DNA from: Coriobacteriia bacterium
GTDB lineage: Bacteria > Actinomycetota > Coriobacteriia > Anaerosomatales > PALSA-660
Reading direction: 5' to 3'
Length of the DNA stretch: 31,433 nucleotides
Assembly: GCA_023252055.1 (NCBI GenBank)
Contig: JAHEXP010000015.1
Coordinates: 1 to 31,433 of the forward strand
Part shown: positions 1-31,433 of the stretch, piece after piece
How the letters are laid out: every line of letters begins with the position of its first letter
Numbering within the stretch: the stretch's first letter is position 1
Made by a program: the position numbers and the translations under genes
Notes under the pieces: model-generated
Databases searched by the model: none
What the model was told of the DNA's origin: nothing
The model's input: only the letters and a program-made list of their open reading frames with translations

Positions 1-880
1 GCTCCCCCACATGCACCGCCCCGAGCAGCGAGAACCCGCTCGCGTCCACGGATGGCTCGCTCCCCGCCATCACCGCGGCCAGGCCCTCAGCCACGCACAC
101 GATCCCGTAGTGCTTCCCCGCCGCCTCGCGATGCAACATGAGCGCGGCGAGTCCTTCGGCGTATGCGTCGATGTCGAAGGCACCGTCGACGTCCTCCACG
201 GACAGCATCCGCGTGGCCTCACCCGCGATACCTGCCGCGTAGGTGAGCCAGCCGGCCTGGCGGCCCATGAGCTCCAGCACGTACCAGGTGCTGGTGGACT
301 GGGCGTCAGCGCCGAGGTTGCGTATCTCACGGGCCGCGAAGTCGGCGGCGGAGTGGAACCCGAAGGTCCAGTCGATGCCGTGATAGTCGTTGTCGATCGT
401 CTTCGGCAGATGCACGACCTCGACCTTGTGGCCTCCGGGGACGAGCTGCTGGTAGCGGTGGAGGTGGTTCGCGGTCCGCAGCGTCTCGTCCCCGCCGATG
501 GAGATGAGCGCGTCGATGCCGAGCTCCTCGGCTGCCGCCAGGATCGAGATGACCGCCCCGTTGCGAGCGGGATCGACGAGGTCGGCTTCAGAGTCGATTC
601 CGCGACTGGGGTTCGAGTGTGAGGTGCGCAGGAGCACGCTCTTGCGGTTCCGGATCCCGGAAACGTCCGCGACTCCCAGCCGAAGGTAGTGCTTGCCCGC
701 GTGGAGCCGGTCGCCCGGCTGGAAGCCCTCGAGGTGCGTGTAGCCGTCGAGTATCCCGACGACGTCGAGGCCGGCATCCAGGAACGACAGCGCGCACGCG
801 GAGATGACGGCGTTGGCCGCGGGTGCGGGCCCGCCGGAGAACACGATTCCGACGCACCGGATCCCGTGTGTTGGTTCCAT
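1..880 (-). CDS. pfk: 6-phosphofructokinase (PFK-A family), C-terminally truncated by window start; motifs suggest a PPi-dependent type
   Basis: Minus-strand ATG at 880, reading frame open to position 1 with no stop inside the window. Translation MEPTHGIRCVGIVFSGGPAPAANAVISACALSFLDAGLDVVGILDGY...ISIGGDETLRTANHL...VVHLPKTIDNDYHGID matches the PFK N-terminal nucleotide-binding motif (GG.AP..N) and the GGD and PKTIDND active-site motifs. Not listed in the ORF track because it is open-ended. Confidence 0.8.
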   Translation of the reverse strand, partial: MEPTHGIRCVGIVFSGGPAPAANAVISACALSFLDAGLDVVGILDGYTHLEGFQPGDRLHAGKHYLRLGVADVSGIRNRKSVLLRTSHSNPSRGIDSEADLVDPARNGAVISILAAAEELGIDALISIGGDETLRTANHLHRYQQLVPGGHKVEVVHLPKTIDNDYHGIDWTFGFHSAADFAAREIRNLGADAQSTSTWYVLELMGRQAGWLTYAAGIAGEATRMLSVEDVDGAFDIDAYAEGLAALMLHREAAGKHYGIVCVAEGLAAVMAGSEPSVDASGFSLLGAVHVGE

Positions 881-959
881 GCCTGTCACGACCCCTCCCG
901 CGGCGATGGGATGCGGCGCGCGGGTGCGCGGACGCCTTCTCGCTCGTCGAGGAAGAAGT

Positions 960-1931
960 CTACTCCCCCGCGTACGCCCCGATGGCGCGCAGGCGGCTGT
1001 AGCGTGCCTCCACGAGCGCGTCGGGCGCGATCGGCGAAAGCTCGCCGAGCGTGCGCCCGATCGCGCCGCGCACCGAAGCGAAGGTCGCGGCGGGATCGCG
1101 GTGAGCGCCGCCGAGCGGCTCGCACACGACCTCGTCGGCCAGGCCGAGGCGCAGGAGGTCTTGCGCCGTCAACTGCAGGCAGGCGGAAGTCTCGGAGGCG
1201 CGCCGGGCGTCCTTGTGCAGGATCGTCGCGCACATCTCGGGACTGATGACCGAGTAGTAGGCGTTCTCGAGCATGATGAGGCGGTCGCCGAACCCGATCG
1301 CGAGCGCACCGCCGCTGCCGCCCTCGCCGATCCCCACGACCACGACCGGAACACGGACTTGCGAGAGCGCCGCCAGGCACTCAGCGATAGCGAGCGCCTG
1401 GCCGCGGTCCTCCGCCTCGATGCCCGGATAGGCACCGGCCGTGTCGAGGAAGCTCACGATCGGAAGGCCGAATCGGTCCGCCAGGTGCATGAGGCGCTCC
1501 GCCTTGCGGAAGCCCTCGGGGTGCGGCGAGCCGAAGTTGCGGCGGATGTTCTCGTTGGTGTTCTTGCCTTTGCGATGCCCCAGCACAGCCACGCGCCTGC
1601 CGTCGAGCGTGGCGAGACCGGCGAACATCGCCTCGTCGTCGCGGAACAGGCGATCGCCGTGAAGTTCGATGACGTCGGTGAACAGCGCCTCGATGTAGTC
1701 GTCGGTCTTCGGGCGCTCCGGGTGCCGCGAGATCTGCACGCGCTCCCACGGGGTGAGCGCTGTGTAGAGCGTCTGGTGCAGGCGGCCGATCTCCGCCTCC
1801 AACTCGCCGATCTCCGCGGCCAGTTCGGGCTGCTCGCTGACATCCACGCGCTTCAGGGATGCCAGCTTCTGCTCGAGTTCCTCGAGCGGCCGCTCGAACT
1901 CCATCACGAATCTCCTCGCCACGTCACTCAT
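960..1931 (-). CDS. accA: acetyl-CoA carboxylase carboxyltransferase subunit alpha
   Basis: ORF 960..1976 minus. The internal Met at MSDVARRFVMEFERPLEELE...LDTAGAYPGIEAEDRGQA...GEGGSGGALAIG is the typical AccA N-terminus and carboxyltransferase signature. The start overlaps the accD stop by about 8 nt. Confidence 0.9.
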   Translation of the reverse strand: MSDVARRFVMEFERPLEELEQKLASLKRVDVSEQPELAAEIGELEAEIGRLHQTLYTALTPWERVQISRHPERPKTDDYIEALFTDVIELHGDRLFRDDEAMFAGLATLDGRRVAVLGHRKGKNTNENIRRNFGSPHPEGFRKAERLMHLADRFGLPIVSFLDTAGAYPGIEAEDRGQALAIAECLAALSQVRVPVVVVGIGEGGSGGALAIGFGDRLIMLENAYYSVISPEMCATILHKDARRASETSACLQLTAQDLLRLGLADEVVCEPLGGAHRDPAATFASVRGAIGRTLGELSPIAPDALVEARYSRLRAIGAYAGE

Positions 1932-2793
1932 CACCCGAGCCCAGGTACGCGAGCAGCGACCCGACGGTCGCGGCAAGCTCGCGGCGGTCGACCACCATGT
2001 CGATCATGCCGTTGGCCAGAAGCGCCTCGGCGGACTGGAACCCCTTGGGAAGCGTCTTGCGGATCGTCTGCTCCACCACGCGCGGTCCCGCGAAGCCGAT
2101 GAGCGCCCCCGGTTCGGCGATCAGGACATCCGCCAGGGTCGCGAAGGAGGCGGTCACGCCGCCCATGGTCGGGTTCGTGAGGATGGCGATGTAGGGAACG
2201 CGGGCCTCGGCCAGACGGGCCGCGGCGGCGGACGTCTTCGCCATCTGCATGAGCGAGAGCATCCCCTCCTGCATGCGGGCGCCGCCCGACGCGGTGACCA
2301 GGACGAGCGGCGTGCGCAGCTGGAGGGCGCGCTCGAAGGCGCGGGTGATCTTCTCGCCGACCACCGAGCCCATCGACGCGCCGATGAAGCGGAAGTCCAT
2401 CGCGCCCACGACCACGGCGTGCCCACCGATCGCGGCGGTGCCGCTGATGAAACCTTCATTGAGCCCGGTGCGCTCCTCGGCGGCCGCGATCTGGTCCACG
2501 TAGGCCTTGCCCGAGGTGAAGTCGAGCGGGTCGGTGGAGCGCATGCCCGCGTCCGCCTCAACGAACGATCCCTCGTCGAGGAGCATCGCGAGGCGCTCGG
2601 GAGCGGTGATGTCGTGGTGCTTGCCACATGACGGGCAGACCATCTCAGAGCGCTCGAGATCACCCATGTACAGGGTGCGCTTGCATCCTTCGCATCGCAC
2701 CCAGACACCGTCGGGGACATCCGCGGTCGGCACCGCGGTGGGGGTCGTGTAGCGGCGCTGCTCGCGCGCCTTGAACCAATCTGAGATCGGCAT
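1924..2793 (-). CDS. accD: acetyl-CoA carboxylase carboxyltransferase subunit beta (with N-terminal C4 zinc ribbon)
   Basis: ORF 1924..2904 minus. The likely true start is MPISDWFKAREQ at 2793, by alignment logic to the AccD N-terminus. CEGC...CPSC zinc finger is present. ...GGARMQEG.LSLMQMAKTSAA...GPRVVEQT is the AccD signature. Confidence 0.9.
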   Translation of the reverse strand: MPISDWFKAREQRRYTTPTAVPTADVPDGVWVRCEGCKRTLYMGDLERSEMVCPSCGKHHDITAPERLAMLLDEGSFVEADAGMRSTDPLDFTSGKAYVDQIAAAEERTGLNEGFISGTAAIGGHAVVVGAMDFRFIGASMGSVVGEKITRAFERALQLRTPLVLVTASGGARMQEGMLSLMQMAKTSAAAARLAEARVPYIAILTNPTMGGVTASFATLADVLIAEPGALIGFAGPRVVEQTIRKTLPKGFQSAEALLANGMIDMVVDRRELAATVGSLLAYLGSGDE

Positions 2794-2941
2794 CCGCCAG
2801 CCGTTCGGTTGAGAGTCTTCACAGGTGGCGCCTCGCTGGGAGGCGGCGCATCGAAGCATGATACCACCGTGAACCCCCACCCCACCCCCAGTGTACGGAG
2901 GCACGGTGGACGCACTGGAACCGCTGCTCCGCGAAGTTGGA

Positions 2942-2968
2942 GTGATGGCCCCATGAAGGGGCCATCAC
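2942..2968. other. perfect 11-bp inverted repeat (GTGATGGCCCC atgaa GGGGCCATCAC) between fba and accD; possible terminator or attenuator hairpin
   Basis: Palindrome read directly from the sequence. No clear U-tract on the minus strand, so its terminator function is uncertain. Confidence 0.3.
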
Positions 2969-3004
2969 GTTCTGAGCGGGTCAGCGGTCCCAGTGCGGCG
3001 CGCC

Positions 3005-3943
3005 CTAGATGGTGAAGTCCTTCTCGCCCTTGAACACGGCGACGGCCTCGGGAAGGCCCGCATCGCCGAGCGTAATCGCACTGATCGCCTTGGTGAGGCG
3101 GACAGCCTCTTCCAGCGGGCGCTGGTGGATGTTGCGGCCGGTCGCGTTACCGATCGCCCCACCGATGTGGATCTGCTCCCACAGCTGGTTCAGGAAGATC
3201 TCGGCGTCGACGGTCGACCCGCCGGCGCACACCAGCCCGGTGCGGCCCGCGGCCTTGGTGGCCTCCTCGAGCAGCACGGCCGAGGATGCAGCGTCGGTCT
3301 TCTTCGGCGGGTTGACCTTCACGAAGTCGGCCCCGATGCAGCAGGCGGCGCCGGCGGCGCCGGCGATCAGGTGCGGGTCCTTCTCGTCGGTGACGGCCTT
3401 GCCGCGCGGGTAGATCCACAGCACGACGAGCAGGCCCACTGAGTGGGCGTCGGCGATGAGCTGTGCAGCCTCGGTCATCATCTGCGACTCGTACTCGCTG
3501 CCCAGGTAGATCGTGTAGCCGATGCCGACCACGTTCACGCCGTTCTCGACGAGGTCGAGGATGGTGGCGAGGTCGTAGAGCTGCGGCGAGTACGGGTCCT
3601 CCTGCTTGACGTTGACCAGGTGCGTCTTGCTGTTCATCTTCACGAGGTAGTTGATGTCGGGATAGTCGGCTGCGTACTGGGCGATGAGGCCGCGCTGCCC
3701 GGCGAGGATACCGATCGTGCCCTTGGAGCCGATCTCGAACAGGTGCATCGGGCTGGCGTCGTCCGCCGAGATCCCGGGACCGTAGAAGTCGTCGTTCAGG
3801 TGCTCGACCTTCTGGTCGCAGGCGAACAGCATGAGGCGGCCGGTGCCGCGCGTCGCCTTCATGTAGTTGTCGACGAACGTCTCGCGCATGGATGCGGGGA
3901 CGTCGGCGGGGACGCGCACCTGCTCACGGGTGATGCTGGGCAT
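3005..3943 (-). CDS. fbaB: class I fructose-bisphosphate aldolase, DhnA/FbaB (archaeal-type) family
   Basis: ORF 3005..4036 minus, likely starting at MPSITREQ (3943), with a GGAGGG SD upstream. Motifs ...TIYLGSEYESQMMTEAAQLIADAHSVGLLVVLWIYPRGKA... and ...GADFVKV...GRTGLVCAGG... resemble E. coli FbaB / DhnA-type aldolases. ADH synthase of the same superfamily is not fully excluded. Confidence 0.7.
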   Translation of the reverse strand: MPSITREQVRVPADVPASMRETFVDNYMKATRGTGRLMLFACDQKVEHLNDDFYGPGISADDASPMHLFEIGSKGTIGILAGQRGLIAQYAADYPDINYLVKMNSKTHLVNVKQEDPYSPQLYDLATILDLVENGVNVVGIGYTIYLGSEYESQMMTEAAQLIADAHSVGLLVVLWIYPRGKAVTDEKDPHLIAGAAGAACCIGADFVKVNPPKKTDAASSAVLLEEATKAAGRTGLVCAGGSTVDAEIFLNQLWEQIHIGGAIGNATGRNIHQRPLEEAVRLTKAISAITLGDAGLPEAVAVFKGEKDFTI

Positions 3944-4092
3944 CTTGGTTCCCTCCTCGATACGGTCTCGGGCAGCGATTCGGCTGCCCGACTCAATGCC
4001 ACACACAGGGTAGGTCAACGCCACGTACGGCGCCACACCGTTCCTGCCCCTCCATGCGGCCCCTGCAACGCCGCCGGCTGCTGCCGGAGGCC

Positions 4093-4572
4093 CTAGCGCA
4101 GCGGAAGCTCCATGCGGACATGCGGGAGGAATGTTCGGCCCATCCGGAACGGGCCTTCGGTCACCCGGAAGCCGATCCGTTCGTACAGGCCCACCGCCCT
4201 CGCCCGTGCGTTGAGGAACGCGAACGGGAGCCCGTTCGTCCTCGCGCGATCGACCGCGACCGTCACGAGCTGGCTTGCGATCCCACGCCCCCGGTACGCG
4301 GCAGCGACGCTCACCTGCCGCACGTGGCCGCCGCCGCCCTCCTCGATCAGGCGCACGTAGCCCGCAAGCACATCGCCGTCGAGGGCGACGAAGTGGGTGG
4401 AGCGGGGGTCGGCCTCGTTCCAGACGTCGTTGCGCGTGACCCCGAACGGCCGGTGCAGGGTCTCGTAGCAGAGGTCGCGCACGTGCAGGAGGACCGGATC
4501 GGCGGCCGGGACCTCGCGGATCTCGATGCCGTCGGGGCGCACGAACGGCGCCCGCGCGGAGTCGGCCGGCAC
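4093..4572 (-). CDS. GNAT family N-acetyltransferase (probable GTG start just downstream of nadE stop)
   Basis: C-terminal 160 aa of ORF 4093..5031 minus: ...IEIREVPAADPVLLHVRDLCYETL...HFVALDGDVLAGYVRLIEEGGGGHVRQVSVAAAYRGRGIASQLVTVAVDRARTNGLPFAFLNARARAVGLYERIGF is a GNAT acetyl-CoA binding fold. The upstream part of that ORF is an out-of-frame overlap with nadE. An in-frame GTG sits at about 4572, 6 nt after the nadE stop. Confidence 0.55.
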   Translation of the reverse strand: MPADSARAPFVRPDGIEIREVPAADPVLLHVRDLCYETLHRPFGVTRNDVWNEADPRSTHFVALDGDVLAGYVRLIEEGGGGHVRQVSVAAAYRGRGIASQLVTVAVDRARTNGLPFAFLNARARAVGLYERIGFRVTEGPFRMGRTFLPHVRMELPLR

Positions 4573-4577
4573 GCGCT

Positions 4578-6206
4578 TCAGCCCCGGAACCGGTTGGTTA
4601 CCGGCATCCTGCGGTCCTTGCCGAACGCCTTCGGCGTCACGCGGATGCCGAGCGGCCCCTGGCGACGCTTGTACTCCGCAGCGTCGACCATGCGGGTCAC
4701 CCGCTCCACCGTCGCCCGGTCGGCGCCTCCGGCCACGATCTCGTCCACCGATGCATCGTGCTCCACGTACTCGCGCAGGATCGGATCCAGCACGTCGTAG
4801 GCGGGAAGCGAGTCGGTGTCCGCCTGGCCCGGGCGGAGCTCCGCCGATGGGGGCTTGACGATGCTCGCCACCGGGATCACCTCGCGCAGCCTGTTGCGCC
4901 AGTGCGCGAGTTCGTAGACGCGGGTCTTGTACAGGTCCTTGATGGGGGCGAAACCGCCCACCATGTCGCCGTACAGTGTGGAGTAGCCGACGGAGAGCTC
5001 CGATTTGTTGCCGGTGGCGAGCACGATCCACCCGAACTTGTTGGACAGCGCCATCAGGAGGGTCCCGCGGACCCTCGCCTGCAGGTTCTCCTCGGCAACA
5101 TCCGGATCCAGGTCGTCGAACGAGGCCGCGAGCGTCCCGAGCAGGGCCGAGAACCCCTCCTCGATGGACAGCACGCGGGACTCGATACCGAGGTTACCGG
5201 CGAGCGTGCGGGCATCCTCGATGCTGCCGGGCGACGAGTACCGCGAGGGCAGCATGACACCGTGCACGTGCTCCCGCCCCAGCGCATCCACCGCGAGTGC
5301 CGCTGTGAGCGCCGAATCGATGCCGCCGGACAGGCCGATCACCGCATCACTGAACCCGTTCTTGCGGAAGTAGTCCGACAATCCCACGACGAGCGCCTGC
5401 CAGACCTCCTCGTGCCCTCCCATCAGCGGCTCCTCACGAACCGGCGATGGTGCCGCCGGGACGTCGGCGATGAGCAGATCGGGCGCGAACGCGTGTGCAC
5501 GTCCGATCACCCGACCCTGCGGATCGATGAGCACCGAGCGGCCGTCGAAGACGAGTTCGTCCTGACCGCCCACGAGGTTGCAGTAGACGAGGTGCACGCC
5601 GTTGCGGCTCGCCCGCTCCGACAGCATGTCCTCGCGGTCGCTCCCCTTCCCCGCGTGGAACGGGGATGCTGAGATGTTGAGCACCACTGTTGCGCCGAGT
5701 GCCGCCGCTTCCTCCACGAGTTCCGGCACCCAGACGTCCTCGCAGATCGTCACAGCGCACACCACGCCGTCGGACTCCACCAGAAGCGGGCGGTCGCCGG
5801 GCTCGAAGTAGCGCTCTTCGTCGAACACGCCGTAGTTGGGGAGCCGTCGCTTGTGGTAGACCCCCTGGACCGCGCCACCCGAGAGCACGGCGGCCGCGTT
5901 GTAGAGGTGGCCGTCGGCGGCGTCCACGAAGCCGACGATCGCGATAAGCCCATCGCACTCCAACGCCAGCCGGTCGAGGACGAGGCGCGTGTCGCGCACG
6001 AAACGGGCGCGTCCGATGAGGTCTTCGGGCGGGTATCCCGTGAGCCCGAGTTCCGGCGTGAGCAGGATGTCCGCCCGCTCGATGCGCGCGGTGCGCGCGG
6101 CTGCGGCGATGAGTGCAGAGTTCCCGGCGAGGTCCCCGACGGTGGCGTCGATCTGAGCGAGTGCGATCCGTGGCACGGCTGTCGAATCCCTTCTCGGAAA
6201 CGTCAT
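4578..6206 (-). CDS. nadE: glutamine-dependent NAD(+) synthetase (N-terminal CN-hydrolase domain plus C-terminal NAD synthetase domain)
   Basis: ORF 4578..6293 minus. ...RIALAQIDATVGDL... (nitrilase-like domain), ...GLSGGIDSALTAALA... (PP-loop SGGxDS), ...VLATGNKSELSVGYSTLYGDMVGGFAPIKDLYKT.... The start is ATG 6206 (MTFPRR) or, better supported by an upstream GAAGGGA SD, the GTG at about 6176 (VPRIALAQ). Confidence 0.9.
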   Translation of the reverse strand: MTFPRRDSTAVPRIALAQIDATVGDLAGNSALIAAAARTARIERADILLTPELGLTGYPPEDLIGRARFVRDTRLVLDRLALECDGLIAIVGFVDAADGHLYNAAAVLSGGAVQGVYHKRRLPNYGVFDEERYFEPGDRPLLVESDGVVCAVTICEDVWVPELVEEAAALGATVVLNISASPFHAGKGSDREDMLSERASRNGVHLVYCNLVGGQDELVFDGRSVLIDPQGRVIGRAHAFAPDLLIADVPAAPSPVREEPLMGGHEEVWQALVVGLSDYFRKNGFSDAVIGLSGGIDSALTAALAVDALGREHVHGVMLPSRYSSPGSIEDARTLAGNLGIESRVLSIEEGFSALLGTLAASFDDLDPDVAEENLQARVRGTLLMALSNKFGWIVLATGNKSELSVGYSTLYGDMVGGFAPIKDLYKTRVYELAHWRNRLREVIPVASIVKPPSAELRPGQADTDSLPAYDVLDPILREYVEHDASVDEIVAGGADRATVERVTRMVDAAEYKRRQGPLGIRVTPKAFGKDRRMPVTNRFRG

Positions 6207-6294
6207 GTGCAGGGGGCTGCTCAAGCGTACCATTCGCCACCACTCTCCCGTGAACGGGTACAACCCCATCAAACCGAAGGGAGTGGGTCTCAAG

Positions 6295-6900
6295 ATGGCC
6301 TCGTTCTTCTATACCTCCGATGCGGGTTCTCTACGACGCACATGGGGGCCGTTGGTGGCGTGGGGCACGGTCGTGGCGGCCTTCGGGATCGTGGTCGCAG
6401 GCATGCCGGTCCTCACCGCGAGCATCCTGGTATTCCTCACAGGCATCGGATCCGTGGCAGCCGGGCTCGTGTGGGTGTCGTGGTCGATCTCGCTGCGGCG
6501 TGCGAGCGCGGGGTGGTGGGCGGTCTCCCTGATGCCGGGCGTCCTGCTGCTGGTGTTCGGCGCCTACGCGCTCCTGCAGCCAGGCGCGCTCGCGCAGTTC
6601 CTGTTCCGCGCGGCCGGTGCGATAGCGGTGGTCTGGGGCGTCGCCGACATGGTCGCCTCATGGCGCTGGCGGTCGTTCTTCGGCGTCTGGTGGATCAGGC
6701 TGCTGCGTGGCGTGCTGGTCGCGGGCGTGGGAGCGGTCGTGTTCCTCCTGCCCGTGGCGGGACTGGCGACCGCCGGCCTGCTCCTGGGACTGTGGTTCGC
6801 CGTGATCGGTGCGACGTCCATCGTGCTCGGGCTCGCCGCCCGCCGGCTGCCGAAGTCAGGGGGCGCGGCGGTCGTCGACCGCACCGCGATCGGATCTTAG
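6295..6900 (+). CDS. DUF308/HdeD-like integral membrane protein
   Basis: ORF 6205..6900 plus, likely starting at MASFFYTS (6295) with a GAAGGGAG SD. About six hydrophobic helices with a repeated G-rich helix pattern (AAGLVWVSWSI..., LLVFGAYALL..., AVVWGVADMVASWRW...) typical of HdeD/DUF308. It diverges from nadE. Confidence 0.65.
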   Translation: MASFFYTSDAGSLRRTWGPLVAWGTVVAAFGIVVAGMPVLTASILVFLTGIGSVAAGLVWVSWSISLRRASAGWWAVSLMPGVLLLVFGAYALLQPGALAQFLFRAAGAIAVVWGVADMVASWRWRSFFGVWWIRLLRGVLVAGVGAVVFLLPVAGLATAGLLLGLWFAVIGATSIVLGLAARRLPKSGGAAVVDRTAIGS

Positions 6901-6951
6901 ACACCTCCCCGCTCGGTCCCTGCACCGAGGGGGACTCCGTCCGTCGAAACG

Positions 6952-6979
6952 AAGGCCCGGTGCGAACGCACCGGGCCTT
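6952..6979 (+). terminator. intrinsic terminator hairpin after DUF308 gene (AAGGCCCGGTGCG aa CGCACCGGGCCTT followed by CTC)
   Basis: Perfect 13-bp stem with 2-nt loop about 50 nt after the stop at 6900. The U-tract is weak (TTCTC). Confidence 0.5.
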
Positions 6980-7186
6980 CTCGCGCGCCCGCGATGTCGT
7001 ATGGTGGCGTCGGGGGTCGTTTCGAGGGCGTTTTGGCGTCGCGCCGCCGCGCTACACGGATCCTTACCAGCTTCTGGTCGATTCTTGATACATCCTTGAG
7101 ATGTTCTTATGCGGCGCGACGGTAAGTACTCCCTCAACGCGACAACAGGTTCGCGCGGACTTTCGACCGAGGGGAAGGCACAAGCC

Positions 7187-9433
7187 ATGTTCGATGTGGG
7201 GGTTCTGACGGCGATCGCGCTATGGATCGTCGGGATCATCGTGACCGTCGTGGTCGCGCTCAAAGTGCTCGGAGTTCGGGTCATCCGCTCCGATCAGGTC
7301 GGCGTGGTCGAGAAATGGTGGTCGCCCAAGGGTTCGCTGAAGGACTCGATCATCGCCATGAAGGGCGAGGCCGGCTACCAGCCGGAAGTGCTGCGCGGCG
7401 GTATCCATTTCCGCTCGCCGTTCATGTACCGCGTCCGCGTGATGCCGCTGATCACGATCCCGCAGGGCAAGATCGGCTATGTGTTCGCTCGTGACGGCAT
7501 CCCGATGCAGCCGGAGCAGACGCTCGGCCGCGTTGTGGAGTGCGGCAACTACCAGGACGTGCGCGGGTTCATGGCCAATGGCGGCCAGAAGGGCCCCCAG
7601 CGCTCGATCATCCGCGAGGGCACGTACGCGCTGAACCTGGCGCAGTTCATGGTCATCACGGAAAGCCACGTCTACTACCTCCCGATGGGCTACAAGGAGG
7701 AGGAGTCGTCGATCATGTCGATGGCGACCTACCTCGGCAGCGTCGGCGGGTTCAGCCCCGTGGTCATCAAGGGCGCCGAGGACCGTGTCGGCATCGTCAC
7801 CGTGCACGACGGCCCGTCGCTGCCGATGGGCGACATCATCGCTCCCTCGATCGGCGACGTCGCCGCCGAGCCGGACTATCACAACAACTTCCAGAACCCT
7901 GAGGCGTTCTTGAAGGCCGGCGGCTTCCGTGGGCGTCAGTACCAGGTCCTCACGGAGGGCACGTACTTCATCAACCGCCTGTTCGCGACCGTCGAGCTCA
8001 TCGAGAAGACGATCGTCCCCATCGGCTACGCCGGCGTAGTCGTCAGCTACATCGGGCCGAAGGGCGCCGACGTCTCGGGCGAGGAGTACCGCCACGGCGA
8101 ACTCGTCACGACCGGCTTCCGCGGCGTGTGGAACGAAGCGCTCATGCCGGGCAAGTACGCGTTCAACACGTACGCCGGCAAGGCGATCCTCGTCCCCACC
8201 ACGAACATCATCCTCAAGTGGATCAAGGGCGAGACCGGCGCGCACAACTTCGACGCCAACCTCTCGGAGATCGGGCTCATCACCAAAGACGCGTTCGAGC
8301 CGTCCCTGCCGCTGTCCGTGGTCATCCACATCGACTATAAGAAGGCCCCGCTCGTGATCCAGCGCTTTGGCGACATCGCGATGCTCGTCAACCAGACGCT
8401 CGACCCGATGGTGTCGAGCTACTTCAAGAACGTGGGCCAGACCAAGACGCTGATCGAGCTCATCCAGCAGCGAAACGAGATCCAGGCCCGAAGCAGCGAG
8501 GAGATGAAGGTGCGTTTCGCCCGATACAACCTCGAGTTGGAAGAGGTTCTCATCGGCACTCCGCGCTCCCCCGAGGGCGACACGAGGATCGAGACGATCC
8601 TCACCCAGCTGCGCGACCGGCAGATCGCCTTCGAGAAGCTCGAGACGTTCGACAAGCAAAAGATCGCCGCCGACAAGGAGCGCGAGCTCAAGCAGGCGAT
8701 GGCCGTCGCCGAGCAGCAGACGATGCTCACGCAGTCCGAGATCAACATCCAGGTGCAGGAGAACCAGGGCCGCGCCGAGCTTCAGCGGGCCGCCCAGGAC
8801 GCCGAGCGCGTGAAGACGCTGGCTCGAGGCGACGCCGAGAAGGTCAAGACGCTGGCCGCCGGTGAGGCCGAGAAGGTCAAGCTGCTGGCAGGCGCCGAGC
8901 AGGCGCGCATGAAGATGATCGCCGACGCCGAGGCCACCCGCATCCGCCTCACCGCGGAAGCGGACGCCGACCGCGAGGCCCGCGTGGGCATCGGCCGCGC
9001 GATAGCCATCGAGGAGCAGGTCAACGCATACGGCGGCCCGCAGCTCCAGCTGGCCCAGGACGTCATGACGAAGATGGCGCAGGCCATCGAGACGTCCAAG
9101 GTGCCGATCGTCCCGCAGACGGTCGTCAACATGGGCGGCGGCGAGGGCGGCGACACGACCGCGAGCAACAACGCGTTCGGCCTGCTGCTGGCACTCCTCA
9201 CCTCCGAGAAGCTCGGCGCTCCCATCGTCGGCGAGAAGCCGGATGCGAAGAGAAGCGCCCAGGTCACGGCGCTGCGAAGCTCAGTGATGGAAGGCGCGAC
9301 GAGGACTCCGGAGAACACCGCGGCAGCTGCCGCGGAGCCCTCGAAGCCGGCCGCGAAGGTCGAGCGCCCGATGGAGTCCCAGTCGCTGCCGCAGACGCAC
9401 TCGAAGGACGCAGCGGAGAAGCCGGCCAAGTAG
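7187..9433 (+). CDS. flotillin-like SPFH/Band-7 family protein (YqiK-like) with N-terminal TM helix and long C-terminal EA-rich coiled coil
   Basis: ORF 7109..9433 plus; probable start MFDVGVLTAIALWIVGII (7187) with a GGGGAAGG SD. SPFH region ...VVEKWWSPKGSL...IIREGTYALNL..., a second SPFH-like segment, then the flotillin coiled coil with ...AERVKTLARGDAEKVKTLAAGEAEKVKLLAGAEQARMKM... repeats. The alternative start is the 7109 ATG. Confidence 0.85.
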   Translation: MFDVGVLTAIALWIVGIIVTVVVALKVLGVRVIRSDQVGVVEKWWSPKGSLKDSIIAMKGEAGYQPEVLRGGIHFRSPFMYRVRVMPLITIPQGKIGYVFARDGIPMQPEQTLGRVVECGNYQDVRGFMANGGQKGPQRSIIREGTYALNLAQFMVITESHVYYLPMGYKEEESSIMSMATYLGSVGGFSPVVIKGAEDRVGIVTVHDGPSLPMGDIIAPSIGDVAAEPDYHNNFQNPEAFLKAGGFRGRQYQVLTEGTYFINRLFATVELIEKTIVPIGYAGVVVSYIGPKGADVSGEEYRHGELVTTGFRGVWNEALMPGKYAFNTYAGKAILVPTTNIILKWIKGETGAHNFDANLSEIGLITKDAFEPSLPLSVVIHIDYKKAPLVIQRFGDIAMLVNQTLDPMVSSYFKNVGQTKTLIELIQQRNEIQARSSEEMKVRFARYNLELEEVLIGTPRSPEGDTRIETILTQLRDRQIAFEKLETFDKQKIAADKERELKQAMAVAEQQTMLTQSEINIQVQENQGRAELQRAAQDAERVKTLARGDAEKVKTLAAGEAEKVKLLAGAEQARMKMIADAEATRIRLTAEADADREARVGIGRAIAIEEQVNAYGGPQLQLAQDVMTKMAQAIETSKVPIVPQTVVNMGGGEGGDTTASNNAFGLLLALLTSEKLGAPIVGEKPDAKRSAQVTALRSSVMEGATRTPENTAAAAAEPSKPAAKVERPMESQSLPQTHSKDAAEKPAK
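8798..8995 (+). repeat. in-frame 33-bp (11-aa) tandem repeats encoding the flotillin EA-repeat coiled coil
   Basis: Units gacgccgagcgcgtgaagacgctggctcgaggc / gacgccgagaaggtcaagacgctggccgccggt / gaggccgagaaggtcaagctgctggcaggcgcc ..., about six units, the first three best conserved. Confidence 0.5.
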
Positions 9434-9456
9434 ACGGTGGAAACGGACTGAAGCGA

Positions 9457-9483
9457 GGGCCCGGGAGTCAGACTCCCGGGCCC
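9457..9483. terminator. bidirectional intrinsic terminator between convergent flotillin (+) and hypothetical gene (-): GGGCCCGGGAGT cag ACTCCCGGGCCC
   Basis: Perfect 12-bp GC-rich stem with 3-nt loop, centred in the 80-nt gap between the stop codons at 9433 and 9514. TCGTCTCT follows on the plus strand. Confidence 0.6.
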
Positions 9484-9513
9484 TCGTCTCTACACCGCTT
9501 CACCGGCGGTGGA

Positions 9514-10146
9514 TCACTTCACTTTGAGCGTCCCGGGCGAGGCGCCCGACATCGTCACGCGCTTGGAGCCCTTGATCGCGGTCGCGTACCAGTGGTACGT
9601 CCCCACCGTCGCCGGCGCCTTCGCCGTGGCGCGCCACGTCTCGCTGTCGCCGGAGGTCGATATCTTCTTGAGGGTGAAGGTCTTGTCGTAGCTCTTCGAA
9701 GAGTTGTAGACGCGCATCGTCACCGACGTGGGATGTCCTGTGACCTTGGCGGTCATGGTGATCGTGTGCGAGGCCTCCACCGTGCCCGGCGTGACCGTAC
9801 GGGACGTGACCGCGATCGTCGCCGTGGTGCTCGTGCTGGTCGTCGTGCTCTTCTCGAGCGTCTTGATCCGCGCGTTGGCGGTGGCGAGGTCCGCCGTGAG
9901 CTGCGCGTTCTGGTCCGTCAGCGCTGTCAGCGAGGTCTCTGCGGCGGCGAGCTGGTCCTGGACGGCGGCGACCGTCTCGCTCGCGTTCCCGCTCGCCGAC
10001 GAGACCTGGTGCTGCAGGACGGTGATCTGACTGCTCAGGGACCCTGTCCTCCAGAACATGATCCCAAGGCCGACGACGAGTCCCACAAGGAGCGAGACCA
10101 CGACCCAACCCCAGAACTTGTTGGTCGCGATGCGCATATACGGCAT
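9514..10146 (-). CDS. hypothetical bitopic membrane protein (N-terminal TM helix, coiled coil, Thr/Ser-rich linker, C-terminal beta-rich domain)
   Basis: ORF 9514..10146 minus; a GGAGGGGG SD lies 8 nt upstream of the ATG. MPYMRIATNKFWGWVVVSLLVGLVVGLGIMFW (signal-anchor), then QITVLQHQV...LTADLATANARIKTLEKS (coiled coil), then TTTSTSTTATIAVTS linker, then a 100-aa domain (…TMRVYNSSKSYDKTFTLKK…YHWYATAIKG…). I recognise no family. Confidence 0.55.
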   Translation of the reverse strand: MPYMRIATNKFWGWVVVSLLVGLVVGLGIMFWRTGSLSSQITVLQHQVSSASGNASETVAAVQDQLAAAETSLTALTDQNAQLTADLATANARIKTLEKSTTTSTSTTATIAVTSRTVTPGTVEASHTITMTAKVTGHPTSVTMRVYNSSKSYDKTFTLKKISTSGDSETWRATAKAPATVGTYHWYATAIKGSKRVTMSGASPGTLKVK

Positions 10147-10247
10147 GCCGAGACCCCCTCCGCCATGACGTGCTGTGTCCTTGACGACGATAGTAGCGCT
10201 TCAGAGGGCGTGCGTCCCTCCCGGAACGGGGCGTACCCGGAACGCAC

Positions 10248-10281
10248 GGACGGCCGTGGGCACTGAGGCCCACGGCCGTCC
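10248..10281 (-). terminator. hairpin GGACGGCCGTGGGC actgag GCCCACGGCCGTCC immediately downstream of trpB2 stop
   Basis: Perfect 14-bp stem about 25 nt after the trpB2 stop (10307) on the minus strand. No strong U-tract. It also lies upstream of the gene starting at 10146. Confidence 0.45.
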
Positions 10282-10306
10282 TGTTGCGCCGGTCAGCGTG
10301 GTCCGA

Positions 10307-11674
10307 CTACTCCGCCTGGCACAGCGTGGAGCCGGCGGCGAAGTCGAAGTCCTGCAGCTGGCCTGCGTTGTACGCGGCATAGGCTGCGAGATCGAAGTGC
10401 CCGTGACCCGACAGGTTGAAGAGGATGACCTTGTCCTCGCCTGCCGCCTGCGCCGCTTTCGCCTCGTTGATGGCGGCAAGGATGGCGTGGCTGGACTCGG
10501 GTGCGGGGAGGATACCTTCGGCGCGCGCGAACTGGACGGCGGCCGCGAAGCATGCCGTCTGATCGACGGCCACGGCCTCGGCCTCGCCCTCGTGCACGAG
10601 CTGGCTCACGAGCGGCGAATCGCCGTGATAGCGCAGGCCGCCGGCATGGATGCCCGCGGGCACGAAGTCGTGGCCGAGCGTGTACATGAGCATCTGCGGC
10701 GTCATCCCCGCTTCGTCGCCCAGGTCGTAACGGTACTCGCCCGCTGTGAGGGTCGGGCATGCCTTCGGCTCGACCGCCACCAGGCGCGCGTTGCTCTTGC
10801 CGTCCAGTTTGCGGCGATAGTACGGGAACGCGAGCCCGGCGAAGTTGCTGCCGCCGCCGACACAGGCGATGACGACGTCCGGCTCCTCATCGGCGAGCGC
10901 CATCTGCTCGATGGCCTCCTGGCCGATGATCGTCTGATGCAGGCACACGTGGTTGAGCACGGAACCCAGCGCGTAGTGGGTGCCGGGGTCCTTGACCGCG
11001 ACCTCGACCGCCTCCGAGATTGCGATGCCGAGCGAGCCGGTGGAATCGGGATCCATGGCGAGCACGTGGCGTCCGGCATCGGTCAGGTTCGTCGGCGACG
11101 AGTGCACGGTGCCGCCGTAGGTCTCCATCAGGATGCGGCGGTACGGCTTCTGGTCGTAGCTGACCTTGACCATGAACACCTCGACATCGATGCCGAAGAG
11201 CGCGCCGGCGATCGACATGGCGCTGCCCCATTGGCCGGCGCCCGTCTCGGTCGCGATCTTCGTGATGCCTTCCTGCTTGTTGTAGTAGGCCTGCGGGATG
11301 GCGGTGTTGGGCTTGTGCGAACCCGCGGGGCTCACGCCCTCGTACTTGTAGAAGATCTTGACGCCTTCGGGCAGGCCGAGTGACTTCTCGAGCTGGCGCG
11401 CGCGGAGCATCGGCGACGGGCGGTACTCCTTGTAGACGTCGATGACCGCGCCCGGGATGTCGATGTAGCGCTCCATCGACATCTCCTGCTTGAGGCACTC
11501 CATCGGGAACAGCGTGGCCATGTGCGCGCCGACCTGGTCGGGCGTGAGCTCGGTGCCGTCCGGCGCGAACGCGCGCGGCGGTGCGGGCGGGGTCTTCAGG
11601 TCCGGCATGATGTTGTACCAGGCCTCAGGGATCCTGGTCTCGTCGAGTCCGAATCTGGTCTTGTCGGATGGCAT
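10307..11674 (-). CDS. trpB2: TrpB2-type tryptophan synthase beta-chain paralog (PLP-dependent, stand-alone)
   Basis: ORF 10307..11887 minus. Real start MPSDKTRFGLDETRIPEAWYNIMPDL at 11674 with a GGGAG SD. ...GSHKPNTAIPQAYYNKQEG... is the HK(x)N PLP-lysine signature of TrpB. ...GGGSNFAGLAFPY... is the glycine loop. At about 456 aa with an N-terminal extension, it is typical of TrpB2. The upstream part of the tracked ORF is 5' leader, not coding. Confidence 0.85.
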   Translation of the reverse strand: MPSDKTRFGLDETRIPEAWYNIMPDLKTPPAPPRAFAPDGTELTPDQVGAHMATLFPMECLKQEMSMERYIDIPGAVIDVYKEYRPSPMLRARQLEKSLGLPEGVKIFYKYEGVSPAGSHKPNTAIPQAYYNKQEGITKIATETGAGQWGSAMSIAGALFGIDVEVFMVKVSYDQKPYRRILMETYGGTVHSSPTNLTDAGRHVLAMDPDSTGSLGIAISEAVEVAVKDPGTHYALGSVLNHVCLHQTIIGQEAIEQMALADEEPDVVIACVGGGSNFAGLAFPYYRRKLDGKSNARLVAVEPKACPTLTAGEYRYDLGDEAGMTPQMLMYTLGHDFVPAGIHAGGLRYHGDSPLVSQLVHEGEAEAVAVDQTACFAAAVQFARAEGILPAPESSHAILAAINEAKAAQAAGEDKVILFNLSGHGHFDLAAYAAYNAGQLQDFDFAAGSTLCQAE

Positions 11675-11773
11675 CGCGTGCTCCCTTCGAGAGTCGTGCT
11701 TGCGGTCGGCGTCAGGGTCCGTCCATGTGGACCGGCCCCATATGCGATCACTGCCCCCGGAGAAGTTCCCGGA

Positions 11774-12030
11774 CAACAGAAAAAGCCCTCGTCCTGTTAA
11801 GGGACGAGAGCTTTCGGCTCCCGCGGTACCACCCTCGTTGTCCGACCCCTCGGCCGGACCACTCGTCTCAGCGACACTCCGGCACACCCGCTGCCTTCAT
11901 GCCCGGTCCCTTGTATCGGCGGGCCTCCGCCGGAACTACTCAGCCTGCCTGCGGCCTTTGCTCCGGAGCCTCAAGGGACCATTCACGCCGACCGCTCACG
12001 CCGGTTTCCACCAACCACCGGCTCTCTGTG
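11774..12030 (-). promoter_or_regulatory. T-box riboswitch leader (Stem I GA motif through T-box/antiterminator and rho-independent terminator) controlling trpB2
   Basis: The minus-strand RNA contains the exact T-box consensus AGGGUGGUACCGCGG (plus 11819..11834). It is directly followed by an 11-bp terminator stem AGCUCUCGUCC/GGACGAGGGCU and UUUUUCUGUU (plus 11774..11811). Upstream: AGAGAG (K-turn/GA motif, about 12021..12027), GAGUAG and GCUGAG elements consistent with the Stem I AG-bay/distal loop. A long GC-rich Stem I/II region lies between. Distance from GA motif to terminator is about 255 nt, typical of T-box leaders. Confidence 0.75.
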
Positions 12031-12086
12031 CTTCGCGATCGGGCTACTCTTCCCCGTCACTGGCGTTCACGCTATGAGATTGGGAC

Positions 12087-12117
12087 GGAGGATACACGCG
12101 GCGAGGCGTGCGCGCAA
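12087..12117 (-). promoter_or_regulatory. putative sigma-70-like promoter for the T-box/trpB2 transcript (-35 TTGCGC, 17-nt spacer, -10 TATCCT)
   Basis: Minus-strand sequence TTGCGCgcacgcctcgccgcgtgTATCCT read about 55 nt upstream of the Stem I GA motif. Hexamers are approximate and not experimentally supported. Confidence 0.3.
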
Positions 12118-12155
12118 GTGAACTCCATGTGACACGTTCGGACGGCCTCCGCGCC

Positions 12156-12902
12156 TCACGCCTCCGGATGGCGCGAGCGGTACAGCAGGTACGCGTAGGC
12201 GTACGTCACGACGAGCATCACCGCCAGCGACCCGAGGAGCACGAACAGCCCGTACGTGGACGGCAAGACCGAGGAGGCCACGGTGAGCAGGCCGACCGCA
12301 ACGAACAGGTATCCGCCGAGCCGGTTCGTCTTGCTCCACACGACCTCGTCGGAGAGCGTCCAACTGACGCGAACGCCGAAGGTCCAGTTCTGCTTCACGG
12401 TGGTCATGAAGTTCCCGATGAGCGCGAACAGAAGGCCCACCGCGACGAGGATGACCTTCGCCACGTCGAAGCGGTTGTCGTAGGCCGCCAACAGGGTCGC
12501 GGCGAACACGACCGCCTCCAGGCCCACGACGGCGTCGATGACGATGTTGTACGCGCGGAACGACATCTTGAGGTTGCGCCGTTTGGGATCCAGGAAGGGC
12601 ACCACAACCAGCAGGGCGTAGACGCCTGCGGCGATGAGCGGCAGCAGGAACACGCTTCCGAACGACTTGGCGGAGAACGCGTCCGGCGCGCCGCTGATAC
12701 CCCAGTGCGTGGGGATCGGACTCGGTAGCGAGGGGTAGAGCACCGCGCCCGCGACGAACATCGCGGCCACGATCAGCAGCGGCAACTTGGTGAAATCGCG
12801 CAGCTTCGGAGGGGCGGGCAGTTCGTCGGGCGGAGCTGCGCCGACCGGTACCTGCCCGGGTGAATCCTGTGCGTCGCTCCCGAACTGACGGTCACTCGTC
12901 AT
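12156..12902 (-). CDS. DUF1648/SdpI-family membrane protein
   Basis: ORF 12156..12902 minus. After a Pro-rich N-terminus: ...LLIVAAMFVAGAVLYPSLPSPIPTHWGISGAPDAF... (DUF1648 P-x-HW motif), then four more helices (...NIVIDAVVGLEAVVFAATLL..., ...ILVAVGLLFALIGNFMTTVKQNW.FGVR..W) typical of SdpI/YhfL-like immunity/signal-transduction proteins. Confidence 0.6.
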   Translation of the reverse strand: MTSDRQFGSDAQDSPGQVPVGAAPPDELPAPPKLRDFTKLPLLIVAAMFVAGAVLYPSLPSPIPTHWGISGAPDAFSAKSFGSVFLLPLIAAGVYALLVVVPFLDPKRRNLKMSFRAYNIVIDAVVGLEAVVFAATLLAAYDNRFDVAKVILVAVGLLFALIGNFMTTVKQNWTFGVRVSWTLSDEVVWSKTNRLGGYLFVAVGLLTVASSVLPSTYGLFVLLGSLAVMLVVTYAYAYLLYRSRHPEA

Positions 12903-13028
12903 CGCGCATCTCCTCCTCCGGAGTACAGAGCATTTCGAGCACGAACGACATGGCGTCGCGGAAAGCCGTCGTGTCGAGCCGGTACGCGGTCCCCTGGCCG
13001 CGGCGCTCGGCGTGCGTGAGCCCGATCC

Positions 13029-14066
13029 TCAGGGCGTCGGCGCTCCCGCCGCACCCAGTACTTCGCGCAGCCTCCCGAGGCGCTCCATCTCGGGATCGTC
13101 TTCCGGCGCGTAGCCGAAGCCGGCCCAGCAGAAGAAGAGGGCCGAGTACGCCTCCCCCGCCCCGGGGACCGTGTTGTTCGCTTCGAGAACGTGTGCGAGA
13201 GCGGTGAGCATCTGCGCGGGGTCCTTCAGCAGGAGCATGCCCTCTGCGTCGGCCTTCTCGGCGGCAGCGAGGGCGGCACGTTCGTGCCCGGCCATCAGGA
13301 CCTCGGTCAGGACCACGCCGAGGAACCCGAGTATGAACACGCCGATGACGGCTTCCGGCGTCTCGCGAGCGACTCCCGCGGACGCGCCACCGGTGAGCGC
13401 CTCTCCCCATGTGGGCTCGTCCTGCAGCAGGGCGTCCTTATGGAGCTGCTGCGCGCGCTGCCCCCAGATCGGGCCCATGATCGCCGAGAGCACTGTGGCC
13501 CACAAAGTGTCGCGTGCCGCCACGCGCGCCATCAGGTTGGCGAAGACGGCACGCTGCTCGTCGCCGCTCAGGCGCTCTGCGAACCCGCGCGTGACGCCCA
13601 CCACGATCGCGTCGTCGTGCAACCCGAGGGCGAACGCGTTGACACGGTCGCAGTCCTCGATGAGCCACAGCCACGGCGCCCCGGGCCGGCCGATCGCGAT
13701 CGCCATGTCGTGCAGCGCGGACTCGGTCACCGGAAGGGTGCCGCGCTGCGTCGGGATCGCGCCGAAGAGGCCTGCGAGGCGCGCCTCCGGCCGAGAGAGC
13801 ACCCGCACGACGTGCAGGATCGCGAGCGCGGCGCCCAGCAGGAACGCGCCGGCCATCAGCCACGGCGTCAACGAGAGGAACTCGCCACCGCCCCGGAACG
13901 TCATCACCCACAAGAGCACGCCGCCGGCGCCCACCATCAAGGCCAAGGACAGGGCCGCCGCCACGACGAACAGCGTCACGAACATCGCAACCTTCATGCG
14001 GTTGCGATCGATGCGGTCCCACAGCGGCTCCATGCGGCCGCGGCGGGCGCGCGTCCGGTCGGTCAC
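13029..14066 (-). CDS. M48/HtpX-like integral membrane protein with HExxH zinc motif replaced (predicted catalytically inactive pseudo-peptidase)
   Basis: ORF 13029..14066 minus. Its start overlaps the hisIE stop by 4 nt. Two N-terminal TM helices, then ...[44 protein letters not shown]... This aligns with HtpX ...NAFATG.....VAV..GLL.....E..AVIAHEISHI..GD, but HE..H is replaced by NL..R. Further TM helices follow ([22 protein letters not shown]). Confidence 0.55.
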
Positions 14067-14755
14067 GCGCCGCTCCCCGGCAGGCGCCCGGCCATCTCGG
14101 AGGCGAGATCTTCGGGGGTGATGCCCTCGCGGGCCAGCACGACCAGCAGGTGGTAGAGCAGGTCGCCGGCCTCGTAGCGCGTCTGAGCGACGTCGTGGTC
14201 GCGGGCCGCGATGATTACCTCGCCCGACTCCTCCGCGATCTTCTTCAGGAGCTTGTCCTGCGGGCCGCTCAGGAGCTTGGCCGTATAGCTGCCTTCCGGG
14301 AGATCACGCTTGCGCTGCTCGAGCACCGCTGCGAGTTGGCTGAGGACGTCGCCGAGCCGGAGGGGTACTCCGCCTGCATCCTGTATCTGGCCGGCCGGGG
14401 CCGGGGCCGTGGCGACGTCGAGGCTGCGGTAGAAGCAGGTCCTCTGGCCGGTGTGGCACGCGCCGTCGCCGCGTTGTTCGACCGTGACGAGCAGAGCATC
14501 GCCATCGCAGTCATAGCGGACTCCCACGACGTCCTGGACGTCGCCGGAGCTCTCGCCCTTCATCCAGTACGTCTGGCGGCTCCGGCTCCAGAACCACGTC
14601 CGGCCGCTCTCCAGTGTGCGCTCAAGGGCGGTGCGGTCCATCCACGCGAGCATCAGCACCTCGCCGGTGCCTCGCTGCTGCACGATGGCCGGCAGAAGAC
14701 TGCCCTCGCCCCATGCCAGATCGTCGAGGGCCAGCTCGTCACGTTCGAGGTCCAT
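14063..14755 (-). CDS. hisIE: bifunctional phosphoribosyl-AMP cyclohydrolase / phosphoribosyl-ATP pyrophosphatase
   Basis: ORF 14063..15211 minus. Real start [12 protein letters not shown] at 14755 with a GAGGAAG SD. ...[49 protein letters not shown]......[19 protein letters not shown] is HisI. The C-terminal ...GSYTAKLL....[14 protein letters not shown]...A.DHD......[11 protein letters not shown]... is HisE. Confidence 0.9.
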
Positions 14756-14763
14756 GGTCTTCC

Positions 14764-15579
14764 TCAGTCCTTCCACGTCAGCGGCGCCGGGCGCACGGGT
14801 GTATCGGGCACGTCGACGAGCCGGACGGGCACGCCCGCGGACGCCATCGCGGCCTTGATGTCGCGCACGCGGAACTTCCCGTAGTGCAGGGTCGACGCGG
14901 CGAGCACCGCGTCCGCGTCGGCTTCGATCACGACCTCGGCGAAGTCCTCGAGCCTGCCTGCTCCCCCGCTCGCGATCACCGGTACGCCGACGGCGCGTGT
15001 CACCGCGCGCGTGAGCGGGATGTCGTAGCCCTCGTTGGTGCCGTCGCGGTCCATGCTCGTGAGCAGGAACTCCCCCGCCCCGAGCGACTCGGCGTGACGC
15101 GCCCACTCCACCGCGTCCATCCCGGTGTTCGTGCGGCCTCCGGAGACGAAGACCTCCCAACGGTCCCGCCCTCCTGCCACCTTGCGCGCATCGATCGCCA
15201 CCACGATGCACTGCGATCCGTAGATGCGGCTCGTGGTGGTGATGAGTTCGGGCGAGGCGACCGCCGCCGAGTTGAGCGAGACCTTGTCGCAGCCGGCCTT
15301 CAGCATCGCGCGTATATCGTCGGCCGAGCGCATGCCTCCGCCCACCGTGTACGGGATGAAGACCTCATCGGCGGTGCGCGCGGCCACACCCAGCATCGTG
15401 GGACGGTCCTCGTGGGTGGCCGTGATGTCGAGGAACACGAGCTCGTCGGCGCCCTCGGCGTCGTAGAAGCGAGCGAGCTCGACCGGGTCGCCGGCGTCGC
15501 GCAGGTCCACGAAGTTCACGCCTTTGACGACGCGGCCCTCATGTACGTCGAGACACGGTATGACGCGCTTCATCAGCAT
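14764..15579 (-). CDS. hisF: imidazole glycerol phosphate synthase, cyclase subunit
   Basis: ORF 14764..15705 minus. True start [20 protein letters not shown] (15579). ...[12 protein letters not shown]...VGGGMRS..D......[12 protein letters not shown]... is the HisF (beta/alpha)8 signature. Confidence 0.9.
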
Positions 15580-15586
15580 CGGCGGA

Positions 15587-16315
15587 TCACCCGACGGCCC
15601 GGGCGGTGGAGATCGCGGTCTCGAGGTCGATCGTGCCTTCGTACAGCGCACGCCCCACGATGATGCCCTCCACGCCGTGCACCGCGGCGAGCGCCGTGAT
15701 GTCATCGAGGGTCGTCACGCCGCCGGACGCGATGATCGCGGCATCCGTCGCCAGCGCAAGCGCACGGTAGGCGCGCACGTTCGCGCCCTTCTGCATACCG
15801 TCGAGCGAGATGTCGGTGTAGACGAGCCGGTTCACGCCGAGAGCGCCGAGCTCGGCGACCACGTCGGCGACGTCCGATTCGGTGCCCTGCTTCCAGCCCT
15901 CGATCGCGACGCGCCCGTTGCGCGCATCGACGCCGGCCACGATCCCCGGCCAGCGGAAGCACGCGCGCCGCACGAAGGCCGGGTCGGTGATGAGCGCGGT
16001 GCCGAGTACCGTGCGGGCGACTCCCGCATCGTAGAGCCGCTGCAGCGTCCGCTCGCTTCGGATACCGCCGCCGACCTGGATCGGCACGTTCACCGCGGAT
16101 GCGATCGCCTCGACCGAGGCGATGTTGACCGGCTCGCCGCTGAGCGCGCCGTCGAGGTCCACCACGTGGATGATCTCGGCGCCGGACGCCTCGAAGCGCT
16201 TTGCCTGGTCCACCGGGTCGTTGTTGTAGACGGTGACCTCGTCGAAACTGCCCTGCTTCAGGCGGACGACGCGGCCGGCAAGGATGTCGATCGCAGGCAG
16301 GATCTGCGCGCTCAC
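15587..16315 (-). CDS. hisA: ProFAR isomerase HisA (possibly PriA-type bifunctional HisA/TrpF)
   Basis: ORF 15587..16651 minus. The upstream part is an out-of-frame overlap with hisH. Probable GTG start [22 protein letters not shown] at about 16315 overlaps the hisH TGA (GTGA). ...VVDLDGA..G...N...VE.I......[10 protein letters not shown]... is the HisA signature. Confidence 0.85.
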
Positions 16316-16953
16316 AGGTGCGACTCCTCGGTCACGATGGCGGCGAATTCGCGCAGGAGCGCGAGTCCGCACGCGGACGACTTCTCGGGGTGGAACTGCA
16401 CGCCGTACACGTTGCCGCGGCGCACCGCAGCGGCGAGCGGTATCCCGTACGTGGTGGTGCCGATGACCACGGTCGGATCGTCCGGCACCAGATGATAGCT
16501 GTGCACGAAGTAGAACGCGCTGCCCTCCGGCACACCGGCGAACAGCCGGCTGGCGCGCGGATAGTCGACGGTGTTCCAGCCGATGTGCGGGACCTTCACA
16601 TCCGCTTCGATGCGGCGGCACTGTCCCGGCACGAGGTCGAGGCCCGCCCACTCACCGTCTTCGAGGCCGACCGTCGCAAGAAGCTGCATACCCAGGCAGA
16701 TCCCGAGCACGGGCACGCCGGCGGCCGCTCGCTCCAAGAGAACCTCCCGCAGCCCCGAGGACGCGAGGTTGGCGGCCGCGTCGCGGAACGCGCCCACGCC
16801 GGGCAACACGATGCCGGCCGCGCGCTCGACAACCCGCGGATCGTCGGTGACGGTCACGCCCTCCACGCCGGCGGCGGCCAGCCCCTTCTCGACGCTGCGC
16901 AGGTTGCCCATGCGGTAATCGAGTATCGCGATGTTGGGCAGGGCGTCGCTCAT
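16312..16953 (-). CDS. hisH: imidazole glycerol phosphate synthase, glutamine amidotransferase subunit
   Basis: ORF 16312..16953 minus. MSDALPNIAILDYRMGNLRSVEKGL...LPGVGAFRDA...VPVLGICLGMQLL (Cys nucleophile) ...HIGWN...YFVHSY. Confidence 0.92.
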   Translation of the reverse strand: MSDALPNIAILDYRMGNLRSVEKGLAAAGVEGVTVTDDPRVVERAAGIVLPGVGAFRDAAANLASSGLREVLLERAAAGVPVLGICLGMQLLATVGLEDGEWAGLDLVPGQCRRIEADVKVPHIGWNTVDYPRASRLFAGVPEGSAFYFVHSYHLVPDDPTVVIGTTTYGIPLAAAVRRGNVYGVQFHPEKSSACGLALLREFAAIVTEESHL

Positions 16954-16981
16954 GACCCGTCCCGTCCGGGAGCGGCGGGCG

Positions 16982-17569
16982 TCACAGGACGCCCTTGGTC
17001 GACGGCACGCCGGTCACCCGGGGATCGAGTTCCACCGCCTCGCGCAGTGCGCGGGCGAGCGCCTTGAACGCCGCCTCCACGATGTGGTGCGCGTTGTCGC
17101 CGCTGACCTCGTGCAGGTGCAGGGTGATGCCGGCGTTCACCGCGAGCGCCGCAAGGAACTCACGGGCCAACGTCGTGTCGAACGTTCCGATGAACTCGAT
17201 CGGCACCTCGACATCGTAGGTCAGCGACCCGCGGCCTGAGATGTCGACCGCTGCGAGTACGAGCGCCTCGTCCAGAGGAACCGCAGCCGATCCGAAACGC
17301 CGGATGCCCGCGCGATCGCCGAGGGCCGAGGCGAGCGCCAGCCCGAGGCAGATGCCGGTGTCCTCCACCGTGTGATGCGCATCGACCTCGAGGTCGCCCC
17401 GGGCCTCGACCGAGATGTCGATGAGGGAGTGGCGGCCGAGCGCGTCGAGCATGTGATCGAAGAACGGTACGCCGGTGGCGACGGACACCTTCCCGGTGCC
17501 GTCCAAGTCGATCTCGAGGATGACCGAAGTCTCGTTGGTCTCACGCTCGATGCGTGCGCTGCGTGCCAT
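16982..17569 (-). CDS. hisB: imidazoleglycerol-phosphate dehydratase
   Basis: ORF 16982..17569 minus. ...RIERETNETSV.LEIDLDGTG...TGVPFFDHMLDAL..HSLIDISV.A.GDLEVD.HHTVEDTGI.LG... is the IGPD signature. Confidence 0.92.
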   Translation of the reverse strand: MARSARIERETNETSVILEIDLDGTGKVSVATGVPFFDHMLDALGRHSLIDISVEARGDLEVDAHHTVEDTGICLGLALASALGDRAGIRRFGSAAVPLDEALVLAAVDISGRGSLTYDVEVPIEFIGTFDTTLAREFLAALAVNAGITLHLHEVSGDNAHHIVEAAFKALARALREAVELDPRVTGVPSTKGVL

Positions 17570-17609
17570 TGCCCGGCCTCTTTCCGTACGTCGTCGAAGA
17601 TGCGGGGGA

Positions 17610-18758
17610 TCAGTCGAGCGGGCCGGACTCGCCTACGGCCGAGTCGAGTTCATCGCGGCTGGTGGTGCCGAACATGTCGCTCGCGCGGCGTTCGGTCATC
17701 AGGTGCTCCATCGCCTTCAGGAACGCCGAGTTCTCCGCCATCGAACCGATGCTGACGCGCAGACAGTCCTCAAGGCCGGGGACGCGGGACAGGTCGCGCA
17801 CGAGGATGCTGTGCGAGTGCAGCAGGTCGCGCCAGACCGCGGCTGCGCGGTCCACGCGGAACAGGACGAAGTTCGCTTCACTGCGGAAGACCTTGACGCC
17901 CGGGATCTGTGAAAGCCCATGCTCGATCACGTCGCGCTGCCGCAGCAACTCCTGGATCTGCGACTCGAAGACGACCCGCTCCCGGAACACGAGGCCCGCC
18001 GCCCACTGGCTGAACCGGTCGACGGAGTACGGCTGCCGGACCTTCGTCAGCTCCATGACGACGTCTTCGTGCGCGAGCAGGTAGCCCACGCGCAGCCCGG
18101 CGAGCGAGAACGCCTTACTGAACGTACGCAGGATGACGAGGTTCGGGTGCCGCTCCATGTGCGGCCTCATCGTGTGCCGCGAGAACTCGAAGTACGCCTC
18201 GTCCACCAGCACCAGCGCGTCGGTCGCCTTGAGCACGTCGATGAGGAACGTCTCGGGCGCGATGTTGCCGGTGGGGTTGTTCGGGTGCGAGATCATCACG
18301 ATATCGATGTCGCCCAGTGCGAGCCGCTCGAAGACCGCCCGCTCGTCGACGGTGAAGTCCTTCTCACGGCGCGGCACCTCTGCGATCGTCGTCCCCGTCA
18401 GGCGGGCGTCGATCTCGTACATGGCGAAGGTCGGCGGCAGGTTGAGCAGCGTGCGCCCCGGGCCGCCCCACGCGAGCATGAGGTCGAATATCAACTCGTC
18501 GCCGCCGTTGCCCACGAGCACGTTGGCGGGATCCAGCCCGTTCGCCTCGGCGATCTGCGCGCGAAGCTGCGAGGCCATCGGATCCGGGTAGCGGTTGAAC
18601 GGGAACGTCGGGAGCCGCTGCGCCATCGTCGCCAACAGTTCGTGCGGCAGGTTGGACGGGTTCTCGTTCGCGGCCAAGTTGATATCGACGCTCGGCTCGC
18701 GGGCATCGTAGGCGGACATGTCGGCCAGGTCCGGGCGCGGGGGGCGGAGGGCGCCCAC
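17610..18758 (-). CDS. hisC: histidinol-phosphate aminotransferase
   Basis: ORF 17610..18758 minus. ...INLAANENP..LP..L.........NRYPDP....L...IA......P.NVLVGNG.DE.I.......G... and ...RTFSKAFSLAGLRVGY... (PLP Lys) indicate a class II aminotransferase. Alternative start at MSAYDAR (18719). Confidence 0.9.
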   Translation of the reverse strand: MGALRPPRPDLADMSAYDAREPSVDINLAANENPSNLPHELLATMAQRLPTFPFNRYPDPMASQLRAQIAEANGLDPANVLVGNGGDELIFDLMLAWGGPGRTLLNLPPTFAMYEIDARLTGTTIAEVPRREKDFTVDERAVFERLALGDIDIVMISHPNNPTGNIAPETFLIDVLKATDALVLVDEAYFEFSRHTMRPHMERHPNLVILRTFSKAFSLAGLRVGYLLAHEDVVMELTKVRQPYSVDRFSQWAAGLVFRERVVFESQIQELLRQRDVIEHGLSQIPGVKVFRSEANFVLFRVDRAAAVWRDLLHSHSILVRDLSRVPGLEDCLRVSIGSMAENSAFLKAMEHLMTERRASDMFGTTSRDELDSAVGESGPLD

Positions 18759-18761
18759 GGC

Positions 18762-20099
18762 TCAGGCCTCCCCGTCGAGCGCAGCGTCGGCCTCGGCTTC
18801 GGCGTCGGCCTCGGCGGCGAGCTCGAGGCGCAGCGCCACAGCGTCCGCGTGAGCATCGAGGCCCTCTGCGGATGCGAGCGTGATCACCGTGGCGGCATCG
18901 GCTTCGAGGGCCGAGCGAGAGTACGAGATGACCGATGACTTCTTCATGAAGTCGTCGACGGACAGCGGGCTCGAGAAGCGGGCGGTACCTCCGGTGGGGA
19001 GGACGTGGTTCGGGCCCGCCACGTAGTCGCCCACCGACTCCGGGGTCCACGGACCCAGGAAGATGGCGCCGGCGTTGCGCACCTGACCGAGAAGCTCGAA
19101 CGGCTCGGCCATCATGATCTCGAGGTGCTCCGGCGCGATCGCGTTCGCTACATCGATGGCGGCCGACTCGTCCTCGACCACGACGACAAGGCCGTTGTCG
19201 GCAAGGCTGCGGCGGATGATCTCCGATCGCGGCGCCTCGGCGAGCAGCACCTCCAGCGCCTCCTCGACCTCGTCGGGGAGCGTCGGGTCGCACGTGACGA
19301 GGAACGTCTGCGCGTTCGGATCGTGCTCCGCCTGGGCCATCAGGTCGATGGCGACGAACGCCGGCTCGGCGGTCTCGTCAGCCACCACACACACCTCGGA
19401 GGGACCGGCGAGCATGTCGATCCCCACGTCACCCACGACGAGCTTCTTCGCCGCTGTGACGTACGCGTTGCCCGGTCCGGTGATCTTGTCGACGCGCGGG
19501 ATGGAGCGGGTGCCGAACGCGAGCGCCGCGATCGCCTGCGCGCCGCCCACCTTGTAGATCTCGGAGACGCCGGCCTCGGCGGCCGCGGCCAGCACGTAGG
19601 CGCTCACGGTGCCGTCCTTCGCGGGCGGCACGACCATCGCGATCTCCTCGACACCCGCGACCACGGCGGGTATCGCGTTCATGAGCACGCTTGAGGGGTA
19701 GCTGGCACGACCGCCGGGCACGTAGATGCCCACGCGGCGCAACGGCGTGACCTTCTGGCCGGTGAAGATGCCCTCCTGCGTCGTGAACCACGACTGCGGG
19801 ACCTGGCGCTCGTGGTACTGCTCGATCGATGCGGCGGCGGCTGCGAGGGCGTCGCGGAACTCCACCGGCACGGAGGCGACCGCCGCCTCGATCTCCTCGC
19901 TCGTGACGCGAAGGACCGGCACGTCGACGCCGTCGAACTTCTCCGTGTACTCGCGCAGCGCGTCGTCGCCGCGCTGGCGGACGTCTTCGACGATGCGCGC
20001 CGCCACCGATAGGACCTCAGGATCCACGCCGCCGGCAGGGCGCAACGTACCTTCCGGCAGCATCCGGCCCCGCGCGAGTTCGACCCGTCTCATGATCAT
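18762..20099 (-). CDS. hisD: histidinol dehydrogenase (with acidic low-complexity C-terminal tail)
   Basis: ORF 18762..20099 minus. ...YTEKFDGVDV..LRV...E...A.......DALAAAAASIEQYHERQ... and ...GPSEV.VVAD..A.PAFVA.DL.AQAEHDP.A...LVT... are HisD signatures. The tail ...LELAAEADAEAEADAALDGEA is low complexity. Confidence 0.9.
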   Translation of the reverse strand: MIMRRVELARGRMLPEGTLRPAGGVDPEVLSVAARIVEDVRQRGDDALREYTEKFDGVDVPVLRVTSEEIEAAVASVPVEFRDALAAAAASIEQYHERQVPQSWFTTQEGIFTGQKVTPLRRVGIYVPGGRASYPSSVLMNAIPAVVAGVEEIAMVVPPAKDGTVSAYVLAAAAEAGVSEIYKVGGAQAIAALAFGTRSIPRVDKITGPGNAYVTAAKKLVVGDVGIDMLAGPSEVCVVADETAEPAFVAIDLMAQAEHDPNAQTFLVTCDPTLPDEVEEALEVLLAEAPRSEIIRRSLADNGLVVVVEDESAAIDVANAIAPEHLEIMMAEPFELLGQVRNAGAIFLGPWTPESVGDYVAGPNHVLPTGGTARFSSPLSVDDFMKKSSVISYSRSALEADAATVITLASAEGLDAHADAVALRLELAAEADAEAEADAALDGEA

Positions 20100-20764
20100 G
20101 CGAGCACTCCCCCTCCGTCCGCCAGCGCCGCGTCCTGCAAGCGGCGGGCGATTTCCGTCACACGTTCGGCGTCGATCCTCATGGCCACCGGGTTCGCGAC
20201 GAACCGGGCGCTCGAGTCCATGACGTCCTCCACGATACGCAATCCGTTCTCCCGAAGGGTGGTTCCCGTTGCCGTGATGTCGACCACACGGTCCGCGAGG
20301 CCCACCAGCGGGGCGAGTTCGATGTTCCCGTGAAGCTTCACGAGCTCCACCTGTATGCCCTTGGCGGCGAAGTGCGCCTCGGTGATGCGCGGGTACTTCG
20401 TCGCGACCCTGATCACTCCCAGGCGGCGGTACGAGCTCTCGACGTCCTCCGTGGCGCCTTCACGCTCCGCGACCACGAACTTGCATGCACCGAAGTACAG
20501 GTCCGCGAGCTCCGCCACATCCAGTGCGGCCTCGGCCAGAACGTCCGCCCCTGCGATGCCGACATCAGCAGCGCCGTAGGCGATATACGCCGGGATATCG
20601 GTGGGCTTGCAGATGATGAACCGCATGTCCGCGGTGTCGATGATGAGCTGACGGCCCGGGTCGGCGAGCGCGCCGGTCTCGACGCCGGCACGGCTCAGTA
20701 TCTCGATCGTTCCCGGAAAGAGCGCTCCCTTGGGGACCGCCATGCGCAGTCGCGTCTCAGCCAT
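20096..20764 (-). CDS. hisG: ATP phosphoribosyltransferase, short (HisZ-dependent) form
   Basis: ORF 20096..20818 minus. Real start MAETRLRMAVPKGALFPGTIEILSRAGV at 20764, with ATG overlapping the hisZ stop (TGATG). Length about 222 aa, lacking the C-terminal regulatory domain of long HisG. ...RFIICKPTDIPAYIAYGAADVGIAGADVL... is the HisG signature. Confidence 0.9.
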   Translation of the reverse strand: MAETRLRMAVPKGALFPGTIEILSRAGVETGALADPGRQLIIDTADMRFIICKPTDIPAYIAYGAADVGIAGADVLAEAALDVAELADLYFGACKFVVAEREGATEDVESSYRRLGVIRVATKYPRITEAHFAAKGIQVELVKLHGNIELAPLVGLADRVVDITATGTTLRENGLRIVEDVMDSSARFVANPVAMRIDAERVTEIARRLQDAALADGGGVLA

Positions 20765-22095
20765 CACAGGCCCCCATCCGTCATCGGAGCAGTGCTCTCG
20801 GCATCCGAGGCCGCACAACGCCCTGTAGGGGCCATGGCGAGCGTCGGAGGCGCCGTTGGCACGCTGATGTCCTCACTGCCGCCGTCCGACGTCCGGTGGG
20901 CCGCGCCCTCACCGGCCAGCGCCCACATCGCGGAGCCTGCCTCGCGCGCTTCGCACTCGACGGCTGCCGCCTCAGCGGACGAGGTCATGCGGACGCGCCA
21001 GCCCTGCGCGCGCAGGCGTGCGGCGAGACGTACGACGTCGAGCGGGGCCCCGCCCACGACCACGTCGAGGCCCCGCACCGGGACCGAGATCCCCTGCCCA
21101 GCCAGCGCGATCATCACACGCTCTAGGGAAAGGGCGAACCCGGCAGCCGGCATCGGAGCGCCGAAGGCAGCCAGCACGTCGTCGTAGCGGCCGCCGCCGC
21201 CGAGAGGGAGACCCAGGCCCGGCGCGTACGCCTCGACGATCATGCCGGTGTAGTAGTCGAACGAGCGCAGTATCCCGAAGTCGACCCGCACGCGCGCGGC
21301 TGCGCCAGCCGCCTCCAAGAGGTCCCAGGTGGCTTCGAGCGCGTCGAGCGACGCCGCACATCCGACCGCCCCCACCGCGGCACGGCATGCTGCGATCGCC
21401 TCGCGCCCTCCCGCGATCCGCACCACCGCGCGCAGCGCATCGCCCGCCGCGGGAGCGACGCCCGCCTCACCGGTCAGCGCGTCGAACGCGACGAGGTTGC
21501 GCGAGTGCGCCGCCGCCAGCAGGGACTCTGCCCACGATCGGCCGGCTCCTGCGGCGTCGATGAGCGCCTTCAGTACCGCGACCGTTCCGATGCCCACGGT
21601 GAAATCGGGCAGGCCGGCGGCGGTCAGTGCGTCCACGAGCACGCACACGACCTCCGCGTCGGAGGCAGGGCCGTTCACCCCCAGGAGTTCCACGCCGAGC
21701 TGCGTGAACTGGCGGGCCTCACCGCGCAGGGAGGCTTGCTCGCGATACACGTCGGCCGTATAGCAGATGCGCTGCGGACCGGTGTCGGCCGAGAGGCGTG
21801 AGGCCGCGAGGCGGGCGATCGGCAGCGTCATCTCAGGACGGAGCGCCAGCAGCGAGCCGTCGAGGTCGACCATACGGAACGCGGTCCCCTGAAGCGTGGC
21901 GCCCGCGGCCGTCTCCAGGGTGGCGTACTCTTCCACCGCCGGTGTCTCGACGCTGCGGTACCCGAAACGGGCGAACGCGTCGGAGACCGCTGCGGTCACC
22001 GCGCCGCGCTCGGCTGCTTCGTCGTAGAGGACATCGCGGAATCCTCGAGGTGTCACGGGGCGCATCTGCGTGCCTTCCCAGGTTCGTGTCGCCAT
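20764..22095 (-). CDS. hisZ: ATP phosphoribosyltransferase regulatory subunit (HisS paralog) with C-terminal extension
   Basis: ORF 20764..22116 minus (tool start is a GTG). Candidate starts are ATG 22095 (MATRTWEGTQ) or ATG 22065 (MRPVTPRGFRDVLYDEA). The latter matches the class II aaRS-like N-terminal P.G..D.L..E motif. ...FRMVDLDGSLLALRPEMTLPIARL... is HisS-like motif 1/2 without full catalytic conservation. About 440 aa, 50 aa longer than typical HisZ. Confidence 0.8.
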   Translation of the reverse strand: MATRTWEGTQMRPVTPRGFRDVLYDEAAERGAVTAAVSDAFARFGYRSVETPAVEEYATLETAAGATLQGTAFRMVDLDGSLLALRPEMTLPIARLAASRLSADTGPQRICYTADVYREQASLRGEARQFTQLGVELLGVNGPASDAEVVCVLVDALTAAGLPDFTVGIGTVAVLKALIDAAGAGRSWAESLLAAAHSRNLVAFDALTGEAGVAPAAGDALRAVVRIAGGREAIAACRAAVGAVGCAASLDALEATWDLLEAAGAAARVRVDFGILRSFDYYTGMIVEAYAPGLGLPLGGGGRYDDVLAAFGAPMPAAGFALSLERVMIALAGQGISVPVRGLDVVVGGAPLDVVRLAARLRAQGWRVRMTSSAEAAAVECEAREAGSAMWALAGEGAAHRTSDGGSEDISVPTAPPTLAMAPTGRCAASDAESTAPMTDGGL

Positions 22096-22139
22096 CGTGT
22101 GCACGCGGACGTGCACACTCCGGACGGTCGGTTCGGTGC

Positions 22140-22180
22140 TTCATACTTTATCACGGTAGAGTGATGCAGCGCTAAAGTAC
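22140..22180 (-). promoter_or_regulatory. AT-rich island upstream of hisZ; candidate promoter of the his operon (-35 TTAGCG/TTTAGC, -10 GATAAAGT region)
   Basis: The only AT-rich patch (catactttatcacggtagagtgatgcagcgctaaagtacca) in the 117-nt dnaE-hisZ gap. The hexamer assignment is ambiguous (spacer 16-19 nt). Confidence 0.3.
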
Positions 22181-22233
22181 CATCCCCGCCTGCGACGCGC
22201 AAGCCACGCCCTCTCCGAGCGCCCCTCTGCCGC

Positions 22234-25200
22234 CTACTCCTCCGAGATGGAGTCGGCGCCGAACACCTCGCGCAGCTCCGCGTGCAGCGGGTGCGACATC
22301 ATGTCCACGTGATACGTCTCGACCGGCAGGGCGTAGGTCTTCGTACCCCCGCCGTTGGTGATCTTGACCTGGACGCTATCCGGGCCCGGATAGCGCGGCA
22401 CCAACCGCTTGAACCAGTCCAGGACCTCGGGATCGTTGAAGCGGGCCTCGATGTCCCGGATGAGCAGCGTGCCGGGGTTGCGCGAGAACGTGCCGTCGCT
22501 GCCCAACACCTGCACGGCGCTCACCTTCAGCTTGCGGCCGCGCTCGTTGACCTCCACCTGCGCGCGCATCTTGAGCACCGTGTCCTCGATGAACAGCGAC
22601 TCGAACTTCGTGTACATGGGGCCGAACAGACGGCCCTCCATGAACCCGTCGAGGTCCTCGATGGCGAAGTCGATCATCGGCTTCCCCTTCTTGGATATGA
22701 TCCGCTGCACCGAGGTGAGGATGCCCGCGAAGACGCCGGACTGGCCATCCGAGAACGTGTCCGCGTCCCCAAGCGACAGGGTGCGCGCAGCCTCGATCAT
22801 CTCGGCCATCTCGCGCAGTGGGTGGTCGGAGACGAAGATGCCGAGCATCTCCTTCTCGAAAGCGAGCTTCATCGCCTTGTCCCACTCGTCGCCGTCCGGC
22901 TCCGGCACAGAATGCTCGAATCCGTGGTCCGCTGCGCCGTCGAGATCGAAGAGCGAGACCTGGCCGAGGTCGCGATCCTTGGCACGCTTTGCCGCGAGGT
23001 CCACCGCGTCGTCCATCATGCGCATGAGGTGCTTGCGCGTGTAGCCGGTGGAATCGAACGCGCCCGCCTTGATGAGCGACTCGAGCGTCCGCTTGTTGAG
23101 CACCTTCGGATCCACGCGCAGGCAGAAGTCCTGGAGAGAGGTGAACGGTCCCGCCGCGTGGCGTTCGGCCACGATGGCGCTGACGACGCCTTCCCCGACG
23201 TTGCGGACGCCGGCGAGGCCGAAACGGATCCCCTCCGGCACCGCGGTGAAGTCCGAGCCCGACGAGTTCACGTCCGGCGGCAGGACCGGGATCCCGCCGC
23301 GCTTGGCGGCCGCCACGTACTTGACGATGTTCTCGGTCTTGCCGGAGTGGCTGGAGAGCACCGCCGCCATGTACTCCTGAGGGTAGTGCGCCTTGAGGTA
23401 CGCCGTCTGGTACGAGATGAGTGCGTACGCCGCGGCGTGCGACTTGTTGAACGCGTACTGCGCGAAGCGTTCGATGTCGTCCCACAGCCCGCTGACCATG
23501 CGTGGTTCGTAGCCGTTGGCCACCGCGCCGTCGATGAACTCCTTCTTCAGGCCCGCCATGATGTCGGCGATCTTCTTGCCCATCGCCTTGCGCAGCTTCT
23601 CGGCTTTGGCCGCCGAGAATCCGGACATGACCATGGCGATCTGCATGACCTGTTCTTGGTACACGATGGCGCCGTAGGTCTCCTCGAGCACCGGCCTCAG
23701 CCGGTCGTCGTAGTAGGTGACCTTGGTGCGCCCGTGCTTGCGGGCCACGAAGTCGTCGATCGAGTCCATCGGACCCGGCCGGTAGAGTGCCACCACGGCG
23801 ACGATGTCGGCGAACACGGTCGGCTTGAGCTTGCGCAGCACCCCGCGCATGCCCGGCGACTCCACCTGGAACACGCCGTCCACATCCGCGCGCTGATAGA
23901 GCTTGTACGCGGCCTTGTCGTCCATCGGGATGTGCTCGAGATCGATGTCGACGCCGTGGTTCTCCTTGATCGACGCGAGCGCCTTCGAGAGCACTGTGAG
24001 CGTGCGTAGGCCCAGGAAGTCCATCTTGAGCAGGCCGAGGTCCGCGACGAGCGTGCCCTCGTACTGGGTGACGATCGCCTCGCCCTTTGTGTCGCGTTTG
24101 AGCGGCGTGTGGAGGTGCAGCGGATCGCGGCAGATCACGACGCCCGCCGCGTGCACGCCCTCGCCGCGCACGAACCCCTCGAGTGCGGTGGCGGCGTCGA
24201 TGATGCGTTTCGTGTCACCGTCGGAGGCGTAGGCATTGCGAAGGTCCGGGTTCATCTTCATCGACGACTCGATGGTGGCCTTCGGGTCTTCCTGGATCAT
24301 CTTCGCGACCTTGTCGGGCACCCCGAACGGGTACCCGAGGATGCGGCCGGCGTCGCGGACGGCCGCACGGGCCTTCATAGTCGAGAACGTGATGATCTGA
24401 GCGACCTTGTCCGCACCGTACTTGTCGCGGACGTACTCGATGACCTCGCCGCGACGTTCGTCGTCGAAGTCGATGTCGATGTCGGGCATGTCACTTCTGT
24501 CCGGCGACAGGAAGCGCTCGAAGAGCAGTCCGTGCTCGAGCGGATCCAGCGCCGTGATCCCGAGGGCGTACGAGATGATCGACCCTGCGGCGGAACCGCG
24601 CCCCGGGCCGACGCCGATGCCGCTTCGCTTCGCCCACTGGATGAAGTCCTGGACGACCAGGAAGTAGCCGGCGAAGCCCTTGCCCTTGATGACGCCGAAC
24701 TCGTGGTAGAAGCGCTCGACGGCCGCCTCAGGGATCGGATCCCCGTAGCGCTCGCGCAGGCCCGCGAGGCACTTCTCCTCGAGGAATGCGTTCAGCGCAT
24801 CGGCCTCGTCCATGCCCGCGAGCCGCTCCGGCACGTCGAACACCGGAAGGATCAACTTGCCGAACTCGAGCTCCACGTTGCACCGGTCGGCGATGGCCGC
24901 GGTGTTCGAGATCGCCTCCGGATACTCGGAAAGGGCCTCCGACATCTCCTCCTGCGTGCGCATGTAGAAGCGGTCGCACGAGAACCGCATGCGCTGGGTG
25001 TCGTCGAGCACCTTGCCGGTGGCGATGCACAGCAGCATGTCCTGCGTCTTCGCGTCCTCCGCGTTGACGTAGTGGATGTCGTTGGTGCCGATGAGCGGGA
25101 GGCCCTTTTCCCGTGCGATGACCGCCAGTTCGCGGTTGAGGTCGTGCTGCGTGACGCCGTTGTCGGCGGTGATCCCCTGCTGCTGGAGTTCCACGAGGAA

Positions 25201-25701
25201 GTCGCCCTCGCCGAAGATGTCGGCGTAGCGCTCGGCCCAGCGCCGCGCCTCGCCCAACTCCCCGTTCTCGATCGACTTGCTGAGGATGCCGGACATGCAT
25301 GCGCTCGTGCCGATGAGCCCCTTGCTGTAGTGGCGCAGCAACTCCTCGTCGACCTGTGGCTTGTAGTAGAAGCCCGAGATCCACGCGTCGGACACGATCG
25401 CCATCAGGTTGCGGTAGCCCTCGACATCCTTGGCGAGCAGCAGCAGGTGGTAGAGGTCCGGCTTGCCGTCGCGCGCGAGCCGCGACCCCGTGGTGAAGTA
25501 GACCTCGCAGCCCAGTACCGGCTTGATGCCGGCCTTGTTCGCCTGGCGGTAGAAGTCGACCGCCCCGTACATGTTGCCGTGGTCGGTGAGCGCGAGCGCC
25601 GGCATCTCGAGCTGCTTGGCGCGCGCTACCAGATTCTCGATCTTGGCGGCGCCGTCGAGCAGCGAGTACTCGGAGTGGGTGTGCAGGTGGACGAAGGGCA
25701 C
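22234..25701 (-). CDS. dnaE: DNA polymerase III alpha subunit (PHP domain plus Pol IIIalpha core plus OB fold)
   Basis: ORF 22234..25701 minus, 1155 aa. MPFVHLHTHSEYSLLDGAAKIENLV... (PHP), ...GPGRGSAAGS..SYALGIT.LDP... (palm), ...FNKSHAAAYA... No intein-like insertion is evident. Confidence 0.95.
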   Translation of the reverse strand: MPFVHLHTHSEYSLLDGAAKIENLVARAKQLEMPALALTDHGNMYGAVDFYRQANKAGIKPVLGCEVYFTTGSRLARDGKPDLYHLLLLAKDVEGYRNLMAIVSDAWISGFYYKPQVDEELLRHYSKGLIGTSACMSGILSKSIENGELGEARRWAERYADIFGEGDFLVELQQQGITADNGVTQHDLNRELAVIAREKGLPLIGTNDIHYVNAEDAKTQDMLLCIATGKVLDDTQRMRFSCDRFYMRTQEEMSEALSEYPEAISNTAAIADRCNVELEFGKLILPVFDVPERLAGMDEADALNAFLEEKCLAGLRERYGDPIPEAAVERFYHEFGVIKGKGFAGYFLVVQDFIQWAKRSGIGVGPGRGSAAGSIISYALGITALDPLEHGLLFERFLSPDRSDMPDIDIDFDDERRGEVIEYVRDKYGADKVAQIITFSTMKARAAVRDAGRILGYPFGVPDKVAKMIQEDPKATIESSMKMNPDLRNAYASDGDTKRIIDAATALEGFVRGEGVHAAGVVICRDPLHLHTPLKRDTKGEAIVTQYEGTLVADLGLLKMDFLGLRTLTVLSKALASIKENHGVDIDLEHIPMDDKAAYKLYQRADVDGVFQVESPGMRGVLRKLKPTVFADIVAVVALYRPGPMDSIDDFVARKHGRTKVTYYDDRLRPVLEETYGAIVYQEQVMQIAMVMSGFSAAKAEKLRKAMGKKIADIMAGLKKEFIDGAVANGYEPRMVSGLWDDIERFAQYAFNKSHAAAYALISYQTAYLKAHYPQEYMAAVLSSHSGKTENIVKYVAAAKRGGIPVLPPDVNSSGSDFTAVPEGIRFGLAGVRNVGEGVVSAIVAERHAAGPFTSLQDFCLRVDPKVLNKRTLESLIKAGAFDSTGYTRKHLMRMMDDAVDLAAKRAKDRDLGQVSLFDLDGAADHGFEHSVPEPDGDEWDKAMKLAFEKEMLGIFVSDHPLREMAEMIEAARTLSLGDADTFSDGQSGVFAGILTSVQRIISKKGKPMIDFAIEDLDGFMEGRLFGPMYTKFESLFIEDTVLKMRAQVEVNERGRKLKVSAVQVLGSDGTFSRNPGTLLIRDIEARFNDPEVLDWFKRLVPRYPGPDSVQVKITNGGGTKTYALPVETYHVDMMSHPLHAELREVFGADSISEE

Positions 25702-25711
25702 GGTTGGTCGC

Positions 25712-26005
25712 TCACGCCTCCCGTGGGAGGCCGAGCACGGTGCGGTACCCGTCGGCGCCGTAGTTCAGGGCGCGGCTGACGCGGCTGATCGTTGTGGTGG
25801 AGGCCCCGGTGGCCTCGCGGATGCGGTCGTAGTGCTCGCCGACCGACAGCAGGCGCGCCACTTCCAGGCGCTGTGCCATCTCGCGCACCTCTCGGACGGT
25901 GCAGACATCCTGCAGGAACGCGTACACGTCGTCGGGCGAATCCAGGGCGGCGAATGCGGCCAGAAGCCGCTCTACGTCGTCGGTGCGAAGGCGGTCCGTG
26001 GACAT
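25712..26005 (-). CDS. YerC/YecD family TrpR-like DNA-binding protein
   Basis: ORF 25712..26095 minus. Real start MSTDRLRTDDVERLLAAFAALDSPDDVYAFLQDVCTVREVREMAQRLEVARLL..GEHYDRIREATGASTTTISRVSRALNYG at 26005 (GGAGG SD). Trp-repressor-like HTH. The stop lies 11 nt before the dnaE ATG. Confidence 0.75.
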   Translation of the reverse strand: MSTDRLRTDDVERLLAAFAALDSPDDVYAFLQDVCTVREVREMAQRLEVARLLSVGEHYDRIREATGASTTTISRVSRALNYGADGYRTVLGLPREA

Positions 26006-26171
26006 GCTTTCGCTCAGCCTCCGCTCGGGGTGTGGGTGGTCGTCGTGACGCCCCCGATGGTAGCACCCGGGCCCGACACGGATGTGGCCGCTCACCGTCC
26101 GGCGGAGGCGCTGAACGGTCGCCGATGAGTGCCGTGCGGCCGGGTGGCGAAGGACCGGGACCTGCGAAGCG

Positions 26172-26885
26172 TCAGGCCAGACCGAGACGGCGTGCGTATG
26201 CGGCGGCTATCGCATACACCGGCAGCCACCACGACGACGTGATCATGAGGATCTCGCCTTGGTCGAGCCGCATGGACGAGGCGAGCGCGCCCGTGGGCGC
26301 GAGCGCCATCGACAGCGCTGCGCCGGCCACGGCGATGCCGACCACGAGAATCGCGGCATGCAGCCAGCGATGTGCACGCCCGGAGGCCACAAGCTCGATG
26401 ACGAGCGGCGACCCCACCACGACGAGCGAGATGGCGGATACCAGGCCGGTCGCACTGAGGCTGCGCCCGACGCCCTCGCGGAACATCAGAACGAGCAGCG
26501 GCGTCACGAGCACGGTCGACAACACGCTGGCGATCCCCGCGACGACCGAGAGCGCCACCATGCGCAGCGGCAGGGAGCGCACCGACCCGTGCGGGTCGAT
26601 GACGAGCAGGCAGACGGCGGTGAGAAGCGGCGGGAGGACCAGCAAGGCGTCGTAGACGCCGGTGAACGAGTACTTGGCCTGAGTGCCCAGCAGGAGCACC
26701 TCGACGGCCAGCCACACGGCGCCGATGGCGTACGTGAGCGCGTAGGTGCGCCAGAATCGGGGTCCCTCGTCGGCCGTGGGAGGCTCGGCGCCGGCGGGCG
26801 CTTGGGATACTGCGGCCACGTCGGGCCTCTCGCTCGTATCGGTCACTTCGGGGCTCCTTGCGCCTCCGGCGGTCGCTTGCGTCAC
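26172..26885 (-). CDS. hypothetical integral membrane protein (5-6 predicted helices, Pro/Ala-rich N-terminus)
   Basis: ORF 26172..26885 minus. MTQATAGG...FWRTYALTYAIGAVWLAVEVLLLG..., ...LLVLPPLLTAVCLLVI..., ...MVALSVVAGIASVLSTVLVTPLLVLMF..., ...LVSAISLVVVGSPLVIELVA..., ...AAILVVGIAVAGAALSMALA.... No recognisable family. Confidence 0.5.
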   Translation of the reverse strand: MTQATAGGARSPEVTDTSERPDVAAVSQAPAGAEPPTADEGPRFWRTYALTYAIGAVWLAVEVLLLGTQAKYSFTGVYDALLVLPPLLTAVCLLVIDPHGSVRSLPLRMVALSVVAGIASVLSTVLVTPLLVLMFREGVGRSLSATGLVSAISLVVVGSPLVIELVASGRAHRWLHAAILVVGIAVAGAALSMALAPTGALASSMRLDQGEILMITSSWWLPVYAIAAAYARRLGLA

Positions 26886-26959
26886 GACGAGCGTACCCGC
26901 GACGTGCCGAGCGGTACATGACGGAAGTCAAACGCGCGGATCTGGTCGAAGGGAGGCGC

Positions 26960-26990
26960 TCGAGCACTGGGGTACAATCCGAGCAGCCGC
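26960..26990 (+). promoter_or_regulatory. putative promoter of MFS transporter (extended -10-like cactGGGGTACAATcc)
   Basis: TACAAT hexamer at about 26973..26978, 70 nt upstream of the MFS ATG, in the divergent intergenic region. There is no good -35. Confidence 0.3.
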
Positions 26991-27048
26991 CGCGCCCACG
27001 CGCGGCGCTCCCCTTCCGCCCTCAGCGCCGATCCTGGAGCCGCCCCGC

Positions 27049-28428
27049 ATGTCCGATCCCACCCTTCCCGAAGCGACACCGTCGGCGCCCATCGATGCCG
27101 TACCGACTTCGGTCGCCGAGGCCGAATCCGATACGAGCACGCCAACGCAGGCGGTCGTCCGCCGCGGCGGCACGTTCGAGTCGTTCAAGCACCGCGCCTA
27201 CCTGTACTTCTGGAGCGGCGCGTTGGTGAGCAATGTGGGCACATGGATGCAGGCGGCGGTCATCGGCATCATCGCGTACGGCTTCCGGCGCTCGGAGGCG
27301 GACCTCGGCATCGTCACGTTCGCCTCGCAGATCCCGAACCTGTTCCTGACGCTGCCGGGAGGGGTGCTGGCCGATCGCGTCGACAAGCGCAAGCTCATCC
27401 TGTGGGCGCAGGTCCTGTTGATGGCGCAGGCACTCGCGTTCGGTGCCCTGTACGTCACCGGCAACCTGAGCGCGCGCACGCCGGTGATGTCCCTGGTCGT
27501 CGTGGGACTTCTCGGGCTCTTCTCCGGTGTCATGACGGCTCTGTCGTTCCCCGCGTGGCAGGCGATCATCCCCGACCTCGTGCCTCGGGAGAACCTGCTC
27601 AACGCTATCGCACTCAACTCGGCGCAGTTCCAGTCGGGACGCATGCTCGGCGGCGCCGCGGCACTCGGCGTGATCGCTCTCGCGGGCCAGGCCGCGGGCA
27701 TCGCCGATGTCTTCTGGATCAACGCGGTGAGCTTCCTGTTCGTCATCGCGGCCCTGATGGCGGTGCGAACCTCGCCGCACGCACCTGAGAAGCCCAAGGA
27801 AGCGCCGACCGAGGGCATGTGGACGTCGCTCATGGAAGGCATCAACTTCTCGGTCAAGCACCGGATGGTCGGCATCGTCATCCTGAGCACCGCGATCATC
27901 ACGTTCGTGGGCATGCCGTACGCCGTCCTCATGCCGGCGGTGGCCGACAAGGTCCTCGGATATCACGCGTGGCAGGGCCCCTATGCGATCCTGTTCACCA
28001 TCAACGGAGTCGGCGCTCTGGTTGGAGCCCTGATCGTTGCAAGCCTCCCGCACACCGTGCAGCGGGAACGGCTCATGCGCTGGACGATCCTCGCGACGGC
28101 CCTCGTGCTGCTCGCCTTCGCCTTCAGCCCGTGGCTGTGGCTGTCGTGCATCCTGTCGGCGCTGGCCGGTGCGTGCCTGCTGACGACGAACTCGCTGGCG
28201 AACACGTCGGTGCAGTCCAACGTCCCGCACCACCTGCGCGGCCGCGTCATGGCGGTCTACATCACGTGCTTCCTGGGCGTCATGCCGCTGTCCGCTGCGG
28301 CGTTCGGCGTGATAGCACAGGCCGTCGGCCCCGCGTGGGCGATCGCGGGAGGCGCGCTGGCGCTGCTGGCGTGGTCACTCGTCCTGATCGCCCGGCCGTC
28401 GCTGCTCACCCCCGATCCGGCGGAGTAG
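27049..28428 (+). CDS. MFS transporter (12 TM; EntS/DHA-like exporter family)
   Basis: ORF 26746..28428 plus (tool start GTG). Likely start MSDPTLPEA at 27049. ...AYLYFWSGALVSNVGTWMQAAVIGIIAYGF..., ...TLPGGVLADRVDKRKL... (MFS motif A-like G..ADR.D.R), 12 hydrophobic segments. Confidence 0.8.
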   Translation: MSDPTLPEATPSAPIDAVPTSVAEAESDTSTPTQAVVRRGGTFESFKHRAYLYFWSGALVSNVGTWMQAAVIGIIAYGFRRSEADLGIVTFASQIPNLFLTLPGGVLADRVDKRKLILWAQVLLMAQALAFGALYVTGNLSARTPVMSLVVVGLLGLFSGVMTALSFPAWQAIIPDLVPRENLLNAIALNSAQFQSGRMLGGAAALGVIALAGQAAGIADVFWINAVSFLFVIAALMAVRTSPHAPEKPKEAPTEGMWTSLMEGINFSVKHRMVGIVILSTAIITFVGMPYAVLMPAVADKVLGYHAWQGPYAILFTINGVGALVGALIVASLPHTVQRERLMRWTILATALVLLAFAFSPWLWLSCILSALAGACLLTTNSLANTSVQSNVPHHLRGRVMAVYITCFLGVMPLSAAAFGVIAQAVGPAWAIAGGALALLAWSLVLIARPSLLTPDPAE

Positions 28429-28499
28429 CGGGGTCTGCGCGTCGCCTCGCGGCGGCGCGTGGCACGCGGGCCAGCGCTCTCGGTGCCTCGCCGCGGCCG

Positions 28500-29249
28500 C
28501 TAGACGACGCGGCTGACCAGTCCGCCGATACCCTCGATGCGCACCTCGACGGTGTCCCCCGAGTGCAACTCGCCGATCCCTGCAGGCGTTCCCGTGAGCA
28601 CGATGTCGCCCGGCAGGAGCGTCATGACCGAGCTGATGAAGCTCACCAGCTTCGGGACGCTGAAGATCATGTCGCTCGTGCGGGCCGACTGGACGAGGTT
28701 CCCGTTCAGGTACGTCTCCAGCAGCAGGTCCGACGGGTCGACGTCCGTCTCGACCCAGGGGCCCAGCGGGCAGAAGCCGTCGAAGCCCTTCGCGCGCGTC
28801 CATTGGCCGTCGCGCGCCTGCAGTTCTCGGGCTGTGACGTCGTTGGCGCAGGTGTAGCCCAACACGTAGGTGAGCGCGTCGTCCTCGCTCACATGGTGTG
28901 CGCGGCGCCCCATCACGACGGCCAGTTCGCCTTCGTAGTCGACCCTCCCCGCGCCCTCCGGCAGGTGGATGTCACCCAGCGGAGCGTTCATCGAGGTCGG
29001 GGGCTTGAGGAAGATGAGCGGCTCGAGCGGAAGGTCGTGGCTCATCTCGCGGGCGTGTGTCGTGTAGTTGACGCCCACACACACGATCTTCGTCGGCATC
29101 GCCGGGGGCATGAGCCGCGCGCCCACCATGGAGATGACGTCGTCGGTCTCCCAGGCGGCGAAGGGCTCATCCGAGATGAGCGTGATGCTCGTGGCGTCGG
29201 CGAGGCCGTACCGAACGTCCTCGCCCGTGAACACCCTGACCACGCGCAT
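28500..29249 (-). CDS. fumarylacetoacetate hydrolase (FAH) family protein (2-keto-4-pentenoate hydratase / HpaG-like)
   Basis: ORF 28500..29249 minus. ...KIVCVGVNYTTHAREMS......PLIFLKP..S.......I.LP.GAGRVDYEGELAVVMGRRA......DALTYVLGYTCANDVTARELQ......WTRAKGFDGFCPLGPWV... and ...GDIVLTGTPAGIG... are FAH-fold signatures. Confidence 0.85.
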   Translation of the reverse strand: MRVVRVFTGEDVRYGLADATSITLISDEPFAAWETDDVISMVGARLMPPAMPTKIVCVGVNYTTHAREMSHDLPLEPLIFLKPPTSMNAPLGDIHLPEGAGRVDYEGELAVVMGRRAHHVSEDDALTYVLGYTCANDVTARELQARDGQWTRAKGFDGFCPLGPWVETDVDPSDLLLETYLNGNLVQSARTSDMIFSVPKLVSFISSVMTLLPGDIVLTGTPAGIGELHSGDTVEVRIEGIGGLVSRVV

Positions 29250-29358
29250 GCGCTTCCCGTTCCTCCGTGAGCCTACGGCGGCTTCATGCCGCCTACGTGA
29301 TAGTTCGACTTCTGCGCGCCCTCCCCTGCTAGCGGGCGGCGACCGGCGGCGGAAAGAG

Positions 29359-29390
29359 AGAGGCCCCGGTCCGTGTGGACCGGGGCCTCT
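29359..29390 (-). terminator. intrinsic terminator of the multiheme cytochrome gene (AGAGGCCCCGGUCC acac GGACCGGGGCCUCU then UCUCUUUCC)
   Basis: Perfect 14-bp stem, 4-nt loop, 28 nt after the stop at 29418 on the minus strand, followed by a pyrimidine/U-rich run. Confidence 0.6.
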
Positions 29391-29417
29391 CGAAGTGGTG
29401 CGGTAAAGCGACGGATC

Positions 29418-31433
29418 CTAGTAGTGGCACTCGTAGACGGAGCAGCCCGAGTCGCCCGAGTGGAGCGTGTCCCAGTCGACCCCGCTCAAGTCCGCCGCCG
29501 CAGTACCCACGGTGCCGTGGTGGCAGTCGGAGCAGGCCCACCCGAGCGCTCCAACAGTGCCGCTCGGCGGATAGTAGTCGGAGTGCCAACTCATGCTGTT
29601 GTGGCAGTTGTTGCACTCGTCGTGGATCGCCGTATGCGACGCGAACGTCACGGTCGGGTGGCAGCCGGTGCTGCTACAGGTGGTGCTCCCCGTGAGCGTC
29701 TTGGCGCCGTCGTGGCAGACCGCACACGTCTTGCGAGCGTGTGTGGTGATCAGGTTCGTCTGGTGGCAACCCGCGCTGATGCACGAGTTCGACTTGGTGT
29801 GGCCCGTGTCGTAGGCCGGGTGCAGTGTCGTGGATGAAACCGTGGTCGGGTGGCAGCTGGCGCACGTAGCGCTGCCTGCGGCCACGGCGTTCTTGACGGT
29901 GGTCGAGGCGGACGCACCGTGGCACGTCGTGCAGGTCGTGCTGTGCTTGGCCGACACCGTTCCGTTCGACAGTTTCACAGAGGTCAGCGCGGTACCAGGA
30001 TGGCAACTCACACAGCCGTCACTGCGGGTCAGCGCGTGGATCGTGGGCAGGTCGTGCTGATCGTGGCAGCTCGCGCAGGTGGCGCCGCCGGCAGCGACCG
30101 CGTTCTTCGTGCGGGTCGGCGCGGAGGCCCCGTGGCAGGTCGCGCACAGCGCGTGCTTCGTGGCCACAGCGCCGCTCGAGAACGTGACCGTGTTGAGCGT
30201 GGTGCCCGTATGGCATGTCACGCACTGATCCGTGCGCGAGACCGCGTGGATGACCGGGATGTCGTGACCGTCGTGACAGCTGGCGCATGTGGCGCTGCCG
30301 GCAGCGACCGCGTTCTTGGTGCGGGTGGACGCCGATGCGCCGTGGCAGGTCGCGCACAGCGCGTGCTTCGTGGCCACCGCGCCGCTGGAGAATGTGACCG
30401 TGTTGAGCGTCGTGCCGGTGTGGCAGTCGACACACGAATCGGTGCGCGTCACCGGGTGGATCGCCGGCAGATCGTGGCCGTCGTGGCAGCTGGCGCATGT
30501 GGCGCTGCCTGCAGCGACCGCGTTCTTCGTGCGGGTGGAGGCCGATGCGCCGTGGCAGGTGGCGCAACTCGTGTGCTTGGTTGCCAGGGTCGTGCCGTCG
30601 GAGAACGTCACCGTGTTGAGTGTCGTGCCCTTGTGGCAGTCGATGCACTGGTCCGTGCGCGACACCGCGTGGATGACCGGCAGGTTATGAGCGTCGTGGC
30701 AGCTGGCGCAGGTGGCGCCGCCGGCAGCGACCGCGTTCTTGGTGCGGGTCGGAGCGCTCACGCCGTGGCATGTCGCGCACGCTGCATGCTTGGTCGCGAC
30801 CGCTCCGGTGGAGAACTTGATCGTGTTGAGATCGGTGCCGGCGTGGCAGGTCACGCAGTCATCGGTGCGGCTCACCGCGTGGATGACCGGCAGGTTATGC
30901 GCGTCGTGACAGCTGGCGCAGGTGGCGCCGCCGGCAGCGACCGCGTTCTTGGTGCGGGTCGGCGCGCTCACGCCGTGGCATGTCGCGCACGCTGCGTGCT
31001 TGGTCGCGACCGCTCCGGTGGAGAACTTGATCGTGTTGAGATCGGTGCCGGCGTGGCAGGTCACGCATGCGTCCGCACGCGCAACCGCGTGGATGACCGG
31101 CAGATCGTGGCCGTCGTGGCAGCTGGCGCAGGTGGCGCCGCCGGCAGCGACCGCGTTCTTCGTGCGGGTGGAGGCCGAGGCCCCGTGGCAGGTCGCGCAC
31201 AGCGCGTGCTTGGTTGCCAGGGTCGTGCCGTCAGAGAACGTCACCGTGTTGAGTGTCGTGCCCTTGTGGCAGTCGATGCACTGGTCCGTGCGGCTGACCG
31301 CGTGGATCACCGGGATGTTGTGGCCGTCGTGACAGCTGGCGCATGTGGCGCCGCCGGCAGCGACCGCGTTCTTGGTCCGGGTGGACGCCGATGCCCCGTG
31401 GCAGGTCGCGCACAGCGCGTGCTTCGTGGCCAC
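29418..31433 (-). CDS. giant modular multiheme c-type cytochrome, C-terminal 671 aa (N-terminus beyond window end); about 29 heme-binding motifs in visible part
   Basis: Minus-strand frame open from the window end to the stop at 29418. At least seven and a half consecutive 70-aa modules ATKHAxCATCHGASASTRTKNAVAAGGATCASCHDGHxLPVIHAVSRTDxCVxCHxGTxLNTVxFSxGxx. Each carries three CxxCH, the first two forming a 'doubled CXXCH' pair about 20 aa apart. The C-terminal 170 aa has further CxxCH plus CX3CH (CISAGCH, CSSTGCH) and CX4CH (CSVYECHY) motifs. Confidence 0.8.
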   Translation of the reverse strand: MATKHALCATCHGASASTRTKNAVAAGGATCASCHDGHNIPVIHAVSRTDQCIDCHKGTTLNTVTFSDGTTLATKHALCATCHGASASTRTKNAVAAGGATCASCHDGHDLPVIHAVARADACVTCHAGTDLNTIKFSTGAVATKHAACATCHGVSAPTRTKNAVAAGGATCASCHDAHNLPVIHAVSRTDDCVTCHAGTDLNTIKFSTGAVATKHAACATCHGVSAPTRTKNAVAAGGATCASCHDAHNLPVIHAVSRTDQCIDCHKGTTLNTVTFSDGTTLATKHTSCATCHGASASTRTKNAVAAGSATCASCHDGHDLPAIHPVTRTDSCVDCHTGTTLNTVTFSSGAVATKHALCATCHGASASTRTKNAVAAGSATCASCHDGHDIPVIHAVSRTDQCVTCHTGTTLNTVTFSSGAVATKHALCATCHGASAPTRTKNAVAAGGATCASCHDQHDLPTIHALTRSDGCVSCHPGTALTSVKLSNGTVSAKHSTTCTTCHGASASTTVKNAVAAGSATCASCHPTTVSSTTLHPAYDTGHTKSNSCISAGCHQTNLITTHARKTCAVCHDGAKTLTGSTTCSSTGCHPTVTFASHTAIHDECNNCHNSMSWHSDYYPPSGTVGALGWACSDCHHGTVGTAAADLSGVDWDTLHSGDSGCSVYECHY
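29830..31433. repeat. tandem 210-bp direct repeats (at least 7.6 copies, 85-97% identical; three sequence subtypes arranged A-A-B-C-C-B-A) encoding the cytochrome modules
   Basis: Exact 210-bp periodicity read from the sequence. Units begin tcgtg(g/a)cagctggcgca(g/t)gtggcgc... at 30061, 30271, 30481, 30691, 30901, 31111, 31321. A more diverged copy lies at 29830..30060. The array continues past the window end. Confidence 0.85.

What the first reader, a model, noticed from the sequence alone, without database searches (positions are those of the whole stretch)
11675..12120. T-box riboswitch (transcription-attenuation type) in the leader of a stand-alone trpB2, with UGGU bulge implying an A73 tRNA effector
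Seen in sequence: the minus-strand leader carries a perfect T-box sequence AGGGUGGUACCGCGG. It is immediately followed by a strong terminator hairpin plus U-tract. Stem I-like elements (AGAGAG K-turn, GAGUAG, GCUGAG) lie about 250 nt upstream. The spurious plus-strand ORFs here are therefore not genes.

Established knowledge: the variable N of the UGGN antiterminator bulge pairs with the tRNA discriminator base. Here N=U predicts A73. Bacterial tRNA-Trp normally has G73, and Trp T-boxes carry UGGC.

Inference: either this organism's tRNA-Trp is atypical, or the leader senses a different uncharged tRNA, and the 'TrpB2' may serve another amino-acid pathway (for example a serine/indole or beta-substituted alanine reaction). 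The exact T-box consensus together with a Trp-family gene and a non-Trp discriminator prediction deserves a look.
Basis: partly seen in the sequence, partly recalled or inferred. Interest (0 to 1): 0.75.

Follow-up and report, generated by a model that had tools for sequence, protein, structure and literature searches.

The report
Ordinary tryptophan T-box before lone trpB2
This is a normal tryptophan-sensing T-box RNA switch; its "odd" UGGU is found in about half of such switches, and what is mildly unusual is that the tryptophan operon it once controlled has shrunk to the single gene trpB2.

Summary
A full-length T-box leader lies on the minus strand at 12069..11797. It scores 89.4 bits against Rfam RF00230 (E 4e-20), just under the curated cut-off of 93. 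It has a canonical antiterminator, with bulge UGGUACC, that competes with a -22 kcal/mol terminator plus U-tract, about 105 nt upstream of a genuine trpB2 (10307..11674, minus).

The interpretation does not hold. The specifier is UGG (Trp), placed directly after the GAA of the S-turn. It is conserved in all 17 aligned orthologous leaders from related uncultured Coriobacteriia, and 15 of the other 16 head complete trp operons. The variable base of UGGN is only ever U or C in these leaders and in Chloroflexota Trp T-boxes, never A or G. That pattern fits pairing with G73 (G-C or G.U). TBDB reports U in 46% of Trp T-boxes whose tRNA-Trp has G73. So no atypical tRNA or non-Trp effector is needed.

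Synteny adds one point. The nearest relatives carry SdpI-[T-box]-trpE-trpGD-trpC-trpB2-trpF-trpB1-trpA-ZapG-like at this locus. The window has lost both flanking blocks and keeps only leader plus trpB2. This suggests Trp-starvation-induced indole salvage. The clade's tRNA-Trp could not be retrieved.

The parts
12089..12117 (-). Candidate promoter: TTGCGC (12117..12112), 17-nt spacer, TATCCT (12094..12089). It is weak and inferred only.
   Evidence: Read from the sequence. The consensus scan found no strong sigma-70 site. Relatives have a -10-like TAGAGT, TACAGT or TATAGA at a similar distance before Stem I.
11969..12069 (-). T-box Stem I: K-turn base, specifier loop (AGUA at 12048..12045, GAA at 11984..11982), AG bulge AGAGAG (12027..12022) and distal loop GGUUGGUGGAAA.
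   Evidence: Rfam alignment to model positions 1-103. Helices are supported by compensatory changes in 17 orthologues.
11979..11981 (-). Specifier codon UGG (Trp). It is followed by U11978 instead of the usual purine.
   Evidence: Rfam alignment 'GAA-UGGU CCC'. GAAUGG is invariant in all 17 aligned leaders. U11978 pairs with A12051 in the minimum-free-energy fold.
11862..11968 (-). Stem II, the Stem IIA/B region (with CCGAUA, the F-box-like element) and the variable linker.
   Evidence: Rfam alignment. Consensus fold with covariation in helices 6, 7 and 10.
11840..11859 (-). Stem III hairpin.
   Evidence: Eight of its 9 pairs show compensatory changes across orthologues (helix 11).
11799..11836 (-). 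Antiterminator, containing the T-box sequence. The 7-nt bulge UGGUACC is at 11831..11825 and the variable base U is at 11828.
   Evidence: Fold at -16.9 kcal/mol with the canonical bulge. Rfam alignment.
11780..11815 (-). Intrinsic terminator: stem 11815..11781 and U-run 11784..11780. Its 5' arm overlaps the 3' arm of the antiterminator.
   Evidence: Terminator scan. Fold at -22.1 kcal/mol, z -4.48.
11701..11766 (-). Deletion junction. Sequence above it matches the post-terminator leader of the relatives. Sequence below it matches their trpC-trpB2 spacer. trpE, trpGD and trpC (4.09 kb in L007) are missing.
   Evidence: blastn against L007. Local alignments.
11681..11688 (-). Shine-Dalgarno GAAGGGAG, not sequestered by the T-box structures.
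   Evidence: Read from the sequence.
10307..11674 (-). trpB2, a TrpB-like PLP enzyme of 455 aa.
   Evidence: NCBIfam PRK12391 and TIGR01415 above cut-off. Pfam PALP. Best solved relatives are 6hul_B, 4qys_B and 6hte_B (two of them labelled tryptophan synthase beta chain 2), with the GSHK lysine motif aligned. dN/dS about 0.10 against relatives.
10248..10282 (-). Strong hairpin just after the trpB2 stop, marking the end of the one-gene unit. trpF, trpB1 and trpA (2.79 kb in L007) are missing between here and the ZapG-like gene.
   Evidence: Fold at -45.1 kcal/mol, z -5.5. blastn and tblastn synteny.

Best explanation
This is a canonical transcription-attenuation T-box riboswitch specific for tRNA-Trp, controlling a one-gene trpB2 unit. 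Transcription starts near 12085 (minus strand; inferred). Stem I binds the tRNA-Trp anticodon CCA through the UGG specifier and binds the tRNA elbow through its distal motifs. If the tRNA is uncharged, its 3' end GCCA pairs with the bulge UGGU (U-A, G-C, G-C and a U.G wobble to G73). This stabilises the antiterminator, so RNA polymerase reads through into trpB2. If the tRNA is charged, the more stable terminator forms and transcription stops at the U-tract. The leader is orthologous to the leader of the complete trp operon in sister lineages. Here two deletions removed trpE-trpGD-trpC and trpF-trpB1-trpA, leaving leader plus trpB2. The likely physiological role is tryptophan-starvation-induced synthesis of Trp from scavenged indole. 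Shown here: the RNA family, structure and specifier, the gene identity and the operon reduction at this locus. Inferred: the tRNA pairing details, regulation in vivo, the indole-salvage role, and whether other trp genes exist elsewhere in the genome.
For: RF00230 full-length match, E 4e-20, within the 81-102 bit range of orthologues. The consensus fold of 17 orthologous leaders reproduces the T-box architecture: 96% of cells paired, and 27 of 63 pairs have compensatory changes against 15.7 +/- 1.8 in shuffles and 5-9 in slid controls. The terminator (-22.1 kcal/mol) and antiterminator (-16.9 kcal/mol) are mutually exclusive. The specifier GAA|UGG is invariant. The variable base is U or C only in about 29 Trp T-boxes seen here. 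46% of Trp T-boxes have U opposite G73 (PMC7778990). G73 is the bacterial tRNA-Trp discriminator, and the TrpRS residues that read it are strictly conserved in bacteria (PMC12135181). TrpB2 identity. Synteny and deletions. Purifying selection on trpB2. T-boxes before 'trpB-like' genes were reported in Dehalococcoides (PMC2494555) and are seen directly upstream of trpB2 in eight Chloroflexota-type loci here. An indole-salvage role of TrpB2 was shown in Thermococcus kodakarensis (Hiyama 2014, as cited in PMC11085991).
Against: The tRNA-Trp of this organism or clade was not retrieved: there are no tRNA genes in the window or in loci L001-L080 that are tRNA-Trp. G73 is therefore inferred from general bacterial knowledge and from the U/C pattern. 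The base after the specifier is U, not the conserved purine, in the window and its three closest relatives. The Rfam score is just below the curated threshold. No strong promoter consensus was found. There are no expression data. Only 31 kb of the genome is visible, so the other trp genes may be elsewhere.
Confidence: 0.9

Rival explanations
1. The leader senses a tRNA with A73 other than tRNA-Trp. The only structurally conceivable candidate is tRNA-Met. If U11978 pairs with A12051, counting back from the end of the specifier loop reads AUG followed by the purine G, and UGGU would pair perfectly with A73.
For: The minimum-free-energy fold of Stem I pairs A12051 with U11978, which puts UGG at the very end of the loop. 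TBDB-type pipelines define the specifier by distance from the loop end and do consider shifted frames (PMC7778990). UGGU is a Watson-Crick match for A73.
Against: The codon follows the S-turn GAA directly in the covariance-model alignment. The A of AUG would be the last base of that conserved GAA, so every Trp T-box contains 'AUG' trivially. Thirteen of 17 orthologous leaders have UGG followed by A or G. Eleven orthologues have C at the variable base, which cannot pair with A73. Three leaders with UGG-A also have UGGU (L008, L012, L020), so the two features are not linked. The regulated genes are trp genes in every case.
Confidence: 0.03
2. The T-box is a non-functional scar left when the trp operon was deleted, and trpB2 is expressed constitutively or is decaying.
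For: The locus has clearly undergone deletions. The Rfam score is slightly sub-threshold. The conserved purine after the specifier is replaced by U.
Against: Every conserved T-box element is intact, and the score lies within the range of leaders that head complete operons. The U after the specifier is shared with L007, L092 and L093, which control full operons. trpB2 is intact with dN/dS about 0.10. An intact terminator without a working antiterminator would silence trpB2, which conflicts with purifying selection on it. An independent lineage (L091) retains the same leader plus beta-subunit design.
Confidence: 0.05
3. The stand-alone arrangement is an assembly or binning artefact, and the real genome has the full operon.
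For: The window appears to come from an uncultured lineage, since all close relatives are MAGs. The exact TrpB2 protein is not on record in the public gene index.
Against: Two separate gene blocks are missing on either side of trpB2, each cut at gene boundaries, with colinear flanks on both sides (SdpI and leader; ZapG-like). The sequence is 77-85% identical to its nearest relative throughout, so it is not a mosaic of near-identical reads. Misassembly normally joins at repeats, and none is evident at the junction.
Confidence: 0.03

Closest known systems
Trp-specific class I (transcriptional) T-box leaders of trp operons and trp-related genes, Rfam RF00230
   Same: It has the full architecture: K-turn, specifier loop with S-turn, AG bulge and distal loop, Stem II, IIA/B, Stem III, and an antiterminator with a UGGN bulge competing with an intrinsic terminator. 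The specifier is UGG. The U at the variable base is as in 46% of catalogued Trp T-boxes.
   Different: The host is a high-GC uncultured Coriobacteriia lineage. The score is just under the Rfam threshold. A U replaces the conserved purine after the specifier. The leader controls a single gene.
Dehalococcoides/Chloroflexota T-box upstream of a 'trpB-like' gene (Wels et al. 2008, PMC2494555)
   Same: A Trp T-box sits immediately upstream of a trpB2-type gene. The same arrangement is seen here in loci L031, L072, L079, L095, L102, L130, L153 and L155.
   Different: In at least L031 and L079 the full trp operon lies a few kb downstream. In the window the arrangement arose secondarily, by deletion from a trpE...trpA operon, and no other trp gene is within 31 kb.
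Actinobacterial ileS T-boxes (translational type, Seliverstov et al. 2005, PMC1262725)
   Same: Same phylum and same RNA family.
   Different: Those act by sequestering the Shine-Dalgarno sequence and have a shortened Stem I. This one has a full Stem I and a terminator with a U-tract, and its Shine-Dalgarno lies about 90 nt downstream and is free.
Indole-salvage trp remnants, for example trpBA in genital Chlamydia trachomatis (PMC4042155; bioRxiv 10.1101/2020.05.03.075317, listed) and TrpB2 in Thermococcus kodakarensis (Hiyama 2014, cited)
   Same: Only the indole-to-Trp step is retained after loss of the upstream pathway. Expression is tied to tryptophan limitation.
   Different: The regulator here is a tRNA-sensing RNA rather than TrpR/YtgR. 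The enzyme is the TrpA-independent TrpB2 type. Loss of the pathway is shown only for this locus, not for the whole genome.

Membership tests
T-box leader (Rfam RF00230) | Significant full-length match to the family covariance model | tested here: met
   89.4 bits, E 4.3e-20, model positions 1-219 of 219. This is below the curated gathering score of 93, but orthologues span 81-102 bits.
T-box leader (Rfam RF00230) | Conserved T-box sequence forming an antiterminator with a 7-nt bulge that starts with UGGN | tested here: met
   AGGGUGGUACCGCGG is at 11835..11821. The fold shows the bulge UGGUACC.
T-box leader (Rfam RF00230) | Stem I with a specifier loop (S-turn AGUA/GAA), a codon, an AG bulge and a distal loop | tested here: met
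   Rfam alignment. Helices are supported by covariation.
T-box leader (Rfam RF00230) | Conserved purine immediately 3' of the specifier codon | tested here: not met
   The base is U11978 in the window, L007, L092 and L093. It is A or G in the other 13 orthologues. This is a minor deviation shared with leaders that head full trp operons.
Transcriptional (class I) T-box | An intrinsic terminator mutually exclusive with the antiterminator, followed by a U-tract | tested here: met
   The terminator at 11815..11781 (-22.1 kcal/mol) shares 11811..11799 with the antiterminator. UUUUU is at 11784..11780.
Trp-specific T-box | UGG specifier in the canonical frame, with a downstream gene of Trp metabolism | tested here: met
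   GAA|UGG. The gene is trpB2. Orthologous leaders head trpE-GD-C-B2-F-B1-A operons.
Trp-specific T-box | The variable base of UGGN can pair with the discriminator of the host tRNA-Trp | not testable with these tools
Indirect support: only U or C occurs at this base in about 29 Trp T-boxes, bacteria use G73, and 46% of Trp T-boxes have U.
Trp-specific T-box | tRNA-Trp-dependent antitermination in vitro or in vivo | not testable with these tools
   This needs an experiment.
TrpB2 (TrpB-like PLP enzyme, TIGR01415 / PRK12391) | Score above the curated cut-offs of the family models, and not of TrpB1 | tested here: met
   PRK12391 scores 682.9 bits (cut-off 366) and TIGR01415 scores 601.3 (cut-off 518.85). 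TrpB1 model TIGR00263 scores 151.5, below its cut-off of 392.
TrpB2 (TrpB-like PLP enzyme, TIGR01415 / PRK12391) | PLP-binding lysine motif present | tested here: met
   GSHKPNT aligns with GSHKINT of 6hul_B.

The most novel reading that the evidence does not exclude
In this uncultured Coriobacteriia lineage the seven-gene trp operon has been whittled down to a T-box-controlled trpB2 alone. Independently, in the L091 lineage, it has been reduced to T-box-trpB2-trpB1. If no trp genes exist elsewhere in the genome, the organism is a tryptophan auxotroph that depends on environmental indole and switches on its salvage enzyme when tRNA-Trp is uncharged. That would be a recurrent, riboswitch-preserving route to indole cross-feeding in anoxic communities.
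Probability: 0.4. Interest if true: 0.4.

Novelty: new member of a known kind. Interest (0 to 1): 0.2.

Why it matters
For the question raised, it matters mostly as a correction. UGGU in a Trp T-box is normal and does not predict an A73 effector. The specifier frame should be anchored on the S-turn GAA rather than counted from the end of the loop. Two practical points follow. First, the Rfam gathering threshold misses genuine T-boxes in this high-GC clade (window 89.4, L091 83.3 and L016 80.9 bits against a threshold of 93). Second, the window gives a clean natural example of operon reduction in which the riboswitch and the TrpA-independent beta subunit are the only survivors. This supports the indole-salvage role proposed for TrpB2 and hints at indole cross-feeding in the sediment and groundwater communities where these MAGs occur.

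Tried and rejected
(1) The default Rfam scan at the gathering threshold found nothing in the window. The E-value mode was needed.

(2) An exact look-up of the TrpB2 protein in the public gene index found nothing on record, so the source genome could not be identified.

(3) I looked for the clade's tRNA-Trp. ARAGORN on the window and on loci L001-L080 found no tRNA-Trp. No route existed to fetch the secE/nusG neighbourhood of a relative, so the discriminator was not read directly.

(4) Vitreschak 2008 (PMC2271356) and Grundy 1994 (PMC196270) are not held in the library. Grundy 1994 is cited only through TBDB.

(5) The consensus promoter scan found no strong sigma-70 site. The promoter listed is a weak manual candidate.

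(6) I considered the alternative specifier frames AUG (Met) and GGU (Gly) and rejected them. AUG uses the last A of the conserved S-turn GAA. GGU would need a tRNA-Gly whose discriminator is U73 (my own knowledge), which calls for UGGA. The orthologues and the operon content also argue against both.

(7) A whole-window Rfam E-value scan found no second T-box or other RNA family, for example none before the his operon.

Full report
**Observation.** On the minus strand, upstream of the ORF 10307..11674, the window carries the sequence AGGGUGGUACCGCGG (11835..11821). It is followed by a GC-rich hairpin and a U-run. The default Rfam scan reported nothing. In E-value mode RF00230 (T-box leader) matches 12069..11797 over the whole model (positions 1-219) at 89.4 bits. 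The E-value is 4.3e-20 for the region and 2.1e-18 for the whole window. The curated threshold is 93 bits. Orthologous leaders in related genomes score 80.9-102.1 bits, so the shortfall is a property of this high-GC clade and not a sign of a defective element. The terminator (11815..11781 with UUUUU at 11784..11780) folds at -22.1 kcal/mol, and none of 200 shuffles does as well. The alternative antiterminator (11836..11799) folds at -16.9 kcal/mol with the canonical 7-nt bulge UGGUACC. The two plus-strand ORFs across the leader have neither a coding-like GC3 pattern nor any Pfam match. Only some motif labels were wrong: AGAGAG is the distal AG bulge, not the K-turn.

**The gene.** The ORF encodes 455 aa. 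It scores above the curated cut-offs of the TrpB2 models PRK12391 (683 bits) and TIGR01415 (601 bits), and far below that of canonical TrpB. Its best solved relatives are 6hul_B, 4qys_B and 6hte_B, two of which are labelled tryptophan synthase beta chain 2. The PLP-lysine motif GSHK is conserved. A -45 kcal/mol hairpin follows the stop codon. The next gene is an unrelated ZapG-like protein, so the unit holds one gene.

**Specifier.** The covariance-model alignment places GAA (the S-turn) at 11984..11982, UGG at 11981..11979, then U11978, then the closing CCCU helix. The specifier is therefore UGG, tryptophan.

**Relatives.** I fetched TrpB2 loci from genomes and metagenomes. The closest TrpB2 proteins (73-93% identity) are all from uncultured Coriobacteriia or Anaerosomatales-type Actinomycetota MAGs. 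Leaders homologous to the window's leader were found in 18 of these loci. GAAUGG is invariant in the 17 that were aligned. RNAalifold on that alignment recovers Stem I, Stem II, IIA/B, Stem III and the antiterminator. Across the structure 96.2% of cells are paired. Twenty-seven of 63 pairs show compensatory changes, against 15.7 +/- 1.8 in column shuffles and 5-9 when the partners are slid. The structure was derived from the same alignment, which favours it somewhat, but the margin is large.

**The discriminator argument.** TBDB, a survey of 23,535 T-boxes, states that 46% of Trp T-boxes have U at the variable position while their cognate tRNA has G at the discriminator. It reads this as a G:U wobble, already noted by Grundy et al. 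in 1994 (PMC7778990). Bacterial tRNA-Trp carries G73. The TrpRS residues that read it (Gln152 and Glu155 in E. coli) are reported as strictly conserved in bacterial TrpRSs (PMC12135181).

My own sample agrees.
- Among the 18 orthologous Coriobacteriia leaders the variable base is U in 7: the window, L007, L008, L012, L020, L092 and L093.
- It is C in 11: L009, L011, L013, L015, L016, L017, L019/L084, L021, L082, L088 and L091.
- Among more distant Trp T-boxes, mostly Chloroflexota, it is again U or C.
- A or G never occurs.

U/C alternation is what pairing to G predicts (G.U or G-C). It is incompatible with A73, which C cannot pair. I could not read the clade's tRNA-Trp directly. No tRNA-Trp lies in the window or in loci L001-L080, and the collection scans were exhausted. 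This remains the one untested link.

**A nuance.** In the window and its three closest relatives (L007, L092, L093) the base after UGG is U rather than the conserved purine. The single-sequence fold pairs this U with A12051. A rule that counts back from the end of the loop would then read AUG followed by G, which is Met, whose tRNA has A73 (my own knowledge). I reject this reading for four reasons.
- The A of that AUG is the last base of the conserved S-turn GAA, so every Trp T-box contains 'AUG'.
- Thirteen of the 17 orthologues have UGG followed by A or G.
- UGGU also occurs with UGG-A (L008, L012, L020), so the two features are not linked.
- The three relatives with UGG-U head complete trp operons.

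**Context and history.** Protein and DNA comparisons show conserved synteny. In L007, L092 and L093 the order is his operon, HtpX-like, SdpI, [Trp T-box], trpE, trpGD, trpC, trpB2, trpF, trpB1, trpA, ZapG-like. The window has his operon, HtpX-like, SdpI, [T-box], trpB2, ZapG-like.
- Window 12831..11767 aligns with L007 4743..5809, covering SdpI through the terminator.
- Window 11700..10307 aligns with L007 9895..11290, covering the trpC-trpB2 spacer through the trpB2 stop.
- So 4.09 kb (trpE-GD-C) is absent upstream and 2.79 kb (trpF-B1-A) is absent downstream.
- No other trp gene is detectable in the 31-kb window.

All other close relatives with enough flanking sequence have trpC before trpB2. 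The full operon is therefore ancestral and the window's state is derived. trpB2 itself remains under purifying selection, with dN/dS about 0.10 against five relatives, similar to 0.089 between two full-operon relatives.

A second, independent reduction exists in metagenome contig L091. Its leader is 94% identical to that of the full-operon locus L016, but it is followed only by trpB2-trpB1 and then nadE.

A Trp T-box immediately before trpB2 is also common in Chloroflexota-type loci. It was reported for Dehalococcoides in 2008 (PMC2494555).

**Mechanism.**
- Shown here: a complete Trp T-box with competing antiterminator and terminator in front of an intact trpB2.
- From established knowledge of T-boxes: uncharged tRNA-Trp binds the specifier through its anticodon and the UGGU bulge through its 3' GCCA end. 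This stabilises the antiterminator and allows read-through. Charged tRNA cannot do so, and the terminator forms.
- Inferred: because every gene needed to make indole has been lost from the locus while the TrpA-independent beta subunit and its sensor were kept, the unit most likely serves Trp-starvation-induced indole salvage. This matches the role shown for TrpB2 in Thermococcus kodakarensis (Hiyama 2014, cited in PMC11085991). Whether the genome lacks the pathway altogether is unknown.

**Verdict.** The finding is a real but ordinary member of a well-known riboswitch family. The feature that made it look interesting is a known and frequent property of Trp T-boxes. The idea that TrpB2 serves a non-Trp pathway has no support. 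The modest added value is threefold: the documented operon reduction, the sub-threshold Rfam scores in this clade, and the U after the specifier. Interest is 0.2. Novelty: a new member of a known kind.

Noticed in passing
L091 3003..8341 (Ga0209066_10000767): This is a second, independent trp-operon reduction. The leader is 94% identical to that of the full-operon locus L016 but is followed only by trpB2-trpB1 and then nadE. trpE/GD/C, trpF and trpA are absent. The two retained genes are more diverged (79-81% nt) than the flanks (90-94%).
   Followed up: partly
L037 991 and 7469 (CADDYS010000057.1): Two identical Trp T-box leaders of about 340 nt lie in one locus, one before trpE and one before trpGD-trpC-trpB2-trpF. 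About 5 kb of unexamined sequence lies between trpE and the second copy.
   Followed up: no
window 11797..12069; L091 3051..3319; L016 5437..5705: Genuine Trp T-boxes of this high-GC clade score 81-89 bits against RF00230, below the gathering score of 93. Default Rfam annotation therefore misses them.
   Followed up: yes
window 11978 (minus strand), also L007, L092, L093: A U replaces the conserved purine 3' of the specifier codon and can pair with A12051. This closes the specifier loop directly after UGG. Its effect on tRNA binding is unknown.
   Followed up: partly
L003 and L018 (both from MAG JAFGNP01, Zod_Metabat.552): One MAG holds two trpC-trpB2 loci, with TrpB2 88% and 77% identical to the window's. 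This could be two trp operons in one genome or mixed populations in the bin.
   Followed up: no
window 14063..22116 (minus strand): A long his operon lies upstream: a HisRS-like (hisZ-type) gene, hisD, hisC, hisB, hisH, hisF and hisIE. No T-box or other Rfam element precedes it in the window.
   Followed up: partly
L031 8151..17994; L079 9871..21214: In Dehalococcoidia-type loci a Trp T-box directly precedes trpB2, and the trpE-G-D-C-F-trpB1 cluster follows 1.3-1.7 kb downstream. There trpB2 appears to be a separately regulated gene next to a full operon.
   Followed up: partly

Follow-up and report, generated by a model that had tools for sequence, protein, structure and literature searches.

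The window, i.e. the whole stretch of DNA analysed here, comprises 31,433 nt of contig JAHEXP010000015.1 from a Coriobacteriia bacterium. Its minus strand carries, in this order, dnaE, a hisZ-like gene, hisG, hisD, hisC, hisB, hisH, hisA, hisF, hisIE, a gene for a zinc-less HtpX-like membrane protein (called hereafter the pseudo-peptidase), a gene for an SdpI-type membrane protein, a T-box leader and a gene for a TrpB2-like PLP enzyme. The features on which the analysis bears are the following, all on the minus strand:

14764..22116, minus strand, hisZ-like, hisG, hisD, hisC, hisB, hisH, hisA and hisF, upstream and co-directional (Pfam assignments)
14063..14755, minus strand, hisIE, bifunctional PRA-CH/PRA-PH, last histidine biosynthetic gene (PF01502 and PF01503)
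14063..14066, minus strand, GTGA overlap of the pseudo-peptidase GTG start with the hisIE TGA stop (read directly from the sequence)
13029..14066, minus strand, zinc-less HtpX-like (M48) membrane pseudo-peptidase, 345 aa, GTG start, TGA stop
13632..13640, minus strand, codons of N143-A144-F145, the retained NAF edge strand (M48 substrate-binding beta-strand)
13524..13541, minus strand, codons GCC AAC CTG ATG GCG CGC of A176-N177-L178-M179-A180-R181, counterpart of A-H-E-x-x-H
13239..13259, minus strand, codons of the E270-K-A-D273-A-E275-G276 helix, with the third zinc ligand Glu and the AD of active M48 enzymes
12892..13028, minus strand, 3' remnant (about 43 codons) of an ArsR/SdpR-family repressor gene
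12156..12902, minus strand, SdpI/DUF1648 membrane protein gene (PF07853 and PF13630)

The hisZGDCBHAF-IE genes of the window cover every canonical step of histidine synthesis that was looked for, a set that leaves aside histidinol-phosphatase. The last of them, hisIE, scored 225 bits with the NCBIfam HisIE model (cutoff 187), and its probable ATG start at 14755 lies 8 nt past the hisF stop. The original prediction had the start codon of the next gene overlap the hisIE stop in an ATGA-type coupling. The overlap is there, but it reads GTGA, and the start codon is GTG. A Shine-Dalgarno-like GGGGAG is found 6 nt upstream of it, within hisIE. This 4-nt overlap leaves no room for a terminator between the two genes, which would have spoken against their co-expression. 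No terminator-like site was found between hisIE and the pseudo-peptidase gene, nor between the latter and the SdpI gene, and the first one on the strand is the T-box terminator (11815..11781). With Rfam at its gathering threshold nothing was detected within the window; the T-box came just under the threshold in a search of the window by E-value. The common strand, the lack of room for a terminator, the start/stop overlap and the linkage seen in relatives all point to co-transcription of the pseudo-peptidase gene with the his genes.

Conservation of this linkage was examined in a scan with one genome per species, which gave 80 loci, 60 of the his-type clade (39–72% protein identity) and 20 of a second clade. 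In 55 of the 56 his-type loci with usable upstream sequence, hisD-C-B-H-A-F-IE lie directly upstream of the ortholog, on the same strand. The exception (L040) has a metallo-beta-lactamase-fold gene and a GGDEF gene before the ortholog. The first possible start lies at −4 nt from the hisIE stop in the four closest relatives (L001, L002, L003 and L005) and at 0–17 nt in most others. A few larger distances result from split tblastn matches and are not meaningful. Insertions of 1–2 kb after hisIE were seen in two loci (L045 and L049). A divergent member of the family, P0152, is situated between hisIE and trpE-trpGD-trpC, with the his genes in the same order upstream (L082). Because so much more divergent a protein is found there too, the position at the his/trp junction looks ancestral. 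Downstream of the his-linked orthologs the genes vary: a lipoprotein-like PQQ propeller (22 loci), a trypsin-like protease (7 loci), trpE/trpGD (about 15 loci) or an ArsR-family gene with SdpI (about 8 loci). These neighbours are suggestive of envelope functions, if inconsistently so. Literature searches returned no description of the zinc-less family, nor of any gene for a membrane protein that is tied to the his operon in Coriobacteriia.

The SdpI/DUF1648 gene predicted downstream is present, although the spacer is 126 nt long rather than 127 nt. This spacer is an in-frame 3' remnant of an ArsR/SdpR-type repressor gene, with 63% identity to residues 54–96 of the intact 96-aa ArsR-family protein of L002. 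In L002 and L003 the SdpR/SdpI module is intact, the SdpI gene being preceded by an ArsR-family gene that has a palindrome and a promoter-like sequence of its own. DNA alignment of the window with both loci revealed that the promoter-like sequence of the repressor, its operator palindrome and the HTH-coding 5' part (about 53 codons) are deleted in the window, where only the last 43 or so repressor codons are left. Expression of SdpI in the window now probably depends on read-through. SdpI was considered as a conserved functional partner of the pseudo-peptidase and rejected: it is downstream in only about 8 of the 55 his-linked loci, and there it normally comes with its own ArsR-type repressor, which is truncated here. 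It is an incidental insertion or neighbour.

The pseudo-peptidase gene, whose strand the original prediction did not give, has an intact reading frame. Its product scored 25.8 bits with Pfam PF01435 (Peptidase_M48) over residues 116–243, above the curated gathering cutoff of 20.3. The NCBIfam HtpX equivalogs matched it over residues 15–312, with a best score of 41.3 bits for a cutoff of 355, and the seven HtpX models (e.g. NF003425) all gave scores far under their cutoffs. An AlphaFold2 model, made on an alignment of 78 sequences, reached a pLDDT of 86.4 and a pTM of 0.84. Its structural matches include ZMPSTE24, the M48 peptidase 3c37, BepA, Ste24p, BlaR1 and minigluzincins, and Foldseek was concordant. 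The core of the gluzincin/minigluzincin fold is present, with edge strand, active-site helix and glutamate helix. The assignment to an M48/HtpX-like fold, first made from the letters of the sequence, is thus borne out by the PF01435 match and by the predicted fold. The protein should be filed as a non-peptidase homologue of M48B rather than as HtpX. Strongly hydrophobic segments are only three (residues 23–57, 63–92 and 235–261), and the helix formed by residues 186–215 is merely amphipathic, so that the topology of the C-terminal half is uncertain. The N-terminus holds eight Lys and Arg residues. At the other end, a conserved tail, which includes a 14-residue stretch and, further on, RLREVLG, is specific to the zinc-less family.

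Where active M48 enzymes carry A-H-E-x-x-H, the pseudo-peptidase has A-N-L-M-A-R. The first zinc ligand His is replaced by Asn177, the catalytic Glu by Leu178, and the second zinc ligand His by Arg181. The position of the motif and the loss of both His ligands and of the catalytic Glu, as originally proposed, were confirmed in two alignments. A phmmer search of the PDB aligned an 18-residue segment of the query to 'deaeavlAHEvsHiangd' of the HtpX domain 3cqb, and hmmalign with the nearest HExxH-bearing relatives placed two 29-residue segments against each other in the same register. An intact HExxH equivalent elsewhere in the protein was sought and none was found. The only other His-Glu pair, H261-E262 ('GHERAAL'), is not an HExxH and is located at the end of the last TM helix. 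Judged from its sequence, the pseudo-peptidase is predicted to be unable to act as a zinc metalloprotease, because H-E-x-x-H is replaced by N-L-x-x-R.

Other elements of the M48 framework are retained. The NAF strand has N143 and A144 invariant and F145 at least 90% conserved in the 78-sequence alignment, and residues 144–147 form a beta-strand in the AlphaFold2 model. Of the HtpX framework described in the original prediction, the NAF element stands, but the 'GLL' element does not: the sequence is RGF here, and only its Gly (G161) is invariant. No segment of the protein is better conserved than the EKADAEG helix, which aligns with E-(Y/F/L)-A-D in active relatives. K271, D273, E275 and G276 are invariant in the 78-sequence alignment of the his-linked clade, and E270 is at least 90% conserved. 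The Glu of the third zinc ligand is present as E270, in A-E-K-A-D; without the two His, a zinc site would be impossible. Retention of this ligand position had not been pointed out in the original prediction.

A word-indexed search of 5.8 billion proteins yielded 317 homologues, of which the best 120 (45–100% identity) were examined. HExxH was found in none of these 120. The motif F-A-N-L-x-x-R was present in 118 of them, and the other two read CANLMAR (P0048) and LANIMAR (P0105). The 78-sequence alignment shows no variation at A176, N177 or R181, and at least 90% conservation at L178. Mean column conservation was 0.81 for the pseudo-motif helix and 0.95 for the EKADAEG helix, versus 0.62 for the whole protein. 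The degenerate motif is therefore conserved in relatives, a point that the original prediction had left to be checked, and the site is under purifying selection. The pseudo-peptidase is a genuine M48-fold protein, in which the metal site was replaced and the replacement then conserved. Its catalytic residues are gone, while the gene and the altered site are conserved across species, and it is highly probable that the product of 13029..14066 is a zinc-less pseudo-peptidase.

The clade around this protein belongs to a larger set. A profile search of 1.84 billion cluster representatives returned 8505 matches at E≤1e-3 and 84 at E≤1e-30. Among the best 150 of the 8505, the first 90 or so all are without HExxH and share the pattern A-x-L-x-x-R, where the residue after Ala is N, H, T, S, A or V (for example FANLMAR, FAHLVAR, FASLLGR and ATLVAR). 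Intact AHExxH appears among these 150 only from E of about 1e-26, and it aligns column for column. Since A-x-L-x-x-R is common to the best matches, the constant features of the zinc-less proteins are the replacements of Glu by Leu and of the second His by Arg. Position E270 is kept in the his-linked clade and is I, A, K, H or L in distant zinc-less clades, a variability that fits with loss of the metal site. Members with 'AHLxxR' keep the first His, and they may be intermediates in the loss of HExxH. All named members of the family come from MAGs of Coriobacteriia/Actinomycetota. At least one relative bears a strain-type label and not that of a MAG, Coriobacteriaceae bacterium EMTCatB1 (L023). 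The zinc-less clade is new, while the M48/HtpX family around it is already known.

The second clade of the scan (20 loci, 32–44% identity in the best segment) often shares a genome with a his-linked copy. It too is without HExxH, the motif being A-(T/A/V/M)-L-x-A-R, and one of its members (L067) scored 36.2 bits with PF01435. In 17 of the 20 loci the gene comes after ruvB, whose strand it shares, and closes the series yebC-ruvC-ruvA-ruvB. No link to his or ruv is seen for the FAHLVAR clade or for P0175. The zinc-less genes without such a link were found in a toxin-antitoxin-rich island, in an acetyltransferase/GreA region, and in a dnaX-recR region on the opposite strand, and no common theme was seen among these contexts. 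Domain fusions were looked for in the long members (520–565 aa), and only a weak zinc-ribbon match was obtained, in one case. Because paralogues follow ruvCAB or stand alone, the function of the zinc-less scaffold appears not to be intrinsically tied to histidine, and the recurrent feature is a place at the 3' end of housekeeping operons.

Known systems help to delimit what such a protein could do. HtpX (MEROPS M48B), found in E. coli and other bacteria, is a zinc endoprotease of the membrane that acts with FtsH in the quality control of membrane proteins. Its equivalog models are the best sequence matches of the pseudo-peptidase, and the two proteins are alike in size and, as far as the predicted topology goes, in layout, with two N-terminal TM helices, a cytoplasmic domain holding the NAF strand and the active-site helix, a hydrophobic region and an E-x-A-D helix. 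They differ in that HtpX has H-E-x-x-H where the pseudo-peptidase has N-L-x-x-R, with scores far below the equivalog cutoffs, and in the C-terminal tail, which only the zinc-less family has. They would differ also in regulation, the pseudo-peptidase being fixed in the his operon and HtpX being heat-shock regulated. BepA (YfgC) is a periplasmic M48 protease with a chaperone-like activity that does not depend on proteolysis. Neither its proteolysis nor its chaperone-like activity can do without the edge strand N105-A106-F107, which contacts the substrate (PMC8423444). However, BepA is soluble, has a TPR domain and keeps HExxH, with a switch of activity via His-246, whereas the pseudo-peptidase is membrane-embedded and permanently without a catalytic site. 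Ste24/ZMPSTE24 (M48A) and BlaR1/MecR1 (M56) are membrane zinc proteases with 6–18% identity to it. They differ in TM number, in the chamber of Ste24 and in the sensor domain of BlaR1, and all are active enzymes with HExxH.

Outside M48, iRhoms and Derlins are membrane pseudo-proteases that are conserved without catalytic residues and act by binding proteins. The FtsHi proteins, inactive chloroplast homologues of the M41 protease FtsH, likewise are a conserved membrane protease scaffold that lost its catalytic residues and acts via protein binding (PMC11266112). In contrast to the pseudo-peptidase, these three groups are eukaryotic, and they belong to unrelated folds and families. The 2024 review of pseudo-metallopeptidases does not mention M48 (PMC11266112). 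By analogy, the pseudo-peptidase would work most like a permanently 'protease-dead' HtpX or BepA.

We propose that it is a membrane-anchored, HtpX-derived pseudo-peptidase that serves as a non-catalytic polypeptide binder or regulator, with housekeeping expression from the his operon. The whole of this proposal we consider about evenly balanced between right and wrong, and its mechanistic part, polypeptide binding or quality control, is put forward tentatively, as a plausible reading that falls somewhat short of an even chance. The protein would have kept the M48 fold, the pair of N-terminal TM helices, the hydrophobic helix after the former active-site helix, the NAF strand and the Glu/Asp-rich helix. 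Invariant Arg181 probably pairs with the acidic helix (E270/D273), replacing zinc structurally, and this pairing would hold the former active site together without metal. On the cytoplasmic side of the membrane, extended polypeptide segments could then be bound by strand addition, to be held, shielded or handed over without being cut. In this way the protein would serve as a holdase or an adaptor, or would regulate the quality control of membrane proteins. The arrangement suggests that its gene is transcribed along with hisZGDCBHAF-IE, with translational coupling to hisIE, and the protein would most likely draw steady housekeeping expression from the his operon rather than perform a step of histidine synthesis. 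Housekeeping expression is favoured because the paralogous zinc-less clade is similarly attached to the 3' end of ruvCAB. The ortholog found outside the his operon (L040) was likewise counted in favour of a general over a histidine-specific role.

The protein could instead be dedicated to an active membrane protease such as FtsH or a genuine HtpX, as its non-catalytic subunit or its regulator, in the manner of FtsHi or iRhom, or it could form a heteromer with the ruv-linked paralog; in neither case would it be a holdase on its own. SPFH/Band-7 proteins scaffold membrane proteases, and a gene of this class is located 3.6 kb away in the window, and in L001 as well. Both paralogues are present in at least eight genomes, among them OW818687.1 (L054 and L065), UBA2286 (L024 and L055) and UBA2184 (L026 and L056), and pseudo-metallopeptidases commonly regulate or scaffold their active relatives (PMC11266112). 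Yet none of the neighbouring genes is consistently a protease gene: the trypsin-like one is restricted to the seven loci given above. A heteromer of the two paralogues cannot be obligatory, since the closest relatives with complete chromosomes, OY968780.1 and OY969691.1, show no paralog among the 80 loci kept. Overall, we regard this explanation as unlikely.

A role specific to the histidine or tryptophan pathway would make the protein, for example, a membrane sensor or regulator in the transport of histidine or of a pathway intermediate, or a membrane tether for the His enzymes, and would give the operon linkage a functional meaning. The hisIE junction argues for it, as it is maintained in 55 of 56 genomes over proteins that are 39–72% identical, with a tiny or negative spacer, while the genes downstream change from one locus to the next. 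The far more divergent P0152, placed exactly between hisIE and trpE, points in the same direction, as does N177, which is unique to the his-linked clade, the ruv-linked clade having T or A at this position. A junction so nearly universal despite repeated rearrangement downstream could reflect selection for a his-related function, and not mere hitch-hiking for expression. Against this, paralogues sharing the broader signature are found after ruvCAB or alone, L040 has left the his operon, and L045 and L049 have their insertions after hisIE. The linkage is moreover confined to one class, Coriobacteriia and relatives, so that phylogenetic inertia and translational coupling could suffice to explain it, and no ligand-binding or transporter-like feature was found in the pseudo-peptidase. 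A histidine-specific role is possible, weakened as it is by the paralogues, and we hold it to be rather unlikely.

Some pseudo-enzymes proved to catalyse other reactions, and the protein might be a non-canonical hydrolase, whose site would be drawn from the acidic helix (E270, D273 and E275), H261, E255 and R181 and might use a different metal or none. E255 and H261 are indeed invariant in the his-linked clade, as are K271, D273 and E275, in addition to the high conservation of E270. However, the Glu that serves as general base is Leu in essentially every family member, E270 itself is exchanged for I, A, K, H or L in the distant zinc-less clades, and no M48 member is known to function without HExxH. 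This makes the hydrolase very improbable. Finally, the sequence could be in error, or the gene a normal htpX decaying into a pseudogene, but the missing motif is the sole support for this reading, and it is ruled out with near certainty: the frame is intact, the structure was modelled with high confidence, conservation is stronger at the degenerate site than in the remainder of the protein, and the orthologs with a normal HExxH that would betray such an error are absent from the 120 examined among the 317 homologues.

These findings bear on annotation. Homologues, where named, are labelled 'Zn-dependent protease with chaperone function' or 'M48 family metalloprotease'; for the zinc-less family, calling them proteases is almost certainly incorrect, and A-x-L-x-x-R offers a simple rule for flagging its members. 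They bear on function as well. Bacterial membrane pseudo-proteases are hardly explored, and the fixed attachment to his and ruv operons is an unusual pattern that is easily tested. A more far-reaching reading is that of an undescribed, diversified family of Coriobacteria, defined by A-x-L-x-x-R and the NAF strand, with paralogues on the tails of his and ruvCAB operons, whose his-linked member couples the state of amino-acid biosynthesis to the handling of membrane proteins. The target that it binds or gates might, for example, be a membrane protease or a membrane protein related to histidine or tryptophan. Taken as a whole this reading is decidedly unlikely, but if true it would be the first time that a regulatory role is defined for an M48 pseudo-protease of bacteria. 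The strand by which BepA binds substrate, and on which its non-proteolytic activity relies, is retained in the zinc-less family, which may thus be a naturally occurring 'protease-dead' HtpX and may reveal the uses to which the M48 scaffold is put besides cutting.

The his operon begins downstream of dnaE with two genes:

20096..22116, (-) strand: HisRS-like gene (PF13393) and short-form hisG, first genes of the his operon

The HisRS-like gene, an ORF of 450 aa, opens the operon and is followed by the short hisG (240 aa), which is the HisZ/HisG arrangement. Only 117 nt separate dnaE from the start of the operon; there is therefore insufficient room for a T-box leader.

At the other end of the operon, the spacer between the pseudo-peptidase and the SdpI gene was compared with those of L002 and L003, two of the loci from our scan of one genome per species.

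12892..13028, (-) strand: truncated ArsR/SdpR-family repressor gene (3' part)

In both loci the repressor gene is intact and comes with the palindrome TTAGACAT.T..CTAA and a sequence resembling a promoter. The spacer is what is left of that gene, its 3' remnant only. The deletion in the window removed the promoter-like sequence, the palindrome and the HTH-coding part.

A T-box leader was found before a gene for a TrpB2-like PLP enzyme (ATG at 11674).

11797..12069, (-) strand: T-box leader, RF00230 (89.4 bits, E 1e-19)
11815..11781, (-) strand: terminator hairpin of the T-box

The match lies slightly below the RF00230 gathering score of 93, and the leader was not reported by the gathering-threshold scan of the window. 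When the alignment was read by eye, the putative specifier was UGG (Trp), following the GAA of the specifier loop.

Beyond these genes, an SPFH/Band-7 gene lies close to the pseudo-peptidase in locus L001 as well as in the window.

7109..9433, (+) strand: SPFH/Band-7 domain protein gene (774 aa), 3.6 kb from the pseudo-peptidase

Proteins of the SPFH class are known to scaffold membrane proteases, as HflKC does for FtsH, and a link with the pseudo-peptidase is possible. Genes for two types of envelope protein were found downstream in other his-linked loci (L012:6444-8150, L019:7062-8162 and similar loci). A lipoprotein-like PQQ/BamB-type beta-propeller is encoded in 22 of them, adjoining or one gene further. 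In seven loci the first of the downstream genes encodes a secreted trypsin-like protease, which has a TM helix and is extended at its C-terminus. The window has neither gene.

Inspection of the loci revealed a second clade of zinc-less HtpX-like proteins, with the motif A-[T/A]-L-x-A-R. In 17 of its 20 loci (L054-L058, L061, L066-L069, L071, L073, L075-L079) the gene, at positions ~6000-7100 within most of them, stands behind yebC-ruvC-ruvA-ruvB and shares their strand. Genomes with this ruv-linked paralog often have the his-linked copy too. Among the zinc-less homologues from database searches, seven (P0122, P0130, P0131, P0139, P0141, P0144 and P0146) are 520-565 aa long and carry a C-terminal extension of ~170-200 aa that had no Pfam match, except for a weak zinc-ribbon match in P0122.

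One his-linked ortholog (L065:6001-7017, OW818687.1) has the motif T-A-H-L-I-A-L, in which the first His is kept and the Arg, invariant elsewhere, is replaced by Leu. A-H-L-x-x-R was found in several distant clades. These clades and the L065 variant could be intermediates of zinc-site loss.

What the first reader, a model, noticed from the sequence alone, without database searches (positions are those of the whole stretch)
29418..31433. Giant repeat-built multiheme cytochrome c (about 29 CxxCH-type motifs in 671 aa, gene continues past window edge)
Seen in sequence: a 70-aa unit with three CxxCH heme-attachment motifs is reiterated at least seven and a half times with very high identity (paired CATCH...CASCH about 20 aa apart, then CIDCH/CVTCH). 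A Cys/His-rich C-terminal domain follows. Heme density is about one per 23 residues, with short Thr/Ala/Gly linkers and no obvious non-heme domain.

This is the architecture expected for a heme 'wire', of the kind used for extracellular or cell-wall-spanning electron transfer. It sits in a chromosome that otherwise looks Gram-positive/high-GC. Homologs there are scarce and poorly characterised. The gene has its own strong terminator and is not obviously in an operon with the adjacent FAH hydrolase.

Neighbours beyond the window (cytochrome maturation genes, secretion signal, anchoring motifs, partner reductases) cannot be assessed. This is the best candidate for an undescribed electron-transfer system in the window.
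Basis: partly seen in the sequence, partly recalled or inferred. Interest (0 to 1): 0.85.

Follow-up and report, generated by a model that had tools for sequence, protein, structure and literature searches.

The report
Giant repeat-built multiheme cytochrome fragment
The end of this contig encodes the last 671 residues of a very large secreted protein carrying about 29 heme groups in a row, most likely a single-molecule "wire" that lets an uncultured Gram-positive bacterium pass respiratory electrons out through its cell wall; complete versions in related genomes carry about 70 to 144 hemes.

Summary
Minus-strand ORF 29418..31433 (671 aa, cut by the contig end) has 26 CxxCH and 3 Cx4CH motifs. 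It consists of seven 70-71-aa triheme units, a degenerate eighth unit, and a 139-aa six-motif C-terminal cap. Every Cys lies in a motif, and there are enough His residues for all-bis-His ligation.

Pfam places it in class III multiheme cytochromes c. The window is an entire 31,433-bp contig of an uncultured Coriobacteriia MAG, broken inside the repeat array.

Syntenic genomes (DnaE 84-88% identical) carry, at the same position upstream of FAH, complete genes of 1829, 2180, 2455 and 3657 aa with 72 to about 144 heme motifs. These have a signal peptide, Ig-like domains and the same cap. They lie in an island of one to four giant cytochrome genes inserted at an otherwise conserved leuA-FAH junction, and they are only 29-34% identical to the window protein.

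The most likely function is an extracytoplasmic electron conduit for extracellular electron transfer. This is inferred, not shown.

Large multiheme cytochromes in this actinobacterial lineage were already reported (2017-2022). I therefore call it a new variant of a known kind, of moderate to high interest.

The parts
29418..31433 (-). 3' part (671 codons plus stop) of a giant multiheme cytochrome c gene. The 5' part is missing because the contig ends inside the repeat array.
   Evidence: open frame, GC3 0.88. Pfam PF09699 108 bits, PF14522 99.9 bits, PF14537 69.4 bits, all above gathering cut-offs; the window equals a whole 31,433-bp contig.
31218..31430 (-). Triheme unit 1 (residues 2-72): 3 CxxCH, 6 His, 6 Cys, 0 Met
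31008..31217 (-). Triheme unit 2 (residues 73-142)
30798..31007 (-). Triheme unit 3 (residues 143-212). It is a mosaic: the first half matches unit 4 and the second half matches unit 2.
   Evidence: (195-nt tract at 97.9% identity, 30663-30857 vs 30873-31067)
30585..30797 (-). Triheme unit 4 (residues 213-283)
30375..30584 (-). Triheme unit 5 (residues 284-353)
30165..30374 (-). Triheme unit 6 (residues 354-423)
29955..30164 (-). Triheme unit 7 (residues 424-493), the most diverged complete unit
29838..29954 (-). Degenerate eighth unit (residues 494-532) that keeps only the paired CxxCH...CxxCH
   Evidence: The best Pfam Paired_CXXCH_1 stretch is residues 500-530.
29421..29837 (-). Conserved C-terminal cap (residues 533-671) with six motifs: Cx4CH, CxxCH, Cx4CH, CxxCH, CxxCH and a terminal Cx4CH followed by Y. 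The core is c3-type tetraheme-like.
   Evidence: only 19 matches among 1.84 billion representatives; family alignment; no Pfam family; profile matches the HmcA C-terminal c3-like domain at E = 6e-13 and GSU1996 at 1e-9.
29358..29391 (-). Perfect 15-bp G+C-rich hairpin with a 4-nt loop, 26 nt downstream of the stop codon. It is a probable intrinsic terminator with a weak U-tail, and it separates the gene from the FAH-family gene (start at 29249).
   Evidence: -42.9 kcal/mol, z = -4.4. Not called by the consensus scan. Coordinates checked.

Best explanation
The region is the C-terminal part of a real, selectively maintained gene for a giant secreted multiheme c-type cytochrome of an uncultured Coriobacteriia bacterium (monoderm, high GC).

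Anatomy shown by the sequence: tandem 70-aa modules each bind three hemes through CxxCH, and three conserved extra His per module supply the distal ligands, so all hemes can be bis-His. The array ends in a conserved six-motif cap with a c3-type tetraheme-like core.

Inferred from positional orthologues: the missing N-terminal part carries a cleavable signal peptide, one or more Ig-like domains, a conserved first heme domain and further heme modules. The whole protein is probably 1,000 to over 3,000 aa with tens of hemes.

Inferred function: after Sec export and extracytoplasmic heme attachment, the protein forms a continuous chain of closely packed low-spin hemes. This chain carries respiratory electrons from a membrane quinol-oxidising cytochrome across and beyond the thick cell wall to insoluble or extracellular acceptors (Fe/Mn oxides, humic or particulate organic matter, electrodes or partner cells). 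It would act as a single-polypeptide wire, not as a polymerised filament.

The gene sits in a lineage-specific, fast-evolving island in which module type and number turn over by intragenic duplication and recombination.
For: SHOWN
- 29 heme-attachment motifs against 0.45 expected by chance.
- Pfam multiheme families score above their gathering cut-offs.
- Cys:motif stoichiometry is exactly 2:1, and there are 59 His for 29 motifs.
- All Cys and His ligand columns are invariant across orthologous units.
- Units are under purifying selection: median dN/dS 0.25 with dS 0.23-1.07.
- Codon usage matches the host.
- The host is Coriobacteriia.

FROM ORTHOLOGUES
- The syntenic position (FAH-MFS-x-TrpR-dnaE-his) carries complete genes of 1829 aa (72 motifs), 2180 aa (88), 2455 aa (88) and 3657 aa (about 144).
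- Nearly all full-length family members have an N-terminal hydrophobic signal sequence with AxA near residue 31. They have no other hydrophobic segment and no LPXTG.
- Ig-like Big_13 domains are present.
- The same cap closes the protein in many members.

LITERATURE
- Related Actinobacteria carry large multiheme cytochromes and are linked to iron reduction (PMC5520028).
- A Coriobacteriales genome with 37 multiheme cytochromes was among the most abundant organisms on an anode biofilm (PMC7399161).
- The cultured Anaerosomatales isolate Parvivirga is an obligate Fe(III) reducer with 17 multiheme cytochromes and cytochrome c biogenesis genes (PMC9686372).
- Tandem triheme domains form a linear heme wire in GSU1996, with 3-5 Å heme edge-to-edge distances (PMC10138318).
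Against: - The N-terminus of this particular gene is absent, so export is inferred from proteins that are only 29-44% identical.
- No cytochrome maturation genes, quinol dehydrogenase or other partner genes are in the window or next to the orthologues. The rest of the genome could not be read.
- Both AlphaFold2 models were unusable (pLDDT 53 and 50), so linear heme packing is not demonstrated.
- The two closest FAH relatives (L032, L033) have leuA next to FAH without a giant cytochrome, so the gene is dispensable or was lost from those assemblies.
- L044 and L045 show frameshifts.
- The spacing of the last Cys pair varies from CxCH to Cx6CH across the family, so that motif may not bind heme.
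- The unit order and unit number in a short-read assembly of a repeat are uncertain.
- There are no expression or biochemical data.
Confidence: 0.6

Rival explanations
1. Electron reservoir (capacitor), not a conduit. The protein stays at the outer face of the membrane or within the wall and stores tens of electrons when external acceptors are scarce, as proposed for the Geobacter periplasmic poly-triheme cytochromes.
For: The architecture is the same in principle as GSU1996/GSU2210 (tandem triheme domains), which are regarded as capacitors (PMC10138318). Heme number is very large and variable. No terminal-reductase-like or mineral-binding domain was identified.
Against: In a monoderm there is no enclosed periplasm to retain a soluble 70-380 kDa protein. 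The signal peptide looks cleavable and there is no anchor. Ig-like domains and strong sequence hypervariability fit a surface-exposed protein better. The two roles are not mutually exclusive.
Confidence: 0.15
2. Assembly artefact or decaying pseudogene. The repeat array is a mis-assembled, collapsed or chimeric reconstruction, or the real gene is disrupted upstream, so no functional protein of this form exists in this organism.
For: The contig ends inside the array. Adjacent units share 195 nt at 97.9% identity and a 71-nt exact repeat. Many related contigs break in the same gene, and L044 and L045 are frameshifted. The closest relatives L032 and L033 lack the gene.
Against: There are 2,013 nt of uninterrupted frame with host-like codon usage. 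dN/dS is 0.25, with every heme ligand conserved in all units. Intact 1829-3657-aa positional orthologues lie on 0.65-1.3-Mb contigs. An intact cap and terminator are present.
Confidence: 0.1
3. Subunit of a catalytic or polymerising system. The protein could be a terminal reductase with an open-coordination catalytic heme (like OcwA, NrfA or OTR relatives), or a monomer that polymerises into filaments like OmcS, OmcE or OmcZ.
For: Gram-positive surface cytochromes such as OcwA are terminal reductases related to NrfA/OTR (PMC6703420). The cap is conserved and could mediate docking or end-to-end contacts. There are weak profile matches to MtrF, OmcA and octaheme reductases.
Against: There are enough His residues for bis-His ligation of every heme, and no CxxCK or obvious unpaired motif. 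There is no significant match to NrfA/OTR, OcwA-type or OmcS/E/Z families. With 70-144 hemes per chain, polymerisation is not needed to reach long distances.
Confidence: 0.1
4. Non-heme metal-binding repeat protein. The CxxCH and His residues bind Zn, Fe or Cu directly, or form disulfides, without covalent heme.
For: Weak sub-threshold hits to the DnaJ CXXCXGXG zinc-finger profile. No maturation genes were seen.
Against: Strong above-threshold matches to three cytochrome c Pfam families. The motif is always CxxCH or Cx4CH with His immediately after the second Cys, and never CxxC without His. The cap aligns motif for motif with the HmcA c3-like domain, including the distal His residues. The lineage is known to make c-type cytochromes (PMC9686372).
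Confidence: 0.02

Closest known systems
Geobacter poly-triheme 'nanowire' cytochromes GSU1996, GSU0592 (12 hemes) and GSU2210 (27 hemes); TIGR04257 c7-type triheme domain
   Same: A single polypeptide built of tandem domains of about 70-80 aa, each with three CxxCH, joined by short linkers. In GSU1996 the hemes form one linear chain (PMC10138318). GSU1996 (3ov0) is hit by the unit profile (E = 2e-3) and by the cap profile (E = 1e-9). The Pfam Cytochrome_C7 model covers a whole unit (residues 65-127 against profile positions 2-66 of 67).
   Different: - The TIGR04257 score is 33.5, below the cut-off of 40.
- The units contain no Met, whereas each GSU1996 domain has one His-Met heme (PMC10138318).
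- Distal His residues are placed differently from c7 (one before motif 1 and two between motifs 2 and 3). hhalign against PpcA gives only 11% probability.
- The host is monoderm with no periplasm.
- The proteins are several times larger, with N-terminal Ig-like domains and a distinctive cap.
HmcA, the 16-heme high-molecular-weight cytochrome c of Desulfovibrio, and the nine-heme cytochrome c NhcA
   Same: These are the best sequence matches among solved structures for both the unit (2e84_A, E = 1.4e-6) and the cap (E = 6e-13). The four central cap motifs and the conserved His residues align with the C-terminal c3-like tetraheme domain. HmcA is also a concatenation of c3/c7-like domains.
   Different: The NCBIfam HmcA equivalog scores 42.8 against a cut-off of 400. 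HmcA is periplasmic, has a fixed 16 hemes, and is encoded in the hmc operon with membrane subunits. Here there is no such operon, and module number is variable and far larger.
Multiheme cytochromes of Gram-positive metal reducers: OcwA and wall-associated cytochromes of Thermincola, and the Carboxydothermus ferrireducens multihemes
   Same: The same functional problem and a plausible common solution: c-type cytochromes carry electrons across a thick peptidoglycan wall to external acceptors (PMC6703420, PMC7911101, PMC7829351).
   Different: Those systems use several separate cytochromes of about 6-11 hemes arranged in relay. OcwA is a nonaheme related to NrfA/OTR. No specific homology to them was detected here. 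This protein would cover the whole distance as one chain.
Multiheme cytochromes reported in uncultured and cultured Coriobacteriia-related Actinobacteria (HGW-Actinobacteria, Rifle 'S27 Coriobacteriales', Anaerosoma and Parvivirga)
   Same: The same class of organism (DnaE 62-78% identical to MAGs named Coriobacteriia, Anaerosomatales or HGW-Actinobacteria-6). Their genomes are rich in large multiheme cytochromes and are linked to iron or electrode reduction (PMC5520028, PMC7399161, PMC9686372).
   Different: In the passages I read, those papers count or list cytochromes (at least 10 motifs; 17-37 per genome). They do not describe proteins of 1,600-3,657 aa with 55-144 motifs, their modular grammar, the cap, or the leuA-FAH island.
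Giant multiheme cytochromes of Methanoperedenaceae and ANME archaea
   Same: Extremely heme-rich single polypeptides, from at least 50 up to 113 motifs, proposed for extracellular electron transfer (PMC5520028; record cited in PMC11492766 from Leu et al. 2020).
   Different: They are archaeal and often fused to S-layer-type domains (my own knowledge). No specific similarity was found: the family members retrieved here are syntenic Coriobacteriia genes.
Polymerising cytochrome filaments OmcS, OmcE and OmcZ
   Same: A continuous chain of stacked bis-His hemes for long-range extracellular electron transport.
   Different: Those reach length by polymerising 4-8-heme subunits. Here length would be encoded in one gene by module repetition. 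No sequence relationship was detected.

Membership tests
Multiheme c-type cytochromes, class III (Pfam Paired_CXXCH_1 PF09699, Cytochrome_C7 PF14522, Cytochrom_c3_2 PF14537) | Multiple CxxCH (or Cx3-4CH) heme-attachment motifs | tested here: met
   26 CxxCH + 3 Cx4CH. All 58 Cys are in motifs. Shuffle expectation is 0.45.
Multiheme c-type cytochromes, class III (Pfam Paired_CXXCH_1 PF09699, Cytochrome_C7 PF14522, Cytochrom_c3_2 PF14537) | Whole-protein profile score above the curated gathering cut-off | tested here: met
   108.3 against 20.6, 99.9 against 24.8, 69.4 against 25, and PF02085 32.9 against 22.9.
Multiheme c-type cytochromes, class III (Pfam Paired_CXXCH_1 PF09699, Cytochrome_C7 PF14522, Cytochrom_c3_2 PF14537) | Enough distal ligands (His or Met) for hexacoordinate hemes | tested here: met
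   59 His for 29 motifs. There are 6 His per 3-motif unit, at columns conserved across orthologues.
Multiheme c-type cytochromes, class III (Pfam Paired_CXXCH_1 PF09699, Cytochrome_C7 PF14522, Cytochrom_c3_2 PF14537) | Export signal, so that heme is attached outside the cytoplasm | not testable with these tools
   The N-terminus lies beyond the contig end. Positional orthologues and nearly all full-length relatives have a signal-peptide-like N-terminus.
Multiheme c-type cytochromes, class III (Pfam Paired_CXXCH_1 PF09699, Cytochrome_C7 PF14522, Cytochrom_c3_2 PF14537) | Cytochrome c maturation system (Ccm or CcsBA/ResBC) in the genome | not testable with these tools
   None in the window. No CcsA WWD motif in the fetched loci of this lineage. 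The rest of the genome is unavailable. Biogenesis genes are reported in Anaerosomatales isolates (PMC9686372).
Multiheme c-type cytochromes, class III (Pfam Paired_CXXCH_1 PF09699, Cytochrome_C7 PF14522, Cytochrom_c3_2 PF14537) | Covalently bound heme | not testable with these tools
   Requires biochemistry.
c7-type poly-triheme 'nanowire' cytochromes (GSU1996 family, TIGR04257) | Tandem domains of about 70-80 aa, each with three CxxCH | tested here: met
   Seven 70-71-aa units with three CxxCH each.
c7-type poly-triheme 'nanowire' cytochromes (GSU1996 family, TIGR04257) | TIGR04257 score at or above the curated cut-off (40 bits) | tested here: not met
   33.5 bits.
c7-type poly-triheme 'nanowire' cytochromes (GSU1996 family, TIGR04257) | One His-Met coordinated heme per domain | tested here: not met
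   No Met in any of the seven units. The feature is as described in PMC10138318.
c7-type poly-triheme 'nanowire' cytochromes (GSU1996 family, TIGR04257) | Detectable homology of the unit to canonical triheme c7 (PpcA) | tested here: not met
   hhalign probability is 11% and only the paired-CxxCH stretch aligns (PpcA sequence recalled from memory). c7 PDB entries score only E about 0.1.
HmcA hexadecaheme cytochrome (NF045713) | Equivalog score at or above 400 bits, and the 16-heme architecture | tested here: not met
   42.8 bits. Only domain-level similarity: unit E = 1.4e-6, cap E = 6e-13.
MtrA/DmsE decaheme (TIGR03508) and MtrC/OmcA decaheme (TIGR03507, PF22113) | Family score above the curated cut-off | tested here: not met
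   TIGR03508 scores 108.1 against 192.2. TIGR03507 scores 10.5 against 209.3. PF22113 scores 26.7 against 30.
Giant Coriobacteriia cytochrome family defined here (signal peptide, Ig-like domains, heme-module arrays, CH(Y)-terminal cap) | Conserved six-motif C-terminal cap ending in CH or CHY | tested here: met
   The cap is 35-69% identical to those of P0003, P0154, P0155, P0172, P0207 and P0159.
Giant Coriobacteriia cytochrome family defined here (signal peptide, Ig-like domains, heme-module arrays, CH(Y)-terminal cap) | Position directly upstream of FAH-MFS-x-TrpR-dnaE-his | tested here: met
Giant Coriobacteriia cytochrome family defined here (signal peptide, Ig-like domains, heme-module arrays, CH(Y)-terminal cap) | N-terminal signal peptide and Ig-like domain(s) | not testable with these tools
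   This part is missing from the contig.

The most novel reading that the evidence does not exclude
The window gene belongs to an undescribed family of single-polypeptide heme nanowires in monoderm Actinobacteria. In this reading, a secreted protein of 1,600 to 3,657 aa carrying 55 to about 144 hemes spans the cell wall and extends tens to more than 100 nm beyond it without polymerising. Its length and surface are tuned by rapid cassette-like gain, loss and recombination of three or more heme-module types, within a dedicated hypervariable island of one to four such genes (up to about 330 heme motifs in about 30 kb) at the leuA-FAH junction. The largest member would exceed the published record of 113 heme-binding motifs per polypeptide.
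Probability: 0.35. Interest if true: 0.8.

Novelty: new variant of a known kind. Interest (0 to 1): 0.6.

Why it matters
How Gram-positive bacteria move respiratory electrons across a thick wall is much less well understood than it is in Geobacter or Shewanella. For Actinobacteria it rests almost entirely on gene counts.

This locus offers a concrete, testable candidate: a gene-encoded heme chain of defined length that would not need polymerisation or a relay of several proteins.

The family's extreme heme numbers, strictly bis-His modular units and natural length variants would make it useful in three ways:
- for testing how conductance scales with heme number;
- for bioelectronic materials;
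- for interpreting iron, humic and electrode respiration by uncultured Coriobacteriia in anoxic sediments and soils.

The hypervariability is itself a question about the evolution of surface-exposed redox proteins: 29-34% identity between positional orthologues whose neighbouring genes are 70-90% identical. There is also a practical point. These genes systematically break short-read assemblies, so they are likely under-counted in MAG surveys.

Tried and rejected
- **Exact look-up of the FAH and DnaE proteins to extend the contig.** FAH is not on record. DnaE matched only the same 31,433-bp contig, and its context look-up failed. The N-terminus therefore cannot be recovered.
- **Genome-collection scan with the fragment.** It returned only distant hits at 22-28% identity in Proteobacteria, Acidobacteria and others, and not the source species.
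- **First metagenome scan seeded with the cap.** It found nothing. The second scan, seeded with FAH, worked.
- **Single-sequence search against PDB.** No hits. Only profile searches gave matches.
- **Two AlphaFold2 runs** (three units; the cap). pLDDT was 53 and 50. I judged the models unusable, ran no fold search, and draw no structural conclusion from them.
- **Harvesting more units for a deeper alignment.** It gave only about 34 non-redundant units, so I did not pursue it.
- **Consensus terminator scan.** It missed the hairpin because of the poor U-tail.
- **Antisense ORFs on the plus strand.** The ORFs at 29815-30060, 30277-30690 and 30910-31332 passed my first GC3 filter, and plus frame 0 has only one stop in 2 kb. 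I rejected them as genes. The long, nearly open plus frame 0 has its high GC at codon position 1 (0.88), not position 3 (0.54). The short ORFs lie in a plus frame that is broken by 13 stops over the region, and its high GC3 simply mirrors the GC3 of the minus-strand gene.
- **WWD-motif scan for CcsA/ResC in all fetched loci.** The only hit was in an unrelated Aggregatilineales locus.
- **Membership in canonical c7, the GSU1996 family, HmcA, MtrA/DmsE or MtrC/OmcA.** I considered each and rejected it on curated cut-offs.


Full report
**1. What is in the sequence**

The feature lies on the minus strand. An ORF runs from the window edge (31433) to a TAG stop at 29418-29420 and encodes 671 residues.

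It contains 26 CxxCH and 3 Cx4CH motifs, 29 in all, or one per 23.1 residues. All 58 cysteines belong to these motifs, and CxxC never occurs without the following His. Shuffling the protein's own residues gives a mean of 0.45 CxxCH and a maximum of 4. The 1155-aa DnaE of the same contig has none.

The reading frame is the genuine one. GC3 is 0.88 and synonymous codon choice matches dnaE. My first GC3 filter rejected the ORF only because Ala/Thr/Ser/Cys richness raises GC2. That filter passed short antisense ORFs instead, and these are not genes. They lie in a plus frame with 13 stops, whose high GC3 mirrors the minus-strand gene. The nearly open plus frame 0 has its high GC at codon position 1, not position 3.

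**2. Repeat anatomy**

Tandem Repeats Finder reports a 210-bp period with 6.7 copies at 82% match, running to the very last base of the window. The repeat finder gives seven 207-nt copies spaced 210 or 213 nt apart, and eight copies of a 91-nt core.

At protein level there are three parts:
- Seven complete units of 70-71 aa, each with exactly 6 Cys, 6 His and no Met.
- A 39-aa degenerate eighth unit that keeps only the paired CxxCH...CxxCH.
- A 139-aa C-terminal cap with six motifs.

The units are mosaic. Unit 3 combines the first half of unit 4 with the second half of unit 2, and a 195-nt tract is 97.9% identical between neighbours, with a 71-nt exact repeat. That indicates intragenic duplication or gene conversion.

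Pairwise dN/dS among units has a median of 0.25 (range 0.14-0.61), with dS from 0.23 to 1.07. The units are therefore old enough to have diverged at silent sites while the protein sequence stayed constrained. That argues against junk repeats.

A perfect 15-bp G+C-rich hairpin (29358-29391) follows the stop codon after 26 nt. Its U-tail is weak, and the consensus scanner did not call it. The FAH-family gene starts 108 nt further on.

**3. Family assignment**

Pfam scores are well above the gathering cut-offs:
- Paired_CXXCH_1: 108 bits
- Cytochrome_C7: 99.9 bits
- Cytochrom_c3_2: 69.4 bits
- Cytochrom_CIII: 32.9 bits

The Cytochrome_C7 model covers one whole unit.

NCBIfam gives only sub-threshold hits:
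- DmsE: 108 against a cut-off of 192
- HmcA: 43 against 400
- nanowire_3heme TIGR04257: 33.5 against 40

Across units from this protein and its two closest homologues, all six Cys and the His ligand positions are invariant or nearly so. This fits three bis-His hemes per unit.

A unit profile matches solved structures only weakly and generically:
- HmcA: 1.4e-6
- NrfH: 7e-5
- MtrF: 2e-4
- GSU1996: 2e-3
- c7: about 0.1

hhalign against PpcA (sequence recalled from memory) gives 11% probability. The unit resembles c7 in size and heme count, but it is not demonstrably a c7 domain. Unlike GSU1996 domains, it has no Met ligand (PMC10138318).

The cap matches no Pfam family and only 19 of 1.84 billion representative proteins. 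A profile built from 14 family caps nevertheless matches the C-terminal c3-like tetraheme domain of HmcA (E = 6e-13), GSU1996 (1e-9) and nine-heme cytochrome c (4e-7). The four central heme motifs and the conserved distal His residues are in register with those domains.

The cap is thus a c3-type tetraheme-like core with an extra Cx4CH motif before it and a terminal Cys pair after it. The spacing of that terminal pair ranges from CxCH to Cx6CH across the family, so the 29th heme is the least certain.

**4. Organism and why the gene is truncated**

The window's other genes are housekeeping: dnaE, a hisZ-like gene, hisG/D/C/B/H/A, nadE, accD, an MFS transporter, a TrpR-family gene and a FAH-family gene. 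None is a cytochrome maturation gene.

DnaE has a 100% match on an NCBI contig of exactly 31,433 bp, so the window is an entire contig that ends inside the repeat array. Named relatives are MAGs called Coriobacteriia (up to 78% identity), Anaerosomatales and HGW-Actinobacteria-6 (about 62-64%). GC content is 68%. The 'Gram-positive, high-GC' reading is supported.

**5. Full-length orthologues**

Two relatives with DnaE 85-88% identical lie on contigs of 0.65 and 1.3 Mb and are syntenic with the window (FAH-MFS-x-TrpR-dnaE-his).

Directly upstream of FAH, on the same strand, different genomes carry complete cytochrome genes:

| Locus or protein | Length (aa) | Heme motifs |
|---|---|---|
| L028/L029 | 1829 | 72 |
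| L027/L030 | 2180 | 88 |
| L038 | 2455 | 88 |
| P0159 (L111) | 3657 | about 144 (97 CxxCH + 44 Cx4CH + 3 others) |

These proteins begin with a signal-peptide-like segment with AxA near residue 31. One to four Ig-like domains follow, with Big_13 above its Pfam cut-off in P0154. Then come a conserved first heme domain and arrays of at least three different module types, including window-type 70-aa units in a subset. They end with the same cap, finishing in CH or CHY.

The signal sequence is the only hydrophobic segment. No LPXTG-type signal is present.

A search with the 1829-aa orthologue finds at least 70 relatives at E < 1e-20. Most are 1,000-2,700 aa with one motif per roughly 25 aa. All but P0001 (labelled a Coriobacteriia MAG) are unnamed or 'hypothetical protein'.

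**6. The island**

In relatives the gene is part of an island between leuA and FAH:
- L029: leuA, a 1733-aa gene on the opposite strand, then the 1829-aa gene and FAH.
- L030: 1780-aa and 2383-aa genes on the opposite strand, then the 2180-aa gene and FAH.
- One 885-kb contig: leuA, two small genes, 1781-aa and 1641-aa genes on the opposite strand, the 3657-aa gene, FAH, then a 1879-aa gene. That is four giant cytochromes with about 328 motifs in about 30 kb.

No maturation, quinol-dehydrogenase or other redox genes are adjacent.

An FAH-seeded scan of JGI metagenomes returned 80 loci:
- Where FAH is 81% or more identical, a multiheme gene lies upstream (L035-L045).
- In at least 21 more distant loci, LeuA itself (67-85% identical to the annotated LeuA) lies directly upstream.

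The island is therefore a lineage-specific insertion into an ancestral leuA-FAH junction.

It is also unstable. The two closest FAH relatives (87%; L032 and L033) have leuA next to FAH with no giant gene. L043 has a version with about 18 hemes. L044 and L045 show frameshifts. Many contigs, including a 370-kb one, start 1-2 kb upstream of FAH inside the gene. Some of this will be assembly artefact.

Between the window and its syntenic relatives, the flanking proteins are far more similar than the cytochrome:

| Protein | Identity to the window protein |
|---|---|
| HisD | 83-90% |
| DnaE | 84-88% |
| FAH | 81-88% |
| MFS | 70-76% |
| Positional cytochrome | 29-34% (cap 35-37%) |

The closest homologue anywhere is P0001, at 42-45% identity.

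**7. Mechanism**

Shown:
- a heme-attachment motif density typical of multiheme wires;
- stoichiometry compatible with all-bis-His hemes;
- modular construction;
- purifying selection.

Inferred from orthologues: Sec-type export, Ig-like N-terminal domains and the absence of a membrane anchor.

Inferred from established knowledge:
- c-type hemes are attached outside the cytoplasm.
- Bis-His hemes packed 3-5 Å apart conduct electrons along GSU1996 (PMC10138318).
- GSU1996 spans about 12 nm with 12 hemes (my recollection of Pokkuluri et al. 2011). At about 1 nm per heme, the visible 29 hemes could cover about 25-30 nm, and the 72-144 hemes of the orthologues about 70-140 nm. That is comparable to or longer than a Gram-positive wall.

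I therefore favour an extracytoplasmic electron conduit for extracellular electron transfer (confidence 0.6).

The rivals are:
- an electron-storage role (0.15);
- a catalytic or polymerising role (0.1);
- assembly artefact or pseudogene (0.1);
- a non-heme metal-binding repeat protein (0.02).

Both AlphaFold2 attempts failed, with pLDDT 53 and 50. Heme packing is untested.

**8. Comparison with the literature and novelty**

What is already published:
- Large multiheme cytochromes in a deep-branching, Coriobacteriales-related actinobacterial clade were reported in 2017 and linked to iron reduction (PMC5520028).
- A Coriobacteriales genome with 37 multiheme cytochromes was the fourth most abundant genome on an anode biofilm. 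The same paper pointed out unexplained variability in heme number among homologous cytochromes (PMC7399161).
- Cultured Anaerosomatales encode 17-18 multihemes, and one isolate is an obligate Fe(III) reducer (PMC9686372).

The idea of an actinobacterial multiheme electron-transfer system is therefore not new.

My searches of the paper library found no description of the following:
- this family's size class;
- its module grammar;
- the conserved cap;
- the all-bis-His 70-aa triheme unit;
- the hypervariable leuA-FAH island.

A 2024 survey gives 113 motifs (Methanoperedenaceae, Leu et al. 2020) as the record for one polypeptide, and 87 as the maximum in Desulfuromonadia. P0159 would exceed both if its Cx4CH motifs bind heme.

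I classify the finding as a new variant of a known kind, with interest 0.6. The fragment itself is an ordinary-looking multiheme cytochrome piece. The family and locus it points to are unusual.

Noticed in passing
L111:1-9028 and L112:1-9656 (protein P0159; JGI contig Ga0071346_1000045, 885 kb): The positional counterpart of the window gene in this genome is 3,657 aa with 97 CxxCH + 44 Cx4CH + 3 other motifs, about 144 in all. That is more than the 113-motif record quoted in a 2024 survey (PMC11492766). The assembly of such a repetitive gene has not been verified.
   Followed up: partly
L029, L030, L111/L112; window side 28500-31433: An island of one to four giant cytochrome genes (up to about 328 heme motifs in about 30 kb) lies between leuA and FAH. 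It is present only in the sub-lineage with FAH 81% or more identical. More distant Coriobacteriia have leuA directly next to FAH.
   Followed up: yes
L032:4520-5481; L033:4912-5375 (minus-strand ORF 4925-5296): The two closest FAH relatives (87%) lack the giant gene. L033 instead has a 124-aa minus-strand ORF with four heme motifs in the 460-bp gap. It may be a remnant, a small cytochrome, or a collapsed assembly.
   Followed up: partly
L044:3630-9811; L045:1599-5245: The cytochrome genes in these loci are split by an apparent frameshift into two overlapping ORFs (649 + 1502 aa, and 576 + 1035 aa). This could be a sequencing or assembly error in repeats, or real pseudogenisation.
   Followed up: no
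Family N-termini (e.g. P0178, P0184, P0190, P0200, P0203: '...PVRRRILAGAF...'): Many signal sequences carry a twin- or triple-arginine just before the hydrophobic core, which looks Tat-like. That is odd for c-type cytochromes, which are normally exported unfolded through Sec.
   Followed up: no
Family C-termini: At least four alternative endings exist besides the CH(Y) cap. These are a Trp-rich '...W.W.G.W' tail, '...GPTL', '...NNMD', and (in P0160 and P0165) an extra non-heme domain of about 110 aa with a '...HTYYRIDGG...YFYS.D..GN.E' motif that matches no Pfam family.
   Followed up: partly
window 29418-31433, plus strand frame 0: The antisense frame has only one stop codon in 2 kb and yields 65-154-aa ORFs. 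This is a by-product of the Ala/Thr/Cys/His codon composition. Its GC is highest at codon position 1, so it is not coding.
   Followed up: yes
L112:20572-21684 (minus strand): Next to the island is a 370-aa protein with a signal peptide, about seven 'DGG..W...HGWAVG' repeats (it looks like a BNR/Ycf48-like beta-propeller) and a C-terminal transmembrane helix. It has no Pfam hit on record and could be an envelope partner.
   Followed up: no
L036, L037 (370-kb contig), L035, L039, L042; window end 31433: Many independent assemblies break within 1-2 kb upstream of FAH, inside this gene. Giant repeat-built cytochromes are probably systematically truncated or missing in short-read MAGs.
   Followed up: partly
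L001, L002, L004, L008 (Amphritea spp.): Marine Gammaproteobacteria of the genus Amphritea encode multiheme proteins that align with residues 6-645 of the fragment at 27-28% identity over a match of about 2.4-3.0 kb of DNA. They were not examined further.
   Followed up: no
window 7109-9433 (plus strand): A 774-aa protein whose only Pfam hit is an SPFH/Band 7 domain in the middle. The long flanking regions are unannotated.
   Followed up: no

What the first reader, a model, noticed from the sequence alone, without database searches (positions are those of the whole stretch)
30061..31433. Near-perfect 210-bp tandem array with mosaic A-A-B-C-C-B-A subtype order: recombination-prone, assembly-sensitive locus
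At the DNA level the cytochrome modules are exact 210-bp direct repeats. Adjacent copies 30691..30900 and 30901..31110 differ at only a handful of positions. Copies 30481 and 31111 share a distinct variant (…cttggttgccagggtcgtgccgtc…). Copies 30061, 30271 and 31321 share another (…cttcgtggccac(a/c)gcgccgct…).

This mosaic implies repeated unequal crossover or gene conversion within the gene. Module number, and therefore heme number and wire length, is likely variable between strains.

For short-read assemblies a 210-bp unit with over 90% identity across more than 1.5 kb risks repeat collapse or expansion. The true copy number here needs long-read confirmation.
Basis: seen in the sequence. Interest (0 to 1): 0.6.

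Follow-up and report, generated by a model that had tools for sequence, protein, structure and literature searches.

The report
Mosaic triheme-module repeat in giant cytochrome
The last 1.5 kb of this contig is a real but only about 82%-conserved tandem array, in which each 210 or 213 bp unit encodes a three-haem module of a giant multihaem cytochrome from an uncultured Coriobacteriia-like bacterium; recombination has shuffled the units, and the assembly breaks inside the array.

Summary
The repeat exists but is overstated. Tandem Repeats Finder reports 6.7 copies of period 210 at 82% matches. Two units are 213 bp, not 210. The best pairs are 90-91% identical and different subtypes are 73-85% identical.

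Recombination is well supported. Synonymous divergence switches four- to six-fold inside single units. Shared tracts beat all 5000 permutations.

The array lies in a minus-strand gene (29418-31433) with its N-terminus missing. The 671 residues visible carry 29 haem-binding motifs that use all 58 cysteines. Seven 70/71-residue modules each have three CXXCH motifs and three further histidines.

The window is a whole 31,433-bp contig, so the array is cut by the contig end. All five short-read contigs that carry this gene or a homologue break inside it.

Two long contigs from related genomes have the gene whole at the same chromosomal position (1829 and 2180 aa). They have different modules amplified and are only 29-34% identical to this protein, while the flanking genes are 72-88% identical.

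It resembles the Geobacter GSU1996 "nanowire" cytochrome but fails that family's tests. No strain-level relatives or reads were available, so copy number remains at least 7.5.

The parts
29418..31433 (-). 3' part (671 codons plus stop) of a giant multihaem c-type cytochrome gene. The N-terminus is missing because the contig ends.
   Evidence: The ORF runs off the window end. It has 26 CXXCH and 3 CX4CH motifs that use all 58 Cys, with 59 His and 1 Met. Pfam Cytochrome_C7 scores 99.9 bits in 8 stretches and Paired_CXXCH_1 scores 108 bits. GC3 is 0.88, like the neighbouring genes.
29955..31433 (-). Tandem array of seven complete triheme modules, plus the last codon of an eighth that is cut by the contig end.
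   Evidence: TRF period 210, 6.7 copies, 82% matches. Module boundaries come from the protein repeat. Each module scores 97-102 bits against the module profile.
31218..31430 (-). Module U1 (71 aa, 213 bp). Its head resembles U6 and its tail resembles U4.
   Evidence: U1-U4 synonymous divergence (pS) is 0.08 in the tail and 0.49 in the head. U1-U6 pS is 0.12 in the head and 0.50 in the tail.
31008..31217 (-). Module U2 (70 aa). Its tail resembles U3.
   Evidence: U2/U3 share a run of 37 concordant polymorphic sites, reached by 0 of 5000 permutations.
30798..31007 (-). Module U3 (70 aa). Its head resembles U4 and its tail resembles U2.
   Evidence: U3-U4 pS is 0.12 in the head and 0.47 in the tail.
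30585..30797 (-). Module U4 (71 aa, 213 bp). Its head resembles U3 and its tail resembles U1.
30375..30584 (-). Module U5 (70 aa).
30165..30374 (-). Module U6 (70 aa). Its head resembles U1.
29955..30164 (-). Module U7 (70 aa), the most diverged full module.
   Evidence: 70-77% nucleotide identity to the other modules. Scores 97 bits against the module profile.
29742..29954 (-). Degenerate eighth module. The first two CXXCH motifs are kept; the third site is CX4CH.
   Evidence: Module profile hit at residues 494-564, 33 bits. About 50% nucleotide identity to the other units.
29421..29741 (-). Non-repeated C-terminal haem domain ending in CSVYECHY.
   Evidence: Its last ~75 residues are nearly identical to the C-terminus of P0003, whose upstream part is different. 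It carries further CXXCH and CX4CH motifs.
30787..30857 (.). Longest exact intra-array tract (71 bp), identical to 30997-31067. It spans a module boundary.
30601..30659 (.). 59-bp exact tract identical to 31234-31292, 633 bp (three units) away. It links the two 213-bp 'B' units.
31393..31433 (.). Terminal 41 nt of the contig, an exact copy of 30127-30167.
   Evidence: The other contig end has no such repeat.
29358..29391 (-). 15-bp perfect GC-rich hairpin 27 nt downstream of the cytochrome stop codon. Probable transcription terminator.
   Evidence: Fold energy -37.7 kcal/mol, z = -5.9, reached by 0 of 200 shuffles. The simple terminator scan does not call it because the U-tract is weak.

Best explanation
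SHOWN
- The contig ends inside a chromosomal gene for a very large c-type multihaem cytochrome of an uncultured Coriobacteriia-class actinobacterium.
- The repeat is the coding sequence of at least 7.5 tandem modules of 70 or 71 residues.
- Each module has three CXXCH haem-attachment sites and three further invariant histidines. That is enough for bis-histidine ligation of three haems per module.
- The DNA copies are old. Synonymous distance dS between modules is 0.3-1.0, and they are under purifying selection (dN/dS 0.14-0.53).
- Recent recombination has overwritten patches of them. One 210-bp tandem duplication or exchange produced the two 'C' units.
- Non-reciprocal exchanges link non-adjacent units: the two 213-bp 'B' units 633 bp apart, and the A units 1056 bp apart.
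- This gives head and tail segments with different nearest relatives, and the A-B-C-C-B-A-A order when read along the gene.

INFERRED
- The modules string haems into one long electron-conducting chain on a secreted, cell-surface protein used for extracellular electron transfer. This is by analogy with cytochrome c7 and GSU1996.
- Intragenic recombination changes module number over evolutionary time.
- The contig broke here because further, more similar units lie upstream.
For: Gene and modules:
- ORF and motif stoichiometry: 29 motifs use 58 of 58 Cys, with 59 His and 1 Met.
- Pfam Cytochrome_C7 and Paired_CXXCH_1 score above their cut-offs.
- The haem Cys/His and two further His are invariant across 18 modules from three genes (H4 and H43 of the module). 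The remaining distal His is present in every module but at a shifted position.

Recombination:
- Head/tail identity switches, for example U1-U4 at 76% in the first third and 98.6% in the last third.
- Nearest-neighbour map.
- Synonymous divergence pS switches 0.49 to 0.08, 0.12 to 0.47 and 0.12 to 0.50 within units.
- Runs of 37 and 33 concordant polymorphic sites were never reached in 5000 permutations.
- Exact tracts of 71, 59, 53 and 49 bp sit against an 82% background.

Contig end:
- A 100% identical DnaE is recorded on a contig of exactly 31433 bp.
- The contig has a terminal 41-nt repeat.
- Contig L001, carrying the closest homologue, ends exactly at the end of a 113-bp exact repeat in its own 213-bp array.
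- Contigs L046, L047 and L048 are also cut inside the gene.

Evolutionary turnover:
- The syntenic genes in L043 (2180 aa; 198-bp arrays of 8.4 and 4.8 copies) and L044 (1829 aa; 453-bp array of 4.9 copies) are 29-34% identical to this protein. The flanks are 72-88% identical.
- Modules cluster by gene. Mean identity is 0.81 within this gene and 0.44 between genes.

Secretion:
- Homologues P0001, L044 and L048 start with a signal-peptide-like N-terminus and Ig-like domains.

Physiology of relatives:
- Cultivated Coriobacteriia of the order Anaerosomatales encode 17-18 multihaem cytochromes, and one grows by Fe(III) reduction (PMC9686372).
Against: - No reads were available, so the unit order and count in the contig cannot be verified.
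- The N-terminus is missing, so secretion of this protein is not shown.
- No cytochrome-maturation or other electron-transfer genes lie in the 31 kb. The neighbours are housekeeping genes.
- No solved structure is detectably related by sequence. The best profile E-values are 6e-5 to 8e-3 and rest largely on short stretches around the haem-binding motifs.
- The AlphaFold model of three modules is unreliable, with pLDDT 55.6. The haem-chain geometry is therefore untested.
- The terminal repeat is only 41 nt, shorter than the final k-mers of common assemblers. The cause of the break is inferred, not shown.
Confidence: 0.75

Rival explanations
1. Assembly artefact. The visible order and number of units is a wrong path through a repeat-tangled assembly graph (chimeric in-frame joins), so the A-B-C-C-B-A mosaic is not the real gene.
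For: - The contig ends in the array.
- Units share exact tracts of 41-71 bp that small k-mers cannot resolve.
- Every short-read contig of this gene family is broken.
- The nested pairing of subtypes is unusual for simple tandem duplication.
Against: - No exact repeat exceeds 71 bp, so k of 77 or more and 100-150-nt reads give a unique path.
- The frame and all 21 CXXCH motifs and 21 extra histidines of the seven modules are intact.
- Long contigs from relatives show equally mosaic arrays with non-adjacent exact matches at offsets of 3 and 6 units.
- Nested pairing is 1 of 15 possible pairings of six units, so it is not significant in itself.
Confidence: 0.1
2. Duplication-only history. The subtype pattern arose purely from successive unequal crossovers (duplications and deletions of whole units or blocks) without gene conversion between non-adjacent units.
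For: - The C-C pair is adjacent (offset 210) and could be a simple tandem duplication.
Against: - The B units (633 bp apart) and the A units (1056 bp apart) are similar while the units between them are not. Block duplication would copy the intervening units too.
The R4/R5 and R3/R6 runs give global p = 0.0002 and 0.005.
- TRF finds no better higher-order period; period 423 scores 79% against 82% for period 210.
Confidence: 0.12
3. The subtypes are functional classes kept alike by selection on the protein (convergence or constraint), not by recombination.
For: - Modules are under purifying selection, with dN/dS 0.14-0.53.
- Tails differ in residues near the third haem, such as CIDCHK versus CVTCHA.
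Against: - Members of a subtype share synonymous sites. pS is 0.08-0.12 in shared segments against 0.4-0.5 in the rest of the same units.
- They share exact tracts of 59-71 bp.
Confidence: 0.03
4. The extreme divergence from the genes at the same position in related genomes reflects replacement of the whole gene by horizontal transfer or paralogue swapping, not in-place module turnover.
For: - The cytochrome is 29-34% identical while the flanks are 72-88% identical.
- The gene is inverted in L048.
- C-termini differ between loci.
- P0003 shares only the last ~75 residues with this protein.
Against: - N-termini of L044, L048 and P0001 are alike, with a signal peptide and Ig-like domains.
- All the genes belong to one family by whole-protein search.
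- GC3 of the gene matches its neighbours.
- Both processes may act together.
Confidence: 0.25

Closest known systems
GSU1996 / OmcQ family of Geobacter sulfurreducens ('nanowire' dodecahaem cytochrome; TIGR04257 c7-type triheme domain)
   Same: - A single polypeptide made of tandem triheme modules of ~70-80 residues joined by short linkers.
- It is proposed to have arisen by duplication and concatenation of c7 modules (PMC10138318; PMC11492766).
- Pfam Cytochrome_C7 matches every module here.
   Different: - Each GSU1996 domain has one His-Met haem. The modules here contain no methionine and have six histidines each.
- TIGR04257 scores 33.5 bits, below its cut-off of 40.
- The module profile hits 3OV0 only at E=0.0076.
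- There are at least 29 haem motifs here against 12.
- The host is a Gram-positive-type actinobacterium, not a Geobacter.
Triheme cytochrome c7 (PpcA-E) and the tetrahaem c3 superfamily
   Same: - Three haems in ~70 residues, all bis-His (PMC10138318).
- Pfam Cytochrome_C7, Cytochrom_c3_2 and Cytochrom_CIII match.
   Different: - Those are single-domain periplasmic proteins.
- No significant direct sequence match to any solved c7 or c3 structure.
Uncharacterised giant multihaem cytochromes of Coriobacteriia and other MAGs (P0001, P0002, L043, L044; 19 cluster representatives at E<=1e-30)
   Same: - Same module family, at 37-53% identity to this gene's first module.
- Same tandem organisation: periods 198, 213 and 216 bp.
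- Same chromosomal position in L043, L044, L046 and L047, and inverted in L048.
   Different: - Each gene has amplified its own module variant. L044 has amplified a different 151-residue unit.
- The third haem site varies between CXXCH, CX4CH and CX5CH.
- Whole-protein identity is 29-43% at most.
Tandem repeats in multihaem cytochromes of Borg elements (Methanoperedens)
   Same: Rapidly evolving tandem repeats inside extracellular multihaem cytochrome genes (PMC9879509).
   Different: Borg repeats are short T/P-rich disordered inserts that never disrupt functional domains. Here the repeat unit is the haem-binding domain itself.
Concerted evolution of tandem domain repeats in bacterial surface proteins (for example streptococcal alpha C/Rib, staphylococcal SasG/Aap); recalled from my own knowledge, not tested here
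   Same: In-frame repeats of hundreds of bp, mosaic units from intragenic recombination, copy number varying between isolates, and assemblies breaking in the array.
   Different: - Those repeats are often more than 95% identical, whereas these are 70-91%.
- Those are adhesins, not redox proteins.

Membership tests
c-type multihaem cytochrome | Multiple CXXCH (or CXnCH) haem-attachment motifs, with cysteines accounted for by the motifs | tested here: met
   26 CXXCH and 3 CX4CH motifs use all 58 Cys. There are 59 His.
c-type multihaem cytochrome | Export signal (haem is attached outside the cytoplasm) | tested here: inconclusive
   The N-terminus lies beyond the contig end. Homologues P0001, L044 and L048 begin with signal-peptide-like sequences.
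Pfam PF14522 Cytochrome_C7 | Score above the gathering cut-off (24.8 bits) | tested here: met
   99.9 bits in 8 stretches.
TIGR04257 nanowire_3heme (GSU1996-type triheme domain) | Score above the curated cut-off (40 bits) | tested here: not met
   33.5 bits, with no individually significant stretch.
GSU1996 family | One His-Met-ligated haem in each triheme domain | tested here: not met
   No Met in any of the seven modules. The single Met in the 671 residues lies in the C-terminal domain. The defining feature is taken from PMC10138318.
GSU1996 family | Tandem triheme domains on one chain joined by short linkers | tested here: met
   Seven contiguous 70/71-residue modules with three CXXCH each.
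GSU1996 family | Detectable sequence or fold similarity to the solved structure (3OV0) | tested here: inconclusive
   The profile search gives E=0.0076 for 3ov0 and 8.5e-4 for 3ouq, each a single ~53-residue stretch. The AlphaFold model is too poor (pLDDT 55.6) for a fold search.
DmsE/MtrA decahaem family (TIGR03508) | Score above the curated cut-off (192.2 bits) | tested here: not met
   108.1 bits.
Recombining tandem coding repeat (concerted evolution / gene conversion) | Shared tracts between units longer than expected given site variability, and discordant ancestry of segments within a unit | tested here: met
   Runs of 37 and 33 concordant polymorphic sites were reached by 0 of 5000 permutations. 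pS switches 4-6-fold within units.
Variable-number tandem repeat locus | Different unit counts in closely related strains | not testable with these tools
   The closest homologue by sequence is only 42% identical. Genomes with 85-88% identical DnaE carry different arrays at the same locus.
Assembly-breaking repeat | Contigs terminate inside the array | tested here: met
   The window is a whole contig. L001 ends at a 113-bp exact repeat. L046, L047 and L048 are cut in the gene.

The most novel reading that the evidence does not exclude
This chromosomal position holds a hypervariable, surface-exposed electron conduit. Intragenic recombination continually adds, removes and reshuffles haem modules. 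Even genomes with about 85-88% identical housekeeping proteins then carry cytochromes with different module types, lengths (1829 aa, 2180 aa, unknown here) and haem counts (about 72 to more than 87 motifs). That would make wire length or surface chemistry a rapidly tunable trait under diversifying selection, for example to match envelope thickness or mineral surfaces, or to escape phages that use the cytochrome as a receptor. It would be the redox counterpart of variable-repeat adhesins.
Probability: 0.15. Interest if true: 0.65.

Novelty: new variant of a known kind. Interest (0 to 1): 0.4.

Why it matters
Three consequences follow.

1. For anyone using this MAG, the gene is truncated by the assembly. 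Any haem count, length or annotation taken from it is a lower bound. The same holds for every short-read copy of this family that I could find.

2. It gives a clear example, at the nucleotide level, of how giant multihaem cytochromes grow. They amplify and exchange a triheme module in place. That process has been proposed for GSU1996 but rarely seen 'in action' with synonymous-site evidence.

3. The locus is far more variable than its housekeeping flanks across related Coriobacteriia-like genomes. This marks the protein as a likely environment-facing component, in a lineage with one cultivated Fe(III)-respiring member. It is a sensible target for long-read population studies of extracellular electron transfer.

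Tried and rejected
- **Fixed 210-bp register.** It gives meaningless identities for units separated by a 213-bp unit. I replaced it with indel-aware units.
- **Exact look-ups of the source contig.** Both the FAH neighbour and the 100% identical DnaE are absent from the contig index. The accession and the rest of the MAG could not be retrieved.
- **Scans of genome contigs and metagenome contigs with the cytochrome.** Only relatives at 28% identity or less were found. This gave no strain-level comparison.
- **PDB sequence searches.** phmmer found nothing. The module profile gave only weak hits, largely confined to short stretches around the haem-binding motifs.
- **AlphaFold2 of three modules with a 27-row alignment.** pLDDT was 55.6 and pTM 0.29. 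I judged it too poor and ran no fold search.
- **Is P0001's contig the missing 5' half of this gene?** Rejected. Its modules are about 50% identical to these, and its neighbours are leucine-biosynthesis genes.
- **Higher-order periodicity.** Rejected; TRF period 423 is no better than 210.
- **Symmetry of the A-B-C-C-B-A order as a signal.** It is 1 of 15 possible pairings of six units, so not significant.
- **Simple terminator scan.** It missed the hairpin downstream of the gene. Folding shows it.
Full report
**1. Is the repeat there?**

Yes, but it is less perfect than described. Tandem Repeats Finder reports one array at 30023-31433 with period 210, 6.7 copies, 82% matches and 3% indels.

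- Copies 30691 and 30901 are 91.9% identical (17 differences).
- Copies 30061 and 30271 are 84.3% identical.
- The two 'B' copies (30481 and 31111) align at only 32.9%, because a 3-bp insertion puts them out of phase.

- The B string lies at 30576 and 31209, 633 bp apart.
- The A string lies at 30156 and 30366. Its first 12 nt recur at 31422-31433, the last bases of the window.

**2. What the units are**

The array lies in a minus-strand ORF, 29418-31433, that runs off the window end. Its 671 residues contain 26 CXXCH and 3 CX4CH motifs. Together these use all 58 cysteines. There are 59 histidines and a single methionine.

The protein repeat defines seven modules:
- U1 31218-31430
- U2 31008-31217
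- U3 30798-31007
- U4 30585-30797
- U5 30375-30584
- U6 30165-30374
- U7 29955-30164

U1 and U4 have 71 residues (213 bp) and the rest have 70. Each module has three CXXCH motifs and three further histidines.

A degenerate eighth module (29742-29954) and a non-repeated C-terminal haem domain follow. A 15-bp perfect hairpin lies 27 nt past the stop codon.

Pfam Cytochrome_C7 (99.9 bits, 8 stretches) and Paired_CXXCH_1 score above their cut-offs.

**3. The mosaic**

In the protein register, whole modules are 70-86% identical, but identity is very uneven along them:

| Pair | Segment | Identity |
|---|---|---|
| U3-U4 | first third | 97% |
| U3-U4 | last third | 62% |
| U1-U4 | first third | 76% |
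| U1-U4 | last third | 98.6% |
| U1-U6 | first third | 97% |
| U2-U3 | last third | 94% |

A nearest-neighbour scan shows a switch at about two-thirds of each module.

- C-C is 91.4% identical.
- B-B is 90.1%.
- A-A is 84.3%, and 97.2% for the truncated last copy.
- Different types are 73-85% identical.

So the order A-A-B-C-C-B-A on the plus strand is confirmed. 'Near-perfect' and 'over 90% across 1.5 kb' are not.

**4. Recombination rather than selection or chance**

Whole-module synonymous distances (dS) are 0.29-1.07, with dN/dS 0.14-0.53. The modules are therefore old and constrained.

Within single modules, synonymous divergence (pS) switches sharply:

| Pair | Head pS | Tail pS |
|---|---|---|
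| U1-U4 | 0.49 | 0.08 |
| U3-U4 | 0.12 | 0.47 |
| U1-U6 | 0.12 | 0.50 |

I ran a GENECONV-style permutation of the polymorphic columns. It gives runs of 37 (U2/U3) and 33 (U1/U4) concordant sites, which none of 5000 permutations reached.

Exact tracts of 71, 59, 53 and 49 bp stand out against the 82% background.

Similar units are often not adjacent; the offsets are 633 and 1056 bp. Non-reciprocal exchange is therefore needed in addition to simple tandem duplication.

Codons 21-30 of the module (NAVAAGGATC) have three-fold lower synonymous diversity than the rest: 0.09 against about 0.3. This stretch may be the preferred pairing site for exchange.

**5. Assembly**

A DnaE protein 100% identical to the one in the window is on record from NCBI on a contig of exactly 31,433 bp. 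The window is therefore a complete contig, and the array is cut by its end.

The last 41 nt repeat 30127-30167 exactly, and the other contig end has no such repeat.

Within the visible array no exact repeat exceeds 71 bp. Collapse of the visible units is thus unlikely with modern read lengths. The risk that materialised is breakage.

The same happens elsewhere:
- The closest homologue's contig (L001, a Coriobacteriia MAG) ends exactly at the end of a 113-bp exact repeat in its own 213-bp array.
- Three syntenic short-read contigs (L046, L047 from a k141 assembly, and L048) are all cut inside the gene.

Only two long contigs carry it whole: L043 (648 kb) and L044 (1.3 Mb). L044's array contains a 448-bp exact repeat that short reads could not span.

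**6. Relatives and evolution**

DnaE places the contig among uncultured Coriobacteriia. Named hits reach 78% identity, and Anaerosomatales 63%.

L043 and L044 share the gene order cytochrome-FAH-MFS-x-TrpR-DnaE-his operon with the window. Comparison with the window gives:

| Protein | Identity to window |
|---|---|
| FAH | 85-88% |
| DnaE | 85-88% |
| TrpR | 78-81% |
| MFS | 72% |
| Cytochrome | 29-34% |

The cytochromes also have different arrays:
- L043 has 198-bp units in arrays of 8.4 and 4.8 copies. The gene product is 2180 aa, with about 87 haem motifs in the 2089 residues seen.
- L044 has 453-bp units in 4.9 copies. The product is 1829 aa, with about 72 motifs.

Modules from different genes cluster by gene. 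Mean identity is 0.81 within this gene and 0.44 between genes. Each lineage has therefore amplified or homogenised its own variant.

A whole-library search finds 19 cluster representatives at E<=1e-30 and 117 at E<=1e-10. Many of these are 1,400-3,657 aa long.

No relative closer than 42-43% identity exists in any collection searched. Strain-level copy-number variation could therefore not be tested.

**7. Function and comparison with known systems**

The nearest characterised analogue is GSU1996 of Geobacter. It is a chain of four c7-type triheme domains with closely packed haems, thought to have arisen by duplication of c7 modules (PMC10138318; PMC11492766).

This protein works like that on paper but is not a member of the family:
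- TIGR04257 scores below its cut-off, 33.5 against 40 bits.
- The modules lack the His-Met haem that marks GSU1996 domains.
- Matches to solved structures are weak.

An AlphaFold model of three modules was too uncertain to use, with pLDDT 55.6.

Homologues begin with a signal-peptide-like segment and Ig-like domains. Cultivated Anaerosomatales carry 17-18 multihaem cytochromes, and one isolate respires Fe(III) (PMC9686372). A surface electron conduit is therefore the most likely role, but this is inference.

Tandem repeats reported in Borg cytochromes are a different thing. They are short disordered inserts outside the haem domains (PMC9879509).

**8. Verdict**

- The recombination reading is supported.
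- The assembly warning is correct, in the form of contig breakage.
- Strain-level variability and wire function remain untested.

This is a new variant of a known kind of protein, a modular multihaem cytochrome. It has a clear nucleotide-level record of module exchange and sits at a locus that is unusually variable among related genomes.

Noticed in passing
window 29418-31433 compared with L043:1-6272, L044:860-6349, L046:1-501, L047:1-1182 and L048:2-2257: The cytochrome at this conserved chromosomal position is 29-34% identical between genomes whose flanking proteins are 72-88% identical. It has different repeat units (210/213, 198 and 453 bp) and different C-termini, and it is inverted in L048.
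   Followed up: partly
window, codons 21-30 of each module (for example 30700-30752, 30910-30950, 31120-31160): The stretch encoding NAVAAGGATC is nearly invariant at synonymous sites across all seven modules (0.09, against 0.28-0.36 elsewhere). It holds many of the 30-53-bp exact matches. It may be a recombination pairing site or be under nucleotide-level constraint.
   Followed up: partly
window 29358-29391 (- strand): A perfect 15-bp GC-rich hairpin lies just after the cytochrome stop codon, followed by a weak U-tract (z = -5.9 against shuffles). It is a likely terminator that the consensus scan misses.
   Followed up: yes
window 8798-8889: A 33-bp tandem repeat of 2.8 copies at 81% matches lies inside a 774-residue SPFH/Band 7-domain ORF (7109-9433, + strand).
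   Followed up: no
L043:2820-4486; P0002 modules; window modules: The third haem site of the homologous module varies between genes. It is CXXCH here and at the end of P0001, CX4CH in P0002, and CX5CH (CAAVAPCH) in L043.
   Followed up: partly
L002:7000-8400: The P0002 gene continues in other reading frames after its called stop, and neighbouring genes are fused or split. This looks like indel errors of a noisy long-read assembly, so P0002's 1050-aa length is an underestimate.
   Followed up: partly
window 29421-29650 compared with P0003 residues 320-395: The last ~75 residues (…HDECNNCHNSMSWHSD…CSVYECHY) are almost identical to the C-terminus of P0003, an otherwise different cytochrome fragment from an ENA metagenome. 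This suggests a conserved C-terminal cap domain exchanged between, or retained across, divergent genes.
   Followed up: partly
window 1-29300: The rest of the contig is core housekeeping: PFK, AccA/AccD, a DeoC-type aldolase, NadE, a full his operon, HisS-like, DnaE, TrpR, MFS and FAH. There are no cytochrome-maturation or other electron-transfer genes near the cytochrome.
   Followed up: yes
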